A DNA stretch of 64,000 nucleotides from the NCBI GenBank assembly GCA_021796275.1, contig JAJYOI010000003.1, positions 1,532 to 65,531 on the forward strand, in the 5' to 3' direction. This document shows, piece after piece, positions 1 through 64,000 of the stretch; within the stretch, counting starts at the first letter, position 1, and every line of letters begins with the position of its first letter. Source of the DNA: Bacteroidota bacterium. GTDB lineage: Bacteria > Bacteroidota > Ignavibacteria > UBA10030 > UBA8401. The notes below the pieces were generated by a model. The model had not been told where the DNA came from. It did no database searches and saw only the letters and a list, made by a program, of their open reading frames with translations. The position numbers and the translations under genes were made by a program.

Positions 1-831
1 AGCAAGATGAAGCGGCGCACTGTCGTTGGAAATTAAAACGTCGCAGCGGCGAATCAACTCTGCTGATTGAAGAATAGAAAACTTTCCCGCAGCAGAATGA
101 ACGCGCTCTGTTCCGGCAGCATTTTTAATTTCAGCGCACAATTCTCGGTCCTCTTTTCCGCCGATCAAAACAATTTCAATTCCACCTCCGGAAAGCATCA
201 GGCATAATTCAGAAAATCGTTCCGGGAGCCAGCGCTTCGTATTCCAAACTGAACCCGGCGCAATTGCTACCAGCCCGCCGCGGGCAAGTATTTTCTCATC
301 GAGAAAATAACGGTCAACCGCTGAAATATCTTCGGCAGAAGGATACAGCGACGGCAATTCTTTGTCTGCACGTTGAATGCCCAATGCAGAAAGAAATTCA
401 AGATTGCGTTCGACTTCGTGCAGTTCTTTTTTGTACTGTACTTTTTCCGTGAACAACCGCTTACCTGCGCTCGTGGAAAATGCGATGCGTTCCGGAATTT
501 TGCTCCAATACACAACCAACGCACTTCGCAATGAACGATGCGGAACAATGGCAACATCGTATCCCGTTTTTTTCAGCAACCGGCTTATCGCTCTCATTCC
601 GCGAATGCCGCGCTGCGTTTTTCTTTTATCGTACACGATCACGGAATGAATATCGCGATGCCCGCGCAAAATTTCTGCCGCACGCGGCGTCGTCACAAAA
701 TCAATTTCAGCTTCGGGAAATTTTCTGTGAAGGATTTGAACGAGCGGCAAAGTGAGAATAACATCCCCCAAAAAAGCAGTTTGGAAAATAAGTATCTTTC
801 CCAAGGGGATTTTCAACTGCATTTGCTTCAT
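1..831 (-). CDS. Glycosyltransferase family 9 heptosyltransferase (ADP-heptose:LPS heptosyltransferase, RfaF/WaaC-like); C-terminus runs off the window edge
   Basis: Own translation of the minus-strand frame ending at nt 1 (not in ORF track because it is open at the edge): MKQMQLKIPLGKILIFQTAFLGDVILTLPLVQILHRKFPEAEIDFVTTPRAAEIL...IAPGSVWNTKRWLPERFSELC...LIRRCDVLISNDSAPLHLA (classic GT9 KRWP and lisNDSgpmHlA motifs). Start ATG 831..829 overlaps the stop of the upstream lpxL-like gene (ATGA). Confidence 0.75.
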   Translation of the reverse strand, partial: MKQMQLKIPLGKILIFQTAFLGDVILTLPLVQILHRKFPEAEIDFVTTPRAAEILRGHRDIHSVIVYDKRKTQRGIRGMRAISRLLKKTGYDVAIVPHRSLRSALVVYWSKIPERIAFSTSAGKRLFTEKVQYKKELHEVERNLEFLSALGIQRADKELPSLYPSAEDISAVDRYFLDEKILARGGLVAIAPGSVWNTKRWLPERFSELCLMLSGGGIEIVLIGGKEDRELCAEIKNAAGTERVHSAAGKFSILQSAELIRRCDVLISNDSAPLHLA

Positions 832-1745
832 ACTTCTTCAGCCGCTCCGCCAAAAGCGGATGCCGGCGCCTTATCCACATGTTTCCACCGCTTGTGCATC
901 CACAGCCAGTGATCAGGGTAACGAGTGACGTACTGCTCCAGCAGCATTACGTGTCGCTGCGTGAGTTCCCGTATTTTCTCTTCATCAGTTTCGGCGGAAA
1001 TGTTTGTGTCAACATCTGCAAGCTCGATTTTGTACCGTCCGTTTCCCTGTCTGATCAGGAACGCCATCAGAATCGGCGCGCCGGCGCGAAGACTGAATAC
1101 TGCCGGGCCCTTGTGTGTTGCTGCCGGGCGATGAAAATAATTCACAAATAATCCTTCCCGTGGGCCTGATTGGTCGGCAAGCATTGCAACGACTCCGTTG
1201 CTTCGCAATTCATGCAAAATCTCGCGCGGTGCTTTATCCATCACCACCACTTCGTTGCCGAACATTGTCCGCGCTGAATTCATAAAGCGGTCAACAAATT
1301 TATTGCGTTGTTCCTGAACGATGATGGTGAGCGGGTGCCCGCTAAGTAAACCGACAGAAAGAGCGACCAATTCCCAGTTTCCAAAATGTCCGCCGAGCAT
1401 AATCAAGCCTTTTCCCTTCGCCAGAGCTTCATCCATTTTTTGGAGGTCGCTCGTTTCGATAATACTGCGAACTTTCTTCGGCGTGAACCGGGAAAACCAG
1501 AAGACTTCAAGCAAACTAATGCAGAGATTTTGATATGCTGCGCGCGCAACCGTTTCGATTTCAACTTTTGATTTTTCCGGAAATGCATGGCGCAGGTTTT
1601 CAAGCGTAAGTTTTTTTCTGACGGGCATGACATAGAAGATGAGCACGCCGAGAGCATTACCGGCAACACTCACGCTGCGCCACGGTAACAGCCGGACAAA
1701 GAATCCTGCGAAGCGGTATGCAATATACTCGAGTACATCTCTCAT
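828..1745 (-). CDS. Lipid A biosynthesis acyltransferase, LpxL/LpxM (lysophospholipid acyltransferase) family
   Basis: 305 aa. HFGNWE motif typical of Kdo2-lipid IVA acyltransferases. Sits with the heptosyltransferase in an LPS-core context. Confidence 0.65.
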   Translation of the reverse strand: MRDVLEYIAYRFAGFFVRLLPWRSVSVAGNALGVLIFYVMPVRKKLTLENLRHAFPEKSKVEIETVARAAYQNLCISLLEVFWFSRFTPKKVRSIIETSDLQKMDEALAKGKGLIMLGGHFGNWELVALSVGLLSGHPLTIIVQEQRNKFVDRFMNSARTMFGNEVVVMDKAPREILHELRSNGVVAMLADQSGPREGLFVNYFHRPAATHKGPAVFSLRAGAPILMAFLIRQGNGRYKIELADVDTNISAETDEEKIRELTQRHVMLLEQYVTRYPDHWLWMHKRWKHVDKAPASAFGGAAEEV

Positions 1746-1810
1746 CGGTTAGAAAGTACGAAATGAGCCACGCAGAGTCAAAAGAAAGTGTGACGGTGAA
1801 TCAATCTTCC

Positions 1811-1839
1811 CTTGAATCCCTCCTCAAAGTGATTTATAT
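1811..1839 (+). promoter_or_regulatory. Sigma70-like promoter TTGAAT-17 bp-TATATT upstream of the ABC transporter operon
   Basis: TTGAAT 1811..1816, 17-bp spacer, TATATT 1834..1839. Start codon at 1856 with a short leader. Confidence 0.4.
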
Positions 1840-1855
1840 TCCCGTGTAATAAAAT

Positions 1856-3124
1856 ATGAAAAATTTCATTACAGCATTCCTTTCTCTTCTTATTTTTTCT
1901 TTTGCCGGATGTTCAAAGCAGCCGGCGAAACCGACACTTGAATTCTGGACACTCCAGCTTAGTCCGACATTCGACAACTATTTCAATGCGCTCGTGAAAG
2001 AGTACGAGACGCAGCACCCTGAAATTCATGTGCGCTGGGTTGATGTACCGTACGACGCAGCGGTGCAAAAGCTTCTCGCCTCGATCGCCGCAGGAAACGG
2101 ACCCGATGTCGTCAATCTTTCCTCAGATTTTCTTTCCCGCTTCTATTACATGAATGCCTTCGTAGATTTCGCAGCCTTCACTTCAAAAGAAACGCTCGCA
2201 TCGTATTTTCCGAATGCACTGAACGTTTGCCAATATGAAGGAAAAACAATCGCTGTTCCGTGGTATCTCAACACGTACGTTCTCATCTACAATAAAAAAT
2301 TCCTTCACGATGCCGGTTTCACTGAACAAGATGTCCCGCGAACATTTGTTCAGCTTGCTTCATTTGTGAAAACATACAAAGACCGCACCGGAAAATTTGC
2401 GCTCTTTTGGAACATCGGCAAAGACAGTTACCTCCCGACAATGCTGGAATCCGAAGGTGTGCCGATGACAAATGCCGATGTCACGAAAGCAAATTTCAAT
2501 TCGCTGAAAGGCATCGCGCTTGTTGACGAATGGGTGAATCTGTATCGCGGCGGTTATCTTCAGCGTGAATCGGTCATCAATCGCGGCTCAACGGTCGTTG
2601 AAGCATATCAGTCTGGACAGGTCGCAATGATTTTCACGGGACCGGTATTCCTCCGCCGTATTCACGACAACGCGCCGGAGATTTATCAGGAAACAGGCGT
2701 CGTACCAAGCGTGGTCGGCGCAGCCGGAAAACAAGACCTTGCAACAATGGCGCTCTCCGTTCTCGCCTCCGGCAAACATCCGAAAGAAGCTGTGGACTTT
2801 GCATTGTTCGTCACCAATGCCAAAAATCAAACCGCCTTCAGTAAAATCGAAACGACATATCCATCGGTGACAGAAGCGCTGAAAGATTCCTTCTTCACGC
2901 AGAACGACGGCACGCTTGAAACCGAAGCGCGTATCGTCGGCGCAGAAGAATTACCTGCGGCATTTCAATTAGGTTCTTACAAACAGCATCCTGACTATGT
3001 TCATCTCCACGACATTTTCGATGAAGCGATTCAAAACGCCTGCTTAGGAAGAATGACGACAAAGGAGGCTCTCGACAACGCCGCCGCGAAATGGAACGTG
3101 ATCCTTTCACAACCGCTACGATAG
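1856..3124 (+). CDS. ABC transporter substrate-binding lipoprotein (carbohydrate/extracellular solute-binding protein family 1)
   Basis: 422 aa. Signal peptide with lipobox FAGCS. Length and composition typical of sugar SBPs. Followed by two permease genes. Confidence 0.8.
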   Translation: MKNFITAFLSLLIFSFAGCSKQPAKPTLEFWTLQLSPTFDNYFNALVKEYETQHPEIHVRWVDVPYDAAVQKLLASIAAGNGPDVVNLSSDFLSRFYYMNAFVDFAAFTSKETLASYFPNALNVCQYEGKTIAVPWYLNTYVLIYNKKFLHDAGFTEQDVPRTFVQLASFVKTYKDRTGKFALFWNIGKDSYLPTMLESEGVPMTNADVTKANFNSLKGIALVDEWVNLYRGGYLQRESVINRGSTVVEAYQSGQVAMIFTGPVFLRRIHDNAPEIYQETGVVPSVVGAAGKQDLATMALSVLASGKHPKEAVDFALFVTNAKNQTAFSKIETTYPSVTEALKDSFFTQNDGTLETEARIVGAEELPAAFQLGSYKQHPDYVHLHDIFDEAIQNACLGRMTTKEALDNAAAKWNVILSQPLR

Positions 3125-3128
3125 CATC

Positions 3129-3974
3129 ATGAGCCGCAGGACTCCATATTTTTTTCTCCTCCCCGCAATCGTCTTTCTCGCGTGGTTCATGGTTGTTCCT
3201 GCGCTGCAAATCTTCTATTACAGCTTTTTGAATTACTCCGTTTTCTCGGCAAGCACGTTCGTCGGCATGGAAAACTACCGCCGGCTTTTTGCCGACGTGA
3301 ATTTCTGGTGGACGCTTCTGAATTCATTCCTCTTCATCCTCGTCACGCCCGTGCTCATGTTCCTCTCTCTTGTGCTCGCTTTGTGTGTACGAAATCTTCA
3401 GCGCGGCACAAAACTGTTTCGCACATTCTATTTCCTGCCGGTCATCACACCGATTGTGATTGCAGGAATTATCTGGCGATGGATCTTTGCTGAAGACACC
3501 GGCATTGCAAATTATTTTCTTTCGCTCCTTTCCATTCCGAATGTTCATTGGCTTACGGAATACCCGACAACGATCATCAGCATTATGCTTGTAACAATAT
3601 GGCGCGGTGCAGGATATTACATGATGATCTTTCTCGCCGGACTGGCATTGATTCCGAAAGAAGTAGAAGAAGCAAGCCTGATTGACGGCGCCACAATCTT
3701 CCAGCAAACGTTTCACATTCTCATTCCGCTGCTGAAACCGACGCTCATATTTATTTTCGTCATCTCATCCACTGCGGCAATTAAAATCTTTACCGAAATT
3801 TACATTATGATTCCCGGCGCTCCCATGGCAAATAAAGCGCTCGTATCTTTCCTTTATCAACAAGCATTCGAACGCTTCGATCTTGGATACGGTTCGGCAG
3901 TCGGCGTTGTACTATTTTTGATTACTTTGTCATTTTCATACGTCAACATCAAATTGATAGAGCAGCGCGGATGA
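3129..3974 (+). CDS. ABC transporter permease (MalF/UgpA-type, sugar)
   Basis: 281 aa, 6 TM segments, EAA-like loop EEASLIDGAT. 4-bp overlap with the next permease. Confidence 0.85.
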   Translation: MSRRTPYFFLLPAIVFLAWFMVVPALQIFYYSFLNYSVFSASTFVGMENYRRLFADVNFWWTLLNSFLFILVTPVLMFLSLVLALCVRNLQRGTKLFRTFYFLPVITPIVIAGIIWRWIFAEDTGIANYFLSLLSIPNVHWLTEYPTTIISIMLVTIWRGAGYYMMIFLAGLALIPKEVEEASLIDGATIFQQTFHILIPLLKPTLIFIFVISSTAAIKIFTEIYIMIPGAPMANKALVSFLYQQAFERFDLGYGSAVGVVLFLITLSFSYVNIKLIEQRG

Positions 3975-4786
3975 AGCTCGCGGGCAAAACACTGATTGTT
4001 CTTCTTCTCACGCTTGGCGCGTTCATCGCCGTCGCACCTTTTCTCTGGCTTCTCAGCACATCATTCAAAGGCACAGAAGAACTCTTCGCCTTCCCGCCGT
4101 CACTGATTCCGAAACATGGTGTGACACAAAACTACTCCGGAGTGTGGAACGCGGTTCCGTTCGGAATCTACTTCATCAACAGCATTATTGTCGCCGCGAC
4201 ATCAATTTTTCTGAACGTCCTCATCTCATCGCTCGCGGGATTTTCGCTTGCGCGCTTCCGCTTCCGCGGACGCAATTTCTTTTTCTTTCTCATCATCAGC
4301 ACAATGATGATACCGAAAGAAGTCATCATCATTCCGCTCTACACCACCGTCCTGCGCATGGGCATGGCAGATTCGCTGCTTGGCGTGATTCTTCCGTTTG
4401 CGGTGGAAGGGTTCGGCATTTACATGATGCGGCTGGCGTTTCTTTCCATTCCGAAAGAAATTGAAGAAGCCGGAATCATGGACGGCGTTTCGTCGCTTCA
4501 ATTATGGTGGCGCGTCATGCTGCCGATGACAAAACCTTCGATGGCGGCGCTGACAATTTTTACATTCATTGGAACATGGGGAGATTTTCTCTGGCCCCTC
4601 GTTGTTCTGAAAAGTCCCGAGCATTATACATTACAGGTCGGATTAAGTTCAATGATCGGAACGTTCGTTGACAATTACCGGTACGTCGCCGCTGGGTCGG
4701 TGCTTGCCATTGTACCTGTCATTATCGTTTTTCTCTTCATGCAAAAATATTTTGAGCGCGGTATTTTTGCCGGAGCAAGCAAGTAA
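3971..4786 (+). CDS. ABC transporter permease (MalG/UgpE-type, sugar)
   Basis: 271 aa, EAA loop EEAGIMDGVS, polytopic. No ATPase gene in the window. Confidence 0.85.
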   Translation: MKLAGKTLIVLLLTLGAFIAVAPFLWLLSTSFKGTEELFAFPPSLIPKHGVTQNYSGVWNAVPFGIYFINSIIVAATSIFLNVLISSLAGFSLARFRFRGRNFFFFLIISTMMIPKEVIIIPLYTTVLRMGMADSLLGVILPFAVEGFGIYMMRLAFLSIPKEIEEAGIMDGVSSLQLWWRVMLPMTKPSMAALTIFTFIGTWGDFLWPLVVLKSPEHYTLQVGLSSMIGTFVDNYRYVAAGSVLAIVPVIIVFLFMQKYFERGIFAGASK

Positions 4787-4838
4787 CGCGTTGAAAATTA
4801 TCGCAAAGCCGCTAAGGCACAGAAAGGAAGGATACACC

Positions 4839-5753
4839 ATGCACAAATCAGAAATGGCGTTGAAAACAGTGCTGTTCTACTCGCTCGTCGCTGTGACTGC
4901 AGCATTCAGTCAATCATTGTCACAGACGAAACTCCTGAAGGACAAATTTACATCTCAACTTCACACAATTGCCGATACGTCGAATTGCGTTGTCGGTGTT
5001 GCAATCAAGGATTTGGTAACGGGTGAGCAATTTCTCATCAACGAAAATGAAATCTTTCCGCAGGCAAGCGCAATTAAAATTCACATTCTTGCAGAGTTGT
5101 ACCGGCAGGCGGCAGAAAAGAAATTTTCTCTCGCCGATGTTGTGCCGCTTTTACCTAAATTCAAAGTCGGCGGTTCCGGCATTCTGAATTCGCTTGATAA
5201 CAATGTCTCGATGACACTGCGGGATTACGCCGTGCTGATGATTGTTCTCAGCGACAACAGCGCGACAAATTTACTGATTGACAAAGTTGGAATGGACAAC
5301 GTCAACGCTTCGCTGAAAAAAATCGGCGCGGCGCATACAAAGCTTCAACGTGTGATGATGGACTACAAAGCGGCGGCGGAAGGGAAAGAAAATATCAGCA
5401 CGCCTGCCGATGTGATGATGGTGCTCGAAAAAATGGATGCGGGAGAAATCGTCAACAAAGCCGCGTGCGACGACATGCTTTCCATCATGCGCATTGACAA
5501 AGACGGGCCGCTTCGCAGCGGCATCCCTCCGTCTGTTTCACTGGCAAATAAAGAAGGCGATATTGAAGGCGTACGATGCGATGTCGGCATTGTCGCGCTG
5601 CCGGATCATCCCTATATCATTTGCGTGATGACAAAATTGCTGCTGGTAGATTCAGAGGGACCAGAGATCATCACGGCCGTTTCGCGCGCGGCGTACAATT
5701 ATTTCGAGCGTGTTGCAGATTCGAATGAATATGGAAGAAGAATACCGAGGTAA
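4839..5753 (+). CDS. Secreted serine hydrolase, class A beta-lactamase-like fold
   Basis: SxxK (SAIK) and SDN motifs are present. KTG is not evident (NKEG). Signal peptide MHKSEMALKTVLFYSLVAVTAAFSQ. Internal ATG 4839 with RBS aggaagg chosen over ORF-track start 4668, which overlaps the permease. Confidence 0.55.
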   Translation: MHKSEMALKTVLFYSLVAVTAAFSQSLSQTKLLKDKFTSQLHTIADTSNCVVGVAIKDLVTGEQFLINENEIFPQASAIKIHILAELYRQAAEKKFSLADVVPLLPKFKVGGSGILNSLDNNVSMTLRDYAVLMIVLSDNSATNLLIDKVGMDNVNASLKKIGAAHTKLQRVMMDYKAAAEGKENISTPADVMMVLEKMDAGEIVNKAACDDMLSIMRIDKDGPLRSGIPPSVSLANKEGDIEGVRCDVGIVALPDHPYIICVMTKLLLVDSEGPEIITAVSRAAYNYFERVADSNEYGRRIPR

Positions 5754-5762
5754 ATATAAATC

Positions 5763-6689
5763 CTATTGTTTTCTACCCACAGCAGAAATTTCAAAATGAT
5801 GAACGATCTCTGTCCGCGCGGGATGCGGGGTAACTTTAACAATCTCAAACGAAAGAGAATCTGCAAAGACACGGCATCTCACATAATGAAAAAATTCCCC
5901 TTCGTCCTTTCCTGTGTAAAGATCATTCATAACAGGAGGCGTCTGTTCATTGTGTAATAATCCTCCGCCGCCTCCGACAACGAGAAAATCTTTTCCCTGC
6001 TGACGGAAATGTTCAAACCGGTGCGCATGTCCGCTGACAAATAGGACAGCTTTCTTTGACTGAAAAAATGCCGGCAAAAAATCTTTTCTTACCTCTTCCG
6101 AACCGCTGATTACCTTGCTGTTGGTAAACGGAGGATGATGATCTACTGTGATAATAAAATGCACCGACGTATCGGCTTCGCATTTTTCGAGCATGGAAAC
6201 ATACCATTTTCTCTGCGTAGTAATTACAGACGAATTCAATCTTGAAAAATTCGAATTTAGCAGAATAATCGCCACGTTATCAAATTTCCACAGCGAGTAA
6301 TCAGAAGCAGAGCTTGGAACATATTCTTTGAATCGCTTCATTGCCGTGGAAGGAAGAAACATATAATCGTGATTGCCTTTTGCAGCAATAAATGGAATTG
6401 ATCGCTCACGCAATGAATCGAGAAACGGTAGCACCGGCTTCCACTCACTTTTCGATGAACCGTAGCCGGTAATATCTCCGGCGTGGATCACCGCGTCAAC
6501 ATTTTGCTCTTTCAGAACTGCAGAAAAAATATTCTGCGTCGCTTTTTCATTATTGTTGTATTGGAGATAGAATTTTTCAAACCAAATCGGTGACTGTGTA
6601 TCGCCGACAAAAATAAGCGTGTGTTGCTGAAACTGAGCAGTGAGAAGGAATGGAAGGAGAAGAAGGAATATTGAAAGACGGAGGTTCAC
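5763..6689 (-). CDS. Secreted metallophosphoesterase (calcineurin-like phosphoesterase)
   Basis: GDTQSP, HAGDITGYGS, GNHDY and GHAHRFEH motifs. Signal peptide. Confidence 0.8.
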   Translation of the reverse strand: MNLRLSIFLLLLPFLLTAQFQQHTLIFVGDTQSPIWFEKFYLQYNNNEKATQNIFSAVLKEQNVDAVIHAGDITGYGSSKSEWKPVLPFLDSLRERSIPFIAAKGNHDYMFLPSTAMKRFKEYVPSSASDYSLWKFDNVAIILLNSNFSRLNSSVITTQRKWYVSMLEKCEADTSVHFIITVDHHPPFTNSKVISGSEEVRKDFLPAFFQSKKAVLFVSGHAHRFEHFRQQGKDFLVVGGGGGLLHNEQTPPVMNDLYTGKDEGEFFHYVRCRVFADSLSFEIVKVTPHPARTEIVHHFEISAVGRKQ

Positions 6690-6690
6690 G

Positions 6691-7143
6691 TTACTCTAGT
6701 TTAAACCATGATAGATCGCCAATAAATATTTTACCATACGTTCCAACTTCATGGAACATAGTCTGATGGTCTATGTAAGTAAAATTATAATAAGGGAGAA
6801 CGAACATGCCTCCAAACGGAATGACAGTGAAGCCAGTTTTATTAAGGCTTGGGCTTCTAAAAAAAGTGGGACCAATATCAATTCCGCCAACACGATACAT
6901 ATATTCCAAGCCGATATGATACTTTGCATTATCTCTGAAAATATCATAGTCATAGACTATACCATATCTTGAATCAGTAGTTAAACTTACAATGACGATT
7001 GACACTTCATAACCAAGTGTAAAACCGCCTTGGTTGCCAAACGTATACCCAATTTTCAATCCTGGGCAAACAAAAATTAATTCTGATTCACACGATGAAT
7101 GAAAAGAAATCGCGAAAAAACTCAAAAGAAATATTTTCTTCAT
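6691..7143 (-). CDS. Hypothetical small secreted or outer-membrane protein
   Basis: 150 aa, signal peptide, Gly/Tyr-rich beta-rich composition. No recognisable motif. Confidence 0.35.
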   Translation of the reverse strand: MKKIFLLSFFAISFHSSCESELIFVCPGLKIGYTFGNQGGFTLGYEVSIVIVSLTTDSRYGIVYDYDIFRDNAKYHIGLEYMYRVGGIDIGPTFFRSPSLNKTGFTVIPFGGMFVLPYYNFTYIDHQTMFHEVGTYGKIFIGDLSWFKLE

Positions 7144-7167
7144 ACTATTTCACATTCGAGAGGAAAA

Positions 7168-8190
7168 TTAAAACTTCACTCCGACCGAAAAGTACTGCAC
7201 AGACTGCAGCCGTCCGAAATCCTGATACGCATAATCGAAAACAACTCCGAGCGAGCCTTGAAGTGTGTAATTCAATCCACCGCCGAGCGTCAGCCCCTGC
7301 TCTCCTCCCCGCTCAAACGCCGATTTCCATCCGGCACGCACTGAAACCATTTCCGACCATGAATATTCGATGCCGCTGTTTACGTATTCTGTGTTATCGT
7401 TCGGATGAACGGCGTCAACGGCAAGCGTGAGCCGCGAGCTTTCGTCTTTCATCGCATCTGTTGCAACGCCGACGCGAAACAACAGCGGAAGTTCGTAGCT
7501 GTCCAGGGAGTATTGCGCGTTCACAAGATTCTGATCCCCTGCGCCGGAACGAACAAGCAGCAGCACATCGCGCCCGTCAAGCTGCATCTTCGGTCCGAAG
7601 TTAGACATGCTTGCGCCGATTTTCAATCCGTTCAGCACGGGAGCGTTGAACATCGTTCCGAAATCAACGGCAAACCCGGACGATGATTCGTTCCAGATGT
7701 ACTCACTGAGATATTTGAAATTGAATCCGATAGAAAATCTGTCGGTCAAAGCGCGCGCGTAGGATACGCCCATCATCGTCGCTCCCGCCGTAAATTTTTC
7801 CCCTGTCCCTTCCGGCTCACTCGTCGTCGTTACTTCCATCTCGCCATCGTTCAGCGTGGCGAAGCTTGCAGCGAGCGTTCCAATTCCGTCAACAATAATT
7901 GATGCGGCGGCAACATCATATTTCACGTCGGCAATCCAATTCACATGATTGAATTCCGCCTGGCCGGTCGTCATCTGCGCCAGCCCCGCCGGATTCCAAT
8001 AGATCGCCGCAATATCATCGGAAACTCCGGTAAACGCTCCGCCCATTCCGATAGAACGCGCCCCGACGCTGATCTTCAGGAATTGCGCGGCAGTCGTTCC
8101 TGTTTTTGTAATCGACGGCGCAGATTGTGCGTGAACCGTTACAGCTACACCAACAAGAATGCAAAATGTAAACAACAATTGTTTCATCAT
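7168..8190 (-). CDS. PorV/PorQ-family (FadL-like) outer-membrane beta-barrel protein, T9SS-associated
   Basis: N-terminal signature AAQFLKISVGARSIGMGGAFTGVSDDIAAIYWNPAGLA after the signal peptide. Ends with aromatic residue F. Immediately downstream of the PorU-like gene. Confidence 0.55.
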   Translation of the reverse strand: MMKQLLFTFCILVGVAVTVHAQSAPSITKTGTTAAQFLKISVGARSIGMGGAFTGVSDDIAAIYWNPAGLAQMTTGQAEFNHVNWIADVKYDVAAASIIVDGIGTLAASFATLNDGEMEVTTTSEPEGTGEKFTAGATMMGVSYARALTDRFSIGFNFKYLSEYIWNESSSGFAVDFGTMFNAPVLNGLKIGASMSNFGPKMQLDGRDVLLLVRSGAGDQNLVNAQYSLDSYELPLLFRVGVATDAMKDESSRLTLAVDAVHPNDNTEYVNSGIEYSWSEMVSVRAGWKSAFERGGEQGLTLGGGLNYTLQGSLGVVFDYAYQDFGRLQSVQYFSVGVKF

Positions 8191-8220
8191 AGCCTCATAG
8201 CGATTTCGTGTTCAAACTTT

Positions 8221-11200
8221 TCATTTGATCAAGGCAAATTTAACAATGCGCTGCCCCACGCCGGGCGCATCAATGTGGGCGATATACACACCGTAGGCAA
8301 CACCAAGATTATCGCGGTTGAGCAAATCCCAGTACTCGCGGCCATTATCAATACCTGAATCATGTTCAAGCGTCCGCACCAACTCGCCCGACAAAGTAAA
8401 AATGCGAATGGTCGCGCGCGGCGGAAGATGTTCAAAATAAATTCTGCGGCTGCCGCGTGTCGTTCCCGGCAACCGATCGGTCGGTTCGATGTCGTTGACC
8501 GCCACATACGGGTTCGGCACGACTTTGATGCGGTCAAGCGTGCCGGACGCTTTCGCTGCGTCAAACTTCGCCGCAACGGTTTGAAACTGATAGACATCTT
8601 TTGAAGTAAACGGCTGCTGGGTAACAATCCTGAATATTTCTCCGCCGAACTTTTTGTTCAGCGAATCTTTTGCAGAAAAAGTTACTTGATACATTGTGTT
8701 ATTTCCGCTGCCGTACGGCGGTGGAGTGACAAAAATAATCGGTTCGCCGAAATCCCACCGCCCGTCCTTTGCCCCTTTCACAACAGTGGGCTTCGATTCT
8801 AAAATGCGGGCAGTGATCTTTATATTTGCCCGAATAGAATCTTTAGTGACATTGACGATGTGGAATGGAGTGATCACCGGTTTATTGATGGTGTTCGGCA
8901 GCGTATCGCCGTAAGCGTACATACCATTCGCCAGGGTATCGGAGGAATAAAAGAAAATCTGAACATCAAACGGAGCCACTTTGATTGTCCCGATGGTTGG
9001 AAGCCCGACGTGGTAATCAATAGTCTTATTATTATCATTTACCCACGTACTGTTTATCGTATCAAGCGCTAACGGTTGATTCTGGGCGAAAACCTTGATG
9101 CCGTCAAACACCGGATTTGCTTCTTCGTTGTTGATCAGCGTGCTCGGCGGCTGGCCAAAGAAGCGGTATGTTACGTTGAATGGCCCCGTTTTATTTTTCA
9201 TTGCGCCGCTGCCGGTCTTGCGAAGAAGTCCGCGCACGGGATCGAGAACATAGTCCGTGTTCATCGCAAAAACCTGATTGGACTGAGCATCGGAAACGAC
9301 AAAAAAAGAATCAACGGAAACGTTCGTTCTGCCGATCTTCACATAATTCGTATCGAACAAATATACTTGAGATGTGACAGGATCAAGACGCAGCACGGAA
9401 TAGTTCACCGCCGCAATCTTTTTTGTGTCCGTCTGCAGCGAATCGGCAAATGTAATTCCATATTGCGCGTCGCCCGAAATTGCCATGTCGTTAAGAATTT
9501 GCAGCGTGATTCTTCCGGTCGCACTTCCCTGAATATGGTCTGCGCCTTCGGCCGATGCAAATCCCGGCGGCGTGTATCCGCTTGACCGCGGGCCAGGAAT
9601 AACGGCAACCGTGTTCACGTCAAATGTCATCCGCGACGTAATCGGGTCAATGCTGATGCGCTTTGTACACTCGCTCGGCGGATACTGAACGGAATCACCG
9701 TGATCGTACGAGACGACGGCATAATAATATGTCTGACCGTTGATGACATTGTTGGAATCAACATACGAATGGACTAAGCCTGTGTTGTCGCCGAGATAAT
9801 ATGAGACTCCCCGGCCGTCGTACGCTTTGGGCGCGTACCCTTTCCAATAATCGTCAACTGATGCATCCCATTTCCCGTTGCCGTTCAAATCTTTATACCA
9901 TTTTTTGATCGTGTTGTCGTACACAGCGCCGGCAGATCCGCTATCGGCAAACGGTTCGGGCCGTGTTGCAATATCCCATTTTGCGTCCCGCCCTTTTGAA
10001 TCCTGTAACGGCTGTGCGAGAAGCGATGTGCCTTTGCCGTCGGTAATCTGATTGATGTCTGAAAATTGCGGATCAGTGCTTCGGTAAATCACATAGCCTT
10101 CAAAATCTTTTCCCTGAATCGGATCAACGCTATTCTCTGCCTCGCTGTCCCAATACAGTGTCGCTTTGCGATCTCCGGCAACCGCCGTCACAATCGGTTT
10201 ATCCGGCGGACGGATGAATTGATAGTTCTGATTGTAAATGACCTGCACCGTTTGTGCCGTGAGAAGAATATCATCTTTATTTTCTCCCATCAGCAGCGCA
10301 ATGGAGAATCGTTTTATCGAACCGTCGGTGTCTCTTTTTTTCAACGATATTTTCCCGGAGCCGTACAGAAAAGAAATGTCTGTTACTTGCGGAATCGTAT
10401 TGTAGAATCCTTCCTCAAGATGCTGCCACACCAAAGAGTCGGTGCTCAGATTATTGACTGGGTCTGCACCCCATGTCCAACTTCGGAATGCAGTCAAACC
10501 GATCTGATCTGATTCATCGAGATCGGTCAGTTCAAAATTCGGTTCACCCGGATGAAGCGGATCAAGTGTTCCATCCGGCAAGCGAATGCCGGCGGTCGGT
10601 ACACCGTCCCCCTCGCCCGGATCATGCGTATCCGGAACGCCGTCAATGCCGACATCGTCATTCGTTGCTTTCCAATCATGATCGTCGTCAATTCCATTCG
10701 TCTGACTTTCATCAATCATGCCGTCGCCGTCATTGTCAATGCCGTCGTTAGGATTTCCCGGACTCTCTAAAAATTTGCATGCATCATAATGCGTGCGCAA
10801 TCCATAATTGCCGACACCGTCATTATCCCAGAAATACACGAGGCTTCGTGAAAAAACTGCTACCGGTTTTCCTGTGAGCCGGTCAACTGTATCCAACGGG
10901 GAAATAAAAAATCCAAGATCATCTTGTGATTCAGCCGTGTTGATCGGATAGCCGCCGCCGACATCAACATCGCCGTACATGCCGAAGTACACGGTATCTA
11001 AATCGCGCGTGCTGTAATTCTGAACAGTGTAAACAAAGAAAATAGTATTTTGCGCAAGCGCATTGCTCCACTGCAGTGCACGCCCTTCTACTTTCACTCC
11101 TAATCCGCGTAAATGCCGTCCGTCGGAAGCGACTGTATCTTTATAGAACGGAAAATATGCAAACTCACTGTTGTCGCGGTCGTCCATACCCCACAGCACT

Positions 11201-11766
11201 TCAAGGTCGGCGTTGGGAACATCCTGACGCAGGTAGCCGGGCCACACATATTGCCCTTTCGACGGATTGTACCAACTCGAGGGCCAGCTATCCGGCTTGC
11301 CGTCACGCGGACTAATATCAGGTGCACCGCTTGATGCCATCACAGGCGATGAAGGATCAGCATAATCGGGCAACGGTTCCCATCCGTAAATGACCGAGTT
11401 GTCGTTCTGATCCACATCTTTTGCGTACACATCATTCACAGCATCGGAAGAGATCGCGACAACCTTGCCGCTTGAATCAATAACTGACGCCGCAACAAGT
11501 GGGCAAAACTGATAGATGTCGCCTAAGCCGTGCCAAACCATATTATTGACGTGGCGCAGAAGTCCGAGCCCCGGTGCAATGCCGCCGTAATTATAAATAT
11601 TTCCGACAATTTGGTTTCCGTTCATCAGGAAGTATTTCCTGTCGGCAGCGCTCGCCTGCTTATTAAACCATGCCGGAATATCCGCTTTCGTCAATCGCTG
11701 CTGCTGCGCAGTGAGGATTGCTGTGCAGCTTATCATAATGAGAATAATTCGACCGTACACTTTCAT
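8221..11766 (-). CDS. Large secreted protein with Asp-rich Ca-binding repeats and a T9SS C-terminal domain; candidate PorU-like T9SS C-terminal signal peptidase
   Basis: 1181 aa, signal peptide. IDNDGDGMIDE / DDDHDW / DGVPDTHDPGEGDG repeats. C-terminal ~90 aa match the type-A T9SS sorting domain (…GVYIAHIDAPGVGQRIVKFALIK). The size and the upstream position relative to the PorV-like gene mirror porU-porV operons. The C25 catalytic motifs were not verified. Confidence 0.45.
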   Translation of the reverse strand: MKVYGRIILIMISCTAILTAQQQRLTKADIPAWFNKQASAADRKYFLMNGNQIVGNIYNYGGIAPGLGLLRHVNNMVWHGLGDIYQFCPLVAASVIDSSGKVVAISSDAVNDVYAKDVDQNDNSVIYGWEPLPDYADPSSPVMASSGAPDISPRDGKPDSWPSSWYNPSKGQYVWPGYLRQDVPNADLEVLWGMDDRDNSEFAYFPFYKDTVASDGRHLRGLGVKVEGRALQWSNALAQNTIFFVYTVQNYSTRDLDTVYFGMYGDVDVGGGYPINTAESQDDLGFFISPLDTVDRLTGKPVAVFSRSLVYFWDNDGVGNYGLRTHYDACKFLESPGNPNDGIDNDGDGMIDESQTNGIDDDHDWKATNDDVGIDGVPDTHDPGEGDGVPTAGIRLPDGTLDPLHPGEPNFELTDLDESDQIGLTAFRSWTWGADPVNNLSTDSLVWQHLEEGFYNTIPQVTDISFLYGSGKISLKKRDTDGSIKRFSIALLMGENKDDILLTAQTVQVIYNQNYQFIRPPDKPIVTAVAGDRKATLYWDSEAENSVDPIQGKDFEGYVIYRSTDPQFSDINQITDGKGTSLLAQPLQDSKGRDAKWDIATRPEPFADSGSAGAVYDNTIKKWYKDLNGNGKWDASVDDYWKGYAPKAYDGRGVSYYLGDNTGLVHSYVDSNNVINGQTYYYAVVSYDHGDSVQYPPSECTKRISIDPITSRMTFDVNTVAVIPGPRSSGYTPPGFASAEGADHIQGSATGRITLQILNDMAISGDAQYGITFADSLQTDTKKIAAVNYSVLRLDPVTSQVYLFDTNYVKIGRTNVSVDSFFVVSDAQSNQVFAMNTDYVLDPVRGLLRKTGSGAMKNKTGPFNVTYRFFGQPPSTLINNEEANPVFDGIKVFAQNQPLALDTINSTWVNDNNKTIDYHVGLPTIGTIKVAPFDVQIFFYSSDTLANGMYAYGDTLPNTINKPVITPFHIVNVTKDSIRANIKITARILESKPTVVKGAKDGRWDFGEPIIFVTPPPYGSGNNTMYQVTFSAKDSLNKKFGGEIFRIVTQQPFTSKDVYQFQTVAAKFDAAKASGTLDRIKVVPNPYVAVNDIEPTDRLPGTTRGSRRIYFEHLPPRATIRIFTLSGELVRTLEHDSGIDNGREYWDLLNRDNLGVAYGVYIAHIDAPGVGQRIVKFALIK

Positions 11767-11794
11767 ACAATGTTCACCTTACGTCATGAATGAA

Positions 11795-14464
11795 TTAAAA
11801 AGTGATGGATGCGCCGACCTGTACTTCACGAGGCGGCGAATAATACGCAGGGTTATTGAAGTAATCGCTTGTTCCATGAATGCCGGGAACAACACCGACA
11901 TGCGCATCTACGTTTGCACCTTCACCGCGCGATGGCGCTAGAGTGTATGTTGCACGCCCTGTGTCGTCGTACACGAGCACTTCGTTGAGCGTATCAAAAA
12001 GATTGTAGACCTTCAAAAAAACAGTGTACGTCAAACCGGCAAATTGGAAATGTTTTTCCGCAACCAGATCAACTGTGGACTGCATCGGCTTCCTGGCGGA
12101 ATTGCGTTTGAGCACTACTTGGTTATCCGCGACAAACGGAGTGTACGGGAGACCGGCGCCGACTTTTCCGATAACACTGACGTTCCAATTTTGCGATTTA
12201 CCAAGCGTGAGCGTCGTGTTTAATGTGTGCGTCTGATCCCAATCAAGGAACACAACAACCTTTTCGCTTTCACGCCCGGATGATTGATCAATGAAGAATG
12301 CATCCGCGCTCACATCGTTGCCTTCGGCAACCTGAAATGTGTAATCAATCGTCAACGAAAGAAGATCGGAAGCAAGCCGCCGCTTCTCAAGTCTGAACGT
12401 GATGCCTTTAATATTTCCGTAATCTTGGTTGACATACATATTGAACGTCGTATCTCCGCTGATGCGGATTGTCTGCACGGCGAAAAGATCGCGCACATCT
12501 TTGTAAAAGCCGGTAACGTTCATGACAAGGTTATCGGTCAGTTGCTGCTGCAAGCCGAATTCGTACGTCACCGTCTTTTGCGGATCGAGGTTTGCATTGC
12601 CGAATGTTGTGGACGTTACATCCACACCGAATTTGAAGTTCGGATTTTCATACAACCGCCGAAGCTGCGGCATTTGGTAAAAATGCCCGTACGAAAAATG
12701 AATAATGCCGCGGTCGGTGATCGGGTACGAAATGCCGATGCGCGGACTTAACGTTTGCTTCGCCAGCGCGTCAACTTGTGCACCGCGCGGATAAAAAATA
12801 TTCGCCGGATACTTGGCATTCGCTTTAAAATAATCATATCGCAAACCGAGATTCAAAACGATATTTTGGTACTCCATCTTGTCCTGAAGATAGCCGGCGT
12901 ACTGCTTTGGAAATCGTGCGTAGCTGTTGATGCGTGAATCGTTTACCTGAGGATAAACGGGATGAAGATTAGTAACCAGATCGCGCAGCACAGTGCCGGA
13001 AAACTGCCGCATCTGCGGAAATACCGCCTCAACGCCGGCTTTCATTTCATTGCGTGCGGAAAGCTCCGATACAATATCGCCCTTCATCTGATACATCTCA
13101 GCAGTCTGCTCGAAACGCCCGTTAAGCGTTCCGCCTAAATAAAATCCGCCGCCCGACATGCCGGTCTGCAAATCTTCCGTCGGTGCATAATGAATGGAAT
13201 CCATATCCTTGTACCGGTATTGTTCATAATCGTACCGGCTGTACGACCCGCGGATTTTAATGTAGGTCTTCGTGTCGAACCAATCGGTGTATTCTATCGT
13301 ATGAAAAACATCATTCTCGTAATTGTTGTAGGTGCCATCCGGATTATATTTGAACGCATGATTGTAGCCGCGGTAACGATCCTGATTGAACACGAAATCA
13401 TAACTCAATTTTCGTGTTGAGCTCAAATTGAATGTCACACGATTGCTCGCGCTGATCGAATTGTCGGGATTCATCGGAACAAGTGCACCGTCTCCCGTCA
13501 TCGGCACAATCCAGTTTGTGTCGTTCGTGAAGTCGGGTCTATCCCACACTGAATGTTCGCGCACGCCGTAAAGCCAGCCGCGGTCAATTTCCGAACGCGC
13601 AGAAGCAAAGAAAGTCACCGATCCGTTCGTCAGCGGAATTGGTCCTCCAACCGATCCTTCGGTAATATAATTGCTCAGCGGATCGATCTTATCCACGTTC
13701 AAAAAAATGTTGTTGTGTGAACTGACTCTGTCTCCTGTGTAAAAAGTAATCTGGCCGTTGTACGTTTCCCCGCCTTCTTTCAAGCCTGTTTCCACCACGC
13801 CGCTCAACGCGTTGCCGTATTCAGCATTGAATGTTCCCTGCACGACCGATAATTCCTGAATTGCATTCGTTGCAATGGTGATGCTGTTCGTATTGGTGAA
13901 CGGATTATTGATGGAAACGCCGTTCACCGTGTAAGAAACCTCATCCGCTCTGCCGCCGCGGAAATGAAGCGCCCCGCCCGCATCGGCAATCACGCCGGCC
14001 TGAGTGGAAAGAATCGCCGTTACATTTTCGACAGGAAGCGCTTTGATCTGCGAGGCATCAACCGAAACCTGTGACGAAGTGAGATCGGTTCGCACCAGCG
14101 GACGCTCGGCGTGAACAACGACAGCTTCAAGATTTACCGCTTCGGAAGAAAGCTTCACATCAATGCGCGTAGTGAAGTCGGTGTTGACCTGCACGCCTTC
14201 AAAAATGTACTTCCGATAACCGACACTGGAAATATTCAGCGTATAGGTACCGGGACCGACGTTTGCAATGACATACATACCGCCAATATCAGACGCGGCG
14301 CCGGTTTTCGTTCCGGCAATGAGAACGGTTGCGCCCGCGATCGGTTCGCCGGTTTTTTCATCAGTGATTGTTCCGGAAATTTTTCCCGTTGTGCCGGAAT
14401 AAAGGGAAGAAACAAAAAGAAGGGTCAGCAGAATTATCGTACATCGGCAGTACCAATGAGCCAT
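11795..14464 (-). CDS. TonB-dependent outer-membrane receptor with N-terminal carboxypeptidase-regulatory-like domain
   Basis: 889 aa, signal peptide. CarbopepD_reg-like GKISGTITDEKTGEPIAGATV…, plug-like region, long beta-barrel. Terminal …VQVGASITF. Confidence 0.7.
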   Translation of the reverse strand: MAHWYCRCTIILLTLLFVSSLYSGTTGKISGTITDEKTGEPIAGATVLIAGTKTGAASDIGGMYVIANVGPGTYTLNISSVGYRKYIFEGVQVNTDFTTRIDVKLSSEAVNLEAVVVHAERPLVRTDLTSSQVSVDASQIKALPVENVTAILSTQAGVIADAGGALHFRGGRADEVSYTVNGVSINNPFTNTNSITIATNAIQELSVVQGTFNAEYGNALSGVVETGLKEGGETYNGQITFYTGDRVSSHNNIFLNVDKIDPLSNYITEGSVGGPIPLTNGSVTFFASARSEIDRGWLYGVREHSVWDRPDFTNDTNWIVPMTGDGALVPMNPDNSISASNRVTFNLSSTRKLSYDFVFNQDRYRGYNHAFKYNPDGTYNNYENDVFHTIEYTDWFDTKTYIKIRGSYSRYDYEQYRYKDMDSIHYAPTEDLQTGMSGGGFYLGGTLNGRFEQTAEMYQMKGDIVSELSARNEMKAGVEAVFPQMRQFSGTVLRDLVTNLHPVYPQVNDSRINSYARFPKQYAGYLQDKMEYQNIVLNLGLRYDYFKANAKYPANIFYPRGAQVDALAKQTLSPRIGISYPITDRGIIHFSYGHFYQMPQLRRLYENPNFKFGVDVTSTTFGNANLDPQKTVTYEFGLQQQLTDNLVMNVTGFYKDVRDLFAVQTIRISGDTTFNMYVNQDYGNIKGITFRLEKRRLASDLLSLTIDYTFQVAEGNDVSADAFFIDQSSGRESEKVVVFLDWDQTHTLNTTLTLGKSQNWNVSVIGKVGAGLPYTPFVADNQVVLKRNSARKPMQSTVDLVAEKHFQFAGLTYTVFLKVYNLFDTLNEVLVYDDTGRATYTLAPSRGEGANVDAHVGVVPGIHGTSDYFNNPAYYSPPREVQVGASITF

Positions 14465-14599
14465 GGATCATCTCCAATTCTTGTGAGAAGACAGAGAGAG
14501 CTGAGTAGTTGAATGACTGCGACTTGTCCGCCTTTGGCGGAAATGTTCCGAAGGAGTCCCTTCGGGACTTATGAGAAGATCAGTTGATTTGCCGCTGAA

Positions 14600-14628
14600 A
14601 ATATACAGAGAGAGTTTGTGGATGTCAA
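14600..14628 (-). promoter_or_regulatory. Sigma70-like promoter (TTGACA-17 bp-TATATT) driving the TonB-dependent receptor through a ~128-nt structured leader
   Basis: Minus-strand read: TTGACA (14628..14623), 17 bp, TATATT (14605..14600). The leader contains hairpins AGTCCCgaaGGGACT and TCCGCCaaaGGCGGA. RBS GGAGA lies 7 nt before the ATG at 14464. Confidence 0.45.
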
Positions 14629-14646
14629 GACCTGAAAGATGAAATA

Positions 14647-14958
14647 TCATTTCTTTTCGATAACAGCAACCTGGCCAGTCCAATGAGCCACTCTTGCTCG
14701 TATCACTTCCTTTTTCATGTTGTGTTCAATGCCGTCGAGAATAACTTTTTCTTTTCCAAAGGTATTACCAAGAACGTAAGCGAAACCAGCTCCGACTACT
14801 GTGCCGATGAGAACACCATCCCAGCGAACATGGTCGGTGCGATCAGGATCGAGAATATTGTCGTTTCCCGTTGCTCCGATTATTCCTCCCATCAGTGTCA
14901 GCATTAACAACGCCGGATTGTAATTATAAGTGAGACTATGAATGCTGTCAATGTGCAT
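14647..14958 (-). CDS. Small glycine-zipper membrane protein
   Basis: 103 aa. LMLTLMGGIIGATGN glycine-zipper segment. Confidence 0.35.
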   Translation of the reverse strand: MHIDSIHSLTYNYNPALLMLTLMGGIIGATGNDNILDPDRTDHVRWDGVLIGTVVGAGFAYVLGNTFGKEKVILDGIEHNMKKEVIRARVAHWTGQVAVIEKK

Positions 14959-15157
14959 CCATTACATATTTCTTTTCGAATCGGAGCAGCCGACAGAATC
15001 GTTGCGAACAGTGTCAGGATGCACTTCGCTAAATGTGGTTCCGTTAAAACATGCAACTGTCCAGTTGTAATGCTGAGAGTAAGTTGTTGTAGGTAGAACT
15101 AAAAAAAGAATTACAACCGTATAAAGTGCTCTCATCTCTTTTGAAATGATTGGACGT

Positions 15158-15628
15158 TCAATTATGAAATAATCCGCTTAATAATTTTCTTTTCTCTTCA
15201 GTATTCATTTTTTCAATCTGATACTTAGTGTCCGTTCCTTGCGCAGACCCAAGCAGGCCGCCTATTGTACCACCTACGACTATTCCTAGACCAGTTAACG
15301 ACAAACGTCCAAATTGCGAGAGCGGATCGTTTGATCCCTGCAAAGTTGTATTAAAGAATACTCCTCCGACAACAGCGCCAATCAGGAATCCAATTCCAAA
15401 TTTCGATGTATTCCTTTTCACAAGATACTTAACGGAATCCTGATGAAGCACAATCGCCCGGTCCATAAATTTCAGATACAATGAATCCGACTCGTACTTG
15501 TCCACTGTGATATTGACAAATGGCTGATTGGAAACTGAGTATATATCCCACAACTGGGGTTGAGCAAAAATTCTCTGTTGGAAAAAAATGCTGATCGAAA
15601 TAAGAAAAAGAACAAGTCCGTATTTCAT
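15158..15628 (-). CDS. Hypothetical secreted/membrane protein with glycine-zipper segments
   Basis: 156 aa, signal peptide, GFLIGAVVGGVFF and GLGIVVGGTIGGLLG. Confidence 0.35.
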   Translation of the reverse strand: MKYGLVLFLISISIFFQQRIFAQPQLWDIYSVSNQPFVNITVDKYESDSLYLKFMDRAIVLHQDSVKYLVKRNTSKFGIGFLIGAVVGGVFFNTTLQGSNDPLSQFGRLSLTGLGIVVGGTIGGLLGSAQGTDTKYQIEKMNTEEKRKLLSGLFHN

Positions 15629-15649
15629 AAAAACAATCCTCCATACTTC

Positions 15650-16450
15650 TCAGTACGGAAACTTCTTATCCATCTTCGCCTTTGCCAACTCAACAACAAA
15701 TTGTGCAAGCCGCTCAACAACAATGCTGAGATATTGCTCTCCTTTTCTTACCGACGCTTTCCGCGGGTCGCCGTGCGTGGAATCTTTCGTGACAAGATGC
15801 CACGGACGCGCCACAGAAGCCCAACCGCGATTGATCGCTTCAAAGCGGGAAGGATTTGTCGAACCGTCGCTTGCATCACCAAGATGCACAAGTTCGCCGA
15901 ACAGCGCCATATCAACACTCGTTTCAAGCTCATCGGCGTGCTCGCCGGGATTCTCAAAAATTTCTTTGATCCTGTCGTTCCCCGCTTTCCACCAATCAAT
16001 CAAACACGCAAACACTTTCGTCTTCGGATAAATATCCCGCAGCAACGGCTTGAAATCATTTCCGCCGTGGCCGTTCACAATAATAAGTTTGAAGATGTCG
16101 TGGTATTCGAGGGCCCGAATAATGTCCATCACCATTTCATCCAGCGTTGCCTGGCGAACATTAAGATTCATCGGAAAGCCCATTGTGTTTCCCTGAACAC
16201 CGTACGGGATTGTTGGCAGCAGCAGCGGGCGCGCGCCTTTTTTCCACGCCTCCGCGCAGACGCGATCGGCAATTGCGGCGGCATGAAATGCATCCGAGCC
16301 GTACGGCACATGCATTCCGTGCGCTTCCGTCGAGCCGATTGGCAGCAATGCAACGGTGTATTGATTCTGGCGGAGAATTTTTTGTGTAAGCGTTTGCAAA
16401 CGCCATGGCTGGTAACTTGGCGCGGTGAATTGTGCTTTCGTGTCTGTCAT
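15650..16450 (-). CDS. Creatininase-family amidohydrolase
   Basis: LLPIGSTEAHGMHVPYGSD motif. 266 aa. Confidence 0.75.
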   Translation of the reverse strand: MTDTKAQFTAPSYQPWRLQTLTQKILRQNQYTVALLPIGSTEAHGMHVPYGSDAFHAAAIADRVCAEAWKKGARPLLLPTIPYGVQGNTMGFPMNLNVRQATLDEMVMDIIRALEYHDIFKLIIVNGHGGNDFKPLLRDIYPKTKVFACLIDWWKAGNDRIKEIFENPGEHADELETSVDMALFGELVHLGDASDGSTNPSRFEAINRGWASVARPWHLVTKDSTHGDPRKASVRKGEQYLSIVVERLAQFVVELAKAKMDKKFPY

Positions 16451-16929
16451 AATTTATATCCGATCGTTCGTAAAAAGTTTTTTCGTGTTTGAATATCTGT
16501 TTCTGTTTCAATGCCTTTCGTTCTCATGCCGTCAATCACACCCATGATGCCGCGCCCTTGTTCGGTTTCGGCAACGATGACTTCCACCGGATTCGCCGTC
16601 GCGCAATAAATGCGACACACCTCGGAAACATTTTTGATCGCGTTCAGAATGTTCACCGGAAATCCGTTTTCCATAAATATAATGAAAGCATGTCCGCAGG
16701 AAAGATTCATCGCGTTCTTTTTTGCCAGCGCGATCATCGCATCGTCATTGCCGCTCCAGCGCACAAGCGCCGGGCCGGATGATTCGCAGAAGCCAATTCC
16801 GAATTTGATTGCGCTGTTTGTTTGTACAATCGCTTCATGAATATCTTCCACCGTTTTAATAAAATGCGATTGTCCGAGAATGAAATTCATGTCGGCCGGT
16901 TTTTCAATGTGTAGTGTAAGAAGCTGCAT
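16447..16929 (-). CDS. Small conserved protein resembling the adenosine-specific-kinase-like family (PF04008-like)
   Basis: 160 aa. LGQSHFIKTVEDIHEAIV…IKFGIGFCESSGPALVRWSGND pattern recalled from that family. Start/stop overlaps the creatininase gene. Confidence 0.4.
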   Translation of the reverse strand: MQLLTLHIEKPADMNFILGQSHFIKTVEDIHEAIVQTNSAIKFGIGFCESSGPALVRWSGNDDAMIALAKKNAMNLSCGHAFIIFMENGFPVNILNAIKNVSEVCRIYCATANPVEVIVAETEQGRGIMGVIDGMRTKGIETETDIQTRKNFLRTIGYKL

Positions 16930-16950
16930 ACATTTTATCCTTTCGTCAAC

Positions 16951-18003
16951 CTACCCTTTCACTTGTAATTTTACTTTCAAGAATTGAATCCACTTATCAA
17001 ATTCGTAGATGTCCGCTTTGGGTCCGTAATAATGTGAAAGCAGAGAACATGCAGCGACATTCGCGGCAAGATTGTTGGAATTTTCGAGAAGGTAAAGCAA
17101 ATCCACCGTTATCTGTTCCGGCTGCTGCTTCCATAACTGTGACATGACGGCATGAACTTGATGTACTGAAAGTCTCGGGTCCTGCATCAGCTTCACCAAT
17201 TGAGGACCCGACACCTCGGTAACAATCGTTGTGTCGCTGCCTAAAATAATTGGAGCATACTCTCCGCCGGTCGAATATTCCGGTGAACGCAGTACCGCGT
17301 ACTGTAATTTTGTATTGAAAAGATTCTTCTCAATCGAAGACGGCGCTGAAAGCGGCACAGCTTCTTCTTTTTCTCCGCCGCGTTTTGAAATATTCTGCAA
17401 TTGTGTAAAAGCCGTACGCGAGCCTCGCCGTGCCGCCGAATCTAATGAATAAATTTCGTTCAATCCTTTAAAATACGTCATAAGTTCGTTGTTGCGCTGT
17501 GTCAGTTTTATTTCAACGGTTCGCTGCAGCACCGCAAGCGCAGAATCCATTCGAAACGCGTATCGTTCCACTTCAGAGCCTGTAAACATTTTCATTTCGC
17601 TCATGCGTTCGTCAAGCGTTTGTTTCTGTGAAGTGCTGAACGAGCGAAGCATTCCGAACACGGTTGCTATCGTCATTCCGACAAGAACGACGAACACAGA
17701 AACGAGCATCCAAAAGTACCGGCGGTTTTGGCTGGAAAGAAGCCGAAGTTCGTGCTCGAGCTCCGTCTGCAAATTCGATTTGAATGTTTTGATTTGATAT
17801 TCAATGCCATCGCTTAAATCTTTTCGGATGATTTGAAAAACATCCTTCCCGCCCTCCTCAACAGGAATGTCTTTCATTTCTTCAGGCGCGACTAATGATG
17901 ATGGCTTTTTTACGGGAGAATCGGTTTTTTTTCTCCGTGTTATCGGTTTGCTCTTTGCCATAGTATCACCCATTCGGATTTGTGAAGGAAAAGACCGCCA
18001 CAA
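16951..18003 (-). CDS. Hypothetical single-pass membrane protein
   Basis: 350 aa. Basic N-terminus, one TM helix (FWMLVSVFVVLVGMTIATVFGML), coiled-coil-like C-terminal region. Confidence 0.3.
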   Translation of the reverse strand: MWRSFPSQIRMGDTMAKSKPITRRKKTDSPVKKPSSLVAPEEMKDIPVEEGGKDVFQIIRKDLSDGIEYQIKTFKSNLQTELEHELRLLSSQNRRYFWMLVSVFVVLVGMTIATVFGMLRSFSTSQKQTLDERMSEMKMFTGSEVERYAFRMDSALAVLQRTVEIKLTQRNNELMTYFKGLNEIYSLDSAARRGSRTAFTQLQNISKRGGEKEEAVPLSAPSSIEKNLFNTKLQYAVLRSPEYSTGGEYAPIILGSDTTIVTEVSGPQLVKLMQDPRLSVHQVHAVMSQLWKQQPEQITVDLLYLLENSNNLAANVAACSLLSHYYGPKADIYEFDKWIQFLKVKLQVKG

Positions 18004-18135
18004 AATTGATAAGCTTGCTAAAGAAAAACCGCTTGAAACTTATAGATTGAAACCCGTAAAGTCAAGAGCGTTTTTCGGCAAAGAAAACCTCACTTGCAAC
18101 AGAGAAAAAAACTTTCTATCCTGTGTACGAAAAAT

Positions 18136-18729
18136 ATGAAGCCGAACACACCCACACCGCGTCTTTCTAACTCGCTTGTATTCATGTTTAAAGACGATTT
18201 TTGGTTTTCAAAAGTCTTCGTTGGCGGATTGGTATTCCTTCTCTCCGCCGTTCTTGTTGGAATTTTTCTATTGATCGGCTATCTTATAGAACTGATGAAC
18301 GGGTTTCTTCACGATAATGAAACACTGCCTGAATGGCGTCACAGCGGACGTTTCTTTTCACATGGAATTCGCCTTGTGTTTGCCCTCGCCGTGTACGCTG
18401 TGCCGTTTGCTGCTTTGAATGTTTTGTATCATTCTGCATGGATCATTGCAGGAAGCATCGTTGTTCTTCTCATCGCGTCGCCCGTTTTTGCTGCTCAATA
18501 TGCCTTCCGGTTTTTGCTTCGCGACTGTTTTGACTGGAAATCAATATTGACACTTGTTCTCCGCACGCCACTATTTTTTTTGTGCGGCGTTTTGATCTCG
18601 TACGGAACCGTAGCGTTATCAATTTCACTCGGCTGGATGATGCTCATCATCGGTTGGCCATTCGTCGTTTTTTGGGGAATGCTTGTTCAGTCGCACATGT
18701 TCGCAACGCTGAAAAAGCAGTCGTTATAA
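18136..18729 (+). CDS. Hypothetical polytopic membrane protein
   Basis: About 198 aa from internal ATG 18136 (MKPNTPTP…). Four or more hydrophobic helices. Confidence 0.35.
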   Translation: MKPNTPTPRLSNSLVFMFKDDFWFSKVFVGGLVFLLSAVLVGIFLLIGYLIELMNGFLHDNETLPEWRHSGRFFSHGIRLVFALAVYAVPFAALNVLYHSAWIIAGSIVVLLIASPVFAAQYAFRFLLRDCFDWKSILTLVLRTPLFFLCGVLISYGTVALSISLGWMMLIIGWPFVVFWGMLVQSHMFATLKKQSL

Positions 18730-18754
18730 TTGCTTCGGACCGTTTCCATTTTTT

Positions 18755-19684
18755 GTGTCACTGCCCGACATTCCGGTGCACACCGTGAAAAATTTCTTCA
18801 AAAAACTTTTTGCCGAAACATACTACTACCTTCAGGGCGTTTACGTGCGGTTCATCGAAGACGATATTCTCTTCCTCGCATCGGGAATTGCATTCAACAT
18901 CATTCTCTGCCTTATCCCGCTTCTTCTTCTTTTCTCTTCACTCATCGGCTCGTTGCTGAATTCCACACAAATTGCGACGGCGAACATTCAGGAACTTGTT
19001 GCTAAGGCGCTCCCCAACCGCCCGTACGCGTCGGAAGTCGGCCACTTCGCGGGCCGCATCATTCATGATCTTGTGGCGTTCCGTAAATCGATGGGAATTT
19101 TTGGTGTGATCGTTTTGATTTATACCAGCACTTCGTTATTTAGCGCCGTGCGCAGTGCGCTTCACAGAATTTACCGCATCAATTCGACGCACAGTATTTT
19201 GATTGCGCAAGTAAAAGACATTTTACTTGTACTTGCGCTTGGAATTCTTTTTATCCTGCTGACAGTGCTTCAATGGGTTTACTCTTTCATCAATCAATAC
19301 AGCAGCGAACTTTTCCGGCAAACCGGAGAACCGTTTTTCATCGGGCTTCCGGAATTCATTCCGGCAATCACTACGTTTGCTCTTCTTATTATCATTGCAT
19401 TCATTGCTTACCGCTTCATTCCATTTTACGGCACTACCGTACGTTCATCGCTTGTTGCCGCGCTGACAACAACCATTTTGTGGGAAACTGCGAGTTACCT
19501 TTTCTCGTGGTATTTAGAAACGTTCCACCCTTTTAATGAATTGTACGGAACGTACGCATTCATTCTTGTAACAATGGTGTGGATTTATTATTCAAGCGTT
19601 GTCTTTGTGGTGGGCGGAGCGATTGGCGGGCTGTACCGGGAACGACACGAAGCGGATGATGCTGAGATTATAACGGTAGCGTAA
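18755..19684 (+). CDS. YihY/BrkB-family inner membrane protein
   Basis: 309 aa. FLASGIAFNIILCLIPLLLLFSSL and overall topology typical of the YihY/virulence factor BrkB family. Confidence 0.7.
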   Translation: MSLPDIPVHTVKNFFKKLFAETYYYLQGVYVRFIEDDILFLASGIAFNIILCLIPLLLLFSSLIGSLLNSTQIATANIQELVAKALPNRPYASEVGHFAGRIIHDLVAFRKSMGIFGVIVLIYTSTSLFSAVRSALHRIYRINSTHSILIAQVKDILLVLALGILFILLTVLQWVYSFINQYSSELFRQTGEPFFIGLPEFIPAITTFALLIIIAFIAYRFIPFYGTTVRSSLVAALTTTILWETASYLFSWYLETFHPFNELYGTYAFILVTMVWIYYSSVVFVVGGAIGGLYRERHEADDAEIITVA

Positions 19685-19843
19685 CGATTAGGCAAACCGC
19701 AGTTACAAGCACTTTACATTTGGTCAATCTGAACTTCAACGTTACCTATCCAGTGTGCGAGCGCCGGTTTGCCGTTTGTCATACGCCGCGCAGCCGTCCA
19801 GCATGGTTCAAGTGCTTCGAGGTCGTTCAGCGACGACGTTCAT

Positions 19844-20365
19844 TCAAGTGAAAATAGAGATAATCAACAGCACGATGCAAACGACTGCATACACTCCGGG
19901 TATTAACGTGACAAAAACGCGTGACGAAATCTTCAGCCCCAGTGAATCGATCATTCGGTTCGGCCAGCCTGTGAGTCGCGCTTCGAGTCCCTTCCCGTGT
20001 CGAATTCTCTCCTTTGCTTGAACAAAGGGGCCATTCGGAAGATTCAACGATCCTTCGACTTCTTCGCCGAGTCGTGTATAGAGATCTATGAATATGCTGA
20101 CACGGCTTGCTATCGTAATCCATAGTGAGCTGATTCCTAAGCCACCAAGAGATAGGAGTATCAATACTATCCTGCGAGGGGTAGTTGCTTGTGTGACAAA
20201 TACTGCTGCCCATGCGAGCAAGAGAATGGTGCTCGCGACGAGGAAATTGTTCAATATCGACCAACGTTCTTCTTCAGCATGCACCCAGTGTTGGTGGATG
20301 GCATCGTAGGCGACGATTAACTCACTGCGTTTCTCGGCTGCGGCGTTTTTGGATTGTCTCGGCAT
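19844..20365 (-). CDS. Hypothetical membrane protein (3 predicted TM helices)
   Basis: 173 aa. Cytoplasmic N-terminus, then helices. No known motif. Confidence 0.3.
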   Translation of the reverse strand: MPRQSKNAAAEKRSELIVAYDAIHQHWVHAEEERWSILNNFLVASTILLLAWAAVFVTQATTPRRIVLILLSLGGLGISSLWITIASRVSIFIDLYTRLGEEVEGSLNLPNGPFVQAKERIRHGKGLEARLTGWPNRMIDSLGLKISSRVFVTLIPGVYAVVCIVLLIISIFT

Positions 20366-20563
20366 AATGTCCTCCTAAATACCCTTTGCGGAAAATCGTG
20401 ATCCCGCTGCGTGGCGCATAACGTCTCGGCAAACAACGCCGCCGTTTTGCGAACTATCAAATGACAAATCCATCGTGAGCAGAACGGCGGAACGAGCACA
20501 ATTATTTCCTTTCAAACAGAGCGAGTGTCGTTATTCGCCGTGTTATACGCAGGGCCGGTTGCG

Positions 20564-21274
20564 TCACTGTGCCGCCAATACAAGTGCATTGTCAATTATT
20601 TTTGGTACGGTTGTGTTCCACGCATTTGGTAACTCCCAAGTATCGACACACATTTCAGCAAGTAAAGGCCCGTTTGCAACTGCGACTCTCCAGAAACTTC
20701 TGAATAGCCTTTCAAAACTATATGATGGCTGGTTGCGGCTATCGTCATTCCGATTTATGAAGTACTTGAGCGTGTACTTTCGGTCGATTGGCGGAACAAG
20801 ATGTGGCAACATATGATGAAGTAATTTGCTATTGGCAACAAGCGGCCACCCAGCCACCACAACGTGAATATTATCAATCAAACTCGTTATCGTATTCGAT
20901 GCTGTCTGAAAATTCTGTTCGTCCAACTGGTAAAGTCTGTGCTCGGATAGGTGAGCAAGTTGCTGCGCCAGATTGTTGACTTGTTCACGGAATTGTTGAA
21001 ACTCAACCAGACGAGCATTCGGATTATCGAATCTGTGCATACCCCAGCTGGCGAGACAGGCGTAGAGTCTTTCTGCGAAGGAGTCGTTTGCTATTCGTTC
21101 CGGCAGATTCGGTGTTTGATTGGCTGAGTTGACTAACACCTTGTGAAAATACAATGACGGACCTTCCCATTGAATAGGAACGTTCTGTAAATTCTGAAGG
21201 AGAGCTACGACCTCTTGCTGGAGGTATGTCGTCTGTGCTTCTAATCTTTGTAATGTGCGATTACTCCAGGGCAT
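20564..21274 (-). CDS. Hypothetical cytoplasmic protein
   Basis: 236 aa. No signal peptide or recognisable motif. Paired with the membrane protein downstream. Confidence 0.3.
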   Translation of the reverse strand: MPWSNRTLQRLEAQTTYLQQEVVALLQNLQNVPIQWEGPSLYFHKVLVNSANQTPNLPERIANDSFAERLYACLASWGMHRFDNPNARLVEFQQFREQVNNLAQQLAHLSEHRLYQLDEQNFQTASNTITSLIDNIHVVVAGWPLVANSKLLHHMLPHLVPPIDRKYTLKYFINRNDDSRNQPSYSFERLFRSFWRVAVANGPLLAEMCVDTWELPNAWNTTVPKIIDNALVLAAQ

Positions 21275-21406
21275 TTTCTATCAACCTGCCTTGCGCATAA
21301 CTATTGTAAGTATGGCTTATGTCGTTTTTACACCCGCTTTGGCTGGATAGACGCCATAACTTGTGGCGCCAAAGGCGCCATGTCGTTTATTTCGTTTTTG
21401 TCTGCA

Positions 21407-22396
21407 TCACCTCTTCATAAAATCCGACACTTCTTTCAAGAACTCATCTCTGCGTTCAATGAAAAACTCATGCCCGGTATTTTCGAACTCATGGATTTTT
21501 GCTTTGGGAATTGATTGTACCAAAGCATCCATCACAAAACGCGAGATGTAATCATTTTGACCGACAAGTACGAGTGCCTTCACGCGCAGAGTTTTTAAAT
21601 CGTCACGCGTATCAAAATCTTTGAGATTCCCGGAAATATCGAAATAGCCTGTCCTTCCCCACATTGCAAAGAAAACGGGCCACGAGCGTTCCGGCAAAGA
21701 AAAATTCTGCGGCACAGCATACGGACTTGAGAAATAATTCGGAATCAGCAAACCTTTCATGACAGCATCATCGTAACCGGGATTATACCTGTCGCCGACA
21801 ATTAAACTGTCCTTCTCATACGACTTGACGATTGCGGCGATTTGGCGCGGCATGAAGTCACGCATTTGATTCAACCACACATTGAGATCGTCCGGCACGC
21901 GCGCCGCCGTGCTCATCAAAATCAACCTGTTCACACGCTGAGGATATTTGATGGCGTACTTTTGCGCAAGCATGCCGCCGGTTTCATGCCCGATGATATT
22001 CAATTGCTGAATTCTCAACGCCGAACGCACCGATTCCACATCGGCAACCATATCCGTGAGGTTGTACTTTTCCGGGTTGCGAAATCCTTGCGAGCGGCCG
22101 CAGCCGCGCGGGTCGAGAAAAATAAGCTGCGCGACTGAATCGAGCGGCGACAAAACCGGCACGAGGTAATCGAACGAAAATCCAGGTCCGCCGGGCAAAA
22201 CGATTGTCGGAGTTCCCGTCCCTTCGATGCGGACAAAAAGCTGGACGCCATCTTTACCGGTAACATAACCGGTGACAACTTTATCCTTTAATGGAATTTG
22301 CTCAGCATTGATCGCTGCAACTTGTTCTTCTTTCCTGCATCCGCCAACTAAGAAAAGGAGGACGAGAAAAAAAACAGCAATGCATTTTTGAGGCAT
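21407..22396 (-). CDS. Secreted alpha/beta-fold hydrolase (proline iminopeptidase-like)
   Basis: 329 aa, lipoprotein-type signal (LVGGC). Elbow region reads IIGHETGGMLA (Glu, not Ser, at the nucleophile position). Confidence 0.65.
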   Translation of the reverse strand: MPQKCIAVFFLVLLFLVGGCRKEEQVAAINAEQIPLKDKVVTGYVTGKDGVQLFVRIEGTGTPTIVLPGGPGFSFDYLVPVLSPLDSVAQLIFLDPRGCGRSQGFRNPEKYNLTDMVADVESVRSALRIQQLNIIGHETGGMLAQKYAIKYPQRVNRLILMSTAARVPDDLNVWLNQMRDFMPRQIAAIVKSYEKDSLIVGDRYNPGYDDAVMKGLLIPNYFSSPYAVPQNFSLPERSWPVFFAMWGRTGYFDISGNLKDFDTRDDLKTLRVKALVLVGQNDYISRFVMDALVQSIPKAKIHEFENTGHEFFIERRDEFLKEVSDFMKR

Positions 22397-22480
22397 GGAT
22401 TTTTCTCCTTAAAGTTTCTGCTGCTCCGGTAATAAAATTGCTGTCGTGAATGTAACGAGAATTTGAAAGAATGTAAAGGA

Positions 22481-23062
22481 TTATTTTTTCAGCCAGTCGC
22501 CGAACAGCACTTGCAGTTGATTCCGGGAATATGACGGTGCGGAATACTTTCCCGCCTGAAGCCGCTGCCGGAGCGCTTCAAACAAACAGACGCCGCACGC
22601 AACTGAAACATTCAGGCTCTGTATCATTCCCATCATTGGAATCATCGCCGTGGCATCTGCCAGCGCCGCCGCTTCGTCGGAAACGCCCGCATGTTCGTTC
22701 CCAAAAACGAGCGCTGTCGGAACCGACAAATCAAATGAATAGATCGGCCGCGCCCGTTCGTCAAGACGCGTTGCGAGAATGAAGAATCCTTCGCTTCGCA
22801 GTTGTGCATAGCATTCTTTTACCGATGGGAATTTTCTGCGCTCCACCCATTTGTTTGCGCTGGATGAACTTTTCTTTCCGATCTTCGGAAATTGCTCTTT
22901 CGTATAGAGAAGCTGGACCTGCGCGATACCAACGGCATCAGCGGAACGAAACATCGCACTGACATTGTGCGGATCGTGAATGTTTTCCATGACAATCGTC
23001 AAATCGGGCTGACGATGAGAAAGAACGGCGAGCAATTTTTCCTGGCGCCGCTCGGATTTCAT
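22481..23062 (-). CDS. SpoU/TrmH-family RNA 2'-O-methyltransferase
   Basis: C-terminal IPMMGMIQSLNVSVACGVCLFE SPOUT knot motif. Start moved to ATG 23062 (MKSERRQEKLL…), which overlaps the EamA stop (ATGA). The ORF-track N-terminal extension overlaps the neighbouring gene. Confidence 0.7.
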   Translation of the reverse strand: MKSERRQEKLLAVLSHRQPDLTIVMENIHDPHNVSAMFRSADAVGIAQVQLLYTKEQFPKIGKKSSSSANKWVERRKFPSVKECYAQLRSEGFFILATRLDERARPIYSFDLSVPTALVFGNEHAGVSDEAAALADATAMIPMMGMIQSLNVSVACGVCLFEALRQRLQAGKYSAPSYSRNQLQVLFGDWLKK

Positions 23063-23967
23063 TCTGCTCCCATGACAATCACGCGCGATTCGTTGCGCGA
23101 CCGTACCTGCAATAAGCCGATTGCCGCCAACACGCAGACAACGCCGACGGTCTGAATAAATTCGAGCGCACCTCCGAGAATAAAAAACGCCGATACAATT
23201 GCAACGACTGGTTCGAGCGTGCTGGTAATAATTGCACGCGTCGGCTCGATAAATTTCAATCCGGAAAAATAAAAGATATACGGAAGAAGGATGGATATTG
23301 TGGAGACGAGTGTAAAGATGAGCCATGAGTTCAGCGAATAGTGCGAGCGGACAATCGTAAAAGGTGAATTGATGAAAAGCCAAAATGCTGTTGCGGCGCC
23401 CAGCACATAAATCAGCGTCGTCCATACAGAATATTTCATTGTCAATGGTTTGCCGGCAATATTAAAAATTGAAAATGAAATCGCCGCAATGAACGCATAC
23501 GCCATGCCTTTCAATGAACCGTGAAGCAGGTTGGCATTGTAACCTCCTACCGCAAGAAAAATTCCTGCCATCGAAAGCAAAAGAGCCGCGGCTTTATATT
23601 TCGTCATCGCTTCACGCTGTACAACAGTTGCATACAGCGCAACCAACACCGGTGCCGTGTACTGCACGAGGATTGACGTGGCAACGTTTGATTCTTTAAT
23701 TGCCACATAATAAAAATAATTTGAGCCGGCCAACCCACAGATGCCGACAAAAAGGAACAACGGAATATCCCGCAACGAAATCCTGAGTACTTTTCTTTTT
23801 GTCACACCGAAATAGACAAGCAGCACGATAAATGCGATTGATGCCCGTGTTTGAACAATGATCAACGGGTCAATTGATTGATTGAATAAAATTTTTGCAA
23901 CGGTTGCGGAAATTCCCCAGAACGAAGCGGCGACGGCGATAAGAACGTACCCTTTTAATCGCTTCAT
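23059..23967 (-). CDS. EamA/DMT-family transporter
   Basis: 302 aa, 10 TM helices, two EamA-like halves. Confidence 0.8.
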   Translation of the reverse strand: MKRLKGYVLIAVAASFWGISATVAKILFNQSIDPLIIVQTRASIAFIVLLVYFGVTKRKVLRISLRDIPLFLFVGICGLAGSNYFYYVAIKESNVATSILVQYTAPVLVALYATVVQREAMTKYKAAALLLSMAGIFLAVGGYNANLLHGSLKGMAYAFIAAISFSIFNIAGKPLTMKYSVWTTLIYVLGAATAFWLFINSPFTIVRSHYSLNSWLIFTLVSTISILLPYIFYFSGLKFIEPTRAIITSTLEPVVAIVSAFFILGGALEFIQTVGVVCVLAAIGLLQVRSRNESRVIVMGAE

Positions 23968-24524
23968 ACGGCAGGCGGTTCTCCGGTCGTAGACCCCGTT
24001 GGAGCTTCGTTTGCTTTCAGACGATAATACTCGGCGAGATCGTCGTCTCCCTGAAGGCGATATAAGTATGACAAACGCTGAAGTAAGCTTTTCTTGTTCG
24101 GAACACGTTCGGCACCGGACTTCACAAAATCAATCAGCGTAGCCAGCGGCGGAATGTTAAGGTCGGGTTCATAGCAATCACACGCATCAAGGTACGGATC
24201 GGGAACAACCGGATTCACTTGTGCTGCCTTTTGGTAATACTGAAGTGAGTGTTCAAAATTATCAGACGAAGCGTACAGTGCTTCAAACACATTTGCCATC
24301 CACATATAGACGTCGTACGCAATATGAGGAAATTCTTTGGCGAGCTTTTCACCGAATAGCGTTATCTCGTCCGCTGTTAATGCATTGTTCCAGAAAAGAA
24401 GGCGGTATAATTCAATATCATCAATCCGCTGCTGGAGCGCGGCTTCAAATGCATCAAAAATGTCGTTAAAGCTTTTCGAAGAGGAGAATCGTTGGCGCAA
24501 TTCTTCTCGTGAAAGTACCGCCAT
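23964..24524 (-). CDS. Hypothetical protein (helical, TPR-like?)
   Basis: 186 aa. No firm motif. Confidence 0.3.
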   Translation of the reverse strand: MAVLSREELRQRFSSSKSFNDIFDAFEAALQQRIDDIELYRLLFWNNALTADEITLFGEKLAKEFPHIAYDVYMWMANVFEALYASSDNFEHSLQYYQKAAQVNPVVPDPYLDACDCYEPDLNIPPLATLIDFVKSGAERVPNKKSLLQRLSYLYRLQGDDDLAEYYRLKANEAPTGSTTGEPPAV

Positions 24525-24609
24525 GTCCTAAGGACTCCTTTGGAGAATTCCTCTGTTGTTTGCTAAAATAAAAAGCACAGCGTTGAAATGCAACCATGGC
24601 TCCGCCTTT

Positions 24610-24646
24610 CTGAAACAACAAAGCCACGCCGACAGCGTGGCTTTGC
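24610..24646 (-). terminator. Rho-independent terminator downstream of trxA
   Basis: Minus-strand AAAGCCACGCtgtcgGCGTGGCTTT hairpin followed by GTTGTTTC. Confidence 0.55.
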
Positions 24647-24672
24647 ATGGAACAATGCTGTTGCAGGACGGT

Positions 24673-24996
24673 TTATGACAAGTGTCGTGTTAGCTTGTCA
24701 ACGAGGTTTCTTTTCGGAACCGCACCGACAATCTGATCGACAACTTTTCCGCCTTTAAAAACAAGCAATGTGGGAATACTGCGGATGCCGAATTGCATCG
24801 ACACTGCGGGGTTCGCGTCAACATCCAGCTTCCCGACTTTTAATTTTCCGTCATATTCCTTCGCAATTTCTTCAACAACCGGCGCAACCATCTTACACGG
24901 ACCGCACCATGTCGCCCAAAAATCAACGAGCACGGGCACATTTGAACCTACAACCTCCGTTTGAAAATTTGCGTCGGTAACTTCGACTGGTTTCAT
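24673..24996 (-). CDS. trxA: Thioredoxin
   Basis: 107 aa. WCGPCK active site. Confidence 0.9.
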
Positions 24997-25013
24997 GAAT
25001 TTCTCCTTTTCGT

Positions 25014-28000
25014 TTATGCTGAAACTTTAATTGAATGTTTTCCAAGCAACGAACGCACGCTGTCCATAAATTCATTCGTTGGATTGATGCTAAACTTCCG
25101 CGATACGAATACCTGTTGTGCGCTGAATTCTTTTCCTATAACATTGAAATAGCACTGACAATTCCCTTTACTTTTTTCCAAAACAAGACGAAGCTTTTCC
25201 ATCGTTCCGTTATTCACTTCATCAGTGTTGAGCAGCAGAAAAACACGTTTTGCAAATTTCTCCCGCACTTTATCCATCGGAACAATTTCTGCGGCGGCAA
25301 TTTTGATGACGTCACCGCTGACTTCTCCGTTGCCTTCAACCAGGACCATTGCTTCCGGCTTAATGAGGTCCTCACATTTCTTAAACACGCTTGCAAACAC
25401 AACACAGTCCGCTTTTCCTGTAAAATCTTCGATCGTAATGAACGCCATCGGACGATTGTTCTTATCAATTTTCTTTTTGATCGACGTGATAATTCCGCCT
25501 GCCCGCACGCTGCCGTTCTTCATTCCTTCAACATCGCCCAAATGAATTGTAGCAAAGGCATTGATCTCGCTTTCATATTTCAACAGCGGATGTCCCGACA
25601 CATAAAATCCCAGCACCAATTTTTCATTCGACAGCTTTTCCGATTCGGTCCATGGCGTTACCGTGGGAAGCGTAGGGATAAGGAACGGATGTTCTTTCAC
25701 ACTTCCACCGTCGAAAAGATTGGACTGCCCCCGCTCCTGCTGGCTTTGCATTTGCTGTGCCGCCGCGACGCTCTGCTCAACAACGGTGAGAAGCTGCGCA
25801 CGATTTACATTGATGCTGTCGAACGCGCCGGCCATGATAAGACTTTCAATCGTTTTCTTACTTACGACATGAAGATCAACTTTCCGGCAAAAATCGAACA
25901 ACGACGTGAACCGCTGTCCACTGAAGGCCGATCCGCCTCTGGCAGAAATAATTGCATCAACTGCATTCGAGCCGACATTCTTAATTGCTACTAAACCGAA
26001 CCGGATTCCGTTTGCAGTAACGCTAAATGTTGATTCGCTTTCATTCACGTCAGGCGGCAGAACTTCAAGCTCAAGCTTTCGGCATTCATCAATCAGCATC
26101 ACAATTTTATCCGTGTTGCCGATTTCCGATGTGAGCGTTGCCGCCATGTATTCTGCGGGATACTGCGCTTTCAGATATGCGGTTTGATATGCAACAACGG
26201 AATACGGTACGCTGTGCGATTTGTTAAATCCGTACGAAGAAAATTTTTCGATCCGCTCATAAATCTCTTCCGACAATTTCGGCGAAATATTGCTTGTCTT
26301 CGCAGCACCAGCGACGAATTTCGTTTTCTGCGCGGCCATTGCCGCTTTATCTTTCTTTCCCATAGCGCGGCGCATCAGGTCTGCTTCTGCAAGAGTGAAG
26401 CCGGCAATCTCGCTTGCAATCCGCATCACCTGTTCCTGATACACGATGACGCCGTATGTTTCTTTCAGCGTGGCTTCCAATTTCGGATGCAGGTATTCTA
26501 TCTTTTGCAATCCGTGTTTCCTTTGGATATAGTCGCCGATGCTTTCCATTGGACCCGGGCGATACAATGCATTCATCACAACGAGATCGCTGATTGAATT
26601 CGGCTTCAGCTTGCGAAGCCAGTCCTGCATTCCTGAACTTTCAAACTGGAACACTGCGACCGTTTGTCCTTTGTGGAACAGTTCGAATGTTTTTTGATCG
26701 TTTTCCGGAAGTTCATCAAGATTGATTGTGACATCGTGATTTTTTTTGATCATCTCGAGCGCATTCTCAATCACCGTCAACGTACGCAGACCGAGAAAAT
26801 CCATTTTCAGCAAGCCGGCATCTTCAAGGTCTTTCATCGTGTACTGCGTCATCAATCCGGTCGAAGGTGTTTTGTACATCGGCACAAAATTGCTGATCGC
26901 AGCCGGCGCGATGACAACACCCGCCGCATGCATCGACGCGTTTCGGTTCATCCCCTCCAGCACCTGCGAAACATCAACCAACATTTTAATTTTCGGATCT
27001 TTACTGTCGTGAAGCGATTTTAACTCCGGTACTTTTTCCAATGCCTCGGCGATAGACATTACTTTTCCCTGATTGACCGGAATCTGTTTTGTCACCGGGT
27101 CGACAACAGAAAGCGGGATGCCGAGAACGCGTGCAACATCTTTCAGAACGGCACGTGACGATAATGTGCCAAATGTAATAATTTGTGAAACAGAATCTTC
27201 GCCGTATTTTTCCCGAACATACTGAATAACTCTTTCACGCTTGCTGTCTGAAAAGTCAACATCAATATCCGGCATACTCACACGGTCAGGATTGAGAAAC
27301 CGCTCGAAGAGCAAATCATATTTGAGCGGATCAACATTGGTAATGCCCAGCGCGTACGAAACGATACTGCCGGCAGCGCTGCCGCGTCCCGGTCCCACCA
27401 TAACGCCCATTTCACGCGCCGCGCGGATAAAATCTGACACGATCAAAAAATATCCCGCATATCCCATCGTGCGAATCACTGAAAGCTCATGCTTTACCCG
27501 CGCTTCGATTTCGGGAGTCACTTCAGCGGTCCGTGTTCGTATTCCCTCCCATGCAAGCTTGTCGAGATAATCTTCCAATGTCGAAACGCCCGCATCTTCC
27601 GGAATCGGAAATTTCGGCATGTGGTTGGTTTTCAAATCAAGTTCAACAGTGCATTTCTCTGCAACCTCAAGCGTGTGTTCGATTGCGCCGGGAAAATCTT
27701 TGAACAGCGCCGCCATTTCTTCCGCAGACTTGAAATAAATCTGGTCCGTCCCGTAACGAAGTTTTGTATAATCCGGTGTGTTCGTACTGCTTGCCTCCGG
27801 AATCAGCAGCATAATGTTATGAGCAATGGCATGCTCTGGTTTGATGTAATGCACATCGTTCGTCGCAATTAATTTAATGCCAAGTTCCTGCGCTAAACGC
27901 GGCATTCCGGCAAGGACATTCCTTTCGATGTCGTAATGATGATCCTGAACTTCGAGATAGAAATCGTCGCCGAATAATTCGCGGTACATCAAAGCAATAG

Positions 28001-28508
28001 CTTTTGCTTCATTGTAATTCTCATTCACAAGATGCGCCGACACAACGCCTCCGGCGCACGCTGAAAGTGCGACCAGCCCTTCGGAATATTTCGTCAGCAA
28101 CTCGAAATCAATGCGGGGCTTGTAATAAAATCCTTCAAGATGACCGAGCGTGATAAGCTTAATGAGGTTGCGATAACCTGTTTCGTTCTTTGCGAGAAGA
28201 ACAAGATGGTGATAAACGCCGCGCCCTTTTTTCTGCTCCGGCCGTAACGAATCGGTCGTTTGCGCTACGCCTTTGTCAAATCGGCTTCCCTTCGTAACAA
28301 TGTACACTTCACTGCCGATGATCGGCTTGATTCCTTTTTTCTTCGCCTTCTTATAAAATTCTACTGCGCCGAACATCACGCCGTGGTCTGTAAGCGCAAC
28401 AGCAGACATCTTATTTTCAAGTGCGGCATTAAGAAGCGAATCTACCGTTGTCGCGCCGTCAAGCAGACTATAATGAGTATGATTATGGAGATGGACGAAT
28501 TCAGGCAT
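25014..28508 (-). CDS. dnaE: DNA polymerase III alpha subunit
   Basis: 1164 aa. PHP domain N-terminus ([15 protein letters not shown]), polymerase core, OB-fold C-terminal region. Confidence 0.95.
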
Positions 28509-28550
28509 GTCGTGCTTCAGAAAAAATTTATACTGACAAATAAACTTTAC

Positions 28551-29990
28551 TTAAAAATCTATAACTAACAATCTCGGTTCCGTCATTTCTTCAATCGCGT
28601 ACTTGATTCCTTCCCTGCCAAATCCGGAATCCTTGACGCCGCCGTACGGCATGTTATCAACGCGGAAGGTTGGATAATCATTCACAATGACTCCGCCGAC
28701 CTCGAGATTCTTGTAAGCGTACAAAATTGCATTCATATCGTTCGAAAAAATTCCCGCCTGCAAACCATACCGGGAATCATTCACTTCTTCAACGGCATGC
28801 TCAATGGAGTCAACTTTGTGCAGTGTTGTTACCGGACCGAAAATTTCCTCGCTGCATACTTTCATTTCAGGATTTACAGAACCAAGCACAGTCGGTTCCA
28901 TCATTGAACCGCGCCGCTTTCCACCCCACAATATTGTTGCACCGTCATTTACTGCTTCCTTCACCCATTGCTCTACGCGTTCAGCTTCTTTAAGACTAAT
29001 CATCGGACCGACAACGGTATCTTCCTCAAGCGGATTGCCGACTTTGACCACGGCAACCGCCTCAAGAAATTTCATCTCAAATTGTTTAAAAATACTTTTG
29101 TGAACATAAATGCGCTGAACTTTAATACACACTTGCCCTGCGTGTGCAAACGATCCGGTCACGCATCGCTCAACGGCATGCTCAATGTCCGCATGGTGAT
29201 CAACAATAACAGCCGCATTGCCGCCGAGTTCGAGCAGTACCTTTTTCTTTCCTGCTTTTTGCTTCAACGACCAGCCAACTCGTGCACTTCCTGTGAAGCT
29301 GAGCATTTTGATGCGATCATCTTCCGCAAGTTTTTCAGCAATCTCGTTTGAACACGGAACAACGTTGACTGCTTTTTCCGGAATGCCGGACTTCAAGAGT
29401 GTTTCGCCGAGAAGCAACGACGTCAGCGGCGCTTGCGGTGCGGGTTTGATGATGAACGGATTTCCGCATGCAATTGCGGGAGCGATCTTATGCGCAATCA
29501 GGTTAAGTGGAAAATTGAACGGCGTAATGCACACCACCGGGCCGATCGGAAAACGCATCGTAATGCCTTTGCGGTTTTTTACGATGCTGCTCACATCAAG
29601 CGAAATCACTTCGCCATTGATGCGCGATGCTTCTTCCGATGCAATTCGAAATGTCGAAACTGCCCGGTCCACTTCTCCCTTCGCAAACCTGATCGGTTTT
29701 CCGGACTCATTTGTGATCATCTCAGCAAATTCCTTCCGGCGATGGTCAATGTTGTCGGCTATTGCGCTGAGAATTTTTGAACGCTCATAACTGGAAAGTT
29801 TTTTTAACGAAGGGAAAATTTCGGCTGAATTCCGGATCGCTTCATCAACGTCTTCTTCACGGGCAAGAGAAAGAAGCCCGACTGCACTTCCGTTGAATGG
29901 ATTTGCGATATACACTTTCTCGTCGGATTCCCTCCATTCGCCGCCGACCAGAAATTTAAATTCCCTTGCCATTGTCCGTGCTCCCGTCAA
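28551..29990 (-). CDS. NAD(P)-dependent aldehyde dehydrogenase
   Basis: 479 aa. ELGGNA and catalytic Cys region (GQVCIKVQRIY), FTGS motif. Confidence 0.85.
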   Translation of the reverse strand: MTGARTMAREFKFLVGGEWRESDEKVYIANPFNGSAVGLLSLAREEDVDEAIRNSAEIFPSLKKLSSYERSKILSAIADNIDHRRKEFAEMITNESGKPIRFAKGEVDRAVSTFRIASEEASRINGEVISLDVSSIVKNRKGITMRFPIGPVVCITPFNFPLNLIAHKIAPAIACGNPFIIKPAPQAPLTSLLLGETLLKSGIPEKAVNVVPCSNEIAEKLAEDDRIKMLSFTGSARVGWSLKQKAGKKKVLLELGGNAAVIVDHHADIEHAVERCVTGSFAHAGQVCIKVQRIYVHKSIFKQFEMKFLEAVAVVKVGNPLEEDTVVGPMISLKEAERVEQWVKEAVNDGATILWGGKRRGSMMEPTVLGSVNPEMKVCSEEIFGPVTTLHKVDSIEHAVEEVNDSRYGLQAGIFSNDMNAILYAYKNLEVGGVIVNDYPTFRVDNMPYGGVKDSGFGREGIKYAIEEMTEPRLLVIDF

Positions 29991-31684
29991 TTCTTGACAA
30001 ACTGCACAACGGCATCAACCGCCGATTGCACTTTAACTGTCCACCGTTTGCCTGTTGCACGTTCCTTCAACTCCACCTCTTGATTTTTCATATTTCTTTC
30101 TCCCACCACTACCTGCAAAGGCATTCCAAGCAGGTCGGCATCTTTGAATTTGAAGCCCGCAGACACCGAAGTTCTGTCGTCAAACAAAACAGATAATCCT
30201 TTTGACTGTAAAGAGTTATATAATTCTTCTGATGTTTTTACAATGCTTTCTGAATCAGGATTTACACAAATCAGGTGAACATCGTATGGCGCAATGGATT
30301 TCGACCAGATAATACCATTCGCGTCATGATGTTGTTCGATATGACATGCCACAATTCGCTCAACACCGATGCCGTAACTTCCCATAATGATCGGTTGCTC
30401 CTTGCCGGACTCATCCAAAAAATTTGCTCCCAAAGCGACAGAATATTTTGTGCCTAGTTTGAAAATATGACCAATTTCAATTCCCTTTACAATGCGAAGT
30501 GGCGAAGAACAATTGGGGCACGACTCACCGTCTTCAACCGTGCGAAGATCATAATTGCCTTCAACTTTTACATCCCGATTGAAATCAATATTGCCAATAT
30601 GATAATCATTTTTATTCGCGCCGCTGTACATTCCGTTAGCACCTTCGAGACGTTTGTCGGCAATAATTTTGAATTTTGCTTTCAACCCGATTGGACCGAT
30701 TGATCCGGCATCGGCGCCAGTCAATGCAAGGAGTTCTTCCGGTTGTGCGGGACGAACATCGGTGCCGAGCACTGTTTGCAGTTTTATCTCATTAAGTTGA
30801 TCGTTCCCCATCATGAAAATCAACACCGGCGTGTCGCCTGAAATATACACCAGTGATTTCGCACATTTATTTGTTTCTATCTTGAGAAATTTGGCAAGTT
30901 GGTCAATCGTTTTAATATTCGGCGTATGGATTTCTTCCAGAGCCTTTTCGCCGTTCAACCGTACTGCTGAAGGCATCTTCGATGTCGCAACTTCAAGATT
31001 CGCTGCATAATGACAATGATCGCACAGCGCAACCGTGTCTTCACCGGCATCCGATTCAATCATGAATTCCTGTGAGCCGCTTCCTCCCATCGCTCCGCTC
31101 GATGCGCCAACAATGAAGAAGTTCAATCCGCATCGCGAGTAAATTTTCTTGTATGCTTCCGCGTGAAGATTGTAGCTCACGTCTAATCCTTCCGGCGATG
31201 AATCCATGCTGTACGAATCTTTCATCGTAAATTGTCTGCCGCGAAGCACTCCCGATTTCGGGCGGGGTTCGTTGCGAAACTTTGTCTGTATTTGATACCA
31301 AAGCTGCGGTAAATCTTTATATGAACGGATTTGATTCCGCGCGATGTGTGTGATAATTTCTTCATGCGTAGGTGCAAGCACAAGTGCACGATTCTTGATA
31401 TGGAAAAGAATATCGCCGAACGCTTTCACGCGGCCAGTCTCTTCCCATATCTCAATCGGATTCAATGCAGGCAAATGAAATTCCTGCCCGCCGATTGCAT
31501 CCATTTCTTCACGGATAATCTGCATCACTTTTTTCATCACCGCATAACCGAGCGGAAGAAACGAAAAAATTCCCGCGCCCAACTGGCGCATTAGTCCTGC
31601 TCGTATCATCAGTTGGTGGCTTGGAATTACTGCATCGGCCGGAACTTCTTTTACTGTAGGGAAAAAGCCTTTGGATATTCTCAT
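29987..31684 (-). CDS. proS: Proline--tRNA ligase (bacterial type with editing domain)
   Basis: 565 aa. Class II aaRS motifs, INS editing domain, C-terminal anticodon-binding domain. Confidence 0.9.
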   Translation of the reverse strand: MRISKGFFPTVKEVPADAVIPSHQLMIRAGLMRQLGAGIFSFLPLGYAVMKKVMQIIREEMDAIGGQEFHLPALNPIEIWEETGRVKAFGDILFHIKNRALVLAPTHEEIITHIARNQIRSYKDLPQLWYQIQTKFRNEPRPKSGVLRGRQFTMKDSYSMDSSPEGLDVSYNLHAEAYKKIYSRCGLNFFIVGASSGAMGGSGSQEFMIESDAGEDTVALCDHCHYAANLEVATSKMPSAVRLNGEKALEEIHTPNIKTIDQLAKFLKIETNKCAKSLVYISGDTPVLIFMMGNDQLNEIKLQTVLGTDVRPAQPEELLALTGADAGSIGPIGLKAKFKIIADKRLEGANGMYSGANKNDYHIGNIDFNRDVKVEGNYDLRTVEDGESCPNCSSPLRIVKGIEIGHIFKLGTKYSVALGANFLDESGKEQPIIMGSYGIGVERIVACHIEQHHDANGIIWSKSIAPYDVHLICVNPDSESIVKTSEELYNSLQSKGLSVLFDDRTSVSAGFKFKDADLLGMPLQVVVGERNMKNQEVELKERATGKRWTVKVQSAVDAVVQFVKN

Positions 31685-31721
31685 GAGTTGATTCTTAATT
31701 TTTCAATTGAATGTTCGTTTT

Positions 31722-31794
31722 GTGCTCTCGCGCAGACTCGAACTGCGATTAGAGGTTTAGGAAACCCCCGTTCTATCCACTTGAACTACGAGAG
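31722..31794 (-). tRNA. tRNA-Arg (anticodon CCT)
   Basis: Hand-folded. Acceptor GCTCTCG/CGAGAGC, D stem GTTC/GAAC, anticodon stem GGGGT/ACCTC with loop TTCCTAA (CCT), T arm CGCAG-TTCGAGT-CTGCG, discriminator A. No encoded CCA. Confidence 0.8.
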
Positions 31795-31931
31795 CTACAT
31801 GCTGGAGAAAGATAGTCAAATCTCTGTGGACTTTCAATAAATTTGGCGTTCATTTAAGCGTGCGAAGATAGACTTCGGAACGTCTGTCTTCAAAACAAGA
31901 GAAGAAAAATCTTCACAAGGTTTCCATAATC

Positions 31932-32366
31932 TCAGGCAGATTTTTCCACCAACTCCTTCAGCGCATTTAATACCATTTTCCAATTTCCTTCCGAGTGATT
32001 CTTCTCTTCTTCCGTAGTATTATTATCCTGAATCACAGTAAGTGTTGTGCCTTGATCCGCAGGCGAAATCTTGTAAATAACTTTCTTGTAATTCTCCGGA
32101 TCATCTGCCAAACCCGACATGCCACTCCAATATGTTGTTTCAAGCAGCCGTTCTGAAACAATATTGAGTATTGTTCCTTTATCTTCGTACGCCTTCCCTT
32201 TCCACACGCCTCTGTAAATAATCGGGCTGCCAACTTTCCAATCTGAAATGGCTTCGGTGCCGAACAGATATTGCTTGATCATTTTAGGATCAATCAGCGC
32301 CTTCCACACTTTCGCTGCTGAAGCGTTGATCGTGACGGATTGAGTCGCAATAAACCCTGTGTTCAT
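31932..32366 (-). CDS. SRPBCC-superfamily (AHSA1/activator of Hsp90 ATPase-like) protein
   Basis: 144 aa, size and pattern typical of that fold. Confidence 0.5.
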   Translation of the reverse strand: MNTGFIATQSVTINASAAKVWKALIDPKMIKQYLFGTEAISDWKVGSPIIYRGVWKGKAYEDKGTILNIVSERLLETTYWSGMSGLADDPENYKKVIYKISPADQGTTLTVIQDNNTTEEEKNHSEGNWKMVLNALKELVEKSA

Positions 32367-32560
32367 CTAACCCTCCTTAATTAAAAGTGATATAATTCAG
32401 CCGCTCATCTGGATTGCGGCAAAAATGAATGAAGCAACTTATGAAGCATTGAACAAAAAAACAAACAACACTGTGCACATCATAGAATTAAAATCGATCT
32501 GCAAATTCTGAAAATTTCCATGGCTTTAAATCTTTAGAACGACAAGAAAAAAGTAGACGG

Positions 32561-32612
32561 ATTTGGACATTAAAGGAAATTCATCTAAAAGTTTTGGACT
32601 TTAGAGGAATTC
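32561..32612 (+). promoter_or_regulatory. Tandem direct repeats (candidate operator) upstream of the HTH-EIIA regulator gene
   Basis: ATTTGGACATTAAAGGAAATTC (32561..32582) and TTTTGGACTTTAGAGGAATTC (32592..32612), about 31 bp centre to centre. Confidence 0.4.
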
Positions 32613-32644
32613 TATGTAACTTTTTGATCAAAAGAAAGCGCCGT

Positions 32645-33334
32645 ATGGAATTGAAGATTAAGGATATCGTCGACCTTTTACAAGTTTCCGAAAAGACTGT
32701 CTACAGGTGGATCAAAGATAAAAAAATACCCTGTTATCGAATTAATCATCAGTATCGTTTCAATCGCACAGAAATTAATGAATGGATACTGAGCAGCAAA
32801 ATCGAACTGTCTTCTTCTCTTTTAAATTTATCAAGCTCTGGAAGACAAGACGATCTATCACAGCTTATAGAAAAAGGTGGAATTGTCTCTAATATTCCCG
32901 GTGAAAATGTTCGGGAAGCATTGCGAAATGCAATTCAAAGAATTAACACGCCGCAAAACATTCCGAAAGAAGAAATTCTCTCGGCTTTGTTAAGCAGGGA
33001 AGAAATGATGCCGACGGCAATCGGCAAAGGAATAGCAATTCCTCACCCGCGCAATCCCATCATTACCGATTTAAAAAATGCGAGCGTTTCAATTTGTTGC
33101 TTGGAGAAACCGGTTGATTTCGGTTCTTTGGACAATCTTCCGGTTCACACTCTTTTCATTTTACTCACGGCAACTCCGAAAATGCATTTAGAAGTGCTTT
33201 CTAAAATTTCGTACCTCTGCCAAGATGACTCCTTCTTAAATCTGCTGAAGGAACATGCGCAAAAAGAAATTATTTTGGACTATGTTCGCAAGAGAGAATT
33301 AGAGTGGCACAAGAAAGAGACGTTGAATAAATGA
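32645..33334 (+). CDS. Fusion regulator: excisionase/MerR-type HTH DNA-binding domain + PTS EIIA type-2 (PtsN/EIIA-Ntr-like) domain
   Basis: N-terminus LKIKDIVDLLQVSEKTVYRWIKDKKIPCYRINHQYRFNRTEINEWI (HTH_17-like). C-terminal domain with GKGIAIPHPRNP (phospho-His motif of EIIA-Ntr) and PVHTLFILLTATP. Start taken at ATG 32645 (MELKIK). Stop overlaps the start of the next gene. Confidence 0.6.
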   Translation: MELKIKDIVDLLQVSEKTVYRWIKDKKIPCYRINHQYRFNRTEINEWILSSKIELSSSLLNLSSSGRQDDLSQLIEKGGIVSNIPGENVREALRNAIQRINTPQNIPKEEILSALLSREEMMPTAIGKGIAIPHPRNPIITDLKNASVSICCLEKPVDFGSLDNLPVHTLFILLTATPKMHLEVLSKISYLCQDDSFLNLLKEHAQKEIILDYVRKRELEWHKKETLNK

Positions 33335-35313
33335 TAAGCTTCTTTGCGGGTACCGCGTTGTTTTTCGTTGGAGGGTTAGCCGCCATTGTTGTAAAAGGAA
33401 AATTCAAGGCGATGATGTTTTTAATTTTCGCAGTCCTTGCTGAATTTTTTCTTCTCCCTTCGATCGTCCGGATTTTACTGTATGGCGGCCAACTTGAAAC
33501 GCAGCTCGCTTTCTCTGGTCCGATTGGAATTTCATTTATCCGATTAGATCCGTTGGCGGCGCTGTTTGCGCTGATCATTTCTCTCGGCTCATTGCTTGCC
33601 GCAGTGTATTCCATCGGTTACATGAAAATGTATTCGGACGATACGGCAGAACTTTCATCCTATTATTTCTTTTTAGGGATGATGGTTTCTTCAATGCTTC
33701 TTGTCGTCGTCGTACAAAATGCGTTGCTCTTCCTCATTGTCTGGGAATTGATGTCGCTTGCCTCGTTCTTTCTTGTAAGCTTTGAACACAAAAAAGAGGA
33801 CGTGAGAAAAGCCGGACTCTATTACCTCGTTGCCATGCAAATTGGAGCGGCATGTTTGCTTGCTGCGTTTGGTTGGTCGTCTGCAATTACCGGCTCACTC
33901 GATTTTAATTCTTTTAAAAGCGTTGCCGTCAATTCAGGCAGTAATTCAGTCTTTCTCTTTATTCTTTTCTTATTTGGATTCGGCACGAAAGCCGGTTTCG
34001 TTCCTTTACATACGTGGCTGCCGAAAGCACATCCAGCGGCTCCAAGTGGAGTTTCCGCGTTGATGTCCGGCGTTATGATCAAAACCGGCATTTATGGAAT
34101 TCTGAGAATTCTTTTGCTGTTCGGTGTTCCAGACTTACGACTCGCATACGGAATTTTTATCCTTTCAATAGTCACCGGAATTTATGGCGTCGCAAATGCC
34201 ATCGCGCAGCACGATCTGAAAAAATTACTTGCCTATCATAGTATAGAAAATATAGGTATCATCGGCATGGGAATCGGTGTTGGTATGCTTGGCTTGGCAT
34301 ACAACAATACGCTTGTTGCGGCACTGGGTTTTCTCGGAGCTTTGCTGCACACGTTTAATCATTTTACTTTTAAGAGCGTTTTGTTTTATGGCGCCGGAAT
34401 AGTGTACTCGCAAACTCATACAAGAGAAATTGAAAAGCTCGGCGGCCTCAATAAATATTTGCCGTTCACCTCCGTTCTTTTTTTGATTGCTTCACTTGCA
34501 ATCAGCGGCATGCCGCTGCTCAGCGGGTTCATTAGTGAGTTTGCAATTTTTCTTGGCATTGCGAGAAGCTTTTCTATCACTGCCCTCCCGATTAATATTG
34601 CTGCTTTATTAGGAATGTCCGGCTTAGCACTTATCGGAGCGATGGCTCTTTTGTGTTTCACCAAAGTCTATGGAATTTGTTTCCTCGGTTCACCACGATC
34701 AGAATTTCATTTTGTACCTTCAGAAAAAGAATCGTCGCTTCTTATCCCGATGATTATTTTGGATCTCTTCATTATTGCGATCGGTGTTCTTCCAATGCTT
34801 TCAGTTGTCGTGCTCGGCCATATCGTTGCGCAGTTTGTACCGAGTGTTTCAATCACCGCACTGCCGGAAATTATTTCACTGATGACGAAAGTATCCATCA
34901 CAATGGCTCTATTCATTTTCATAATTATTTTCTTCTTTGTCATAAGAACTGTTTTACTAAGGAAAAGAAGAGTGCAAGCCTTCAAAACGTGGAATTGCGG
35001 CTATCAGGGGGAAAGCAGCCGTCTTCAATACACGGCAAGTTCCTTCGCTCAACCATTCTTGCAATTGACTGCAGAATTAGTTCAGCAAAAAGTCCACATC
35101 CACAAAGAGCAAGTGCTCTTCCCTGCGCACGCGTCTTTTGAAAGTCATGCTCAGGATTTTTCAGAGCGATTGCTCATTCAGCCATCCATCCGCTTGCTGA
35201 ATAAATTCCTGAATAAATTCTCATGGATTCAAAGCGGAAGAATGCAACAATACATCATCTACGGATTGATCTTTCTCGTTGCGCTTCTTATCTGGATTTG
35301 GAGCGGCAAATGA
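33331..35313 (+). CDS. HyfB/HycC/NuoL-like antiporter-type membrane subunit of a group-4-hydrogenase-like complex
   Basis: 660 aa, about 16 TM helices. WLPKAHPAAPSGVSALMSGVMIKTG proton-pumping subunit motif and a C-terminal extension as in HyfB. Confidence 0.8.
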   Translation: MISFFAGTALFFVGGLAAIVVKGKFKAMMFLIFAVLAEFFLLPSIVRILLYGGQLETQLAFSGPIGISFIRLDPLAALFALIISLGSLLAAVYSIGYMKMYSDDTAELSSYYFFLGMMVSSMLLVVVVQNALLFLIVWELMSLASFFLVSFEHKKEDVRKAGLYYLVAMQIGAACLLAAFGWSSAITGSLDFNSFKSVAVNSGSNSVFLFILFLFGFGTKAGFVPLHTWLPKAHPAAPSGVSALMSGVMIKTGIYGILRILLLFGVPDLRLAYGIFILSIVTGIYGVANAIAQHDLKKLLAYHSIENIGIIGMGIGVGMLGLAYNNTLVAALGFLGALLHTFNHFTFKSVLFYGAGIVYSQTHTREIEKLGGLNKYLPFTSVLFLIASLAISGMPLLSGFISEFAIFLGIARSFSITALPINIAALLGMSGLALIGAMALLCFTKVYGICFLGSPRSEFHFVPSEKESSLLIPMIILDLFIIAIGVLPMLSVVVLGHIVAQFVPSVSITALPEIISLMTKVSITMALFIFIIIFFFVIRTVLLRKRRVQAFKTWNCGYQGESSRLQYTASSFAQPFLQLTAELVQQKVHIHKEQVLFPAHASFESHAQDFSERLLIQPSIRLLNKFLNKFSWIQSGRMQQYIIYGLIFLVALLIWIWSGK

Positions 35314-36230
35314 TGATCAAGGCATTTGTCTTTGTGGCGGCGGCGCTTTCACCGTTTTTTTTCATCGGCATCGTTAATAAAACCAAGGCTCTTTGGGCAG
35401 GCAGAAAAGGCGCGTCGGTTTTTCAGCCGTACTACGATTTTTCTAAGCTGCTTTACAAAGGAGAAGTAATTAGTAAGACGACTTCTTTTGTTTTCAAAAT
35501 AGCTCCTTCAATAAATATTGCAGCAGTACTCTTTGCAATGTTATTTATTCCAATTCCTTTTATCGGATCAATCATAAGCTTTCCCGGTGACTTTATTGTA
35601 TTCACCTATACGCTTGCATTGGCGAAATTTATGCTCGTCCTTGCCGCTTTAGACACAGGGAGCAGTTTTGAAGGAATGGGAGCGAGCAGAGAAGTGACGT
35701 TTTCAGCGCTGGTCGAGATGGCATTTTTTATTATTCTCGGCACGCTCGCATTATTGAGCAGCCAGATTTCATTCCAAGCACTGTTTACAATGCTGACCGT
35801 TAGCGCGGGTTATTCACTGTTAGTAAAAATTCTTTTAGTCGCTTCCTTCTTTATTATGCTTTTAGCAGAAGGCAGCCGCGTTCCGGTTGACGATCCAAAC
35901 ACGCACCTCGAGCTTACAATGATCCATGAAGTGATGATCCTCGATTACTCCGGTCCCGATTTGGCTTTTATGGTGTATGCCGCAGGGATGAAGATGCTGC
36001 TCATCGCGCTGTTGATTGCAGACTTATGTATTCCGCCAAATTTACCAGTGATGGCAGCACTTTCGCTCTTCATCGGAGTTCTGATTCTTATTTATATATC
36101 CGTCGGAGCGGTTGAATCGTTAATCGCACGCTCACGAATGTCGCATGTTCCGCAATTTATTTTTCTTATGACGGCTCTTTCTTTGACAGCGTTCGCCGTA
36201 GTAACATTCTTTCTGCGCGGAGGAATGTGA
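35310..36230 (+). CDS. HycD/HyfC/NuoH-like membrane subunit
   Basis: Start at MMIKAF (ATGA overlap with the upstream stop). KALWAGRKGASVFQPYYDFSKLLYKGEV matches the NuoH/HycD N-terminal signature. Confidence 0.75.
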   Translation: MMIKAFVFVAAALSPFFFIGIVNKTKALWAGRKGASVFQPYYDFSKLLYKGEVISKTTSFVFKIAPSINIAAVLFAMLFIPIPFIGSIISFPGDFIVFTYTLALAKFMLVLAALDTGSSFEGMGASREVTFSALVEMAFFIILGTLALLSSQISFQALFTMLTVSAGYSLLVKILLVASFFIMLLAEGSRVPVDDPNTHLELTMIHEVMILDYSGPDLAFMVYAAGMKMLLIALLIADLCIPPNLPVMAALSLFIGVLILIYISVGAVESLIARSRMSHVPQFIFLMTALSLTAFAVVTFFLRGGM

Positions 36231-36865
36231 TGGCTGATATTTTGATAATTCTTCTCGGCACAAGTATGCTGTATGTTTTCGCCGTTAGCCGGATTGAAGC
36301 ATATGTGAAAACCCTCGCCGTGCAGGGATTCCTTCTTTTCCTCCTTGTCATCGTCGGCATGAAAGAAATCAGTTGGTTCAACATTGCATTTCTCGGCATG
36401 GAAACATTAGTGATCAAAGCTATCCTTATTCCGTATTTCCTCTTGACCGTCATTCGCAAAAATGAAATTGGACGGGAAGTAGAGCCGTATATTACGCAAT
36501 TCTATTCTATCTTCATTGCAAGCGGAATTATTGTTTTCGGATTTGTTGCTGCATTTTGGGCGGCTAAAACAGGCACAGGCATCAAGCCACTCTACTTCGG
36601 CGTTTCTATTATGTTTATTGTCTCCAGTCTCTTTTTGATCGTTAACCGCAAAACGATCATTACACATATTCTCTGTTATATGATGCTGGAGAATGGAATA
36701 TTTCTGCTCTCGCTTTCTGTTGCAAACGAATTACCGCTGTTGGTCAACCTCGGCGTCTTACTCGATCTGTTTGTAGGCGTATATCTCTTTGTCATCTTCT
36801 TTAATAAAATTCAAGAAATGTACGACGGCAGCCATATTGATGATCTTACAGAATTGAAGGATTGA
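36227..36865 (+). CDS. HyfE-like small membrane subunit
   Basis: 212 aa polytopic, in the position and size of HyfE. ATGA overlap. Confidence 0.5.
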   Translation: MMADILIILLGTSMLYVFAVSRIEAYVKTLAVQGFLLFLLVIVGMKEISWFNIAFLGMETLVIKAILIPYFLLTVIRKNEIGREVEPYITQFYSIFIASGIIVFGFVAAFWAAKTGTGIKPLYFGVSIMFIVSSLFLIVNRKTIITHILCYMMLENGIFLLSLSVANELPLLVNLGVLLDLFVGVYLFVIFFNKIQEMYDGSHIDDLTELKD

Positions 36866-38298
36866 TGATGATTGGTGTTGTGCTTCTTCTGCCGATAGCG
36901 TTAGGATTATTGAGCGTGCTGACTAAAAATAAAATTGTCAATCGCATAGCGCTGATTGGCTCTGCGGTTGTGTATGTTGTTGTTGCGGCAGCGCGGTGGA
37001 TGAATGTGGAGTGGGACTGGCTGCCCGCCTGGCTTTTAACCTACTTTCAATTTGATACCATCGGACTTTACTTTTTTTCCGTCATGGCGATAGTGTACGG
37101 CAGCGTTGCAGCGTACAGCATATTCTATTTTAAAGAGCACAACTTATCGGGAAAACAAGAATCCATTTATGTCATTGAGATTTTATTCTTCATCGTTGCA
37201 ATGACCGGAGTTATTCTCTCAACTCATCTTGCTTTACTGTGGGTGTTTGTTGAAGCGACGACATTAATAAGCGCACTGTTGATTTATTTCGAAAAGAAAA
37301 AATCGTCACTCGAAGCTGCATGGAAGTATGTCTTTATTTGCTCCATCGGAATCGCGCTGGCGTTTGTCGGCATTATTATTCTCTCCATCGGCAGCCGGCA
37401 TATAGATTCGCTGTTCTTCAAAGATTTATATGCGCGCGCTTCAGAAATAAATCCGTTTTGGCTCAAAGCATCGTTTGCATTTATTTTTGTCGGATTGGGA
37501 ACAAAAATCGGCGTTGCCCCGATCCATGCATGGCTGCCCGACGCGCATTCCGAAGCGCCTTCCCCGGTATCAGCTCTGCTTTCCGGAGCGCTGCTGAATT
37601 CTGCTTTTCTTGGATTGCTTCGCGTCCAGGGAATATTTATTCATGCCGGATTAGACGGCTTCTCAAACTTTCTTTTTCTCATCACCGGTTTTCTTTCGTT
37701 GATGGTGAGCGCCGTCTTCATGCTGAGACTGAAGAACTATAAAAGAATGCTCGCCTATTCTTCGATAGAAAATATGGGCTTTCTTTTCATTGGTGTCTCG
37801 CTTGGCAAATATGGTTTTTTTGCCGTTCTTCTGCATACGCTGTCTCATTCTCTTTCGAAAGCATCACTGTTCATGACGTCGGGTAATATTTTGCATCTCT
37901 ATAAAACTAAAAAAATTGATGAAGTAAACGGATTGCTCAAAACAGATCCGCGCACAGGCTGGCTGTGGATCACTGCTACGCTCGCCATTATCGGCTTCCC
38001 TCCGTTTCCTGCTTTCATCAGTAAATTTCTCATTATACAGGCATTTTGGTTAAACGGCATGTATTGGCTTGCCGCTCCGCTGTTCTTGTTTTTGCTGGTG
38101 ATCACTTTCGGCATGGGCGGTGCTGTATTTAAAATGTCTTTTGGTGAAGCGCAAGAATCAACTACAATAAATCAGAAAATAATGATGCACGCCTATGCAC
38201 CGCAATTCGTTTTGCTTTTGATTCTCATTGTTCTTGGAACTAATATGCCCAAACAAGTGCTTAATTTTTTGAACGGCACTGCCGGTTTTTTTCAATAA
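36862..38298 (+). CDS. HyfF/NuoN/NuoM-like antiporter-type membrane subunit
   Basis: 478 aa. WLPDAHSEAPSPVSALLSGALLNSAFLGLLRV motif. Confidence 0.75.
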   Translation: MMMIGVVLLLPIALGLLSVLTKNKIVNRIALIGSAVVYVVVAAARWMNVEWDWLPAWLLTYFQFDTIGLYFFSVMAIVYGSVAAYSIFYFKEHNLSGKQESIYVIEILFFIVAMTGVILSTHLALLWVFVEATTLISALLIYFEKKKSSLEAAWKYVFICSIGIALAFVGIIILSIGSRHIDSLFFKDLYARASEINPFWLKASFAFIFVGLGTKIGVAPIHAWLPDAHSEAPSPVSALLSGALLNSAFLGLLRVQGIFIHAGLDGFSNFLFLITGFLSLMVSAVFMLRLKNYKRMLAYSSIENMGFLFIGVSLGKYGFFAVLLHTLSHSLSKASLFMTSGNILHLYKTKKIDEVNGLLKTDPRTGWLWITATLAIIGFPPFPAFISKFLIIQAFWLNGMYWLAAPLFLFLLVITFGMGGAVFKMSFGEAQESTTINQKIMMHAYAPQFVLLLILIVLGTNMPKQVLNFLNGTAGFFQ

Positions 38299-38307
38299 GC
38301 GGAGTAA

Positions 38308-39798
38308 TTGTTGAACTGGATTGAGATAAAAAATTTACAAGCAATACCGTTAGACGAAATACCGCGTCTCGCTCTCGACGATTTGCGAAATCAGACGGCA
38401 GAGAAAATTAAAAGCGGAAAAAGGCTGGTTCAATTCTTTGGCGATACGGAATCTGATGCAATAACTATTTACGCAATTGTTGCTGACGATAACAATTCAA
38501 AGCTCTGTATCTCTTCTTCGAAAACTAAACCTGAGCAGACTTATTGCTCCATGACGCCCGAAATCCCTTCGGCTTCGTTATTCGAACGCGAACTATACGA
38601 GCTATGCAGAATCACACCCGAAGGGCACCCTTGGCTCAAACCTGTTCGGAAAGGAGTTGCCGGAATTGACCGAAGCGAAATTCCGTATAGATTTTTCAGC
38701 ATGAGCGGCGAGGAAGTTCACGAGGTCGGCGTTGGTCCTATTCATGCTGGAATAATCGAGCCAGGACATTTCAGGTTTTCTTGCCACGGCGAAAAGATCT
38801 TTCATCTTGAAATTGAACTCGGCTTTCAGCATCGCGGAGTTGAAGCACTCTTCATCAAGAACAACAATCGCCCTGCCTATCTCGAAAAACTATCGGAATC
38901 AATCGCCGGTGATACTGTCATCGGACATTGCGGAACATTCGTCCGTGCAATGGAATCCGCGGCGAACATTTTGGTTTCGCGCTCTGCAAAAACGATACGG
39001 ACTATTGCACTTGAACTGGAGCGGATTGCAATTCATTTGGGTGATTTGTCCGCGCTGTCCGGAGATGTTGCGTACCTGACAGGTAATTCCGTTTTCGGTG
39101 CGCTTCGCACAAAAGTGATCAACACAACAATGGCAATGTGCGGAAACCGGTTTGGCAGAGGATTACTCACAATGGGAGGAGTCAACTACGGCATTTCTCC
39201 AAAACTAAAAGAGAAAATTGTATCAACGCTCGATGAACTTGATGATGCTGTGCTTCTCGCAGGAGAAGTTCTGTTTTCGTCGGCATCGACGCTGGAGCGA
39301 TTTGAAAAAACGGGAATTGTCGAAAAAGAAACGACAATTGAAATTGGCATGGTGGGCCCTGCCGCGCGGGCAAGCGGAGTTGCCATTGATGTCCGCGCCG
39401 ACCATCCATTCGGTGGTTATGAATATTTCCCCGTCCATAAGTTGACATTAGACAGCGGCGACGTCTTTGCACGAGCCTATATTCGCTTTGTTGAAATTCA
39501 GCAATCGCTTAAAATTCTTCGTGAGCAATTGAACAATCTTTCCGAAAGTGAGTTGAAGAAAACTTTAGCCGCGCTTCAGCCAAATCGTTTCGTCGTTTCT
39601 CTCACTGAAGGATGGCGCGGCGAGATCGCTCACGTGCTTCGCACAGATCGTGACGGAAAGATCAAATGTCTGAAAATCAAAGACCCGTCGTTTAACAATT
39701 GGTTAGCTGTAGCGCTTGCTGTTCGCGAGGAAGGAATTTCCGACTTCCCTTTGTGCAACAAGAGTTTTAATCTTTCCTATTGCGGCTTTGATTTGTAA
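38308..39798 (+). CDS. NuoCD/HycE-like large subunit lacking the [NiFe]-site cysteines (Ehr-type)
   Basis: 496 aa. GPIHAGIIEPGHFRF…HLEIELGFQHRGVE conserved core. L1 position reads ESIAGDTVIGH instead of RxCGxCxxxH. C-terminal motif reads DPSFNNW instead of DPCxxC. Confidence 0.75.
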   Translation: MLNWIEIKNLQAIPLDEIPRLALDDLRNQTAEKIKSGKRLVQFFGDTESDAITIYAIVADDNNSKLCISSSKTKPEQTYCSMTPEIPSASLFERELYELCRITPEGHPWLKPVRKGVAGIDRSEIPYRFFSMSGEEVHEVGVGPIHAGIIEPGHFRFSCHGEKIFHLEIELGFQHRGVEALFIKNNNRPAYLEKLSESIAGDTVIGHCGTFVRAMESAANILVSRSAKTIRTIALELERIAIHLGDLSALSGDVAYLTGNSVFGALRTKVINTTMAMCGNRFGRGLLTMGGVNYGISPKLKEKIVSTLDELDDAVLLAGEVLFSSASTLERFEKTGIVEKETTIEIGMVGPAARASGVAIDVRADHPFGGYEYFPVHKLTLDSGDVFARAYIRFVEIQQSLKILREQLNNLSESELKKTLAALQPNRFVVSLTEGWRGEIAHVLRTDRDGKIKCLKIKDPSFNNWLAVALAVREEGISDFPLCNKSFNLSYCGFDL

Positions 39799-39815
39799 AA
39801 CTATTTCGGTGAAGA

Positions 39816-40574
39816 ATGCTTGACCTGATAAAACTGAGAAAGCGTCACGGCTTTCAGGCAATTGCCGATGTTCGGAATGCGGCGGTGATGGAAACGCATC
39901 GCGGCTTCCCAATCATTGATGAAACAAAATATACCGATGATTGGCAAAAAGTTGCCGATGTATGCCCGACGAAAGCAATCACGACACATCCGGCTGCAAT
40001 CGATCTTGGAAAATGCATCTTTTGCGGCGAGTGTGAACGCGCATCAAACGGAGCGATCCGTTTCAGCAATGATCATAAAATTGCAGCATCGAAGAAAGAA
40101 CATCTCGTTATTGCTTCGGGAACAACGTATGCGGAATATCGTGCATCGGCAATAGAGGCACGTGAAAAAATACATAGCATGTTCGGCCGCTCTCTGAAGC
40201 TCAGGCAGGTTTCCGCCGGCGGATGCAACGGCTGCGAAATGGAATTGGCGGCATGCGGAAATGTAAATTTTGACATGGGGCGCTTCGGCATTGACTTCGT
40301 CGCTTCGCCGCGCCATGCCGATGGCATTGTCATCACAGGGCCTATCACAAAAAACATGGCGCTGGCTTTATCGGATGCGTACAAAAGCATCAGCGAGCCA
40401 AAAATTGTTATTGCCGTCGGCGCGTGTACGATTAGCGGCGGCGTGTTTGCAGATTCGGGGGAAACCAATCGTGAATTCATTAACACGGTAAAAATTGACT
40501 TGTTTATTCCCGGCTGCCCGCCTCATCCTCTCACTATCATTAATGCAATTTTAGATTTCATCGGAAAAAAGTAA
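39816..40574 (+). CDS. NuoB/HycG/HyfI-like small subunit with N-terminal ferredoxin-like (single 4Fe-4S) extension
   Basis: GGCNGCEME, GACTISGG and GCPP cluster ligands are present. The N-terminal ~90 aa carry CPTKAI…GKCIFCGECE. Confidence 0.75.
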   Translation: MLDLIKLRKRHGFQAIADVRNAAVMETHRGFPIIDETKYTDDWQKVADVCPTKAITTHPAAIDLGKCIFCGECERASNGAIRFSNDHKIAASKKEHLVIASGTTYAEYRASAIEAREKIHSMFGRSLKLRQVSAGGCNGCEMELAACGNVNFDMGRFGIDFVASPRHADGIVITGPITKNMALALSDAYKSISEPKIVIAVGACTISGGVFADSGETNREFINTVKIDLFIPGCPPHPLTIINAILDFIGKK

Positions 40575-40805
40575 GACGCCTGTCATTCCCTCTTCTTTTT
40601 CCTTCCTTCATCCTGTCCAACACGAGAAAGTATTATCTTCCGCTGTGTACTTATTACTCGCTTTAGATGTGTAATCTTCGTCATAAATAAAATAGAATCC
40701 GGAACTTTCAAATTTACAGTGGAGTTAATGCTAGAGATACTATCTCGCAGGCGCGGGGGTACATCGTCGGATAAATTTGCTGGAAGATAATTTTTGTGAG
40801 ATGAA

Positions 40806-42500
40806 ATGATGATTACCGTCTTCGCAGATATTCCGCAGCATACAGAGGCATCTCTTCACGCGGCAACGTACACTGTGCGAGGCAAGCTTCTTCGGACAAC
40901 TTCGGGACTCGAACCATACGCAGGACCGTGGAATGAATTGACCGCCGCGCATTTGCTCAGACGGACAATGTACGGTCCGAAACGAAGTGAAATCCTCTCC
41001 GCTGCATCAAGTTCGCTCGATACCGTACTCACTCAACTCTTCGCTCCGCCGCCAACTCATCCTATTCCTCCTGACCCGAATGTCCCGGGGCGTGACTGGA
41101 CTGTCGGTCCCTATTCCGATATCGTTCAGATCAACTATCAGTATGATTTCGCAATCAAAAAGTGGTGGGTCGGATTGATGCTCACGCAGGGAATTTCTGT
41201 TGTTGAAAAAATGACGCTCCTCCTGCACAACCATTTTGCATCGCAGGCAAGCATTGTAGGCGATGCGCGCTATATGTATAAACAAAATACTTTGTTCCGC
41301 CAATTTGCGCTCGGCAATCTCAAAGAGCTGACCAAAGCGGTGACAATTGACCCCGCAATGCTTGTGTATCTCAACGGATTCCTGAATAAAATTCCATCGC
41401 CGGATGAAAACTACGCCCGTGAACTGCAGGAGTTATTTACCATCGGAAAGGGACCGGAGATTGCCGATGGAAATTATACGAACTACACTGAACAGGATGT
41501 GAAAGCGGCTGCCCGCGTGTTGACCGGCTGGACAGTGCATCATACGACAAACCCGCCGGCTTCAGTATTCGTTCAGAAAAACCACGACAGCGGAAGCAAG
41601 CAATTTTCGTCGGCGTATCAAAATACCGTTATCAAGCCGACACTGAATCCCGACGGGACAATGAACGGCAGCAAAGAAATCAGCGACCTTATTGAAATGA
41701 TTTTCCTCCAGCCTGCAACTGCCCGGTGCTTTTGCAGAAAGCTCTATCGCTGGTTTGTCTATTACGATATTGATGATACGGTCGAACAAAATGTTATTGT
41801 GCCGCTTGCCGATATCATGATGAAGAATAATTTTGAGGTCAAGCCTGTGCTTGACACCCTTTTCCGCAGCGCTCATTTTTTTGATCCGAACAACATCGGC
41901 TGTGTCATTAAAAATCCTGTGGAATTTGCAGTCGGCACAGCGCGCCGGCTCAATCTTCCGCTGCCCGGCTCCGCCGATCCGGAATTTGTGAAGGTAACGG
42001 ACGCGCTGAGGGATACAGCGTGGAGTTTGCAAATGGATCTTCTTGAGCCGCCGAATGTGGCAGGCTGGCCTGCATACCATCAAGCGCCCGATTATCATGA
42101 AATATGGATCAGTACTACTGCGCTTCCGACACGCGGAAAATTCACCGACACCGTTCTGAACGGAATTCATCCGCAGGGAAGCACTACCACCTACAAAATT
42201 GATCCGGTTGCGTACGCCGCAGCCATGAGCAATCCGTCCGACCCGTTCAAGCTTGTTGACGAGATAACGTCGGACCTTTTGCCGCCAATCGAAGGAGGCG
42301 CGGCAATCACGCCGGAACAAAAAAATTATTTACTGTACAATGTTATGGGCTTGGTACAAAACGATGAATATGAATGGACCGCGAACTGGAACAATGCGCA
42401 GAAAAACCCGCCGGATAGTACGGCTTTGACGACTGTGACGAAGACGCTCAAGTCGCTTCTCCGATTCGTGATGCGAATGGCAGAATTTCAATTGACATAG
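40806..42500 (+). CDS. DUF1800-family protein
   Basis: 564 aa. Composition and length typical of DUF1800. Immediately followed by its usual DUF1501 partner. Confidence 0.6.
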   Translation: MMITVFADIPQHTEASLHAATYTVRGKLLRTTSGLEPYAGPWNELTAAHLLRRTMYGPKRSEILSAASSSLDTVLTQLFAPPPTHPIPPDPNVPGRDWTVGPYSDIVQINYQYDFAIKKWWVGLMLTQGISVVEKMTLLLHNHFASQASIVGDARYMYKQNTLFRQFALGNLKELTKAVTIDPAMLVYLNGFLNKIPSPDENYARELQELFTIGKGPEIADGNYTNYTEQDVKAAARVLTGWTVHHTTNPPASVFVQKNHDSGSKQFSSAYQNTVIKPTLNPDGTMNGSKEISDLIEMIFLQPATARCFCRKLYRWFVYYDIDDTVEQNVIVPLADIMMKNNFEVKPVLDTLFRSAHFFDPNNIGCVIKNPVEFAVGTARRLNLPLPGSADPEFVKVTDALRDTAWSLQMDLLEPPNVAGWPAYHQAPDYHEIWISTTALPTRGKFTDTVLNGIHPQGSTTTYKIDPVAYAAAMSNPSDPFKLVDEITSDLLPPIEGGAAITPEQKNYLLYNVMGLVQNDEYEWTANWNNAQKNPPDSTALTTVTKTLKSLLRFVMRMAEFQLT

Positions 42501-42507
42501 AGTAAAA

Positions 42508-44112
42508 ATGAACAGAAGAGAATTTATCCGACGGGCAATTCCTGTAACGGCGCTGCCATTCGTGCTGAACGGATTTCCGCTTCGCGCGTACGGCCGCTCT
42601 CCTTTGCTCGACGCAATAACCAAAGCCGCGGTCACGACTGACCGCGTGCTCGTGCTTGTTCAACTCGGCGGAGGCAACGACGGCATTAATACCGTCATCG
42701 CGCGCGATCAATATCACGCATATATGAATGCGCGTCAAAATATTGCTCTTCCTGAATTATCAATTCTTCCTCTGACATCCGAGACGGGTTTGCATCCCGC
42801 CATGACCGGCATGCGTTCGCTCTACGAGGATGGAAAGCTCGCCATTGTGCAGGGCGTAACATATCCGAACCCCGATCTCTCCCACTTCCGCGCAACAGAT
42901 ATTTGGCTGACGGCAGCGGACTACAACGAAACTCTTTCGGACGGCTGGCTCGGCAGATATTTGCAGCAGGAATTTCCCGGCTATCCTGTCGGTTACCCGA
43001 ACGAGGTAACTCCCGATCCGCTTGCAATTCAAATCGGCGCCGATGTCTCGCTCGCGCTGAAAAGCTCTTCGGGTCCAATGGCGATCTCGCTCTACGATCC
43101 GGATTCATTCTATCAATTGATACAAAACGGAAACAACGGCGGTGTAGCGCAATCTCCGAAAACACCGGCGGGACATGAGCTGTCGTTCATTCAGGAAATA
43201 GCAACACAGTCGCAGGACTATGCCGCTCAAGTGAAAACTGCGGCAGATAAAATCAGCAGTGCAACCCGCTCGGCAATGTATCCCGGTCCCGGAAAAAATT
43301 ATCTTGCCGATCAATTGAAGATTGTTGCTACGCTTATCGCCGGCGGATTGAAAACTCGCTTGTACATCGTGAACCTGTACGGCTTCGACACGCATTCTTC
43401 ACAAGTGGACGGAGGCGATTCGAAAAACGGTGAACATGCGGCGCTGCTGGAAAAACTTTCAACGGCAATTTCTGCATTTCAGGACGATCTGAATACTTTA
43501 GGAATCGGCGATCGCGTACTCGGAATGACATTTTCAGAATTCGGCAGGCGCGTTTATTCCAATTCAAGCCTCGGAACCGATCACGGCACCGCCGCGCCGA
43601 TGTTTCTGTTTGGCAACGGTGTGAAGCCCGGCATCATCGGTGCGAACCCCGATCTTACCGATCTTGTGGATGGAAATTTGAAAATGCAATTCGACTTTCG
43701 CTCTGTCTATACGTCTGTGCTTCAGCAGTGGTTTGCTACAGGAACAGCGGAGTTGAATGCAACACTGCTACAGACGTTCCCTGCCATTCCGGTCGTTCGC
43801 AAATCGTACTACATTGATGAAAACGGCAACCGCTTGTATTCTTCCACGTGCCGTTTATACAACAACTATCCCAATCCTTTCAACCCTTCAACGACTATCG
43901 CGTACGATCTCCCCGATGACGGCACCGTGCTGTTGGAAGTGTTTGACATTACGGGAAGAAAAATAGCAACGCTTGTTAATGGTTTCCAGCCGGCGGGAAG
44001 TTACAAAGTGACATTCACAGCATCGAACAGACTTGCCAGCGGCGTGTATATTTGTCAATTGCGGTGGGGCGAGACACTTGCGATTCGGAATAAAATGCTG
44101 CTGCTGAAATAA
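42508..44112 (+). CDS. DUF1501-family protein with Tat signal peptide and T9SS C-terminal sorting domain
   Basis: MNRREFIRRAIPVTALPF (RRxFI Tat motif). Sulfatase-like DUF1501 core. C-terminal NYPNPFNPSTTIAYDLPDDGTVLLEVFDITGRKIATLV…LLLK type-A T9SS CTD. Confidence 0.7.
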   Translation: MNRREFIRRAIPVTALPFVLNGFPLRAYGRSPLLDAITKAAVTTDRVLVLVQLGGGNDGINTVIARDQYHAYMNARQNIALPELSILPLTSETGLHPAMTGMRSLYEDGKLAIVQGVTYPNPDLSHFRATDIWLTAADYNETLSDGWLGRYLQQEFPGYPVGYPNEVTPDPLAIQIGADVSLALKSSSGPMAISLYDPDSFYQLIQNGNNGGVAQSPKTPAGHELSFIQEIATQSQDYAAQVKTAADKISSATRSAMYPGPGKNYLADQLKIVATLIAGGLKTRLYIVNLYGFDTHSSQVDGGDSKNGEHAALLEKLSTAISAFQDDLNTLGIGDRVLGMTFSEFGRRVYSNSSLGTDHGTAAPMFLFGNGVKPGIIGANPDLTDLVDGNLKMQFDFRSVYTSVLQQWFATGTAELNATLLQTFPAIPVVRKSYYIDENGNRLYSSTCRLYNNYPNPFNPSTTIAYDLPDDGTVLLEVFDITGRKIATLVNGFQPAGSYKVTFTASNRLASGVYICQLRWGETLAIRNKMLLLK

Positions 44113-44224
44113 AAAACCCAGGCTCTTGCAAAAGTTTCAACCAAAGGCGGACAAGTAGAACCGTTCGCAAGGTTCACAAATTTAAAATCCGCTGTCGGGC
44201 GTGCTGTGCGTTGTGCCGTTCATC

Positions 44225-44971
44225 TTACTCTCTCGCCAATTGAAAGAGCCGGCGGGCGATAAGAATGTACCACACCATTGTTGAAACTCCTCCGAGCATA
44301 GCGATGATCAGTGCCGCATTTGATAACGACAGCAGAAATGAAGCGCACGCATCAAATAGCAGAAGCAAGCCGCAGCCGGCAATGCCGAAGTACGCCGCGG
44401 GTTTGCTGAAAATTTTGCCCGTCAGCATTACCACCGACATCAGGATGGCGCCGGTTTCCATGAAAAAAAATCCCAGAAATGTACCGGGCGTGTGGCTTCT
44501 GCCTGCCGCAAGCATCGCTTGCCCCGCTGCCGCTATGATTGTTCTCTGCTCGCCGGTTGAAGCGGACGCATACTGGCTGCTGAGATCAAGCATCGCAAAC
44601 GCGCGATTGGTCGCGTAAAAAACTGCAATGCCAATGAAGGTGAGAATCAATGCCAATGCCGCAAAGGGGCGCGCAACCATTCGATGCGCTGCGTAGATTG
44701 CAAACAACATCGGAATCTCGAACGTGGTCATAACAATGTTCAACAAGCCAAGGTTGCGGAGCGCGAGAAATGAATTGCGTTGAAACAGCGTGAACCACTC
44801 ATTGACAGATTCCGCCGAAGCATATCCTCCCGGAAGAAACGTGATGAGAATTTCTGTCAGCGAGGTGAGCAGTATCAGCACAGCCGCTGCGCCGCCAACC
44901 TTATAGAGATTCTTCCAACCGGAATCGGCAGCGGCTGCATCAGCAGATTGATTTTGTTCGGATTGAGACAT
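44225..44971 (-). CDS. Hypothetical polytopic membrane protein
   Basis: 248 aa, about 6 TM helices. Confidence 0.3.
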   Translation of the reverse strand: MSQSEQNQSADAAAADSGWKNLYKVGGAAAVLILLTSLTEILITFLPGGYASAESVNEWFTLFQRNSFLALRNLGLLNIVMTTFEIPMLFAIYAAHRMVARPFAALALILTFIGIAVFYATNRAFAMLDLSSQYASASTGEQRTIIAAAGQAMLAAGRSHTPGTFLGFFFMETGAILMSVVMLTGKIFSKPAAYFGIAGCGLLLLFDACASFLLSLSNAALIIAMLGGVSTMVWYILIARRLFQLARE

Positions 44972-45309
44972 TTGATTCTTCTCCTGTAAATAGATTTATG
45001 CATGAGATAATATTAGAGACTTCTGAAAAATGACAACCAGGCTGTGGTGAGCGAAGTCGAACCACGATTTCATCACAATTTCCGCACTTTGACTTCACTC
45101 AGTGCGACTTTCTTGAATTGCAAAACGATTTTTCAGAAATCTCTACTACTAAGTCATGTTACGCAGCGAAAAAATCTGCCTAAAAAAGTAAGTTCGTCAT
45201 GGTACGCTTTAGCGTACCATCCATACTTGGATTCCTCCCGACTTTGTCGGGACGGGAATGACATTATTCTGATTTTGATTTTCAAGGCAGTCATTTTGCG
45301 TACCATGAG

Positions 45310-45597
45310 TTACTGAATTTGCCCGATGCGGCTCAGCGTGATGGTACGTCCCCACTGCTGAGTTGTGATTCGGTCAGTAATAATTCCTTCGAAGTAAACG
45401 CGGAGACTATCTTTCCGGAATTCCGTACTGAGATTCTCCGGAAGATAGTGATCGCCTTTATCAGTTATGATTCCGTAGAATCCTCCTTCGAACGACATAT
45501 ATGCGACTCTGCCGGTCGCGGAGACTCGTTGGCTATCGTCAGTGCAACTGATAGCCACAAAAACCAGTAAACTTAGTACCATCACGATGAGCTTCAT
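45310..45597 (-). CDS. Hypothetical small secreted protein
   Basis: 95 aa with signal peptide. Confidence 0.3.
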   Translation of the reverse strand: MKLIVMVLSLLVFVAISCTDDSQRVSATGRVAYMSFEGGFYGIITDKGDHYLPENLSTEFRKDSLRVYFEGIITDRITTQQWGRTITLSRIGQIQ

Positions 45598-45699
45598 TGT
45601 TGACTCCTTTCAGACATGGTCTGATCAGCCTTTGGCTGAGTTGACGCTTTCACATCAACGACTTTTGAATACGCTGTGTACCGCTTAGCATACGCGTAC

Positions 45700-46653
45700 T
45701 CACACCCGCCGCATGTTATCCTTGAATCGTATCGTCTGCGCAATGCCTTCCGGGTATGATATCGGAACGTAGTGAAAGTGCTCGTTGAACTTTGTCGAAT
45801 CAAAATAATAATCGAACTCGCTCTGATAAAGCATCTCGTACGATTCCCGCACAGTTCTGTCGCTCACTCCGGCTAACCTCAGCATCCATTTCTTAAGAAC
45901 CATGCTTCGGGGTGCAACACCAAGCTCCTTCGCGGCAATTTCAATAAATGTTCTTCCGTTGATCGGCGGATTGGATGTGGGAAGATGCCATACCTGATTG
46001 AAAGCCGCCGCATCATCGGCAAGCAAGTGCAAGCCGCGTGCACAGTCGAGTGTGTAGCTGTACGAATGTCCGGCGTCAGGGTTCACAAGCCAGTACGCCT
46101 TTTGTCCGCGGCGGAGCCTGTCGATAACCAGCAGTTGTGGAACGCTAGTCTTCGTTGCGTACGGCCCGTAGAAATCCGCGGCGCGGGCGATAATTGCCTG
46201 CACGTTCCCCCGTTTCATTTCTCCCTGAAGCTGTTCCGCTATCGTTACGCGCACCTCCCCTTTTCTGCTGCACGGAGCGTACGGCGTTACTTCTGTCATC
46301 TTGCCGGATACTTTGCCGTAGGAATAGACGTTATCCAGAAAAATAAGTCTCGCATTGCTTGCGGTGCACGCTTCGATTGTGTTGGACATGATCTTAGGCC
46401 AGAGTCCCCGCCACACTTTTGTATCGTACGCGAGTCCCGCGCACAGGAAGACCACGGCGGAGCCTTTGACTCCTTCCATCGTATCATGAAGCGACGTAAG
46501 GTCGCCTTTAACCGACTCGGTTCCGCTCCACGAAAAAGCACTTCGCGAAACAAGCCGTACCGTCTTCTTGTTGGCAAGAAGTGTTGACGTTAATGCGTTT
46601 CCGACAGAACCGCCTGCGCCAAGTATTGTATAGAGATGATTGTTGTTTTTCAT
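45700..46653 (-). CDS. NAD-dependent epimerase/dehydratase (atypical SDR) family protein
   Basis: N-terminal Rossmann ILGAGGSVGNALTSTLL. 317 aa. Confidence 0.7.
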   Translation of the reverse strand: MKNNNHLYTILGAGGSVGNALTSTLLANKKTVRLVSRSAFSWSGTESVKGDLTSLHDTMEGVKGSAVVFLCAGLAYDTKVWRGLWPKIMSNTIEACTASNARLIFLDNVYSYGKVSGKMTEVTPYAPCSRKGEVRVTIAEQLQGEMKRGNVQAIIARAADFYGPYATKTSVPQLLVIDRLRRGQKAYWLVNPDAGHSYSYTLDCARGLHLLADDAAAFNQVWHLPTSNPPINGRTFIEIAAKELGVAPRSMVLKKWMLRLAGVSDRTVRESYEMLYQSEFDYYFDSTKFNEHFHYVPISYPEGIAQTIRFKDNMRRV

Positions 46654-46745
46654 GTAATCAATTCTCCGGAAAAGTATGAAGCCTCAGTGTGCCGCCATTG
46701 CATAGAATGTTTCGGCAACACGCAGCGCCGCACTCCATATGTTTT

Positions 46746-46813
46746 TATGACGGCGTCATTGAGCGAGCACGTCGTTTATAAAATGTCGAGCGTCGTGATG
46801 CGGCATGTAAGCC
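46746..46813. repeat. 68-bp repeat element, copy A
   Basis: About 80% identical to 47566..47633. Shares ATGACGGCG, GAGCGAGCAC and CGAGCGTCGTGATGCGGC blocks. Confidence 0.7.
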
Positions 46814-47493
46814 GCCGCGCTCTGACCGTTTGCTGGTGGCTCAAATAAGGAATCCGAGAAGGGGACATTGACTTCCAGAACTCGGTATTGAGTAACTGTG
46901 GTCTGCGTAACGTCGTAGTGGACTGTGCCACCACCCCTCTGAATCGGAAGTCGATGGTCAACCCAGACCCACTCTCTATATCCGCCGCTATCGCCAAAAA
47001 CATTACAAACTTTACCAAGTATTACCTCTGTTTTCAGAAATGGCGGCGACTGTGTAAACCAACTGCCTAAGTAAGCTTGAACATCTTGATTGTAGGCGGT
47101 ATCCAAATTTGGCAGCTGAGGGTATGTTAGATGACCTTCATAGTCATTCCATGCGATGCCCTTCTTCAAGTCATAGACTGTTATGTTGGAAGGATACTGC
47201 ATAAACTTTTCATGAGTCGAATCAAAGTAGACTTCAAAGATCGGCGCAAATGAACTATCAGATTGACCATTGACAACCACGGAATCATATACGACAAAAT
47301 GAATTGAAGTGATGCCCTCGGCAGCAAATATTTCATGGGCGGATAAATCGCGTGACGGAGCGGGCATTGGAAAATTATCTGGACCTGTCGGACTATTACA
47401 AGAGGAAAAGGCGAACAAAGAGATTCCCAAACTCAGAACCGAGATGATCAATCTAGTTTTCATGTTCCATTCTTCCGTAAACGAGTAAAACAT
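46756..47493 (-). CDS. Hypothetical lipoprotein
   Basis: 245 aa. Signal peptide with lipobox FSSC. The C-terminal ~19 codons lie inside the 68-bp repeat. Confidence 0.3.
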   Translation of the reverse strand: MFYSFTEEWNMKTRLIISVLSLGISLFAFSSCNSPTGPDNFPMPAPSRDLSAHEIFAAEGITSIHFVVYDSVVVNGQSDSSFAPIFEVYFDSTHEKFMQYPSNITVYDLKKGIAWNDYEGHLTYPQLPNLDTAYNQDVQAYLGSWFTQSPPFLKTEVILGKVCNVFGDSGGYREWVWVDHRLPIQRGGGTVHYDVTQTTVTQYRVLEVNVPFSDSLFEPPANGQSAAAYMPHHDARHFINDVLAQ

Positions 47494-47565
47494 TCAAATG
47501 CTCCAGGACAATTGCAACTAACGTCCTGCCGCATCACGCCGTGCCGCCGTTCCATGATATATAAA

Positions 47566-47633
47566 ATGACGGCGGCATGGAGCGAGCACAATGAATATGA
47601 AATGCCGAGCGTCGTGATGCGGCGTGTTAGGCG
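47566..47633. repeat. 68-bp repeat element, copy B (just 3' of the BNR/T9SS gene)
   Basis: See copy A. The upstream GCCGCATCACGCCG (47528..47541) is inverted relative to CGTCGTGATGCGGC inside the element. Confidence 0.7.
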
Positions 47634-47644
47634 AAGTTGCTTTT

Positions 47645-49561
47645 TCACTTTAGCAAAGTCAGCTTCTTAGTTTGGATCTGGCTGCCGGCTTGAATTCTAT
47701 AGAAGTAAACTCCACTCGGAAAGTTGCTCCCATCGAAAGTAACAGAGTGCCCGCCGGCATTTTGCTTTTCGTTGACGAGCGATTTAACTTCTCTTCCGAG
47801 GACATCATAGATCTTCAGCGAGACGAAACTGTTCGTAGGTAATTGATAACTTAATGTGGTCGTTGGGTTGAAGGGGTTGGGGTAGTTCTGCCCGAGTTGA
47901 AATTCGATTGGCTTTCCCTTAGGCTGCTTAATTCCAACGGGCGCGAGGCCGATACCTGAAGCTCCTACTGAATCAGGCGATTCAGCCGAGTTGCTGACGA
48001 TGGTAATCATAGCCTGCTTAGAATATACATCAGGTGTAGCGGGGGTGAATCTGATCACCAACGAATCGCTTCTACGGGGAAGCACCAGAGATGGTATCTG
48101 CACAACTGAGAATTGCGGATCGGTGGATGAAACCGATATTATTCTCAGTGTATCAAATCCGACATTTTCCAGTAGCAACGAGGTGTCTTTGCATTCCCCG
48201 GTTAAAACGTTGCCGCATAAAACTCCGGATTCCTGTAGCTTGAGGAACGGGACCTTTGAATAAAGCAGGACCGGGATCGAGTCGGGGCTCAAGTAAGAAT
48301 TCGATGTGAAAACAATATTACCTGAATATTTGCCGGCTGAAGTCGCCATAGTGCTGACCTGGAAGCAGCCGGTATCTCCGGGTGAGATCGTTGCACTAGA
48401 TGGCGTAATATTAAATGCAGGGTTGGTTGAATTCACCTTTGAGATAAGCAGCGTATCGACCCCTCTATTTCTTATCACGATGGTATCGCGCACAGGGGAA
48501 GAAGTAATGTCACTGACGATCCTTACGATTCGTTGATTGATGCCAAACATAGTGGTCGATTGCCGGGTCTTAAAAATGCCATGTTCAAATGTTCCTGCTA
48601 GCAAATCACCGGCTTTGTTTGTTGCGAAACAAAGGACCTCGATGCCTTCAAGACCGGAATTGAGCTGGATCCATGATGCTGCATTGTGAAGCGAGAGATA
48701 AACTCCATCTGCGGTCGCCGCAAACAAATGCCCGATGGAATTTTCCTTTAAGTCAGACATGTAAACCTCAGGTAATCCACTGTCTGACCAATACCAAAAG
48801 GCTCCGAGATCGTTTGACTTCATCACACCACCATCCGTGCCGAGATAAATAACATTATCAGCTCCAATTGCAATCGCTCGCGTGGTATAAAGCCATGGAG
48901 ACCTCCCTACAAACGTGACATGACACCAACTCGTGCCGTCATCCGTTGAGCGGAATATTTCGCATCCACCTCCACTAGCATAAATATCGCCTATCGAGTT
49001 AAATGTCATGGCATACACTTGAGTCTCGTCAAAGAACACAGTGCTCCAAATGGTTCCACCATCCGTTGACCGCGATATTCCACCGACCCCGCCGGCAAAG
49101 ACCTGACCCTCCGAATTTGCAACGATTGTCCTGACATAAGTTACATCGCTTCCGATATTTAATTTATTCCACGTGAGGCCGTCGTCGGTTGATTTATAAA
49201 CCTGACCGTGGAGAGAAGCAAAGAGATTTCCATGCGGGTCACAGGCAATCGAAGAGGTAATGGTAAGTTCTCCGGCGTTGCCGTTGCCACCGTTTGTTAT
49301 CCAAGCCCATGTTTCGCCATTATCGGATGAACGGTAAATACCCGAATCTGCAGTCCCCGCGAACATAGTGCCCAAGGAATCGACCAAGACGCACCAAACG
49401 CTTGCTTTGTAGGGAAAAGGTACCGATTGCCAAAAAGGATTGTCAGAATTTGTAGTTTGCGATGCAAACGACGGAATCGAAGTCGCCAGTGCCAGGAGAG
49501 CGACAAGTACAAGATACAATCGGCTTTCCATCTTGACAATGATCTCACCGCGGGTTCCCAT
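47645..49561 (-). CDS. Secreted BNR/Asp-box repeat (beta-propeller) protein with T9SS C-terminal domain
   Basis: Repeated SxDxGxTW motifs (SSDNGETWAW, STDDGLTWNK, STDGGTIWST, STDDGTSWCH). C-terminal LGQNYPNPFNPTTTLSYQLP…KLTLLK CTD. Confidence 0.65.
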   Translation of the reverse strand: MGTRGEIIVKMESRLYLVLVALLALATSIPSFASQTTNSDNPFWQSVPFPYKASVWCVLVDSLGTMFAGTADSGIYRSSDNGETWAWITNGGNGNAGELTITSSIACDPHGNLFASLHGQVYKSTDDGLTWNKLNIGSDVTYVRTIVANSEGQVFAGGVGGISRSTDGGTIWSTVFFDETQVYAMTFNSIGDIYASGGGCEIFRSTDDGTSWCHVTFVGRSPWLYTTRAIAIGADNVIYLGTDGGVMKSNDLGAFWYWSDSGLPEVYMSDLKENSIGHLFAATADGVYLSLHNAASWIQLNSGLEGIEVLCFATNKAGDLLAGTFEHGIFKTRQSTTMFGINQRIVRIVSDITSSPVRDTIVIRNRGVDTLLISKVNSTNPAFNITPSSATISPGDTGCFQVSTMATSAGKYSGNIVFTSNSYLSPDSIPVLLYSKVPFLKLQESGVLCGNVLTGECKDTSLLLENVGFDTLRIISVSSTDPQFSVVQIPSLVLPRRSDSLVIRFTPATPDVYSKQAMITIVSNSAESPDSVGASGIGLAPVGIKQPKGKPIEFQLGQNYPNPFNPTTTLSYQLPTNSFVSLKIYDVLGREVKSLVNEKQNAGGHSVTFDGSNFPSGVYFYRIQAGSQIQTKKLTLLK

Positions 49562-49657
49562 TCGTACCTCCTTTGAAAAAGCAATTTCGCCTAACTATTG
49601 TAATTATGAATTGCGTTTTTACAACAACATTCGTGTCAAAGACGAACCTTCGTTGCG

Positions 49658-49933
49658 TTATTGCTCACTTCCCCGAAGGGGTCCTTCGGACGTATGCAGT
49701 ACCTGCTCTATCGGGCTTCGTATTGCCGCAATAGTCCGTTTGCTTACATGTGTGTAAATCTCGGTCGTGCGCACGCTGCTGTGCCCTAACAATTCCTGTA
49801 TAAAACGAATATCTGTATTTATCTCACGGCATAAAGTTTTCGGAGAATAATTTCTCAGCCGCATCTCTGCGCCGAGCACCTCGAAAAGTCTGCCGTGTGT
49901 GTTGTGTGTGATTTGTCCTGTGTGTGCGGTCAT
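49658..49933 (-). pseudogene. C-terminal remnant of a tyrosine-type site-specific recombinase/integrase
   Basis: …[28 protein letters not shown]… equals the conserved box II/catalytic Tyr region of phage-type integrases. There is no N-terminal or core domain upstream. Confidence 0.55.
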
Positions 49934-50154
49934 CGTTGCTTTCTTTGAGCCAGCCTGTCCGCCATCTTTTTGACGGAAGGCTCATCAGCCTTTGGCTGAC
50001 GTCAGACTTTGCAATGATCCGTTTCCTCTACAACCCGAACCTGCCTGCGGCAGGCATGCGCCAATAGTGTATAAAAATTTCCCGCAACTGTCAAGCCTTG
50101 CCGGTAAAGTTTCTCGCTTACGCTGCGGCAAAAGTCCCTCTGCATACCGTCTGT

Positions 50155-50412
50155 CTGGCAGTGCAGGTCGTTTGTCCGGCGGTGCGGGTTTCTGTACTGG
50201 CGGTGCAGGTCTCTGTACCGGCGGCGCGAGCATCTGTACTGGTGGCGCGGGCTCTGTACTGGCGGTGCAGGTCTCTGTACCGGCGGGAGAGGTCTCTGTA
50301 CTGGCGGCGCGAGCATCTGTACTGGAGGCGCGAGCTCTGTACTGGCGGGAGAAGTCTCTGTACTGGCGGCGCGGGCATCTGTACTGAAGGCGCGGGTCTT
50401 TGTACCGCGGTG
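50155..50412. repeat. Array of about 12 tandem 20/21-bp direct repeats (consensus GGCGGYGCRGGYCTCTGTACY), iteron-like
   Basis: Read directly. Units alternate between 21 and 20 bp, so no reading frame is preserved across the array. Confidence 0.9.
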
Positions 50413-50538
50413 CAAATAGCTGAATTTCAGCCAAAAACGATAATTCCATTGGAAAATTGTCTGTTTTCGTCAGAAAACCACAGTTGGAGCGGTGCGGGTC
50501 AAGCCGCTCCTGTGTGGTTGTTTCTTTACAAAAGCCGC

Positions 50539-51252
50539 CTATGGTGCAGGCGGTGGTTCAGGCGGAGGTGGCGGTGTGTCACCGTCATTTCCGCCGGGGG
50601 GCGGCGGTGTGAAGCGAAGCTCATACGCATGCTGAAACTCTTTCAGAACAAGAGGTTCGCGGATGAACTCCATCTTCGCCGCCGCTTCTATCTCGTCCGC
50701 AATGTCGGTAACGGCTTTCAGCTTTGCCGCCGCCGCTGCGGTTGCCTGCGGGGATTCCTGTTTTCTGCTCACTTCCTGCACCGTATCGTCAGCCTCGAGT
50801 GCCTCGCGGTTGGCGATCAGCTCAGTAAGGTCGCTCGCAACAAGCTTCCCTTTGGTGGTAAGAAGTGTTTCATGAGTGGCCCATGCTGACTCGATATCCT
50901 TTGCCCACTCAATCAACCGTGATGTCGAGCGGCCATAATGATCGCCGACGTGGAATTGGCGAAGAAGGTCGCTCTTCTTTCCGAAGCACAGCCTCGCACC
51001 TTCCTGTATTTTCTGGATAGTGATGTGAAGCTCGTTCTTGGAATTGGATTCCTTCTTCGTTTTGTCTTTGCCGGTAGCTCTCTTCTCCGTCACCGTCGCA
51101 TGCGAACCCTGCATGTCGTCAACGGAGGCATCGTAGCTTCCCAGCAATGCCGATGTAATGCCCCGCGGTTCTAACCGCGCTGCATACGTGATGCACAGAG
51201 CTTTCAGGTACCGATGTTCCTGCTCGGCTCCGTGCGATGTTGGTCTGCCCAT
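50539..51252 (-). CDS. Hypothetical protein with proline-rich C-terminus
   Basis: 237 aa. …FTPPPPGGNDGDTPPPPPEPPPAP tail. No known motif. Confidence 0.3.
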   Translation of the reverse strand: MGRPTSHGAEQEHRYLKALCITYAARLEPRGITSALLGSYDASVDDMQGSHATVTEKRATGKDKTKKESNSKNELHITIQKIQEGARLCFGKKSDLLRQFHVGDHYGRSTSRLIEWAKDIESAWATHETLLTTKGKLVASDLTELIANREALEADDTVQEVSRKQESPQATAAAAAKLKAVTDIADEIEAAAKMEFIREPLVLKEFQHAYELRFTPPPPGGNDGDTPPPPPEPPPAP

Positions 51253-51385
51253 AATAGAACCTCATGAGTAATGGTAAGATGTAAGCCCCTCACAGCAGTG
51301 CGCTGTGCCGGTGGCTTGTGAGTTAAGTATGACCCGCAAAATTTCTCTGTGTCGTTCATCGCGTCTTCGCGGTAAAATTCTTTTT

Positions 51386-51615
51386 TGTCATTCTGAGGTT
51401 TCATCTTAGCTTTGTCAAGAATCTTCGTGAAATGTGACATCAATGATCATGCTGAGCGTCAGCGAAGTGGCGCTTTACGCCATGACGCCAAATCGTAGAT
51501 GGCACAGAAGGCGACAGGCGCTCACATCCAGTTCTGGATTTGCCGCTGTACGGCATCCTGTACAGCGGGACTTCGTCCGCCGTGGCGGACCCAGAATGAC
51601 TGCGCTCAGCATCAC
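51386..51615. repeat. Nested inverted-repeat (MITE/REP-like) element
   Basis: Outer inverted repeat GTCATTCTG (51386) / CAGAATGAC (51593). Inner inverted repeat ATGCTGAGCG (51448) / CGCTCAGCAT (51603). Internal hairpins CCGCTGTACggcatcctGTACAGCGG and GTCCGCCgtgGCGGAC. Confidence 0.5.
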
Positions 51616-51866
51616 CGGTATCGAATTCAAAAAAAAATCCGGAGCGGACAGAAAAAAATATCCGTTCATCGCCGAAGCGAAATCGCTCACAGAAAAAATT
51701 ACGTCAAGAAACTATTGGGAATAACATTACCTCTGTGCCGCCCCAACCCCATTCATAGGATTGGTGTCCGTTCTCTATCCCGTACTACAACCTCTTCCTC
51801 TCTGCACGGACTATGAAACAAATAAAAAGATTTTCCCGAAAAAGCAAGACTCGCAATAAAAAAGAT

Positions 51867-51907
51867 GTCCAGATGTAGGACACCTCAAAGGTGTCCTACA
51901 TCTGGAC
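51867..51907. other. Perfect 18-bp stem hairpin (loop TCAAA)
   Basis: GTCCAGATGTAGGACACC tcaaa GGTGTCCTACATCTGGAC. No flanking U-tract. Confidence 0.8.
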
Positions 51908-52008
51908 CTAAAAATCAGACGCGTCGTACCATTGCTGTCCGACAGTTGAGCTGTCGCACTGAGCGAAGACGAAGTGCGACAAACGACAGTTAAATCCTTC
52001 AAGAATAA

Positions 52009-52632
52009 TTACTTCACTTTCAAATGGTACATCTCTTCCAGCATCTTAACGTATTCCGCCATTGGCGGCAGCCCAAGCTCTGCGCGGCGTTTGTCAACAT
52101 TCGCTTCATCTTCAATCGGGTTAACGACAAGTTTGCCGTCCGCAATTCTTGCCTGACTTCCGTATAATTGTTTCTTCCCTTCCCGCACAAAAACCCGGTC
52201 GGTCAGCAATGCAACATCATTGCCCGAAACTTCTCCGCCTTTGAATGCCTCTTGCACCAACGGAAGGCAGCTTTTTTGAAACACCGTATCGGGCGAATGT
52301 TGCACGATAAGAAACGCCGCCTCCGCGCCGTCTTTTCCAACAAGGTGTATGCCGGGCCACCCGTGTTCTTTTATTATTTCCTTAATGTGCTTCGTATCAG
52401 CCCGGTCAATTGAATCCATCCTCATTACAATCGTCGAGTCCATTGCATGCGATGACATTGCATTGATCCAATCCGTACGGATCTTCTGGTCAATCACTTC
52501 CATCGCAAGAAGCTCCTGCCGAAGCGACGGATTGCCAACCGTGGTGTGCGATGTGTCGGTGTGCTGTTGGCAGAATCCGTTTGTGCAAACCGCCGCCACC
52601 AAAAGCAGCACGAACAAATTAAAACGTTTCAT
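52009..52632 (-). CDS. Hypothetical secreted protein
   Basis: 207 aa, signal peptide MKRFNLFVLLLVAAVCTNGFCQQ. Confidence 0.3.
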   Translation of the reverse strand: MKRFNLFVLLLVAAVCTNGFCQQHTDTSHTTVGNPSLRQELLAMEVIDQKIRTDWINAMSSHAMDSTIVMRMDSIDRADTKHIKEIIKEHGWPGIHLVGKDGAEAAFLIVQHSPDTVFQKSCLPLVQEAFKGGEVSGNDVALLTDRVFVREGKKQLYGSQARIADGKLVVNPIEDEANVDKRRAELGLPPMAEYVKMLEEMYHLKVK

Positions 52633-52670
52633 GTTTCCCTTCTTTTTACTCAGTAAAGGTTAGCCAGCAG

Positions 52671-53090
52671 CTAGTAATTCATTCTTGTGTACACAGATGT
52701 GAAGCCATCCGTAATCATATCGCTAAGAATTAGTGAATCGGTTGTCACTTTTATAACAAGCAAACTAAATCTTCTTGAATTGATGAAATCAATTACTAAA
52801 TGAGATTGTGATGAGTCAGAAATATTGAACTGATACGTCGTAAATTTATCTGTAAATGTTGTTGTATCATTTCTCAATTCAATGTAGTTGCTATCGCTGG
52901 TAATCCTAAGTACATAGACATTGTCGCCCGTTGGAGTTGTTGTTGTTCCGCCAATGCCGCCTGTCGTGCTCTTCCACTGCCAATTACCTATGATATCAGA
53001 ACTAATGTTGCCCTCATTTGTTGGATTTGAGTTACATCCAATTAATAATGCACCAAAAAGGACAACCAAAATACCATTTAATTGCTTCAT
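52671..53090 (-). CDS. Hypothetical lipoprotein
   Basis: 139 aa. Lipobox LIGCNS. Confidence 0.3.
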   Translation of the reverse strand: MKQLNGILVVLFGALLIGCNSNPTNEGNISSDIIGNWQWKSTTGGIGGTTTTPTGDNVYVLRITSDSNYIELRNDTTTFTDKFTTYQFNISDSSQSHLVIDFINSRRFSLLVIKVTTDSLILSDMITDGFTSVYTRMNY

Positions 53091-53256
53091 ATGATGATCC
53101 TCCTTTGCTGTTGCCTAACGGCATTGGATTTCAGCGGCGTAAACCGTTTGGCGGGTTCGTTGACTGTTTATAGATTTGTAACTCTAAAACACCTGACTGT
53201 TTCTTGACTCGTTTACTCTGTTTGCGTCTCGCCGGTGTACTTTATTCTCTTGCCTG

Positions 53257-53280
53257 CCCCGATTTTGTCGGGGACTTTTT
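53257..53280 (+). terminator. Possible rho-independent terminator (CCCCGA ttttg TCGGGG + ACTTTTT)
   Basis: 6-bp GC-rich stem plus T-run on the plus strand. No obvious plus-strand gene upstream, so it may end an unannotated transcript. Confidence 0.35.
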
Positions 53281-53313
53281 ACTTACTAAAAAGGTTTGCC
53301 AGCGGTAATAATT

Positions 53314-53910
53314 TTAAAAAAAGGTTTCAGGCATCCATTCGTTTCCTTCTGGATCAGCAATCCAATAATCGGGAACATTATACTGCTTTTTGAAGGATGG
53401 AAAAGTTTGCCAAAACTGTTCATCAATCCAAATACCCATTTTTTTATGTAAGTCGTCTGCTGCATTGACAGTTGGCTGATCTAACTCGAATTTTGACAAA
53501 GTTGGAGACCATTGACAATGACAAATAGCATTTCGAAAATCTTTGAACGGAATTTTAACAGGAAAATCCGAGAACTCTTTTGGAATTGAATCGAAAATAG
53601 ATTCAATATTAACTTTTTCAGACTTTGGTGTATCAAACGGATCTAATCCATTTGTCAAACCTTCTTGAATACTTCTTAAGAAGGAGAGCCATAAACATAA
53701 CTTCATATAACCTTGTCCCGCTGCAAGACTCCAACACTTTGGCGCAACAATTTCATTTCCTGCGCGGTCAAGTTGATTGTAAAACCAATTAGCCCACTTC
53801 CACTTTCGTCTTAATTCCCAAAGGACCCAAAACTTTCTCCAAACCAGCAAATCGTCTTTGTGGTCACCCCAAGAATCTAAATAAGAAGGTATTTTATTGT
53901 TTGAATTCAA
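53314..53910 (-). CDS. Hypothetical cytoplasmic Trp-rich protein
   Basis: 198 aa. No signal peptide and no known motif. Confidence 0.3.
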   Translation of the reverse strand: MNSNNKIPSYLDSWGDHKDDLLVWRKFWVLWELRRKWKWANWFYNQLDRAGNEIVAPKCWSLAAGQGYMKLCLWLSFLRSIQEGLTNGLDPFDTPKSEKVNIESIFDSIPKEFSDFPVKIPFKDFRNAICHCQWSPTLSKFELDQPTVNAADDLHKKMGIWIDEQFWQTFPSFKKQYNVPDYWIADPEGNEWMPETFF

Positions 53911-54330
53911 TTAGTATTTATAAATCAGTTTACGAAATTATGCTGATCACCGCCACCTAATTATTAATTATACTGCACGTTATTCGTGCGTAAAGTACAT
54001 AGACATGCAGGATCGTGCATATTTATCATCCATCGTCTATATCAGCCTAACGGACTTCATATTTCTTTTCGACGCTCTTGCACAAAACAACACCTCTCCT
54101 GTGTCTCAGGCTTTTTCACCGAGAAATCTTTACTTCATTTCATTTGGAAAATCTTCTCTTTCACAGCTATCACCCAAAAGAGATAAGGCTTGTGCGCTAC
54201 AAATGGAATCGTTTGCGGGTTGAAAATGACGCCATAGGCGTTATTGAAAATCCCTTAGGGATTCTGCTCTCGCCCCGCGCAACATAATTTCCCGTTTCCC
54301 TTAGTCAAAATCAAGTCCCCGGCAGAGAAA

Positions 54331-54457
54331 GCAGTGACTCATTTTGAACTCTTCTAAGATGTTTTATTTGATTCCCGACAGAAGCATTCGGGAATGACGA
54401 ACTTCCATTTACGTCATGCCCGCAGATTTTTGGCGGGCATCCAAAATGAGTCACTGC
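54331..54457. repeat. Composite palindromic element (16-bp inverted repeats flanking two internal hairpins)
   Basis: GCAGTGACTCATTTTG (54331..54346) / CAAAATGAGTCACTGC (54442..54457). Internal ATTCCCGAcagaagcaTCGGGAAT and ATGCCCGCagatttttgGCGGGCAT. Confidence 0.7.
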
Positions 54458-55232
54458 CGCAGAGAAAGTTACAGTCAATTCTCTTCGTGCGGACCCCGCC
54501 AGCGTTCTTTTCCGCCTAAGGCGGGCATGTTTCCGCAGTGTTTTGGGAAGTGCAACTCGGTTCCGGACAGTCGCAAATGAAATATGCGAAAGCGCAGATT
54601 GAATCCGGAAGTGCCCGGATTCAATCCGCGCATGTACACTTCGTTTCCGGACATCCCCCGATGCGGGTGCGGGTGCCCAAAGAAAAAGCGGGCATGTACA
54701 GATTCGACCGTTACATGTACACTTTTCACCGGGACATGTAACGGCGGCAGTTGTACATGTGCAAACGAAGGCGAAACATGCCCATTTTCTATGTATAAGC
54801 GCCAAAATTGCGCGTGTAGTTGGGTTTTCACCAAAAATGTGGTAGTGTTACCGTTTGATGTTCCCTAACCCCAAAAACCAGTCACCGCCTTGGGCGGAAT
54901 AGTCCGGCTCTCCCGTTTAGGCAATGTCTGAGCGGGATCGCTCCATAACCTTGCTTTCAAAATGTAACACTACGGTAGTGCCTCAGTTTGAAATTTTCCC
55001 GGTGGGACAGACATTTGAGCGCCGTTGGCGCCATGGCGCTTTGCGCCACCTGTCTGTCGAAAATAGGTCAGACAAGAATGTCTGACCTACCTAAAAAATG
55101 AAATTGAAACACCGCCAACACTACCCTCTGCTTGACTTTCCCGTCTCTCCTTCTCACATTATCTCTCGCCGGCTTCAAAGTGATTTCAGTGCTTGCACAA
55201 CACGATATTTCTCACCCTAAAAGGTCTGCATT

Positions 55233-57383
55233 ATGAAAACATCTTCTTCGAACGGCGGCGCGGCAAACAGCAAGGCACATGGGATAGTGAAAGTTGCATT
55301 AAGCGGCAGCGCCGGCGGAATTTTGATGAGACGGCTTCTTCCTGCCGCCATTGTTATTCCCCCCGCCCTCGGCTGGCTCTGCGCTCTTGGAGAATATAAA
55401 GGATTGTTCGGGCTTGAATTCGAAACGGGGCTGTTTGCATTTTCAAATGTCGTTATCTTCTCACTTCTCATCTGGCGCAGTGCAATCGCCGTCAATCAGC
55501 AGGAAGAAAAACGGGAGACGGCGGAACATTCATTGCAAAAAACAGAAGAAGGCTTCCGCCTCATATTTATGAACAACCCGCTTCCGATGTGGTTCTTTGA
55601 CGCCGAGACGCTTGCGTTTCTTGAAGTGAACAACGCCGCCGCAGTTCATTACGGGTACAGCCGCGAAGAATTCCTGACGATGACGCTTGAAGATATTCGT
55701 CCGGCAGAAGAGATCCCAAAACTCCGCGCCGATATTGAACAGCACCACACCGGACTTGACAAGTCGGGCATGTGGAAGCACAAGAAGAAAGACGGAACAA
55801 TCATTGACGTGGACATTACCTCGCAGGAAATTATATTCGCCGGTAGAAAAGCGAAATTTGTCCTTGCGCGCGACGTCACCGACATTGCCAAAGCCGAAGA
55901 ATCTCTCGTACGGTTAGCCGCAATTATCGAATTCTCCGATGATGCCATTATCAGCAAAACCCTGAACGGTATCATCACAAGCTGGAACAAAGGCGCGGAA
56001 AGAATATTTCTTTATACAGCGGACGAAATGATCGGGAAATCCATGCGCGTGCTGAACCCGCCGGAGCGCATCAATGAAGAAGACGAAATTATTCGGAAGA
56101 TCGCCCGCGGAGAAAATGTTGAGCACCTTGAAACGGTGCGCGTACGGAAAGACGGAACGCAGATCATTGTTGCGGCAACAATCTCGCCGATCAAAGACAG
56201 CAAAGGCGCAATCATCGGCGCGTCGAACATTACGCGGGATATCACCGCGAGCAGAAAGGCAGAAGAAGGCCTTCGCAGCGCGGAGTCGCGCTACAAGAGT
56301 ACGCTCGATTCGATGATGGAAGGATGCCAGATCATCGGCTTCGACTTTCAGTACCTGTACGTGAATGACGTCGTGGCAGGTCAGGGAAAAATGGGAAGAG
56401 AGAATTTGCTCGGTCACAGAATGATGGAAGTATATCCCGGCATTGAGAACTCGGAAATGTTTGCTCACCTCACGACGTGCATGAAAGACCGGGCGCCGTA
56501 TCACATGGAAAATGAATTCCCATTCCCTGATGGCACAAGCGGCTGGTTCAAGCTGAGCATGGAACCTGTGCCCGAAGGGGTCTTCATCCTTTCGGCAGAC
56601 ATCACAAAAGAGAAACAGCTTGCGGAAGAGATCAGAAAGCACCGTGAACATCTTGAAGAGCTGGTGCGCGAACGTACCGCACAATTGGAAGCGGCGAACA
56701 GGGAACTTGAAGCATTCTCGTATTCCGTCTCTCACGATCTGCGCGCACCGCTTCGCCACATAGACGGGTTTGCCGATCTCCTGGTCAAACATGCGTCCGC
56801 GAACGGCGGGCTCGACGAGAAAAGCCGGCGCTACCTTTCAATCATCTCTGAATCTGCCAAGCAAATGGGCGTTCTTATTGACGAGCTTCTGGTCTTTTCA
56901 CGAATGGGGCGCGTTGAGATATGCACAACGGAAGTTGCTTTACAGCCGCTGGTGAAAAAAATAATTGCCGACATGAGCAATGATATTCAGGGAAGAACAG
57001 TGGAATGGAAGATTGAGGCGCTGCCGGTGGTTCATGGCGATCCTTCAATGCTTCGGCTTGCATTGGAAAACCTGATCGGCAACGCGGTAAAGTATACCCG
57101 CCCGCGTGAAAAAGCAATCATTCAAATCGGACATACGGAAACCGCGGCGCTCGGCAGCGAAGTAGTGGTGTATATTCGCGACAACGGTGTCGGCTTTGAT
57201 ATGCGGTACACCGATAAATTGTTCGGAGTCTTTCAACGCCTTCATCGTTCGGAAGATTTTGAGGGAACAGGTGTCGGTTTGGCAAACGTTCGTCGTATTA
57301 TTGAGCGGCACGGCGGCAGAACGTGGGCTGAAGGAGAAGTTGACAAAGGAGCGACATTTTATTTTTCACTGCCTGCACCTTAG
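55233..57383 (+). CDS. Multi-PAS sensor histidine kinase
   Basis: 716 aa. N-terminal TM helices, about 3 PAS/PAC modules, HisKA (SHDLRAPLRHI), HATPase_c (GVGLANVRRI…). Confidence 0.9.
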   Translation: MKTSSSNGGAANSKAHGIVKVALSGSAGGILMRRLLPAAIVIPPALGWLCALGEYKGLFGLEFETGLFAFSNVVIFSLLIWRSAIAVNQQEEKRETAEHSLQKTEEGFRLIFMNNPLPMWFFDAETLAFLEVNNAAAVHYGYSREEFLTMTLEDIRPAEEIPKLRADIEQHHTGLDKSGMWKHKKKDGTIIDVDITSQEIIFAGRKAKFVLARDVTDIAKAEESLVRLAAIIEFSDDAIISKTLNGIITSWNKGAERIFLYTADEMIGKSMRVLNPPERINEEDEIIRKIARGENVEHLETVRVRKDGTQIIVAATISPIKDSKGAIIGASNITRDITASRKAEEGLRSAESRYKSTLDSMMEGCQIIGFDFQYLYVNDVVAGQGKMGRENLLGHRMMEVYPGIENSEMFAHLTTCMKDRAPYHMENEFPFPDGTSGWFKLSMEPVPEGVFILSADITKEKQLAEEIRKHREHLEELVRERTAQLEAANRELEAFSYSVSHDLRAPLRHIDGFADLLVKHASANGGLDEKSRRYLSIISESAKQMGVLIDELLVFSRMGRVEICTTEVALQPLVKKIIADMSNDIQGRTVEWKIEALPVVHGDPSMLRLALENLIGNAVKYTRPREKAIIQIGHTETAALGSEVVVYIRDNGVGFDMRYTDKLFGVFQRLHRSEDFEGTGVGLANVRRIIERHGGRTWAEGEVDKGATFYFSLPAP

Positions 57384-57465
57384 TATGACCACGCGGTGTT
57401 TCACCCCACCTCCCGCAACATTCCTGTTTATCTGCCGTAATTGTATGAAAATAAGGAGACGCGGC

Positions 57466-59712
57466 GTGAAGTTGTTGAATACATTTTTGTTGATAACGGG
57501 AATATTTCTTTTCATCGGTATTGAAATTGCACGCGGACAAACTTCAGAAAATCCAAAGAAATATGTTGTTGAAGCAGTCAAAATCAACCGCGACGTCAAG
57601 CTTACCGGAACACTTTCCGATCCATTGTGGAAAACCGCATCATCCGCAAAATTGAATTTTGAAATTCAGCCCGGCGAGAATACGCCAGCGCCGCAGAAGA
57701 CTTTTTTCTACGTGCTCTACAATTCCGATTATGTATATTTTGGATTCAACTGCCTCGATTCGTCTGCCAATTTGATCAGAGCCCACATCACCGACCGTGA
57801 TAACGCATTTGACGACGATTTTGTCGGAGTATTGTTAGATACCTATGGCAACATGCAAGATGGGTACGAATTCTTCGTGAACCCGTATGCTGTTCAAGGC
57901 GACGCGATGCGAACTGGAAACAATGAAGATCCAAGCTTCGATTGCGTGTGGTATTCTGCTGCACACATCAGCGACTCGGGCTGGACGGCTGAGATGGCAA
58001 TTCCTTTTAAGAGTCTGCGTTTTCCATCTTCAGACAAGCAGCATTGGATTCTTCTGTCGCTTCGCAACATGCCGCGCGACAGCCGCTACCAAATAATGTG
58101 GACGCCGATAGCCCGCAATAACCCTTGCGTGCTTTGTCAAGGCGGCACAATAGAAGGCATTTCCGGAATAACAACTTCAAATAATATGGAAGTCCTGCCG
58201 TATGCGATGGGACTTCAATCGAGCATGTTGAATAATGCAGACGATCCGGCTTCCAAATTTGAAAACGAACCAATCATGGGAAGAATCGGCGCAGGAATCA
58301 AATATGCGCCATTACCTTCATTTGTGCTTAGCGGAGTTGTGAATCCTGATTTCAGCCAGATAGAATCAGACGCGACACAAATCAGCATCAATAATACATT
58401 TGCAATTTTTTATCCGGAGAAACGGCCATTCTTTTTAGAAGGCGCAGACCTTTACAGCACTACGGCGTCAATATTTTATTCCCGCATGATCAACGATCCT
58501 CTCGCGTCGGTGAAGCTCTCAGACAAAACCGGATCGTTCTCGCTGGCGTATCTCGGCGCCGAAGACAGAGAATCGCCATTCATCATCCCCGGCGAGGAGG
58601 GAAGCGATTTTGTCTCTTCAAATCTGAAATCATGGAGCAATGTTGTACGAGGAAAATATAATTTGGGAAATGAATCGTTCATCGGCGGGTTGGTCACGAC
58701 AAGAAATTTTTCCGATGCCCATAATTATGTCGGCACCGTTGATTGGAACATTCTCTTTGCTGAAAATTTCTATTTCACGGGACAAGCCGGCGCTTCTAAT
58801 ACGAGAGAGATCAATGATGTTTCTCTTTTTTCCAGCGACAGATATCTCGGCTCGACATCGCACACAGCAACGTTCGACGGCGAGAGCTACACCGGCTACG
58901 GTTTTCAGACAGATATTATGAGAAACGCGCGCGACTATAGTTTCGATCTCAATCTTGTCAGTGTGACGCCAACGTTCCAGGCACAGGATGGATTCATCAC
59001 GCAAAATGATTTTCGGCAAATCAACTTGTGGCAGGGCTACACAGTTTATTTTGATAATTCATTCATCGAAAAATTCCAGCCGCAAATAATTTCCAGCGCC
59101 ATATTCAACTATGATGGCACGCGCAAAAGCGAATCGGGTGCAATTGATTTATGGGCTCAATTTAAAGCGCAAACTCAAGTCTGGGTGAAGTATTATCCGG
59201 TTCAGGAAGAACTTTTTCACGGCGTTCAGTTCGGCAAACTTTACCGCACTGAAATGAGTTTATATTCTGCTCCGAGCAAGGAGTTTCAAATAAGTTTGTG
59301 GGCGCAAATCGGAAGGCTTGTTTATCATGAGGACACGCCGCAGCTTGGCAGAGGATACAACGCAACAAGTGAGATCACAGTGAAGCCGACCGATAGATTC
59401 TCTTTCGACTTTAGCTATGCTCATTCGCGATTGTGGTCGTTTTATACGAACCAACTTTTCTTTGACGGATACATTGCGCGCAATGTGATGGTGTACCAAT
59501 TCACGCCGGAAATTTTTGTACGATTGATAAGTCAGTATGACGGGTTTGCAAAACAGCTTCAGGTTGATCCGCTCTTCAGTTACAAGTTGAATCCGTTCAC
59601 AATTTTTTATGCCGGTTCCGCACACAATCTCACCAATTTCGGCGACCACGTCGGCATCAGGCAAACGGCGCGGCAATTCTTCATTAAGCTTCAATATCTT
59701 TGGAGAGAATAA
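57466..59712 (+). CDS. DUF5916/CBM9-like domain outer-membrane-associated protein
   Basis: Start taken at GTG 57466 (AAGGAG RBS 6 nt upstream). ATG 57445 is the alternative. CBM9-like N-terminal region (LSDPLWKTAS…FVGVLLDTYGNMQDGYEFFVNPY) and a large beta-rich C-terminal part. Confidence 0.5.
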   Translation: MKLLNTFLLITGIFLFIGIEIARGQTSENPKKYVVEAVKINRDVKLTGTLSDPLWKTASSAKLNFEIQPGENTPAPQKTFFYVLYNSDYVYFGFNCLDSSANLIRAHITDRDNAFDDDFVGVLLDTYGNMQDGYEFFVNPYAVQGDAMRTGNNEDPSFDCVWYSAAHISDSGWTAEMAIPFKSLRFPSSDKQHWILLSLRNMPRDSRYQIMWTPIARNNPCVLCQGGTIEGISGITTSNNMEVLPYAMGLQSSMLNNADDPASKFENEPIMGRIGAGIKYAPLPSFVLSGVVNPDFSQIESDATQISINNTFAIFYPEKRPFFLEGADLYSTTASIFYSRMINDPLASVKLSDKTGSFSLAYLGAEDRESPFIIPGEEGSDFVSSNLKSWSNVVRGKYNLGNESFIGGLVTTRNFSDAHNYVGTVDWNILFAENFYFTGQAGASNTREINDVSLFSSDRYLGSTSHTATFDGESYTGYGFQTDIMRNARDYSFDLNLVSVTPTFQAQDGFITQNDFRQINLWQGYTVYFDNSFIEKFQPQIISSAIFNYDGTRKSESGAIDLWAQFKAQTQVWVKYYPVQEELFHGVQFGKLYRTEMSLYSAPSKEFQISLWAQIGRLVYHEDTPQLGRGYNATSEITVKPTDRFSFDFSYAHSRLWSFYTNQLFFDGYIARNVMVYQFTPEIFVRLISQYDGFAKQLQVDPLFSYKLNPFTIFYAGSAHNLTNFGDHVGIRQTARQFFIKLQYLWRE

Positions 59713-59864
59713 TCGTGATGGGGCAAGGCATCAAACTGAGACACCACTTGACAGAACCCTTCGCTTGACTTTCCTGCGTATCGTTCTCACATTGTTTCAG
59801 TTGTCATCGAACGAGATTGTTGATGGCAACACCGACAGGGAATTATTGCCGGTTGAGGACCACT

Positions 59865-60608
59865 ATGAATGCCATTCAGGACAAAAAAATAATTTTGCTT
59901 TTCATGTGCGGTTTCTTATTTGCTTTGTCTGCTTTCACCGGGTGCGCGGAACAATCGGTCACGTACGCCGAGCCACTGCACTGTCCCGACTTTCCTGTTA
60001 TTCACAGCGGCGAAGCAACATTCTATTTTCCCAGAACTGGTCCTGACAGTACCGGAAGCTGCGGTTTTGTTTTGTCGCCTGCCGATACGCTTGTCGGTGC
60101 GATGAATCTTGTTGATTATGAAAATTCGAAAATGTGCGGCTCATGTGTTGGTGTAACCGGTCCGAAAGGCACTGTCGTTGTGAAAATTGTTGACCTCTGT
60201 CCCGAATGCCCGAAAGGAAATATTGATTTGAGTCCGCAGGCGTTTGCACAAATTGCCGACACCATTCTCGGCAGAGTTCCGATTCAATGGCAGTTGCTTG
60301 CGTGCGACGTGAACGGACCGATTGTTTACCACTTTAAAAGCGGAAGCAGTCAATGGTGGACAGCCGTGCAGATTCGCAACCATCGTTACCCGATCTTCAG
60401 CCTTGAATATTTATCGCCTCAGCATAGCTATCAGGATATGAGCCGCACAAATTATAATTACTTTGTTGTAAACGGCGGCATTGGGCCGGGACCGTACACG
60501 TTTCGCGTAACGGATATTTACGGTCACGAACTTGTTGACAGCGCCATTGTGTTTGACACGACGAATGATATCCCCGGACATGGACAATTTCCATTATGCG
60601 GCTATTAA
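59865..60608 (+). CDS. Bacterial expansin (EXLX1/YoaJ family: DPBB domain + CBM63), lipoprotein
   Basis: SSQWWTAVQIRNHRYPI, TDIYGHELVD and IPGHGQFP closely mirror B. subtilis EXLX1 SSRWWAAIQVRNHKYPV / TDIRGKVVKD / VPGHVQFP. Lipobox FTGC. Confidence 0.85.
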   Translation: MNAIQDKKIILLFMCGFLFALSAFTGCAEQSVTYAEPLHCPDFPVIHSGEATFYFPRTGPDSTGSCGFVLSPADTLVGAMNLVDYENSKMCGSCVGVTGPKGTVVVKIVDLCPECPKGNIDLSPQAFAQIADTILGRVPIQWQLLACDVNGPIVYHFKSGSSQWWTAVQIRNHRYPIFSLEYLSPQHSYQDMSRTNYNYFVVNGGIGPGPYTFRVTDIYGHELVDSAIVFDTTNDIPGHGQFPLCGY

Positions 60609-60688
60609 GCAAATTTTCTTGACTTTGCCATCCTCGCTTCACAAATTAATTTCAATAATATCATCCTTTGAACGATTGAGGAAAAAGA

Positions 60689-61180
60689 ATGAACAAAGAA
60701 ACCGCCCCGCTTTCAGAAGACATCACCATTCGCACCGCAACACCCGCCGACATAAAAATACTCATGCATCATCGGCGAAGAATGTTTTTTGAAATGGGAT
60801 ACACCGATGAAGCGGTACTTTCGGCAATGGCGGCTGCATCTGAACCGTTCTTTCTGAATGGACTTGCCAACGGATCCTTTCATGCATGGCTGGCGGAAAA
60901 TGCATCACATCAGGCCATCGCGGGCGGTGGCGTGATCGTTTTTGACTACCCGCCGAGTGCGAGAGATTCGTCTCTACAACGTCCGATCATTGTCAACGTG
61001 TACACTGAACCGGGGTATCGGCGGAGAGGCATTGCTCGAAAGCTGATGGAGCTGATGATCAAATGGTGCCGCACACAAAATTTCGGCTCGATCATGCTTC
61101 ATGCAAGCGATGAAGGAAGACTCTTGTACGAATCGCTGGGATTTCAGCAAACGAACGAAATGCGGTTGATGCTGCAATAA
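60689..61180 (+). CDS. GNAT-family N-acetyltransferase
   Basis: 163 aa. RRRGIARKLM acetyl-CoA binding motif. Confidence 0.8.
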   Translation: MNKETAPLSEDITIRTATPADIKILMHHRRRMFFEMGYTDEAVLSAMAAASEPFFLNGLANGSFHAWLAENASHQAIAGGGVIVFDYPPSARDSSLQRPIIVNVYTEPGYRRRGIARKLMELMIKWCRTQNFGSIMLHASDEGRLLYESLGFQQTNEMRLMLQ

Positions 61181-61194
61181 AGAAAAAGGCCGTC

Positions 61195-62046
61195 TTACTG
61201 CGCCGCAGGCGCATTCGGCGTCGATTGTGCAAGATTCACCTTCAGCCAAAAATCAATCGGCTTCGGTCTTTCTACAGCTGAACGATCACCGCCTCTTTCA
61301 CCTCTTCTGCCACCAAACCCGCCCTCACGTCCTCCGAACTCTCCCCTGCCGCCTTCACCTCCTTCTCTGAATCCACCTTCGGGTCTTTGACGCGATTCAA
61401 ATTTCCCTCCTTCAAAACCGACGCCGATTGCTTTTCCCGTTGCGTTGATCGCGTACGGAGTTTCCTCCGAAGTGTGAAGCGGTACTTTCATTTCATAAAC
61501 AAGATAGTCCTGATAGTTTTTGATGTACAACTCAATCCCTTTCGCCTCAACCGGCGTAAGTTGAATCGAACCGCTTTTCCTTTTATCAATAATCTCAAGC
61601 TGGCTTTCCATTTCTTGTATCATCTTTTCTCGTTCTTCAGTACTTCCTTCTTGACCTTCTTGCGGCGACTGAAATTCTCCACGTCCCGCCCGCCCTAACG
61701 GAAAATGAATCCCAAATGTTTTATCGTCGCTGCCAACCGGATCAAACCAGACGGTGAATCCTAAACCGAAAAACTGGAACGATTGCTGACGCGATGTCGT
61801 CTTGAAAATGACATACACATTACTGCTGTCGTTGCGAACACCGACGCTGACTTCATCATCGGGAAGATAAGCAATTCCTCCGTTCCAATCGTTTTCTTTT
61901 CCGTCAACAACTATTTCATGATTATCCCACGTGCTTCGCAGGAGCGTAGTGGTGGAACAGCCCGAGAAATAAAAAAGAGCAGAAAAGAAGAAGTTAAAGA
62001 AGATGAGAGAGCGCATACAAATACCTTTGATGTTAAAATATGGCAA
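61195..62046 (-). CDS. Hypothetical secreted protein with Gly/Arg/Glu-rich low-complexity C-terminus
   Basis: 283 aa. Signal peptide. GGFREGGEGGRGEFGGREGGFGGRRGERGG tail. Confidence 0.3.
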   Translation of the reverse strand: MPYFNIKGICMRSLIFFNFFFSALFYFSGCSTTTLLRSTWDNHEIVVDGKENDWNGGIAYLPDDEVSVGVRNDSSNVYVIFKTTSRQQSFQFFGLGFTVWFDPVGSDDKTFGIHFPLGRAGRGEFQSPQEGQEGSTEEREKMIQEMESQLEIIDKRKSGSIQLTPVEAKGIELYIKNYQDYLVYEMKVPLHTSEETPYAINATGKAIGVGFEGGKFESRQRPEGGFREGGEGGRGEFGGREGGFGGRRGERGGDRSAVERPKPIDFWLKVNLAQSTPNAPAAQ

Positions 62047-62161
62047 TAGAATGTTCTTTTGATGATGCGGCGCGAAAAAAGTTTAATGGAGTTGAGTTAT
62101 GTTCAGATTTTTGGTAGAATAGAGGCAGCCTAATTCAGTGAATTCAACAAAAGGAGTTTTT

Positions 62162-63712
62162 ATGTCACAGCGCGTACGGTTATTGTTGTTCGTTTTTCAA
62201 CTCGTTGTCTTTTTTTCTTTTCCATCATTTTCAACGGCGAAATCGAAAACAGAATCTGCTGAAGACAGCTCCGGCACTGGAGTTCTTGAGGTACCACCGG
62301 TTGTCACACATCATCAGATGATGGTTGACGGAAAACCGCTGAAGTACACCGCAACCGCCGGCTATATGGTAATGAAAGATGAAAACGGAAAAGCGAAAGC
62401 AAAAATTTTCTTCATCGCATACACAAAAGATGGTGTAACCGATCCGTCCACGCGCCCGATTTGTTTTACGTTCAACGGCGGGCCGGGATCGTCTTCTGTA
62501 TGGCTTCATCTCGGCGCGCTCGGACCCAAGCGCGTATTGTTGAAAGATGACGGTGAGCCACTTCCACCTCCATACAAGCTTGTGGATAATGAATACACAT
62601 GGCTTGACCGCACCGATCTGGTTTTCATTGATCCGGTTGAAACAGGGTACAGTCGTCCTGCTCCCGGCGAAGACAAAAAACAATTCACCGGATACAATGA
62701 GGACATTCATTCTGTCGGCGAATTTATCCGCTTGTACACAACGCGCTATGAGCGATGGGCTTCGCCGAAATTTCTTGCCGGAGAAAGCTACGGCACAACG
62801 CGCGCTGCCGGACTTTCCGGATATTTGGAAGACCGCTACGGATTGTATCTCAATGGTATTTGTTTGGTCTCGGCAATTCTGAATTTTGAAACGGCGGAAT
62901 TTGCTACCGGCAACGATCTGCCGTATGTATTGTTTCTCCCTTCATATACAGCAACGGCATGGTACCATAAAAAACTTTCTTCCGATTTGGAGCAAAATAT
63001 GAAAAAGGCGCTCGACGAGTCGAAACAGTTTGCACTCGGAGAGTACGCTTCTGCGCTAATGCAGGGAGACCAGCTTCCGAAGGAAGAAGAGCAGAAAATT
63101 GTGCAAGAGCTTTCACGCCTTACCGGGCTTTCGCCGCAGTACATTGAAGAAACGAATCTTCGCATTCATATTTTCCGTTTCTGCAAAGAACTGGAGCGAA
63201 GTGAGCGCAAAACAGTCGGCAGGTACGACAGCCGCTTTGAAGGAATTGACCGCGATGCCGCCGGTGATACACCCGATTATGATCCGAGTTATGATGCCGG
63301 TGTGCTGGCACCGTTCACTGCAACGATCAATGATTATCTTCGAAGAGATCTCGGATACAAAAATGATATTCCGTATGAAATTCTGACGGGGCGGGTGCAG
63401 CCGTGGAATTTCAATAACGTGCAGAACGAATATCTGAACGTTGCCGAAACTTTGCGGGACGCGATGACCAAAAACAAGTATATGAAGGTCTGGATTGCGA
63501 ACGGTTACTTCGATCTTGCAACGCCGTTTCTTGCAACGCAGTACACCATCAACACAATGCAGCTTGCCCCGTCGGTCCGAAAAAATATTACGTTGACTTA
63601 TTATGAATCGGGGCATATGGTGTACATTAACAAACCGTCGCTTGAGCAGTTGAAGAAAGATTTCGTGACATTTTTAGATTCCGCATTGCCGGCGCACGAT
63701 GAAACAAAATGA
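62162..63712 (+). CDS. Peptidase S10 family serine carboxypeptidase, secreted
   Basis: FTFNGGPGSSS and GESYG motifs. Start at ATG 62162 with AAAGGAG RBS (ORF-track start 62138 is the alternative). Confidence 0.75.
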   Translation: MSQRVRLLLFVFQLVVFFSFPSFSTAKSKTESAEDSSGTGVLEVPPVVTHHQMMVDGKPLKYTATAGYMVMKDENGKAKAKIFFIAYTKDGVTDPSTRPICFTFNGGPGSSSVWLHLGALGPKRVLLKDDGEPLPPPYKLVDNEYTWLDRTDLVFIDPVETGYSRPAPGEDKKQFTGYNEDIHSVGEFIRLYTTRYERWASPKFLAGESYGTTRAAGLSGYLEDRYGLYLNGICLVSAILNFETAEFATGNDLPYVLFLPSYTATAWYHKKLSSDLEQNMKKALDESKQFALGEYASALMQGDQLPKEEEQKIVQELSRLTGLSPQYIEETNLRIHIFRFCKELERSERKTVGRYDSRFEGIDRDAAGDTPDYDPSYDAGVLAPFTATINDYLRRDLGYKNDIPYEILTGRVQPWNFNNVQNEYLNVAETLRDAMTKNKYMKVWIANGYFDLATPFLATQYTINTMQLAPSVRKNITLTYYESGHMVYINKPSLEQLKKDFVTFLDSALPAHDETK

Positions 63713-63717
63713 TAGTC

Positions 63718-63745
63718 ATTCCCGCGAAAGCGGGAGTTCATTTTT
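63718..63745 (+). terminator. Rho-independent terminator after the S10 peptidase gene
   Basis: TTCCCGC gaaa GCGGGAG hairpin followed by TTCATTTTT. Confidence 0.6.
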
Positions 63746-63849
63746 AAAACTGGATTATCAATAATTAGATTCCCGACAAAGCATTCAGGAATGACGTTCA
63801 ACTTTTTTGGATAACTTTAGTTACGAAAAAAACATTTTTGAGGTAAAGC

Positions 63850-64000
63850 ATGTTTAGGTTCCGACAATTTCTGTTTACAATCTTTTTTTTGGCAATTCTC
63901 TTCGTTTCTGCAATCGCGCAAGAATTTAATCCGAATTTGTATCAGAATATGCAATGGCGAATGATTGGTCCGTTTCGTGGAGGAAGAACGGCCAGTGCGG
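63850..64000 (+). CDS. N-terminus of a secreted protein (partial; runs off the window end)
   Basis: MFRFRQFLFTIFFLAILFVSAIAQ signal peptide, then …WRMIGPFRGGRTASA. Confidence 0.4.
   Translation, partial: MFRFRQFLFTIFFLAILFVSAIAQEFNPNLYQNMQWRMIGPFRGGRTASA

Follow-up and report, generated by a model that had tools for sequence, protein, structure and literature searches.

An Ehr-type membrane complex operon with a PtsN-like regulator gene in an Ignavibacteria-like genome

[quoted passage not shown] 2013, both as cited in PMC7894505, PMC3569383, PMC6349859, PMC10284858). These later papers describe EhrA, a HyfE-like EhrC, EhrL and EhrS in a complex related to group-4 hydrogenases but devoid of Ni-Fe ligands, whose function they give as unknown. 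Among relatives of the operon described here that have been studied experimentally, the rhizobial 'endo-hydrogenase' Hyq comes closest. Its genes, hyqRBCEFGI, form a compact seven-gene operon in Azorhizobium caulinodans and further diazotrophic alpha-proteobacteria, under NifA/sigma-54 control and tied to N2 fixation (PMC2650096, PMC3357923). A. caulinodans lacking hyqRBCEFGI evolved H2 at a level about 10-15-fold higher in N2-fixing cultures and gave less H2 in microaerobic ones (PMC3357923, PMC2650096), and from such operon-deletion phenotypes the equally Cys-less Hyq was reported both to recycle H2 and to evolve it in vivo. Other related systems are E. coli hydrogenase-4 (hyfABCDEFGHIJR-focB) and hydrogenase-3/FHL-1 (7Z0S), complex I with the ferredoxin-dependent NDH-1, and the MBH and MBS (Mbx) complexes of Pyrococcus furiosus (6CFW, 6U8Y), which likewise set a group-4-derived peripheral arm on an antiporter-type membrane arm; with MBS, there is already one such relative that has given up H2 production.

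The window analysed here, a stretch of 64,000 nucleotides from an Ignavibacteria-like genome of the FCB group, almost certainly holds a seven-gene Ehr-type cassette of the Hyf/Hyq lineage, which opens with a regulator gene and continues with ehrA-B-C-D-L-S, all on the (+) strand:

32562..32619, + strand: candidate operator/promoter region with two 27-nt direct repeats
32645..33334, + strand: regulator gene, 229 aa, N-terminal HTH_17 and PtsN-like PTS EIIA domain
33331..35313, + strand: ehrA (g1), HyfB/NuoL-like antiporter-type subunit, 660 aa
35310..36230, + strand: ehrB (g2), HycD/HyfC/NuoH-like subunit, 306 aa (PF00146, 5.6e-30)
36230..36865, + strand: ehrC (g3), HyfE-like, 211 aa, C-terminal half NuoK-like
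36865..38298, + strand: ehrD (g4), HyfF/NuoN-like antiporter-type subunit, 477 aa
38311..39798, + strand: ehrL (g5), fused NuoC and NuoD/HycE-like, 495 aa, TTG start (PF00329 and PF00346)
39816..40574, + strand: ehrS (g6), 252 aa, NuoI/HyfH remnant fused to a NuoB/HycG/HyfI domain

A first-pass annotation, made from the sequence alone, had proposed the six co-directional structural genes at 33331-40574 in this order (HyfB-, HycD/NuoH-, HyfE-, HyfF-, NuoCD/HycE- and NuoB/HycG-like), which is borne out by Pfam/NCBIfam matches with E-values of about 1e-19 to 1e-161 and by an independent gene caller that returned identical models. For ehrB, the start of the open reading frame at 35223 was rejected in favour of the ATG at 35310, for which the gene caller also gives 306 aa. 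The same annotation went too far in ascribing an ATGA-type overlap to every junction, as only three of the five overlap (ATGA at ehrA/ehrB, and 1 or 4 nt at g2/g3 and g3/g4 by choice of start codon), with gaps of 9-12 nt between ehrD and ehrL and of 17 nt between ehrL and ehrS. Its operon extent holds for the six genes but not for the start, which lies one gene earlier, at the HTH_17 + PTS_EIIA_2 gene (32645-33334) whose stop codon overlaps the ehrA start (ATGA). About 50 ORFs spread over the window were scanned with Pfam, and no nuo, hyp, fdh or endopeptidase genes turned up, as had been claimed for the last three, and none of nuoA/E/F/G/I/J/K. In comparison with E. coli hyf, the cassette shows no hyfA, hyfD, separate hyfH, hyfJ, hyfR or focB; the absence of the first three had been foreseen, but hyfH is not simply gone, about 100 residues of it being fused to the N-terminus of g6.

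The operon is a new member of the known Ehr family. The Ehr reading put forward at first sight agrees with the six-subunit make-up of the published complexes (EhrA NuoL/HyfB-like, EhrB NuoH-like, EhrC HyfE-like, EhrD antiporter-like, EhrL NuoCD-like and EhrS NuoB-like), with the Ni-Fe cysteines missing from EhrL in both, and with the position of EhrL inside a Cys-less clade. The subtype of the window differs in the HTH_17-PtsN-like regulator gene of its operon and in an EhrS that is a NuoI-NuoB fusion, and in the Ehr papers that we read we found no description of either; the regulator gene appears to be a previously unremarked component of this known family. Hyq resembles the cassette in its dense packing, its small regulator gene overlapping the HyfB-like gene by 4 nt and followed by B-C-E-F-G-I (locus L093), its Cys-less large subunit with GD[ST] and a ...NKSFN.SY.G.DL-stop signature, and its retained N2 ligands. 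In contrast, HyqR is a 104-aa XRE-like HTH protein instead of an HTH_17-EIIA one, HyqI (177 aa) has no ferredoxin-type domain, and the reported H2 phenotypes belong to Hyq, the window subtype being known here from its genes.

The large subunit had been said to have lost its Ni-Fe ligands, and all four cysteine positions are indeed replaced (A199, T202, S489 and G492). Where HycE, HyfG and MbhL have RxCGxCxxxH and DPCxxCxDR, re-translation yields SIAGDTVIGH (38899-38928) and NLSYCGFDL-stop (39769-39795) rather than intact CxxC pairs. EhrL also lacks the cleavable C-terminal tail, of +32 aa in HycE/HyfG, and ends where NuoD ends. The complex is almost certainly unable to carry a canonical [NiFe] site, and these sequence features support the view that it is not a true hydrogenase, a view to be weighed against the H2 activity reported for Hyq. 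Since the family signature is conserved, sequencing errors at all four Cys codons are excluded: the CxxC pairs are missing from every close relative and from 110 cluster representatives. In a neighbour-joining tree with NuoCD as outgroup, EhrL lies inside the clade of these 110 Cys-less representatives rather than within [NiFe] group 4, with four-Cys proteins as the sister of that clade and E. coli HycE/HyfG further out. Almost certainly, then, this locus encodes neither a genuine group-4 hydrogenase (hydrogenase-4 / FHL-2) nor part of a canonical nuo operon. Its gene order does recall hyfB-C-E-F-G-(H)-I, the HyfB/E/F models are the best for EhrA/C/D, and public annotations name relatives 'Ni,Fe-hydrogenase III large subunit' or 'NADH-quinone oxidoreductase subunit C'; but every NCBIfam score falls under its curated equivalog cut-off, HyfA/D/J/R, FocB, Hyp and NuoA/E/F/G/I/J/K are all missing from the window, and the cassette recurs in many phyla as a self-contained unit, as judged from flanks that vary between genomes.

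In sequence, EhrL stands closer to hydrogenases than to complex I. Its PDB sequence matches are MbhL (1.7e-39), HycE (1e-38) and Nqo4 (3.4e-26), that to MbsL being far weaker (6.6e-18), although MbhL has CxxC motifs and identity to the E. coli hydrogenase-4/-3 large subunits is just ~28%. The top structural match of its AF2 model (pLDDT 86.7) is HycE (7z0s_E, E 4.4e-30, TM 0.84), and the beta1-beta2 loop, GVGPIHAGIIEPGHF (38728-38778), is of the hydrogenase type. The pocket motifs GPIHAGIIEPGHF, GD[ST] and LSYxGxDL are near-invariant among relatives down to 33% identity. A rival reading is an unconventional hydrogenase like Hyq, in which H2 would be oxidised or evolved at a non-canonical EhrL site with electrons passing via N2 to or from quinone. 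Rhizobium HyqG has the same signature (..SGDSTVAY.. and ..CNKSFNCSYSGHDL-stop), the regulator + BCEFGI architecture is alike, the loop Glu (E150 in GPIHAGIIEPGHF) is kept, and the A. caulinodans deletion has H2 phenotypes. We nevertheless regard this reading as quite unlikely, given four replaced metal-ligating cysteines, no maturation tail, no hyp or protease genes in the window and an identity to HyqG of just ~31%. Moreover, the case for Hyq was built on in vivo assays of strains lacking the whole operon, whose phenotypes could stem indirectly from changed electron supply to nitrogenase; its authors state that a cell-free assay is non-existent and call a Ni-Fe site 'uncertain, if not unlikely' (PMC2650096, PMC3357923). 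In addition, cultured Ignavibacteria are described with [FeFe] hydrogenases for H2 metabolism (PMC3362086, PMC3534657).

The small subunit (PF01058, 5.2e-28, plus Fer4-type matches) opens with the NuoI/HyfH remnant at residues ~1-105. Aligned with HyfH/HycF/NuoI, it keeps only the CP of motif 1 and the CxxCxxC of motif 2 without its fourth Cys, which leaves exactly one complete ferredoxin-type [4Fe-4S] ligand set (C50, C67, C70 and C73), a one-cluster remnant instead of the separate HyfH of hydrogenase-4. The N2-type ligands are intact in the alignment to HyfI/HycG/NuoB (C137, C140, C204 and C234, in the CxxCE...C...CP pattern of HyfI/HycG), so that EhrS has the equivalents of both the N6b and N2 ligands of complex I. 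Across the family, the proximal ferredoxin-type set is kept in 76/77 members and N2 in 73/77, whereas the distal cluster, missing from EhrS of the window, was lost repeatedly, in 41/77 relatives.

The reading that we favour as a whole, with a probability of about one half, is an Ehr-type cassette with a two-cluster redox module on an ion-translocating arm. In the mode of working that we tentatively propose, the cytoplasmic EhrL-EhrS module would form a short wire of two [4Fe-4S] clusters, a surface ferredoxin-type one equivalent to N6b of NuoI and the N2-type cluster of NuoB. Ferredoxin or flavodoxin, as soluble low-potential carriers, may dock on the NuoI remnant and exchange electrons through this wire with an acceptor bound where EhrL, EhrS and EhrB meet, in what was once the Ni-Fe pocket and is now remodelled. 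EhrB, EhrC and the antiporter-like EhrA and EhrD would translocate H+ or Na+ in coupling with a redox turnover that could go in either direction. The sequences themselves show the gene content, the missing Ni-Fe ligands, the Fe-S and ion-channel residues that are kept, the conservation and the synteny; donor, acceptor, direction and ion, like the mechanism of the regulator, are what we infer from these data. A soluble donor is supported by the lack of a partner dehydrogenase inside the cassette and by flanks unrelated between genomes. At the positions aligned with Tyr87 and His38 of T. thermophilus Nqo4, the quinone head-group binding residues of complex I, EhrL has Thr and Ile, an alignment that would count against a quinone acceptor. 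Menaquinone is still the obvious candidate in the lineage of the window, where quinone may be available because Ignavibacterium album makes menaquinone-7, together with at least nine ferredoxins (PMC3362086). It cannot, however, be a universal acceptor, since some Ehr-bearing lineages such as Riflemargulisbacteria reportedly lack quinone biosynthesis (PMC6349859).

An unlinked formate dehydrogenase could instead feed the complex, as the membrane module of a formate-linked system. Such an FDH-Ehr arrangement was proposed for Margulisbacteria and Saganbacteria (PMC6349859), all detected Ehr subunits are more abundant in G. sulfurreducens grown on formate (PMC7894505), and nine Melainabacteria-type loci have, divergently upstream of ehrA, a gene for a formate/nitrite transporter (PF01226, 1.1e-75). 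For the window it is very unlikely: neither here nor in the whole regulator-bearing subtype were FDH, NuoEF-like or FNT genes found near the cassette, HyfA/HycB, which links FdhF to hydrogenase-3/-4, is missing, and the distal cluster for receiving a partner's electrons is lost.

The membrane arm has kept its canonical residues. EhrA matches the HyfB model NF005086 over its full length (5.7e-161; PF00361, 9.7e-56) and retains E139 (TM5), K220 (TM7), K251, H340/H344/K348 (TM8) and E403 (TM12), while EhrD (HyfF model NF005044, 2.9e-93; PF00361, 1.5e-53) retains E130, K214, H324/H328/K332 and K387; both thus have the TM5 Glu, TM7 Lys, TM8 Lys/His and TM12 Glu/Lys, the proton-channel residues known from complex I. 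EhrC matches the HyfE model NF008556 at full length (6.5e-19), with PF00420 at residues 123-210, and EhrB is alignable with HyfC/HycD/NuoH with an altered TM5-6 loop, the NuoH-like and NuoK-like parts being conserved. The arm shares homologous NuoH, K-like and L/M/N-like modules with complex I, as the peripheral arm does NuoB, C and D, yet there are just two antiporter-like subunits and no NuoA, NuoE/F/G or separate NuoI/J, and it is Hyf-type, not multi-subunit Mrp-type as in MBH/MBS. That ion-channel residues are the most canonical retained feature would also fit a cation/proton transporter, redox-sensing or without redox function and essentially an Mrp-like antiporter, whose hydrogenase-derived cap would be a structural or regulatory lid without turnover and whose Fe-S clusters would be redox sensors. 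The PtsN-like protein would then be in control, much as PtsN acts on K+ transport in E. coli, where that link is established. Cofactors have been shed stepwise: Ni-Fe ligands in all surveyed members, the distal cluster in 41/77 and N2 ligands in 3-4 lineages. The last two losses, with the lack of any NuoI domain in the Hyq and Acidobacteria-type clades, count against the electron wire. Loci L047, L052 and L072 keep the EhrL signature despite N2 ligand replacement, and in L052 and L072 all six genes are intact and full-length, suggesting that electron transfer may be dispensable for the conserved core function; nor does the cassette encode a donor or acceptor enzyme. We consider such a transporter unlikely, as the window and ~95% of relatives strictly preserve the ligands of N2 and of the proximal cluster, the near-invariant EhrL pocket motifs seem beyond the needs of a passive lid, and known Mrp antiporters function without such a cap.

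Whatever its reaction, the cassette is functional and not decaying, as indicated by sequence comparison: all seven genes have dN/dS values of 0.05-0.11 in comparison with a relative 93-98% identical, more than 120 clusters of relatives exist at ≥64% identity, relatives occur in at least 588 species genomes, and the 80 fetched loci preserve the order A-B-C-D-L-S as far as their contigs extend over the genes.

The regulator joins an HTH_17 domain (PF12728, 5.7e-15) to a PTS EIIA domain (PF00359, 5.6e-27). Its C-terminal 150 residues match PtsN (EIIA-Ntr) of the nitrogen-related phosphotransferase system best, E. coli 1a6j being the top PDB match in sequence (5e-12) and fold, with 3urr, 2a0j and 4gqx also among the fold matches, and the phospho-acceptor His134 is kept within GIAIPH (33023-33055). 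Unlike PtsN, whose gene lies in an rpoN operon, it has an added N-terminal DNA-binding domain and heads a membrane-complex operon. This HTH_17-EIIA(PtsN-like) protein may set expression through a switch based on His134 phosphorylation, probably acting at the GGAC-containing direct repeats upstream. The two copies of TTTGGAC(A/T)TTA(A/G)AGGAA... (32562-32588 and 32593-32619, spacing 31 nt) stand 26-83 nt upstream of the gene. The short GGAC pattern is not significant when scored within the window alone, but 7/36 upstream regions have a tandem pair, for which the background rate is 0.0038 per 250 nt. Relatives L003, L013, L015 and L016 have GGACA-N5-GGACA at -87/-77 and GGACT at -47, and L089 has them at -90/-80 and -49. 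All 34 non-redundant loci with the regulator gene, labelled as about ten phylum-level taxa, have it immediately before ehrA and at no other place, and His134 with the REE...GxGIAIPH motif is ≥95% conserved (n=53 regulator sequences). Its own dN/dS is 0.065, and P0271 is 100% identical to it, with the same start.

The six co-directional + strand genes that the first-pass annotation had placed at 33331-40574 stand in the order claimed, as judged from Pfam and NCBIfam matches together with an independent gene call on the public contig of the same sequence, which returned identical gene models and fixed the starts of ehrB and ehrL. Moreover, the cassette is one gene longer than first reported, with a regulator gene combining HTH and EIIA domains directly upstream of ehrA, whose stop overlaps the ehrA start as ATGA.

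Genes of the cassette and their Pfam or NCBIfam matches
32645-33334 (+), regulator gene, 229 aa: HTH_17 DNA-binding and PTS_EIIA_2 domains (Pfam)
33331-40574 (+), six-gene core, in this order:
ehrA, 660 aa, HyfB/NuoL: NF005086 5.7e-161; PF00361 9.7e-56
ehrB, 306 aa, NuoH/HycD, start ATG at 35310: PF00146 5.6e-30
ehrC, 211 aa, HyfE: NF008556 6.5e-19, over the full length
ehrD, 477 aa, HyfF/NuoN: NF005044 2.9e-93
ehrL, 495 aa, fusion of NuoC and NuoD/HycE, start TTG at 38311: PF00329 and PF00346
ehrS, 252 aa, NuoB/HycG: PF01058 5.2e-28, with further 4Fe-4S matches N-terminally

An ATGA-type overlap had been proposed for every junction of the core, which stands for ehrA/ehrB, whereas ehrB/ehrC and ehrC/ehrD overlap by 1 or 4 nt and gaps of 9-12 nt and 17 nt separate ehrD from ehrL and ehrL from ehrS. 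Comparison with the E. coli hyf operon confirmed the absence of hyfA, hyfD and a free-standing hyfH, and hyfJ, hyfR and focB are likewise absent from the cassette, which holds only two PF00361 genes. Pfam scans of ~50 ORFs across the 64 kb bore out the earlier statement that hyp, fdh and maturation-protease genes are lacking from the window, and they revealed neither a hycI-like gene nor any nuo-type gene besides the cassette. On its upstream side the cassette adjoins genes with housekeeping or unrelated roles (for DnaE, an aldehyde dehydrogenase, ProS, tRNA-Arg and an AHSA1-like protein); the tRNA-Arg (anticodon CCT; 31722-31795, -), between the ProS and AHSA1-like genes, is the sole Rfam/tRNA match in the window. 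Directly downstream we find a DUF1800 and DUF1501 pair (40806-44112, +), the second gene with a T9SS C-terminal sorting domain, which we leave outside the cassette because it is syntenic in the closest relative (locus L089) but not in other genomes.

Alignments of the large subunit, EhrL, to P. furiosus MbhL and E. coli HycE and HyfG revealed that SIAGDTVIGH replaces RxCGxCxxxH, and that NLSYCGFDL followed by the stop replaces DPCxxCxDR and the tail, so that all four Ni-Fe cysteines are substituted (A199, T202, S489 and G492), in agreement with the loss of ligands noticed at first. The resulting pattern, 'ATSG', is also the most frequent one at these positions in the family. EhrL ends 0 residues past the L2 position, versus 32 in HycE and HyfG, leaving nothing for a maturation protease to cut. 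The Ni-Fe ligands have not been replaced by random decay: among 50%-identity cluster representatives, the motifs x[IV][AS]GD[ST]xx[AG]H and [ND]LSY[CSA]GxDL-stop are conserved down to 33% identity. A hydrogenase-type beta1-beta2 loop (GPIHAGIIEPGHF) is conserved in the EhrL family as well, and the whole set of pocket motifs (GPIHAGIIEPGHF, GD[S/T]xx[A/G]H, KIKDPSF and LSYxGxDL-stop) is invariant and shared from Ignavibacteria to rhizobial Hyq, the "endo-hydrogenase" hyqRBCEFGI, and ANME archaea. At the sequence level EhrL matches MbhL (1.7e-39) and HycE (1e-38) better than Nqo4 (3.4e-26) and MbsL (6.6e-18). Its AlphaFold model (pLDDT 86.7) has HycE of the FHL structure as best match (E 4.4e-30, TM 0.84), and only two parts of it, the beta1-beta2 loop and the five C-terminal residues, both former active-site elements, are of low confidence. 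In line with the earlier reading, a crude neighbour-joining tree (121 sequences, 361 columns) placed EhrL apart from bona fide group-4 hydrogenases and NuoD, among 110 Cys-less representatives forming a clade whose sister is a handful of tail-less four-Cys proteins, with E. coli HycE and HyfG further out and NuoCD as the outgroup. Strict monophyly of all non-four-Cys (non-CCCC) sequences is poorly supported, with a neighbour-joining bootstrap of only 16/100, because a few intermediates (e.g., the protein P0244) fall among the four-Cys group.

Several known systems were weighed against these features. A true hydrogenase-4 is rejected in view of the L1 and L2 motifs, the absent tail, the gene content and the tree. 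Enzymes of [NiFe] group 4a have an L1 RxCGxCxxxH and an L2 DPCxxCxx(H/R), both missing from EhrL, a protease-cleaved C-terminal extension and hyp genes, found neither at the locus nor in the 64-kb window, and HyfA/HycB with a two-cluster HyfH/HycF, whereas here there is no HyfA/HycB-like gene, and of HyfH only a one-cluster domain at the N-terminus of EhrS is left. A fragment of a canonical nuo operon is equally rejected by gene content and tree, the window having no other nuo-type gene; complex I comprises separate NuoA, NuoI, NuoJ and NuoK, three antiporter-like subunits, against two here, and usually NuoEFG. Moreover, the quinone head-group ligands of complex I, which we take to be Tyr87 and His38 of T. 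thermophilus Nqo4, are Thr and Ile in EhrL (phmmer alignment to 2fug_4). Finally, an MBS/Mbx-type complex was discarded, since the MbsL match is much weaker than those of MbhL and HycE and the membrane arm is of Hyf type. The Ehr (energy-converting hydrogenase-related) family, frequently invoked as an evolutionary bridge from group-4 hydrogenases to complex I, counts with Hyq among the most widespread complex-I relatives lacking an assigned reaction. Its features are all found here: a six-subunit core encoded together, a large subunit without the four [NiFe] cysteines and a small subunit keeping the N2-type ligands. Membership of the Ehr family is thereby indicated on every feature tested, and the motifs, the absent tail, the gene content and the tree support the operon's initial reading as an Ehr complex. 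Since Ehr has been recognised from 2005 and repeatedly surveyed in MAG studies without an assigned function (PMC7894505, PMC3569383, PMC6349859, PMC10284858), the cassette is a further member of a known family. The genome and omics papers on Ignavibacterium and Melioribacter make no mention of an Ehr cluster.

The likeness to Hyq, a seven-gene operon with a regulator followed by B-C-E-F-G-I and a Cys-less HyqG carrying the common signature, holds at the family level only, with a large-subunit identity of ~31%. The regulator described here joins HTH_17 and EIIA domains, in contrast to the HyqR of Rhizobium, an XRE-like HTH protein of 104 aa, and EhrS has 252 aa with a ferredoxin-type domain versus 177 aa for HyqI, which is NuoB-only. 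NifA/sigma-54 control in a diazotroph is a further trait of Hyq. Operon-dependent uptake or evolution of H2 in vivo has been reported for the Hyq of A. caulinodans alone (PMC2650096, PMC3357923), which keeps alive the explanation of the complex as an unconventional hydrogenase, although those data come only from operon deletions in vivo and a Ni-Fe site seems doubtful even to the authors.

In the small subunit, EhrS, residues ~1-105 correspond by alignment to residues 1-110 of HyfH/HycF/NuoI. In the first CxxCxxCxxxCP motif of this domain only the final CP (C50) is left, and the second keeps CxxCxxC (C67, C70 and C73) with its final Cys gone. In two-cluster ferredoxins each cluster is held by three Cys of one motif and the CP Cys of the other, so that EhrS retains one complete ferredoxin-type ligand set and none of the four ligands of the other cluster. 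The retained cluster is presumably the equivalent of N6b of NuoI, beside N2 in the T. thermophilus structure, and the N2 ligands themselves are kept in the NuoB part (C137, C140, C204 and C234; alignment to HyfI/HycG/NuoB). A survey of 77 full-length EhrS homologues of the fused type revealed a complete proximal ligand set in 76 of them, and a distal cluster in 35 (e.g., Rosettibacter, Latescibacterota and many Spirochaetes), the latter having disappeared from the clade to which the window belongs and from many Melainabacteria. In three to four lineages (loci L047, L052 and L072, and L012 with one change) motifs such as GGDNSCE, GTDA or GNPV stand in place of the N2 ligands. The first three retain the EhrL signature, and L052 and L072 still have all six genes, undamaged and at full length, a hint that N2 may be dispensable for the core function. 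Other clades differ in architecture: the Acidobacteria-type cluster (L090, L091) and the rhizobial Hyq (L093, Rhizobium plasmid pTA1_4) have a short NuoB-only small subunit, whose gene comes first in the former, and an archaeal cluster (L092) has a separate 112-aa two-cluster ferredoxin gene and a Usp gene. The electron wire can shrink to one or two clusters, and such trimming is recurrent. Repeated Fe-S cofactor trimming across the Ehr family was not found described in the literature searched, nor was a NuoI-NuoB fusion with one retained cluster (Marreiros et al. 2013 aside). A fused small subunit also occurs in an Ehr subtype on plasmid 3 of Variovorax sp. PBL-E5 (L094; EhrL identity 41%, no HTH-EIIA gene), where a second, separate hyf-like cluster lies ~3 kb downstream.

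The sequence record argues that the cassette genes are functional, with a dN/dS of 0.05-0.11 for each of them against the closest relative (proteins 93-98% identical). When each species was represented by a single genome, at least 588 genomes encoded a relative of the large subunit; the matches of this subunit amount to 5,500 clusters (50% identity) at E <= 1e-3, 655 of them at E <= 1e-30, counts that also include true hydrogenases and homologues of NuoD. The order ehrA-B-C-D-L-S is kept, wherever the contig reaches, in 80 fetched loci from Ignavibacteria, Bacteroidota, Zhuqueibacterota, Spirochaetota, Acidobacteria, Desulfobacterales, Clostridia, Lentisphaeria, Verrucomicrobia and Melainabacteria. 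All seven genes recur in identical order in Rosettibacter firmus (GCA_036860695.1), in one Latescibacterota MAG and in one Bacteroidetes MAG, with all flanks different, and such a self-contained cassette implies that both electron donor and acceptor must be diffusible. As R. firmus is cultured, genetics, proteomics and biochemistry are feasible there. The Melainabacteria/gut subtype lacks the HTH-EIIA gene, and nine of its loci have a divergent formate/nitrite-transporter gene upstream of ehrA instead (e.g., L055:3873-4745, -, PF01226 1.1e-75, one of the Melainabacteria/Gastranaerophilales-type loci L035-L084). Together with Geobacter proteomics (PMC7894505), this neighbour gives some support to a formate-linked role of Ehr in other subtypes, but the regulator-bearing subtype of the window offers none. 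A phosphate-porin-like gene is also often close by in the Melainabacteria/Gastranaerophilales-type loci.

The HTH-EIIA gene is the only widely common flanking gene among the 80 loci, lying directly 5' of ehrA in 34 non-redundant loci labelled with ~10 phylum-level taxa and nowhere else there. Its EIIA domain (PF00359 5.6e-27) has PtsN (EIIA-Ntr, 1a6j) as best match both by sequence (5e-12) and by predicted fold, and the regulator shows the two hallmarks of PtsN, the EIIA(Mtl/Ntr) fold and a conserved phospho-acceptor His, the conservation of the motif GxGIAIPH (His134) reaching at least 95% across 53 sequences of several phyla. Pfam scans gave no EI or HPr gene in the window, and our literature search found no paper that connects EIIA proteins of the PTS with operons of Ehr/Hyf type. 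In the fold search the regulator also matched SLC4 anion exchangers (band 3/AE2) at their cytoplasmic regulatory domains, so an EIIA-like fold also serves as a regulatory domain on ion transporters. Other Ehr clades open with a small HTH gene too, of ArsR type in the Acidobacteria-type clusters and XRE-like (HyqR) in Rhizobium, which points to a recurring design in which the sensor is swapped.

Upstream of the regulator gene there are two 27-nt direct repeats (TTTGGACnTTAnAGGAA...), 31 nt apart (32562-32619, +), which may constitute a candidate operator for autoregulation and may overlap a Bacteroidota-type -33 TTTG element. Five loci (L003, L013, L015, L016 and L089) share GGACA-N5-GGACA at about -87/-77 and GGACT at about -47, slightly further in L089, and tandem GGAC pairs occur in 7/36 upstream regions against a background of 0.0038 per 250 nt. 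Within the window alone GGACW-N5-GGACW is not significant (10 found, 6.7 expected), its support coming only from positional conservation across relatives. Scans for sigma-70 promoters and intrinsic terminators gave counts that were close to or lower than those expected from shuffling, or that were raised by the T-rich genes of membrane proteins; the host probably uses Bacteroidota-type promoters. This HTH_17-PtsN-like regulator gene and its candidate operator were not found described in the literature searched (without Marreiros et al. 2013). In a large subtype the complex has a PtsN-like HTH regulator of its own, its phospho-His intact and a candidate operator upstream, which gives a concrete way into the conditions under which the complex operates; like the NuoI-NuoB fusion and the Fe-S trimming, this is an incremental but useful lead.

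Regarding the membrane arm, the antiporter-like subunits EhrA and EhrD keep the TM5 Glu (E139 and E130, respectively), the TM7 Lys (K220 and K214), the TM8 Lys/His residues (K251, H340, H344 and K348 in EhrA; H324, H328 and K332 in EhrD) and the TM12 Glu/Lys (E403 and K387). EhrB and the NuoK-like half of EhrC can be aligned to the corresponding E. coli proteins, and in EhrB the TM5-6 loop is altered. We infer redox-coupled ion translocation as the most economical reading. A two-cluster wire (N6b-like to N2) would join a diffusible low-potential carrier to an acceptor at the interface of EhrL, EhrS and the NuoH-like EhrB, and turnover would drive or use ion translocation through the intact Hyf-type arm, with the direction set by physiology and expression placed under the phosphorylation-controlled PtsN-like HTH protein. 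Menaquinone, available in Ignavibacteria (PMC3362086), would be the default candidate acceptor; against it stand the absence of the complex-I quinone ligands from EhrL, the Ehr-bearing lineages reportedly without quinones (PMC6349859) and the few lineages that dispense with N2. The same quinone-less and N2-less lineages leave room for a non-redox or redox-sensing antiporter as a less likely explanation.

A bolder joint reading, to which we would give about one chance in five, takes the EhrL pocket as live and not dead, because its motifs persist from Ignavibacteria to Hyq and ANME archaea: the remodelled pocket would be a new active or sensing site, Ehr/Hyq a distinct ion-translocating class, and this subtype PTS-Ntr-wired. 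If so, Ehr/Hyq could be a Ni-independent H2-handling enzyme or, alternatively, a pump or antiporter that takes its gating signal from one or two Fe-S clusters. The subtype found in FCB, Spirochaete and Desulfobacterota genomes would be wired to a PTS-Ntr-type phosphorelay by its own HTH-EIIA protein, linking carbon/nitrogen status to membrane energisation. The question of function is sharpened by the self-containment of the cassette, the length of the wire, the regulator and the cultured host. In public annotations these genes bear the labels 'Ni,Fe-hydrogenase III large subunit' or 'NADH-quinone oxidoreductase subunit C', which mislead metabolic reconstructions from MAGs.

The closest named homologues come from Ignavibacteriaceae/Ignavibacteriales MAGs (72-74% identity), and T9SS sorting domains are present in the window, both of which speak for an FCB-group, Ignavibacteria-like origin. 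Far from the cassette, an ORF of 1181 aa without a Pfam match (8221-11766, -) adjoins a PorV-like gene (7168-8190, -) on one side and a TonB-dependent receptor gene (11795-14464) on the other.

Follow-up and report, generated by a model that had tools for sequence, protein, structure and literature searches.

The gene at positions 38308 to 39798 on the forward strand of the window (the whole 64-kb stretch of DNA that was analysed) almost certainly encodes the large subunit of an Ehr-type complex and not of a hydrogenase, as it matches the published Ehr complexes in operon content, motif loss and taxon range. The complex is a six-subunit Hyf-like membrane machine, descended from or sister to the group-4 [NiFe] hydrogenases. 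Most likely it is linked to ferredoxin, translocates ions and cannot produce H2. As the Ehr family has already been described, the gene adds a member to a known kind and is not a discovery, and it brings nothing fundamentally new on the missing cysteines.

Identity and fold of the large subunit

The open reading frame codes for 496 amino acids and is an EhrL-like fusion of NuoC- and NuoD-type parts, similar to the HycE/HyfG large subunits. It matched the Pfam families Complex1_49kDa (PF00346, 4.5e-37) and Complex1_30kDa (PF00329, 1.4e-6). The best relatives among solved chains in the HMMER search were MbhL (1.7e-39) and HycE (1e-38), and the top Foldseek match was also HycE (7z0s_E, TM 0.75). 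These matches place the protein as a homologue of the large subunits of group-4 [NiFe] hydrogenases; no Ehr entry was present among the PDB matches from HMMER and Foldseek. The fold was confirmed by an AlphaFold monomer (pTM 0.83), in which pLDDT stays below 50 in segments 127-168 and 475-496, which form the pocket, so that no pocket or quinone tunnel is read from the model and no geometry backs the coupling site proposed below. Translation probably starts at TTG 38311, with GGAG at 38301-38304. In the MAFFT alignment the C-terminus falls at the position of Arg537 of mature HycE, with no C-terminal extension.

Loss of the [NiFe] ligands

The sequence-only reading had located the open reading frame and both of its motif strings correctly, and had claimed that all four [NiFe]-coordinating cysteines are lost. 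The L1 remnant ESIAGDTVIGH (E197-H207; 38896 to 38928, forward strand) aligns without gaps to RxCGxCxxxH, and in HMMER it lies opposite RMCGICSFSH of MbhL (6cfw_L) and RVCGICGFAH of HycE (7z0s_E). MAFFT with E. coli HycE, HyfG and NuoCD gave the same picture, in which the first cysteine is replaced by Ala200 (codon 38905-38907) and the second by Thr203 (38914-38916) while His207 is retained, as had been stated.

The second motif had been misplaced. DPSFNNW (residues 459-465; 39682 to 39702, forward strand), which had been taken as L2, belongs to a separate conserved motif of RxPSFxNL type about 30 residues upstream, with the counterparts AATYANW in HycE, EPTFPNL in MbhL and APSFVNL in Nqo4 by HMMER and MAFFT; its DP is a family-specific substitution where the sister hydrogenases carry SA. 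The true L2 remnant is NLSYCGFDL at the extreme C-terminus (N488-L496; 39769 to 39795, forward strand). Here SLDPCYSCTDR of HycE/HyfG and NKSF[NE]LCY[SA]C[TC]DR of the nearest real hydrogenases stand opposite NKSFNLS490YC492G493FDL496 with no gaps, DPCYSCTDR of HycE and NLCYSCTDR of the sister hydrogenases pairing with NLSYCGFDL. The third cysteine is replaced by Ser490 (39775-39777) and the fourth by Gly493 (39784-39786). The tail CNKSFNLSYC, earlier regarded as a non-canonical remnant, is thus the L2 region itself. Its Cys483 aligns to Ile/Val of hydrogenases, and Cys492 sits at the x position between the two ligand columns, where C/S/A occur in 44/29/24 of 106 representatives.

Neither of the two CxxC motifs is therefore present, whose absence marks Ehr: L1 departs from RxCGxCxxxH, and NLSYCGFDL departs from [DN][PL]CxxCxx[HR] with Cys492 one position off. 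The alignments to HycE, MbhL and NuoD by HMMER and MAFFT place no cysteine at any of the four ligand columns, which read A200, T203, S490 and G493. Since no NiFe ligand remains, the conclusion of NiFe loss stands in spite of the misplaced L2. Neither the 64-kb window nor the conserved neighbourhood yielded hyp or hycI maturation genes, and together with the four lost ligands and the plain C-terminus this supports the prediction that the large subunit cannot bind a NiFe centre.

The substitutions are shared by the family. Among the 117 full-length 50%-identity cluster representatives nearest to the query (MAFFT), 106 lack at least three of the four cysteines and carry a fixed signature, [A/S/C]-G-D-[S/T] at L1 and S-Y-x-G-x-D-L at L2, which argues against chance. 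In these 106, position 200 is A (45), S (42) or C (14), position 202 is D in 100 and position 203 is S (49) or T (40), while at L2 S490 is kept in 97, G493 in 102 and L496 in 93. Misalignment as the cause of the missing cysteines was ruled out, as HMMER against PDB chains, MAFFT with the 117 representatives and MAFFT with the E. coli references concur. Alternative ligands C208, C483 and C492 were rejected as each position varies across the family (A/S/T, C/I/V and C/S/A respectively). In a crude NJ tree the query lies within a large Cys-less radiation with a small clade retaining all four cysteines (CCCC) nested in it, a topology that does not separate single from multiple losses. It was also observed that two aspartates have been gained and conserved in the former metal pocket, D202 (100/106) and D253 (96/106).

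The seven-gene cassette

The large subunit is encoded in a cassette of seven forward-strand genes, comprising an HTH-EIIA regulator, HyfB-, HyfC-, HyfE- and HyfF-like membrane subunits, the large subunit, and a small subunit in which a ferredoxin domain is fused to a NuoB-type domain. The HyfB-like antiporter-like subunit (33331 to 35313, 660 aa, NuoL/MrpA class) matched NCBIfam hydrogenase 4 subunit B at 5.7e-161 and is 34% identical to E. coli HyfB. Its TM5 Glu139, TM7 Lys220, TM8 Lys251, TM11 His340/His344/Lys348 and TM12 Glu403 are shared by 40/40 orthologues. The HyfF-like subunit (36862 to 38298, 478 aa, NuoN/MrpD class; hydrogenase 4 subunit F, 2.9e-93) conserves Glu131, Lys215, His325/His329/Lys333 and Lys388, so both MrpA/D-like antiporter modules are intact with their Glu/Lys/His chains. 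The NuoH/HyfC/HycD-like subunit (35223 to 36230; Pfam NADHdh, 5.6e-30), which links the peripheral arm to the membrane, likely starts at about 35298 in comparison with L017. The HyfE-like small membrane subunit (36227 to 36865; NCBIfam hydrogenase 4 membrane subunit, 6.5e-19) has a NuoK-like C-terminal half with a weak Oxidored_q2 match in Pfam, and is the most conserved of the cassette with 70-81% identity within Ignavibacteriota. This subunit set, with its NuoB-like small, NuoH-like, HyfE-like and NuoL/M/N-like antiporter subunits, is that of Ehr. Neither NuoA nor NuoJ was found in the cassette, whose membrane set is only the HyfB-, HyfC-, HyfE- and HyfF-like genes, and no MrpB, C, E, F or G genes were present in the cassette or the conserved neighbourhood.

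The small subunit (EhrS-like; 39816 to 40574, 252 aa) has an N-terminal ferredoxin domain of NuoI/HycF type with weak Fer4 matches and a NuoB/HycG-type domain (Pfam Oxidored_q6, 5.2e-28). Judged from its cysteines, two [4Fe-4S] sites are intact in it, the predicted medial cluster with C50, C67, C70 and C73 (nt 39963-40034) and the proximal cluster with C137, C140, C204 and C234 (nt 40224-40517). These ligand columns are filled in 76/76 orthologues, except C234 in 74/76. The distal cluster keeps none of its four ligands, whose positions are taken by Y39, W43, V46 and S77. It has been lost repeatedly, in the lineage of the window and in roughly one family member in three, its ligands being all present in 41/76 orthologues, all absent in 22/76 including the window, and partial in 13/76.

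The first gene (32645 to 33334) fuses an HTH_17 DNA-binding domain (PF12728, 5.7e-15) to a PtsN-like PTS EIIA-2 domain (PF00359, 5.6e-27); its match to TIGR01419 (9.4e-17) is under the cut-off of that family. The mechanical open reading frame begins at 32594, the orthologues begin at the Met at 32645, and the stop codon reaches into the start of the gene that follows. The predicted EIIA-2 fold carries a putatively phosphorylatable histidine in its GIAIPH motif, and the phospho-His motif GIAIPHPR (His134) does not vary among 21 orthologues of several phyla. A conserved PtsN-like regulator was observed directly upstream of the cassette in most related loci, with 53 orthologues at 85% query coverage or more. 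Paralogues of the regulator adjoin ClC channels and amino-acid permeases.

All seven genes have dN/dS of 0.05-0.11 (0.065 for the regulator, 0.11 for the large subunit), indicating strong purifying selection. The frames are unbroken and the gene order is kept in 80 loci of many phyla, at least six, including Ignavibacteriota, Calditrichota, Spirochaetota, Omnitrophota and Lentisphaerota. Decay into a pseudogene was ruled out by the dN/dS values and this conservation. Clustering of the flanking open reading frames in the 80 loci revealed no conserved neighbour of any kind beyond the seven genes, and so no conserved redox partner (formate dehydrogenase, NuoEF, PFOR, hyp); no such partner was found in the 64-kb window either. 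In the promoter scan of 31600-41000 promoter-like sites were not above shuffled expectation; the terminator scan of the same region gave a modest excess (21 sites against 11.2 shuffled), none of which marks the operon ends or follows the small-subunit gene.

Assignment to Ehr and comparison with known systems

An Ech-hydrogenase-related complex of G. sulfurreducens (GSU0739-0745) was reportedly described by Coppi in 2005, and the name energy-converting hydrogenase-related is said to go back to Marreiros et al. in 2013. Ehr complexes are defined as group-4-like, near group 4f and devoid of the CxxC motifs (PMC10284858). Their CxxC-less large subunit, NuoB-like small subunit and NuoL-, HyfE- and NuoH-like subunits (PMC7894505, PMC8691401, PMC10284858, PMC6349859) are all found here, as probably is the affinity to group 4f, and the subunit names are shared with EhrA/C/L/S of Geobacter (PMC7894505). 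Ehr is present in Melainabacteria, Lentisphaerae and Spirochaetes (PMC6349859) and the same taxa were recovered here; this overlap speaks for membership without being proof of it. The literature (PMC6349859, PMC10284858, PMC7894505) is thus matched in both operon content and taxon range. Nothing essential sets the present complex apart, save that the lineage of the window is without the distal cluster and has HTH-EIIA at the operon head, two features with no mention in the accessible Ehr literature. The speculative FDH-Ehr of PMC6349859 differs in that no formate dehydrogenase or NuoEF genes are near the cassette of the window. On function and structure the searchable literature contains genomic and proteomic mentions of Ehr only, with no substrate, structure or mutant phenotype. 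For the Melioribacter roseus orthologue only MROS_0370 surfaced, annotated PtsN (PMC5492636); the genome paper lists only [FeFe] hydrogenases (PMC3534657), and neither it nor the multi-omics paper mentions an Ehr cluster (PMC3534657, PMC5492636).

The best E. coli match of every subunit was Hyf and not Nuo (HyfB, C, E, F, G, and H+I). Hydrogenase 4 (HyfABCDEFGHIJ) and hydrogenase 3, the formate hydrogenlyase (HycBCDEFG; PDB 7z0s), share the fused NuoC-NuoD large subunit, whereas the complex of the window lacks the NiFe ligands, the C-terminal extension, the HycI site, HyfA/HycB, HyfD, HyfJ and FdhF, and has its HyfH and HyfI equivalents fused. Closer still are the six-subunit group-4 [NiFe] hydrogenases of Bacilli/Desulfotomaculum (P0254, P0242, P0230), which are probably group 4f-like and of which P0254 is the nearest true hydrogenase. 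They share the gene order HyfB-HyfC-HyfE-HyfF-large-small, the beta1-beta2 loop motif, the NKSF[NE]L.Y..D tail and the lack of a C-terminal extension, but keep all four cysteines (CGxC, CYxC), have Val/Ala at 202, Gly at 253 and an Arg end, and possess a 196-aa small subunit without ferredoxin domain and a TetR regulator at the head in place of HTH-EIIA. Pyrococcus MBS/Mbx (PDB 6u8y) and MBH (6cfw) are likewise Mrp-linked, ferredoxin-dependent group-4 relatives, and MBS runs without a NiFe site; they have a 13-14-subunit Mrp-type module in contrast to the Hyf-like 6-subunit set here, and MbsL matched at 6.6e-18 only, compared to MbhL above.

Proposed function and alternative explanations

Ehr membership combined with an ion-pump mechanism is the overall best explanation and is somewhat probable; the redox-driven pump mechanism by itself has a little less than an even chance. 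The complex would be unable to make or split H2 and may still work as a redox-coupled H+ or Na+ translocator. Ferredoxin is the most probable low-potential donor; it would reduce the medial and then the proximal cluster, whose redox change may be coupled to membrane ion transport by analogy with Mbh, Hyf and complex I. The coupling might proceed via the remodelled polar pocket with the retained Glu151, the gained Asp202 and Asp253, Ser/Thr203 and Ser490. Expression is probably set by the product of the first gene, through phosphorylation of its EIIA domain via the nitrogen-type PTS. The invariant FeS ligands in the 76 orthologues, the invariant antiporter chain and the retained NuoH-like coupling subunit favour the pump. 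Against it stand the lack of a conserved partner oxidoreductase near the 80 loci and the loss of the distal cluster, here as in roughly one of three family members, which a strictly electron-transferring role does not predict. The distal cluster is the usual entry point of ferredoxin.

NuoD, FpoD and NdhH are also without the four NiFe cysteines, as seen for NuoCD in the present alignment, so the emptied pocket could have been turned into a site for quinone, as it was in complex I, NDH-1 and Fpo, making the complex a ferredoxin:menaquinone oxidoreductase and a compact respiratory entry point. Complex I NuoD/Nqo4 shares the fold and antiporter-like partners with the query as well. Asp253 lies opposite Asp139 of Nqo4, an important residue at the quinone site of complex I, and is not diagnostic since MbhL also has Asp there. 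Many hosts respire, and Melioribacter roseus encodes isoprenoid quinones (PMC3534657, PMC5492636). This role is nevertheless unlikely, as the His and Tyr of the NuoD quinone pocket are missing: I150 is opposite Nqo4 His38 (HMMER), Tyr87 is opposite T203 (HMMER), the E. coli Tyr is opposite G201 (MAFFT), and there is no Tyr in 199-204. The beta1-beta2 loop GPIHAGIIEPGHFRF is the motif of the sister true hydrogenases and not the NuoD form, NuoA, J, E, F and G are lacking, the similarity to complex I is weaker (1e-21 to 3e-26 against 1e-38 to 1e-39 for HycE/MbhL), and the NuoH-like subunit is far nearer to HyfC/HycD (HyfC 3e-26) than to NuoH (2e-4). Close family members also occur in Gastranaerophilales/Melainabacteria, and Ehr is present in Riflemargulisbacteria, which showed neither a ubiquinone nor a menaquinone pathway (PMC6349859). 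The earlier comparison with both NuoD and Ehr hence holds for Ehr and only in part for NuoD, the His38/Tyr87 equivalents being absent and every subunit closer to Hyf than to Nuo.

E. coli PtsN controls K+ transport, and the dedicated PtsN-like regulator with its invariant phospho-His, together with the paralogues beside channels and permeases, accords with a redox-gated or redox-independent cation/proton transporter, in which the peripheral arm would cap an Mrp-like antiporter structurally or sense the ferredoxin redox state for it, with PTS-Ntr in control. The stepwise loss of cofactors (NiFe everywhere, distal FeS in 22-35 of 76), the lack of a conserved redox partner and a pocket lined by hard oxygen donors (D202, D253, S/T203, S490, E151), which suit a proton or cation and not a soft metal, point the same way. 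Such a role is doubtful, given that the eight cysteine ligands of the two [4Fe-4S] clusters have stayed unchanged through deep divergence, which would be costly for a purely structural part, and that MrpB, C, E, F and G are missing; such gating is not known to have a precedent. It is improbable that Ehr is specifically a ferredoxin-redox-gated, PTS-Ntr-controlled transporter and not an oxidoreductase with an external acceptor; in this reading the NiFe pocket would have been rebuilt as a proton/cation coupling site (D202, D253, Ser/Thr hydroxyls) with the two FeS clusters as sensor or switch. If true, it would account both for the repeated dispensability of the distal cluster and for the lack of a conserved partner enzyme. 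A decaying, non-functional remnant or an alignment artefact is hardly credible: only the missing catalytic ligands and the labels of automated annotation speak for it, while the purifying selection on all seven genes, the intact frames and synteny, the substitution pattern fixed in the 106 representatives, the agreement of three alignment methods and the detection of Geobacter Ehr proteins by proteomics (PMC7894505) speak against it.

Significance

Ehr complexes are widespread, with relatives of the large subunit in 547 species-level genomes in one scan, and hold an evolutionary place between membrane hydrogenases and complex I. Automated annotation names such proteins Ni,Fe-hydrogenase III large subunit or NADH-quinone oxidoreductase subunit C, and this routine mislabelling inflates the H2 metabolism inferred in metagenome studies. 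The invariant two-cluster core, the dispensable distal cluster, the gained pocket aspartates, the dedicated PtsN-like regulator and the cultured host Melioribacter offer handles for experiments on the family.

Ligand sites of the large subunit

The product of the ORF 38308-39798 (+) is a 496-aa protein with a NuoC-like N-terminal domain followed by a NuoD/hydrogenase-large-subunit domain (Pfam PF00329, PF00346). The ORF begins with two TTG codons in succession (38308-38313). The second, at 38311, is probably the true start, because a GGAG at 38301-38304 precedes it by 6 nt and because this start yields the 495-aa 'MNW...' form found in homologues. Residues are numbered here from 38308.

The sequence-only reading had placed ESIAGDTVIGH on the first [NiFe] ligand motif (L1), and the same placement was obtained in HMMER alignments to MbhL (6cfw_L, RMCGICSFSH) and HycE (7z0s_E, RVCGICGFAH). 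MAFFT alignment with E. coli HycE, HyfG and NuoCD also gave Ala200 and Thr203 for the two cysteines, with His207 kept. The second motif (L2) had been assigned to DPSFNNW (459-465); this stretch matches AATYANW of HycE and APSFVNL of Nqo4, a different conserved motif. The true L2 is formed by the final nine residues, so that the C-terminal tail, which had been described as non-canonical, is L2 itself. The query tail, NKSFNLSYCGFDL, was aligned without gaps to the hydrogenase tails (GSLDPCYSCTDR in HycE and HyfG), with Ser490 and Gly493 at the cysteine positions; the tail of the nearest real hydrogenases in a scan of 1.84 billion proteins is NKSF[NE]LCY[SA]C[TC]DR. The query's last residue coincides with the end of mature HycE. 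Cys483 lies opposite Ile/Val of hydrogenases, and Cys492 falls on an x position of L2 that is C, S or A over the family. All four ligands are thus absent from L1 and L2, and the alignments do not yield the outcome that would have overturned the earlier observation, namely cysteines at these positions. The earlier observation is correct in substance and wrong in the location of L2, and its interpretation as an Ehr-type (Ech-hydrogenase-related) pattern without a NiFe centre is judged right.

Three or all four of these cysteines are missing from 106 of the 117 full-length cluster representatives (50% identity) that lie nearest the query, and only 6 representatives retain the full set. The Cys-less proteins carry a fixed signature, [A/S/C]200-G-D202-[S/T]203 and S490-Y-x-G493-x-D-L496. 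Two aspartates were gained, D202 (100 of 106; Val/Ala in sister hydrogenases) and D253 (96 of 106; Gly in sister hydrogenases).

Organisation and distribution of the cassette

The cassette is headed by an HTH_17 protein fused to a PTS EIIA-2 (PtsN-like) domain (32645-33334, +), followed by HyfB-like (33331-35313), HyfC/NuoH-like (to 36230), HyfE-like (36227-36865) and HyfF-like (36862-38298) subunits, the large subunit, and a 252-aa small subunit (39816-40574) in which a NuoI/HycF-type ferredoxin domain is fused to a NuoB/HycG domain. In E. coli, each subunit finds its best match among the Hyf proteins and not among Nuo. Relatives from 547 species-level genomes were recovered in a genome scan. 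Within the best 80 loci, all seven genes recur in unchanged order in Ignavibacteriota (Melioribacter roseus and a Melioribacter isolate among them), Calditrichota, Spirochaetota/Leptospirales, Omnitrophota, Lentisphaerota, FCPU426 and a Clostridia MAG; in Melainabacteria the regulator is missing and the six structural genes are present.

Tandem Ehr-like cassettes were seen at two loci (L060:5-3836 and 4205-12452; L072:149-3897 and 4293-12320), where the large subunit of the upstream copy shares no more than 43-45% identity with the query and the regulator lies in the downstream copy. Rearranged or interrupted cassettes were found in Spirochaetota, Desulfobacterium and Brevinematales MAGs: the small-subunit gene stands upstream of the regulator in L043, L044 and L057, L076 has the order large-small-HyfB-HyfC-HyfE-HyfF, and L040 and L052 carry an insertion of ~2 kb inside the cassette.

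Clustering of all flanking ORFs gave no further conserved neighbours, and formate dehydrogenase, NuoEF, hyp and hycI were found neither there nor within the 64-kb window. Directly 3' of the cassette lies a DUF1800/DUF1501 gene pair (40806-44112, +), of which the second product carries a T9SS C-terminal sorting domain. As only the closest relative, L017, shares this adjacency, the pair probably has no relation to the cassette. Elsewhere in the window, neighbouring genes at 7168-14464 (-) comprise one that is PorV-like, an ORF of 1181 aa (8221-11766) for which Pfam gave no match, and one for a TonB-dependent receptor (11795-14464).

Iron-sulfur clusters and antiporter modules

The small subunit was aligned with 75 orthologues. 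Across these 76 sequences the proximal-cluster ligands C137, C140, C204 and C234 are invariant (C234 in 74 of 76), as are C50, C67, C70 and C73 of the ferredoxin domain. Its ligand pattern, which joins the 'CP' of motif 1 to the CxxCxxC of motif 2, would make this retained cluster the equivalent, in terms of the T. thermophilus Nqo9 structure, of N6b of complex I, which adjoins N2. At the distal (N6a-type) cluster the window's protein has Y39, W43, V46 and S77 (residues 39-77) in place of the four ligands. All four are lost in 22 of the 76, including M. roseus, some in 13 and none in 41 (loci compared include L018, L048 and L064); their scatter over the taxa implies that the loss occurred repeatedly and independently.

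Both antiporter-like subunits keep the charged residues of the complex-I/Mrp translocation chain. The TM5 Glu, the TM7 Lys and the His and Lys of TM11 do not vary, nor does the TM8 Lys of the HyfB-like subunit; at this TM8 position the HyfF-like subunit has Asn, as E. coli HyfF does. The second TM11 His of the HyfF-like subunit (32 of 40) and the TM12 Glu/Lys are mostly conserved.

Comparison with known systems

Identity as a hydrogenase was rejected, as ligands and C-terminal extension are lacking and a maturation signature was found neither in the window nor in the conserved neighbourhood. A NuoD-type quinone site was likewise rejected: Ile150 stands at Nqo4 His38, and the Tyr87 position is taken by Thr203 in the HMMER alignment and by Gly201 in that of MAFFT. 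Unlike NuoD/Nqo4, the query has the beta1-beta2 loop GPIHAGIIEPGHFRF, the motif of sister true hydrogenases; Asp253 does match Nqo4 Asp139, but MbhL also has Asp there. MbsL of the MBS sulfane reductase matches far more weakly than MbhL or HycE. An AlphaFold model from a 44-sequence alignment (pTM 0.83, mean pLDDT 77), unreliable at the pocket-forming residues 127-168 and 475-496, matched HycE best (7z0s_E, TM 0.75) and then E. coli NuoCD; no Ehr-type structure was among its PDB matches.

The closest true hydrogenase, P0254 of a Bacilli MAG, has all four cysteines and an identical core six-gene order (L164:4381-12450; also L165, L166). Its locus differs from the window in the TetR gene that stands in front, and an ArsR-type HTH follows the six genes. 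The small subunit there also differs, with only 196 aa and no ferredoxin domain, so by its sequence a single FeS cluster would serve a real hydrogenase.

The complex is of the Ehr type known from the literature. The name 'Ech-hydrogenase-related' was given in Geobacter sulfurreducens (GSU0739-0745, EhrA/C/L/S), where all subunits were detected by proteomics and 'the physiological role ... has never been investigated' (PMC7894505, PMC8691401). 'Energy-converting hydrogenase-related' complexes, near group 4f hydrogenases and without CxxC motifs, are described as of unknown function (PMC10284858). They are reported from Melainabacteria, Lentisphaerae, Spirochaetes, Riflemargulisbacteria and CPR (PMC6349859, PMC7304191). 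For M. roseus, the hydrogenases named in the genome paper are all of the [FeFe] kind, and the Ehr-like cluster goes unmentioned (PMC3534657). Our literature search found no functional or structural study of Ehr.

Proposed function

The best-supported reading is a ferredoxin-linked, ion-translocating Hyf-like complex with a polar pocket in place of the NiFe site. E151, D202, S/T203, D253 and S490 would form this pocket, and redox changes at the two remaining clusters would drive or be driven by the passage of H+/Na+ through the pair of antiporter modules. A dead enzyme is scarcely credible: dN/dS is 0.05-0.11 for all seven operon genes against the 92%-identical orthologue in L017, and the loss of the cysteines characterises the family and does not reflect decay. 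Rather improbable, too, is a ferredoxin:menaquinone oxidoreductase with a non-canonical site, and some Ehr-bearing groups have no quinone biosynthesis (PMC6349859, PMC7304191).

A redox-gated or redox-independent transporter under PTS-Ntr control is somewhat less improbable than the menaquinone enzyme, though still unlikely. The regulator gene heads the cassette in most phyla (e.g. L005:454-1140, L048:4352-5029, L064:1602-2366) and in many cases runs into the start codon of the HyfB-like gene; the Ehr literature searched does not mention the association. Homologues of at least ~40% identity, and some of 31-39%, adjoin Ehr cassettes or lie on contigs too short to show the neighbour. Distant paralogues (26-38% identity), not beside Ehr, stand directly upstream of ClC channels/antiporters (with CBS; L115:4993-6756, L118:6700-8430), amino-acid permeases (APC; L098:5581-7065, L099:6795-8255) and transketolase (L110, L119), which suggests a wider family of PTS-linked regulators of transport genes. 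These paralogues, the Ehr-adjacent homologues and the invariant GIAIPH phospho-His of the EIIA domain support a theme of regulated transport.

The Cys-less proteins P0002, P0052, P0095 and P0153 are publicly annotated as 'Ni,Fe-hydrogenase III large subunit', 'hydrogenase large subunit' or 'NADH-quinone oxidoreductase subunit C', and such labels all mislead metabolic inference. The complex of the window adds one more member to a family that had been described before; the finding itself is of moderate to low importance, and the side observations are useful leads toward the function of Ehr.

Follow-up and report, generated by a model that had tools for sequence, protein, structure and literature searches.

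The question raised by this locus is what kind of element is formed by a run of direct repeats, 20 or 21 bp long and joined head-to-tail, that lies within a stretch of Bacteroidota DNA of 64,000 nucleotides (hereafter the window). The preliminary description of this DNA suggested that the repeats may be Rep-binding iterons, from a replicon origin either integrated or left as a relic, or else a protein-binding array, associated them with a nearby recombinase fragment and regarded the open reading frames (ORFs) across them as artefacts.

The repeats themselves, first given as about 12 tandem units of 20/21 bp without spacers, were confirmed together with their consensus. Read in register, the array consists of 12 units with zero spacers at 50157-50412 (~50148-50414 according to TRF and an exact-seed repeat finder), with the consensus GGCGGYGCRGGYCTCTGTACY or, on the minus strand, CCGCCRGTACAGAGACCTGCA; the minus strand is taken as the sense orientation from the strand of the flanking genes. 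Counted from 50157, the unit lengths are 21, 21, 21, 21, 20, 21, 21, 21, 20, 21, 21 and 21 bp. Both 20-bp units lack the same base, and since they recur at a spacing of 83 bp, the higher-order unit of the array is 83 bp long (21+21+21+20), three such blocks making up the window array. The short units go back to one 1-bp deletion, later amplified together with its block, and the array grows both by whole units and by 83-bp blocks that include the frame-breaking 20-mer. Within the 64 kb scanned, the core TCTGTACYGGNGG occurs 10 times against 0.14 expected, and a two-unit pattern 7 times against 0 expected. The search for the 21-mer elsewhere, proposed at the outset as a check on a replicon origin, yielded no support for one: all copies of the core lie inside the array, and the array has no match in 72,556 plasmids. 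Its G+C content is 65%, that of its flanks 50%. Contig k141_1253706 of ENA assembly ERZ27233560 is base-for-base the same over the array, both 20-bp units included; an assembly error is unlikely, because this independent metagenome assembly is identical (reads possibly being shared), and the array is thus invariant between two assemblies from the same population.

All features that matter here are found on the minus strand, in the order 237-aa gene, hairpins, array, promoter element, integrase remnant, GTTAGGC site and cassette-like genes:

50539..51252, minus strand: complete gene for an all-helical protein of 237 aa, of an uncharacterised family (HMMER family, AlphaFold2)
50465..50553, minus strand: terminator-like hairpins past the 237-aa gene (fold z-score -5.0; terminator scan)
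50157..50412, minus strand: tandem array of 10 x 21 bp and 2 x 20 bp (TRF, repeat finder, second assembly, L040 orthologue)
50066..50094, minus strand: sigma-70-like promoter element TTGACA-17 nt-TACACT (promoter scan, 10/12 matches)
49658..49933, minus strand: integron-integrase remnant of 91 aa, internally deleted (PF00589; NCBIfam TIGR02249)
49589..49595, minus strand: GTTAGGC core-type site (GTTRRRY), an inverted match to the GCCTAAC of the attC at 47626-47632
47516..47632, minus strand: well-formed attC of 117 bp, GCCTAAC...GTTAGTT (attC scan and folding)
46747..46814, minus strand: decayed attC copy (direct repeat D2, 82% identity to the good attC)

The smaller of the terminator hairpins overlaps the stop codon of the 237-aa gene, and the longer one is followed by UUUUC. 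The sigma-70-like element points away from the array and toward the integrase remnant, and, as CTTGAMnTTnGCGG...TAC, it occurs as a single copy in the window and is kept past the array of the related locus L040 (see below). Since dnaE, proS and a hydrogenase-4-like operon are present in the window, the context of the array is chromosomal; the host probably falls in the Ignavibacteriota-like FCB group.

The array forms the 3′ flank of the 237-aa gene. An exhaustive HMMER search gathers 69 family representatives (at 50% identity) of ~235 aa that share one end, a short Pro-rich tail. Because the homologues end in this common tail, the 237-aa gene is complete, and its C-terminus does not extend into the array. 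The idea that the array is a frameshifted C-terminal repeat domain of the gene was rejected for the same reason (40/40 aligned homologues end at the Pro-rich tail) and because of the terminator standing behind that end; the array also shows no excess similarity to the 3′ end of the gene. The AlphaFold2 model, for which the family alignment was used, is all-helical with two 57-residue helices and a pLDDT of 94.8. It has zero significant fold matches in the PDB, where the protein also has zero sequence relatives, and neither a winged-helix fold, nor any other known DNA-binding fold, nor an endoribonuclease-like fold was found in it. Pfam recognises no domain in the protein or in the family members; NCBIfam NF052641 (‘PQLLE family’) gives a sub-threshold match to 29 of 40 members. 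A literature search on the PQLLE family and on the 21-bp repeats returned nothing relevant. The isoelectric points of the family span 5.3-9.6, and a Shine-Dalgarno sequence of the GGAGG type precedes 8 of 10 family genes, as it does several genes of the window. Searches of 72,556 plasmids, 50,697 phages and the viral contig collection returned no match to the 237-aa protein.

On its other side the array faces what is probably left of an integron. The integrase remnant joins an N-terminal RLRNYSPKT to the C-terminal catalytic-Tyr region ending in ...RSPIE; its top NCBIfam match is the integron integrase TIGR02249 (E 2.6e-13, final 41 profile positions only), and no close homologue was found. 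The distance of ~220 bp first given between recombinase remnant and array is correct, the ATG of the remnant at 49933 lying 222 bp off. The fragment is probably part of a decayed chromosomal integron (45700-49933, minus strand) with intI in the orientation of the cassettes; an intact integrase is absent, and one good and one decayed attC remain. The GTTAGGC at 49589-49595, between the remnant and the first cassette-like gene, is a possible attI crossover point, judging from the sequence of that one site. The first cassette-like gene encodes a 638-aa T9SS-tailed protein, 3′ of which lies the good attC (-47.7 kcal/mol, ends paired), and the decayed copy (46814-46747) overlaps the end of the next ORF. 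In ‘inverted’ chromosomal integrons (Treponema, Chlorobi-type) intI likewise stands in cassette orientation. The resemblance concerns the context only (integrase remnant, GTTRRRY site, attC and cassette-like genes, all on the minus strand); differently from these elements, the array is placed upstream of intI, on the side opposite to attI and the cassettes, and is shared with L040, where intI is absent. The suggested link between array and integrase fragment is therefore not upheld, since it is the helical-protein gene, on the opposite side, that accompanies the array, which occurs in L040 without intI. One exception to the linkage of array and gene is a third genome (see below), in which the array is found together with the first 14 codons of the remnant. 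The array as part of an integron platform upstream of intI was rejected as well, on account of L040 and because the remnant is without close intact relatives.

The closest homologue of the 237-aa protein (P0002, 83% identity) is encoded at L040/L041 (MAG GCA_021796215.1), in a different chromosomal context. The DNA homology between the window and L040, 81%, takes in the gene, the terminator hairpin and the promoter-like element and fades at the edge of the array; the alignment shows that L040 retains the hairpin, an A:U pair being replaced by G:C in a compensatory change. Between the same terminator and promoter-like element, L040 carries 10 units, all of 21 bp, in 63-bp higher-order blocks. 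The two unit consensuses agree on the same strand at 14 of 21 bases (67%) in circular alignment (P=0.002), and from this match in the same slot it follows that the arrays are orthologous. Their divergence is about that of other non-coding DNA. Despite the 83% identity of the proteins, the most-conserved unit positions differ between the two arrays, so that a shared recognition motif is not evident. The distance from array to downstream promoter is ~10 to ~62 bp. In L040 the promoter-like element TTTTTCTTGAMCTTCGCRGAGGGTTTGGTTACTTTAGGTG (~40 bp) occurs twice, 460 bp apart (11039-11069 and ~11503-11545), the copies lying in different reading frames, each before a different small gene or the restriction-modification pair; because the second copy is in another frame, the element is conserved at the DNA level.

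The third genome is represented by P0194, the sole homologue of the array ORF among 5.8 billion proteins, which is an ORF covering units of the type seen in the window together with the same promoter element and those first 14 integrase-remnant codons. Its array has at least 15 units, at least four of them 20-mers, and the register shifts four times or more, passing through ST, PV, YR, ST and PV; since these changes repeat, the 83-bp block has been amplified further in this genome. The family gene apparently has no detectable copy there, despite the same array type.

Arrays recur at more distant family loci. The flanks of the family genes were surveyed at eight independent loci (135 kb in total), one contig, L046, stopping 0.2 kb past the family gene. 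At L051-53 (P0126, 36% identity), ~18 units of 21 bp with the sequence TCCGCATAGCCGGAAATTCAT begin immediately past a terminator hairpin, and at L049/50 (P0130, Candidatus Acidoferrales MAG) at least eight units of 21 bp, GTCCGAACTACAAGGTTGGTC, lie ~0.8 kb downstream; the proteins of these two loci are 35-36% identical to that of the window. L044 (Ignavibacteriota MAG) shows a decayed 21-bp periodicity, still open as a 128-aa ORF, and L048, L054 and L055 have no array. Only four arrays of at least 100 bp and a period of at least 15 exist in the 135 kb (window, L040, L051-53 and L049/50), and all four have a period of 21, 42, 63 or 84 bp. Finding at least three arrays in eight loci has a P of ~3e-5 to 4e-4, with the base rate set generously. 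Distant homologues thus repeatedly have a downstream array of equal 21-bp period and unrelated sequence: circular alignments of the unit consensuses between lineages are at chance, window against L040 excepted, and for this reason a common core ATGCAG or ATGCGG across lineages was rejected. What recurs is the position of the array and its 21-bp period, the sequence being free.

The reading that we prefer, with confidence that stands about midway between doubt and assurance, is that the array is a non-coding, rapidly restructuring minisatellite of 21-bp period in the spacer between two transcription units, acting in cis as phased DNA. It is bounded upstream by the terminator of the 237-aa gene and downstream by the sigma-70-like promoter reading into the probable decayed integron. 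Twenty-one base pairs correspond to two turns of B-DNA, and every unit therefore shows the same face of the helix. The property conserved would then be period and tandem layout rather than sequence; with a constant period and a changing sequence, a geometric property is probably what is relevant. Iterons and tandem-repeat centromeres have such a same-face arrangement for cooperative protein binding. By analogy, it is possible that the array, as non-coding DNA, binds protein; it would most likely be a cooperative protein-binding platform, or else an architectural or insulating element beside the helical-protein gene, and the first candidate for its ligand would be the adjacent 237-aa protein. 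The step to a phased DNA platform for that gene in particular is a weak one. Against the 237-aa protein as ligand speak its lack of a recognisable DNA-binding fold, the wide span of isoelectric points in the family and the differing conserved unit positions in the window and L040; against a fixed layout, the varying distance to the downstream promoter. Against cis-acting phased DNA speak the three family loci that lack an array and the third genome with an array and no family gene detected; against strict phasing, the two 20-bp units, which perturb it; and against gene linkage, an unlinked 21-bp array in an Ignavibacteria MAG (L005). The latter (JADJTX010000035.1, 535-861) comprises 16 tandem 21-bp units CCCTCCGGTACRGAGTGGTTT without indels at 59% G+C, in a long AT-rich non-coding stretch followed by AATCCCGTAGGGATT palindromes, and no family gene is found in the 3.4 kb examined.

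A stronger form of the phased-DNA reading, which we put forward tentatively and consider rather doubtful, makes the PQLLE-like helical protein and the 3′ array of 21-bp phase a conserved two-part unit, that is, a protein with a co-diverging cis DNA platform. Such a unit would be found in Ignavibacteriota, Acidobacteriota and relatives, in chromosomal islands that are variable, with period and not sequence conserved, and its logic would be comparable to that of a centromere-binding protein and its centromere, or of a silencer and its nucleation site. If the link proves functional, it would provide the first handle on the helical family, so far without a Pfam domain and with only a distant, PQLLE-like match in NCBIfam, and an example of bacterial selection on repeat geometry instead of repeat sequence. 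As it stands, an array of fixed period and free sequence that recurs beside one orphan gene family in distant bacteria is a modest, unexpected observation.

The main rival, which we judge possible but on the unlikely side, is a functionless, self-perpetuating variable-number tandem repeat (VNTR) in which slippage or unequal exchange maintains an inherited unit length of 21 bp; its recurrence near the helical-protein gene would only reflect the recombination-prone variable islands that both share. Bacterial VNTR or minisatellite loci are those used in MLVA typing. The array resembles them in being head-to-tail, in having a higher-order structure and in differing in number and order between related genomes (12 units in the window, at least 15 in P0194 and 10 in L040), most copies being intergenic or frame-independent; it is an unusual gene-linked variant of the bacterial minisatellite. 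The free variation of the unit sequence, the amplification of frame- and phase-breaking 20-mers within the 83-bp block and the three family loci without an array all fit a neutral repeat, as does the placement of the loci among integron cassettes, restriction-modification genes, SIR2-HerA and REP/RAYT elements. However, ordinary VNTRs would not be expected to keep one 21-bp period next to members of a single gene family in different phyla: the period is exactly equal and on the same side in homologues that are only ~35% identical, no further long array exists in the surrounding 135 kb, and the bacterial deletion bias would be expected to purge neutral arrays over such distances.

An improbable alternative has the arrays as genes for a small heptad-repeat protein, each paired with the helical-protein gene in a two-gene unit; the copy in the window would then be a frameshifted pseudogene or would tolerate changes of register. 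Stops are absent from all six frames over the window array, and the register of the ORF shifts at every 20-bp unit; since no frame has stops, the coding view can hold that register changes are tolerated in this copy. In its favour, the period equals seven codons in every lineage, and a sense-strand ORF covers every array (154, 89, 153 and 200 aa); the 128-aa ORF of L044, with decayed heptads, begins 6 nt past the stop of the family gene and is the sole open frame in AT-rich DNA. Column shuffles contain somewhat more stops in the ORF frame than the arrays do (combined P ~0.006, under a null that is biased against arrays built of unit subtypes), and in the homologous register RQYRDLH of the window differs from SQFNDMQ of L040 mostly by conservative changes. 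Through the repeats of L040, L051 and L049 the frame is kept, but the window array breaks it twice and P0194 four times or more. The other signs are also against translation: in four arrays the three codon positions vary to about the same extent (mean entropy), each of the four differences that separate the higher-order copies of L040 is non-synonymous, and a Shine-Dalgarno sequence is missing at six of seven array ORF starts, the seventh having only a weak AGGAAG. The heptads share nothing between loci (PPVQRPA, NDMQSQF, PHSRKFI, VRTTRFV), and in three of five arrays (window, L040, L049) the antisense strand is as open as the sense strand. Moreover, the array ORFs run across the promoter element conserved as DNA, a terminator stands between the 237-aa gene and the array, and the NCBI annotation has no gene there in L044 and one on the opposite strand in L050. 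No array ORF has a Pfam match, and the one homologue in the protein collection itself lies over an array copy. A coding frame conserved in relatives was the finding named in advance as decisive against the first reading, and the result is mixed: one relative does keep 21-bp units and an ORF, but this ORF bears no signs of a real gene. Translation of the array is thus unlikely; gene callers report ORFs over it because the unit sequence itself keeps frames stop-free. The early opinion that these ORFs are artefacts is most likely right, given the frame breaks, the lack of codon-position bias and the mostly absent Shine-Dalgarno sequences. Note also that gene callers make spurious Pro-, Thr- or Arg-rich hypothetical proteins from such arrays.

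We regard as very improbable that the repeats are transcribed into a repeat RNA (antitoxin-like, a sponge or the 3′ UTR of the helical-protein mRNA) that is bound or processed by the adjacent protein. ToxIN-type loci consist of a protein gene, a terminator and tandem short repeats; these co-occur here, an intrinsic terminator separating tandem short repeats from a protein gene as in type III toxin-antitoxin systems (toxIN, cptIN, tenpIN), and read-through of the terminator could produce an array transcript. The order gene, terminator, repeats is, however, the reverse of that of the type III systems, the units are 21 nt against 34-45 nt, and the promoter scan found no promoter between terminator and array. 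Furthermore, Rfam gives no match up to E 1, the arrays fold no better than shuffles (z 0.05 to 0.75), and the protein is not ToxN-like, its fold not being that of an endoribonuclease.

The weakest account makes the repeats iterons of a plasmid or phage origin of replication, either integrated or left as a relic. It is scarcely credible and already largely refuted, for although the array has 12 direct repeats of 20 or 21 bp, within the 17-22 bp of iterons and phased at two helical turns, beside a gene and near a recombinase remnant, it lies on a chromosomal contig with neither an initiator gene, nor an excess of DnaA boxes, nor an AT-rich region. The proposed check for a nearby rep or initiator gene returned none among the neighbouring ORFs (Pfam, PHROGs, NCBIfam), the family members match no Rep in Pfam, and no winged-helix domain is present in the helical bundle formed by the neighbouring protein. 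DnaA boxes are at chance frequency in the window, with none within 3.8 kb of the array, which has neither an AT-rich unwinding region nor a skew inflection. Plasmids, phages and viral contigs are unmatched (the array itself was compared with plasmids), and the repeat sequence has diverged even at orthologous loci. In known cases, R6K has 22-bp iterons and P1 incA has nine 19-bp iterons downstream of repA; iterons of theta plasmids and of P1 share with this array the ~20-bp direct repeats, the two-turn spacing, the ~10 copies and the adjacent gene. They differ from it by their Rep initiator, AT-rich unwinding element and DnaA boxes, whereas the array is chromosomal, strictly head-to-tail and spacerless, without plasmid homology and with a sequence that is not conserved between orthologous loci. 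An iteron origin would have flagged an integrated replicon, and this reading fails.

A gene next to a run of repeats is also typical of tandem-repeat partition centromeres such as F sopC (12 x 43 bp downstream of sopB), R1 parC and pSK41 parC, in which sequence diverges fast and organisation is kept. In contrast to these, no ParA, ParM or TubZ NTPase gene was found among the neighbours of the array, the 237-aa protein has no RHH/HTH centromere-binding fold, its binding to the array is putative, and the locus is not on an extrachromosomal element.

Several minor observations concern arrays elsewhere. Scans of genomes and metagenomes for CCRGTACAGAG gave ~15 arrays of 20 or 21 bp, most of the long matches being eukaryote-like or cyanobacterial STRR-like low-complexity DNA, with no family gene near any of them; a wider array family sharing this core was rejected, since the core is imposed by the search pattern and the flanks are non-homologous. 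Two short contigs of the Chloroflexota MAG Bse_22 (L004 1-360, L006 1-300) carry 21-bp arrays of the unit ACCACCGGTACAGAGACTATG that shade into diverged units without indels as far as an ATG, and they may be both ends of an assembly-broken Thr-rich heptad-repeat gene (TGTETMT).

The surroundings of the family genes are varied. Family members are often found beside defence genes: SIR2_2 and a HerA-like ATPase in L054 (1349-4131), an N6/N4 methylase, GmrSD, HEPN and RE_MjaI in L049 (1-2561), and NmeDI-like and Dam genes in L040 (11574-12954). None of the PADLOC defence models matches the family as such, the scattered matches each being to one member. IS200/RAYT-type Y1 (HUH) transposase genes stand beside the module in two lineages; the one in L040 (9138-9569 and 9559-9820) is inserted upstream of the helical-protein gene with CCCCACGATGAATCGTGGGG palindromes on its flanks, and the one in L051 (4495-5061) is directly past the array. 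Seven family members (P0123, P0124, P0132, P0135 and P0137-P0139) are on contigs of only 903-1051 bp. That these contigs scarcely exceed the family gene suggests that short-read assemblies break at repeats on both sides of it; arrays of this kind break such assemblies, and many family members are known from contigs of ~0.9-1 kb.

Other repeats are found in the window itself. A perfect 19-bp inverted repeat at 51867-51907 (GTCCAGATGTAGGACACCT AGC AGGTGTCCTACATCTGGAC) lies at the outer boundary of the DNA that the window has in common with L040, and the ENA contig stops inside it, at 51903. A REP-like hairpin CGCACT...AGTGCG (~26 nt) is present at 45083-45108 and, inverted, at 51953-51978, and once in L040 (13347-13370). 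The 1.3 kb at 53911-55232 are ORF-poor and contain several short repeats around GCATGTACA or ACATGTAC, among them a 21-bp x 2.5 tandem repeat (54689-54740) and nested palindromes (54693-54760). A hammerhead-like CUGAUGAG at 49985-50010 was dismissed, Rfam giving no match; it coincides with the first of two copies of a small hairpin TCAGCC-AAA-GGCTGA. These copies (49990-50006 and 45624-45640) lie inside a 30-nt direct repeat, D8, of 80% identity, the first between the promoter element and the integrase remnant and the second past an epimerase-like cassette gene.

Follow-up and report, generated by a model that had tools for sequence, protein, structure and literature searches.

Background

The signature of the IS1 family of insertion sequences consists of GGnnnTG ends and direct repeats of 8-9 bp (ISfinder, reproduced in PMC10425158). 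A different kind of short repeat, the NTS of Neisseria (CGTCATTCCCGCGMAVGCGGGAATCYRG), contains dRS3 and follows the pattern CGTCAT-palindrome-C, and a broader Ssn-related motif (SRM) has also been defined (Chenal et al. 2025, PMC11893778). Small GIY-YIG nucleases of the Ssn type bind and cut NTS/SRM hairpins, acting on single-stranded DNA only, and the ssn genes are themselves often bracketed by such hairpins (PMC11893778). In NIMEs, dRS3 repeats (ATTCCC-N8-GGGAAT) alternate with RS units of 50-150 bp (PMC1797815).

The locus described here adds further IS1-family MITEs and NTS/SRM-type hairpins to those already known. What is mildly novel is that a transposon-type MITE family with interchangeable interiors carries such hairpins. 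Like NIMEs and the BIMEs of E. coli, the locus is an intergenic patchwork of several kinds of short palindromic repeat, which varies between relatives and adjoins variable genes. It differs from them in showing no alternation of dRS3-type and RS units, and in that its recognisable units are MITEs bounded by TIRs and TSDs.

Location and hairpin content of the gap

Throughout this text, the window is the whole stretch of DNA that was analysed, 64,000 nucleotides in length. Positions 53911-55232 of the window form a 1.3-kb gap, with a minus-strand gene of 198 aa (53314-53910) on its left and a PAS histidine-kinase gene (55233-57383) on its right, the two flanking genes being divergent. The gap contains six perfect stems of at least 8 bp, compared with 0.50 ± 0.69 in 300 dinucleotide-preserving shuffles, none of which reached six; this amounts to a stem frequency about 12 times that of the shuffles. 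Of the 21 stems of at least 9 bp in the window, four fall in the gap, which represents 2% of the window.

Every inverted repeat that the initial annotation had listed was found where it had been placed. The 16-bp inverted repeat pairs at 16 of 16 positions (54331-54346 with 54442-54457) and encloses two hairpins with 8-bp stems; the 12-bp perfect stem (54597-54608 with 54615-54626) can be lengthened to 17 nt with 94% complementarity; the 11-bp perfect stem pairs 55064-55074 with 55079-55089; and the GACAGACA...TGTCTGTC inverted repeat at 55006-55058 has GC-rich hairpins within it. The segments of ~28 bp described as duplicated are indeed present, but they are merely 64-80% alike. The palindrome CATGTACA is present four times in the window, and every copy falls in the gap, inside 54467-54840.

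The sequence of the gap is 100% identical in two other assemblies, an NCBI MAG contig that ends at 53233 and a Logan contig that starts at 55079, within the 11-bp hairpin; these two assemblies break at the gap because it is repeat DNA. A promoter and terminator scan of the gap returned no excess over shuffles, a tRNA/tmRNA search found none near it, a blastn search of the plasmid collection with the whole gap gave no match, and TRF reported a single tandem repeat (21 nt x 2.5). Readings as an integron attC array or a CRISPR array were dropped as well, since R''/R' core sites and a regular spacing are missing and neither an integrase nor cas genes occur nearby.

Taken together, we consider it likely that the gap is non-coding DNA made in part of small mobile elements, namely IS1-type MITEs. 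Elements with recognisable ends cover ~415 of its 1322 nt, and the cluster of MITE/REP-like elements proposed at the outset is supported for the centrepiece and probably holds for about a third of the gap. The features that we distinguish are as follows, with a strand where one was assigned.

53911-54321: AT-rich non-coding DNA beside the start of the 198-aa gene, with no ORF that carries a coding signal
54322-54329: left TSD copy GCAGAGAA, an octamer identical to 54459-54466
54330-54458: MITE E1, 129 bp, identified by its termini and TSD; this is the 127-bp composite palindrome of the initial annotation
54369-54400, minus strand: NTS/SRM-like hairpin CGTCATTCCCGAATGCTTCTGTCGGGAATC, inside E1, with a 25-nt core that recurs across phyla
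54412-54443, plus strand: second NTS/SRM-like hairpin CGTCATGCCCGCAGATTTTTGGCGGGCATCC, inside E1
54459-54466: right TSD copy GCAGAGAA, supported by the TSD statistics of the family
54467-54840: palindromic DNA between the right TSD of E1 and E2a, comprising a hairpin, an imperfect palindrome and SRM-hairpin fragments
54841-54973: MITE-like unit E2a, 133 bp, with ends GGTAGTGTTACCGTTTGA (left) and TCAAAATGTAACACTAC (right) and a copy at locus L122
54974-55126: palindromic unit E4, 153 bp, with an IS1-type left end and hairpins
55127-55232, plus strand: predicted kinase promoter and 5' leader (GCTTGACTTT ... TCTCACATTA), conserved in the alignment with loci L122 and L125

Gene order around the gap

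Two orthologs of the kinase were located (77-78% identity), and the gene order downstream of the kinase is kept in both relatives. Upstream of it, both relatives carry a ~350-aa gene, a gene for NAPRTase and a ~1036-aa gene, and tblastn searches with these three proteins found none of them in the window. The spacer upstream of the kinase measures 135 nt in L125/L126 and about 430 nt in the other orthologous locus, and the window aligns with L122 and L125 only over the ~105 nt that immediately precede the kinase start codon, from about 55127. Because the upstream genes of the relatives differ and their spacer is 135 nt, the gap is judged, from these comparisons, to sit exactly at a synteny breakpoint. 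A possible remnant of an ancestral spacer palindrome (53896-53912, ATTGTTTGAATTCAAT, against ATTGATTGAATTCAA in the relatives) was too weak to retain (rough p ~0.06).

On its other side, the gap adjoins a low-GC segment that holds the 198-aa gene paired with a ~139-aa gene, and the same gene pair is found in another genomic context in locus L193. The idea that the gap is the native upstream region of this gene module was discarded, as it is not conserved in L193. The AT-rich DNA immediately beside the 198-aa gene (53911-54321) has a GC content of 0.37-0.44 and contains a sigma-70-like site on the minus strand (53994-53967), and it probably holds the promoter of that gene; it gave no match in the window, the relatives, L193, the fetched loci, the full-length elements or the plasmids.

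We consider it likely that the spacer upstream of the kinase gene has been enlarged as small mobile palindromic elements piled up in it, at the site where the gene order parts from that of the relatives. The gap as a whole would then have no selected function, and its hairpins would be by-products of transposon termini and REP-like palindromes, even though a lineage-specific regulatory role may exist. As a side effect, transcription between the divergent genes may be insulated or terminated by the gap, which may also have been a recombination substrate for the rearrangement. So read, it is an ordinary but well-documented case of selfish DNA accumulating where gene order broke.

E1 and its IS1-type relatives

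The 17-bp termini of E1 (AGCAGTGACTCATTTTG on the left, CAAAATGAGTCACTGCC on the right) lie between two copies of a perfect 8-bp TSD, GCAGAGAA. A metagenome scan with the E1 termini, in which both 13-nt termini had to occur 80-110 nt apart, returned 36 contigs, so that the copy search proposed with the MITE reading of this palindrome proved positive and the palindrome is a dispersed MITE with a TSD. Like E1, which carries no coding signal, the members of this family (106-136 bp) are devoid of coding capacity, and the 36 further copies are on separate metagenome contigs. The flanking octamers match at seven or more of eight positions in 24 of the 37 copies and perfectly in 18 of them, the window copy included; at other offsets, this level of matching was seen in 0 or 1 of the 37 copies per offset.

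The consensus terminus of the family is GGTAGTGACTCATTTTG, from which the termini in the window depart by 1-2 substitutions. With respect to the GGnnnTG signature, the consensus reads GGTAGTG, the right end of E1 GGCAGTG and its left end AGCAGTG (one substitution), and both E2a and E4 read GGTAGTG; a direct repeat of 8-9 bp, as in the IS1 family, is present at E1, and no clean one is seen at E2a and E4. The MITE consensus GGTAGTGACTCA matches the end of E. coli IS1 (GGTAATGACTCC) at 10 of 11 positions. The predicted DNA fold of E1 has an energy of -34 kcal/mol (z = -7.5).

Elements bounded by termini of the E1 type were also found at larger sizes: 2,769 bp (L184-L187; 862-3630 in L185), 2,817 bp (L189-L190; 16-2832 in L189) and 2,430 bp (L165), each with an 8-bp duplication. 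The termini in L189/L190 are exactly those of the consensus, and the TSDs in L184-L187 match at seven of eight positions. These elements encode two overlapping ORFs that match the NCBIfam model 'IS1 family transposase' (NF033558) over complementary parts of the profile, with E values of 3e-9 to 8e-5 that are under the full-length cut-off, and the second ORF of L185 matches Pfam PF03400 (DDE_Tnp_IS1) with 25.0 bits against a threshold of 24.1; the transposases are distant from the IS1 models. The 8-bp TSD and the presence of identical termini on elements with two overlapping transposase ORFs are shared with the IS1 family; the difference lies in the size of the autonomous relatives, which at 2.4-2.8 kb carry passenger ORFs (DUF3800, DUF4760 and a Cas2-like ORF), compared with the 768 bp of E. 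coli IS1. Transposase remnants without recognisable ends were also seen in L178-L183.

Judged by its ends and its target-site duplication, E1 is a non-autonomous MITE of the IS1 family. A DDE transposase supplied in trans would recognise its 17-bp termini and would have inserted it with an 8-bp duplication, and the two inner hairpins are its cargo. The family thereby emerges as a widespread IS1-type MITE family of soil and groundwater, documented together with autonomous, cargo-carrying relatives. The proposal that the gap is the decayed interior of a large IS1-type element was rejected, since blastn and tblastx matched the termini alone.

REPINs, associated with RAYT transposases of the Y1 type, resemble E1 in being units of ~100-130 bp with two inverted, hairpin-forming repeats and in having GTAG within their termini. 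The E1 family differs from them in its 8-bp TSDs and its DDE (IS1-type) termini, as transposition of the RAYT/IS200 type duplicates nothing; a doublet of the REPIN kind would be inserted without a TSD, and most copies of the E1 family have one of 8 bp.

Hairpins of the NTS/SRM type

The two hairpins inside E1 face each other with their 5' ends, 12 nt apart (GACG-12 nt-CGTC), and in the window the copies read CGTC-ATTCCCGA...TCGGGAAT-C and CGTC-ATGCCCGC...GCGGGCAT-C. Both have the oriented layout in which (C)GTCAT stands 5' of the palindrome and a C directly 3' of it. Self-comparison of the window revealed a second copy of the hairpin at 54370-54399, located at 63768-63797, and intergenic hairpin doublets occur in the window at three places (45196-45262, 54369-54443 and 63714-63797). 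Over 21 nt (GTCATTCCCGCGAAAGCGGGA), the copy at 63714-63735 shows no difference from the NTS.

The 25-nt core of the hairpin recurs almost unchanged in at least 119 stretches from at least eight phyla in a scan of one genome per species, and the taxa among the matches listed are Ignavibacteria, Bacteroidota, Omnitrophota, Nitrospirota, Planctomycetes, Gammaproteobacteria, Binatia and Elusimicrobia. In most of the matches listed, the hairpin forms the second half of an inverted doublet (GTCATCCCCGAATG...CGGGGATCCAG - ~15 nt - CTGGATTCCCGACA.AAGCATTCGGGAATGAC). The second hairpin type adjoins the first in the Ignavibacteria loci L029, L077 and L086, and L088 has the head-to-head arrangement seen in E1. 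Small single-domain GIY-YIG ORFs were found in six instances among the loci selected by the hairpin. The GIY-YIG gene of L075 has a hairpin doublet on both sides and those of L057 and L068 begin 19 nt past a hairpin (PF01541 in all three, E values of 1e-13 to 1e-17). No ssn or other small GIY-YIG gene was found in the 64-kb window, and a PDB sequence search with a GIY-YIG ORF gave no match.

By analogy with the Neisseria system, the two inner hairpins of E1 belong to the NTS/SRM family, whose members are elsewhere the targets of Ssn GIY-YIG single-strand nucleases, and the initial REP-like reading thereby holds for them as dispersed palindromes. The likeness comprises CGTCAT, a GC-rich palindrome built on (A)TTCCCG...CGGGAA(T) and the C right after the stem; the intergenic, multi-copy occurrence of the window hairpins, often as inverted doublets; and the bracketing of small single-domain GIY-YIG genes by the same hairpin in other genomes. 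The differences are that the hairpin pair in the window is carried inside a transposon-type MITE, and that the 9-nt loops and the stems of the window copies place them outside both the SRM pattern and the dRS3 definition (N8). Indeed, the published SRM pattern, HGTCWYN(0-2)YYVSBRHN(0-5)WNVSBRGN(0-2)RNCYNB, has no match in the window, because it accommodates neither 9-nt loops nor the stem GAATG. With respect to dRS3, the E1 hairpin reads ATTCCC-N13-GGGAAT, the nearest copy is at 63717-63736 (19 of 20), and there is no alternating array.

Across the 37 copies of the E1 family, clean paired GTCAY hairpins are present in three and GTCAY modules in 13. The published SRM pattern matches two copies (0.02 expected), those of L136 and L151, both of which carry the published NTSvar sequence. 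An earlier generalisation that most MITE interiors carry SRM hairpins is therefore wrong. We regard it as possible but doubtful that IS1-type MITEs act as vehicles for Ssn-recognition hairpins. Such vehicles would combine one terminus family (GGTAGTGACTCATTTTG) with interchangeable interiors, a subset of which would be inverted pairs of GTCAY hairpins, as in the NTSvar interiors of L136/L151 and in the cross-phylum ATTCCCGACA..GGGAAT hairpin of the window. If this were true, SRM hairpins would spread at least in part by hitch-hiking on DDE transposition, or would prefer to insert into the centres of MITEs. In other genomes, ssn genes lie exactly between hairpins of this orientation; on this view, the head-to-head pair of the window (GACG-12 nt-CGTC) might be what a lost ssn cassette left behind. 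The locus extends the hosts of NTS/SRM-type hairpins to an Ignavibacteria/Bacteroidota-like MAG and offers a concrete case of such hairpins travelling in a transposon-type MITE, which bears on how Ssn-related motifs multiply.

A reading modelled on the proposal for NTS/dRS3 arrays in Neisseria would make the gap a selected, NIME-like array, whose hairpins an Ssn nuclease or a recombinase would bind and cut, and which would be kept for modulating recombination or DNA uptake near the neighbouring genes. It would draw on the two NTS/SRM-like hairpins of E1 and the two further doublets in other intergenic gaps of the window, on the GIY-YIG genes bracketed by the same hairpin in other genomes, and on the position of the gap at a rearrangement breakpoint, where it adjoins a low-GC gene module seen again in a different genomic setting, NIME arrays being known beside variable genes (PMC1797815). 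We nevertheless consider it unlikely: there are two clean hairpins in 1.3 kb and no alternating dRS3-RS array, no copy in the window matches the published SRM pattern, and the window is without an ssn gene. Furthermore, the hairpins came as cargo of a TSD-bearing MITE, which explains their presence without selection.

Units between E1 and the kinase promoter

The accumulation of MITEs that we favour probably extends to 54841-55126, which contains the GACAGACA repeat and the 11-bp stem of the initial annotation. The spacer upstream of the kinase in L122 contains a 216-bp insertion with the ends GGTAGTGTTACTGTTTGA / TCGAAATGTAACATTACC, which is missing from L125/L126. E2a is a shorter copy of this insertion, with a global alignment score of 102 against 29.6 ± 7.0 for shuffles and with ends that match at 21 of 23 and 26 of 29 positions. 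E2a shows no clean TSD. Its left flank also resembles the flank in L122, so E2a could be an inherited insertion and not an independent one, or the element could be longer than drawn. Matches of viral contigs to the terminus of the E2 type lie inside coding sequence and are seemingly due to chance.

On its left, E4 ends in GGTAGTGCCTCAGTTTGA, which agrees at 17 of 18 positions with the right terminus of the full-length L185 element; on its right, it ends in a degenerate ...AACACTACC. E4 encloses the GACAGACA/TGTCTGTC repeat (55006-55058) and the 11-bp hairpin (55064-55089), has a fold z of -5.5 and shows no TSD. E2a and E4 are probable further MITEs of related elements; the absence of a clean TSD at either, together with the degenerate right end of E4, keeps them from being proven ones.

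The palindromic DNA at 54467-54840 contains a 40-nt hairpin with a 12-bp perfect core (54592-54631), an imperfect palindrome of ~104 bp with CATGTACA repeats (54685-54788) and, at 54521 and 54688, the SRM-hairpin fragment GCGGGCAT. Four of the seven copies of this fragment in the window are in the gap, two of them in 54467-54840 and two in E1. Searches of the window, the plasmid collection, the full-length elements, the relatives and the fetched loci revealed no further copy of 54467-54840. The concentration of GCGGGCAT and CATGTACA copies suggests decay and local duplication of similar elements, and this segment most likely consists of decayed or locally duplicated copies of such elements. 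For ~785 nt of the gap (53911-54321 and 54467-54840), which include the 12-bp stem and the CATGTACA repeats, the initial MITE reading has no copies to set beside it; these parts may be older, decayed or duplicated pieces of elements, together with the promoter region of the left-hand gene.

Coding potential of the gap

The gene caller of the collection called no genes in the gap, and the longest ORFs there, which reach 164 aa, have no Pfam, NCBIfam or PADLOC matches. A codon-usage log-odds score trained on the long genes of the window put held-out real genes at ~+0.13 and shadow ORFs between -0.01 and -0.18; at -0.16 and -0.13, the 164-aa ORF and the Cys-rich 94-aa ORF fall among the latter. 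An exhaustive HMMER search of 1.84 billion representative proteins with the 164-aa ORF returned one marginal match (E = 1.8e-4), limited to residues 83-152, a part that reads through E1. The initial statement that the gap holds no credible ORF thus agrees with the gene calls, the HMM libraries and the shadow-like codon scores.

These results bear on the possibility that the gap consists of pseudogenes, that is, of protein-coding genes decayed after the rearrangement, which we find improbable. The relatives do have a ~350-aa gene where the window is non-coding, and ORFs of up to 164 aa coexist in the gap with ~785 nt that have no element assignment. Against this, neither tblastn in the window with the three upstream proteins of the relatives nor tblastx against the full-length IS elements gave a match, the HMM libraries are silent, the codon scores are those of shadow ORFs, and the sole HMMER match is marginal and falls over the MITE.

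Least probable of all is control of the PAS histidine kinase by a long regulatory leader in the gap or by one or several structured non-coding RNAs there, RNAs of this kind having also been suggested initially: the position directly upstream of the kinase gene and the very stable predicted folds (z of -5.5 to -7.5) would fit, but the proposed Rfam scan, as run, matched no family in the gap, whether at gathering thresholds or at E values up to 10 (best regional scores of ~16 bits with E >2, the sole Rfam match in the window being a tRNA elsewhere), the structures are absent at the orthologous loci, whose spacers (135 and about 430 nt) have no more than the final ~105 nt in common with the window, the hairpins all lie upstream of the conserved promoter-like block and so would be outside the kinase transcript, the perfect palindromes fold equally well on either strand, as inverted repeats at the DNA level would, and the structure is attributable to transposon termini.

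For annotators, the gap is therefore best treated as repeat DNA, and neither as an overlooked gene nor as a riboswitch. Its left boundary, as first drawn, was roughly right: the 198-aa ORF (53314-53910, minus strand) belongs to a real gene family, 17 homologs being 49-71% identical to it, and its likely start lies ~13 codons further in.

Further hairpins in the window and across phyla

Hairpins related to those of the non-coding stretch (53911-55232) recur elsewhere in the window. Two more doublets of hairpins like those of the NTS/SRM family, whose members are cut by Ssn GIY-YIG ssDNA nucleases in other bacteria, lie between genes, and a further hairpin resembles the 11-bp stem at 55064-55089:

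45196-45262, intergenic: NTS/SRM-like hairpin doublet
63714-63797, intergenic: NTS/SRM-like hairpin doublet
48749-48791, within the gene of a T9SS-sorted protein (47645-49561): hairpin TAAGTCAGACA ... TGTCTGACCAA

At 63714-63735, the copy AGTCATTCCCGCGAAAGCGGGAG agrees with the Neisseria NTS (GTCATTCCCGCGAAAGCGGGA) at every position over 21 nt, and the doublet at 45196-45262 has its 3' ends facing, a layout that is frequent in other phyla. The arms of the hairpin at 48749-48791 each differ by one base from those of the 11-bp stem.

Among the genome contig matches listed (loci L003-L121), the sequence of the 25-nt hairpin, ATTCCCGACA(N)AAGCATTCGGGAAT, is almost unchanged in at least eight phyla. 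Some genomes carry it in tandem arrays, as in L063 (three copies spaced by ~245 nt) and L026 (three copies), and in a single groundwater gammaproteobacterial MAG back-to-back pairs with a 45-nt spacing are numerous (L044, L058, L070, L078, L100, L103 and L119).

Full-length IS1-type elements

Full-length IS1-type elements sharing the termini of the MITE at 54330-54458 were located on other contigs:

L184-L187, 862-3630
L189-L190, 16-2832
L165, 7291-9720

At 2.4-2.8 kb these elements are unusually long and contain passenger ORFs, including DUF3800 and DUF4760, and the L165 element combines a weakly Cas2-like ORF with a truncated transposase. All three look like cargo-carrying IS1 relatives.

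Surroundings of the non-coding stretch

In relatives, the 135-nt spacer preceding the PAS histidine-kinase gene bears a palindrome, ATTGAATTCAA(T/C), at its middle (~5222-5238 in the kinase-locus relative L125). In the window, TTGAATTCAAT is located at 53896-53912, at the extreme left edge of the stretch, and the 12-bp-stem hairpin (54597-54626) has the arms ATTGAAT/ATTCAAT at its base. Both might be left over from the ancestral spacer or from an operator, the match being weak (p ~0.06 by our own rough estimate).

Independent assemblies are broken in or beside this region, with a MAG contig ending at 53233 and a Logan contig starting at 55079, within the 11-bp hairpin, consistent with disturbance of assembly by repeats or palindromes.

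Another gene-poor stretch, at 51253-52008, accounts for 3 of the 21 long perfect hairpins in the window and includes the following features:

51867-51907, minus-strand reading: 19-bp perfect stem followed by a T-run
~51447 and ~51596, mutually inverted: degenerate GTCATGCTGAGCG...-type modules

The 19-bp stem, one of these three hairpins, has the appearance of a terminator for the DUF6624 gene (52009-52632).

The low-GC segment at 52550-54050 (0.36-0.40) encodes the 198-aa left neighbour of the stretch and a ~139-aa protein that is assigned to no family. The same pair occurs at L193 7001-8086, with 71% identity in the first protein, in a neighbourhood entirely unlike that of the window, and therefore acts like a small module of two genes that is mobile or variable.
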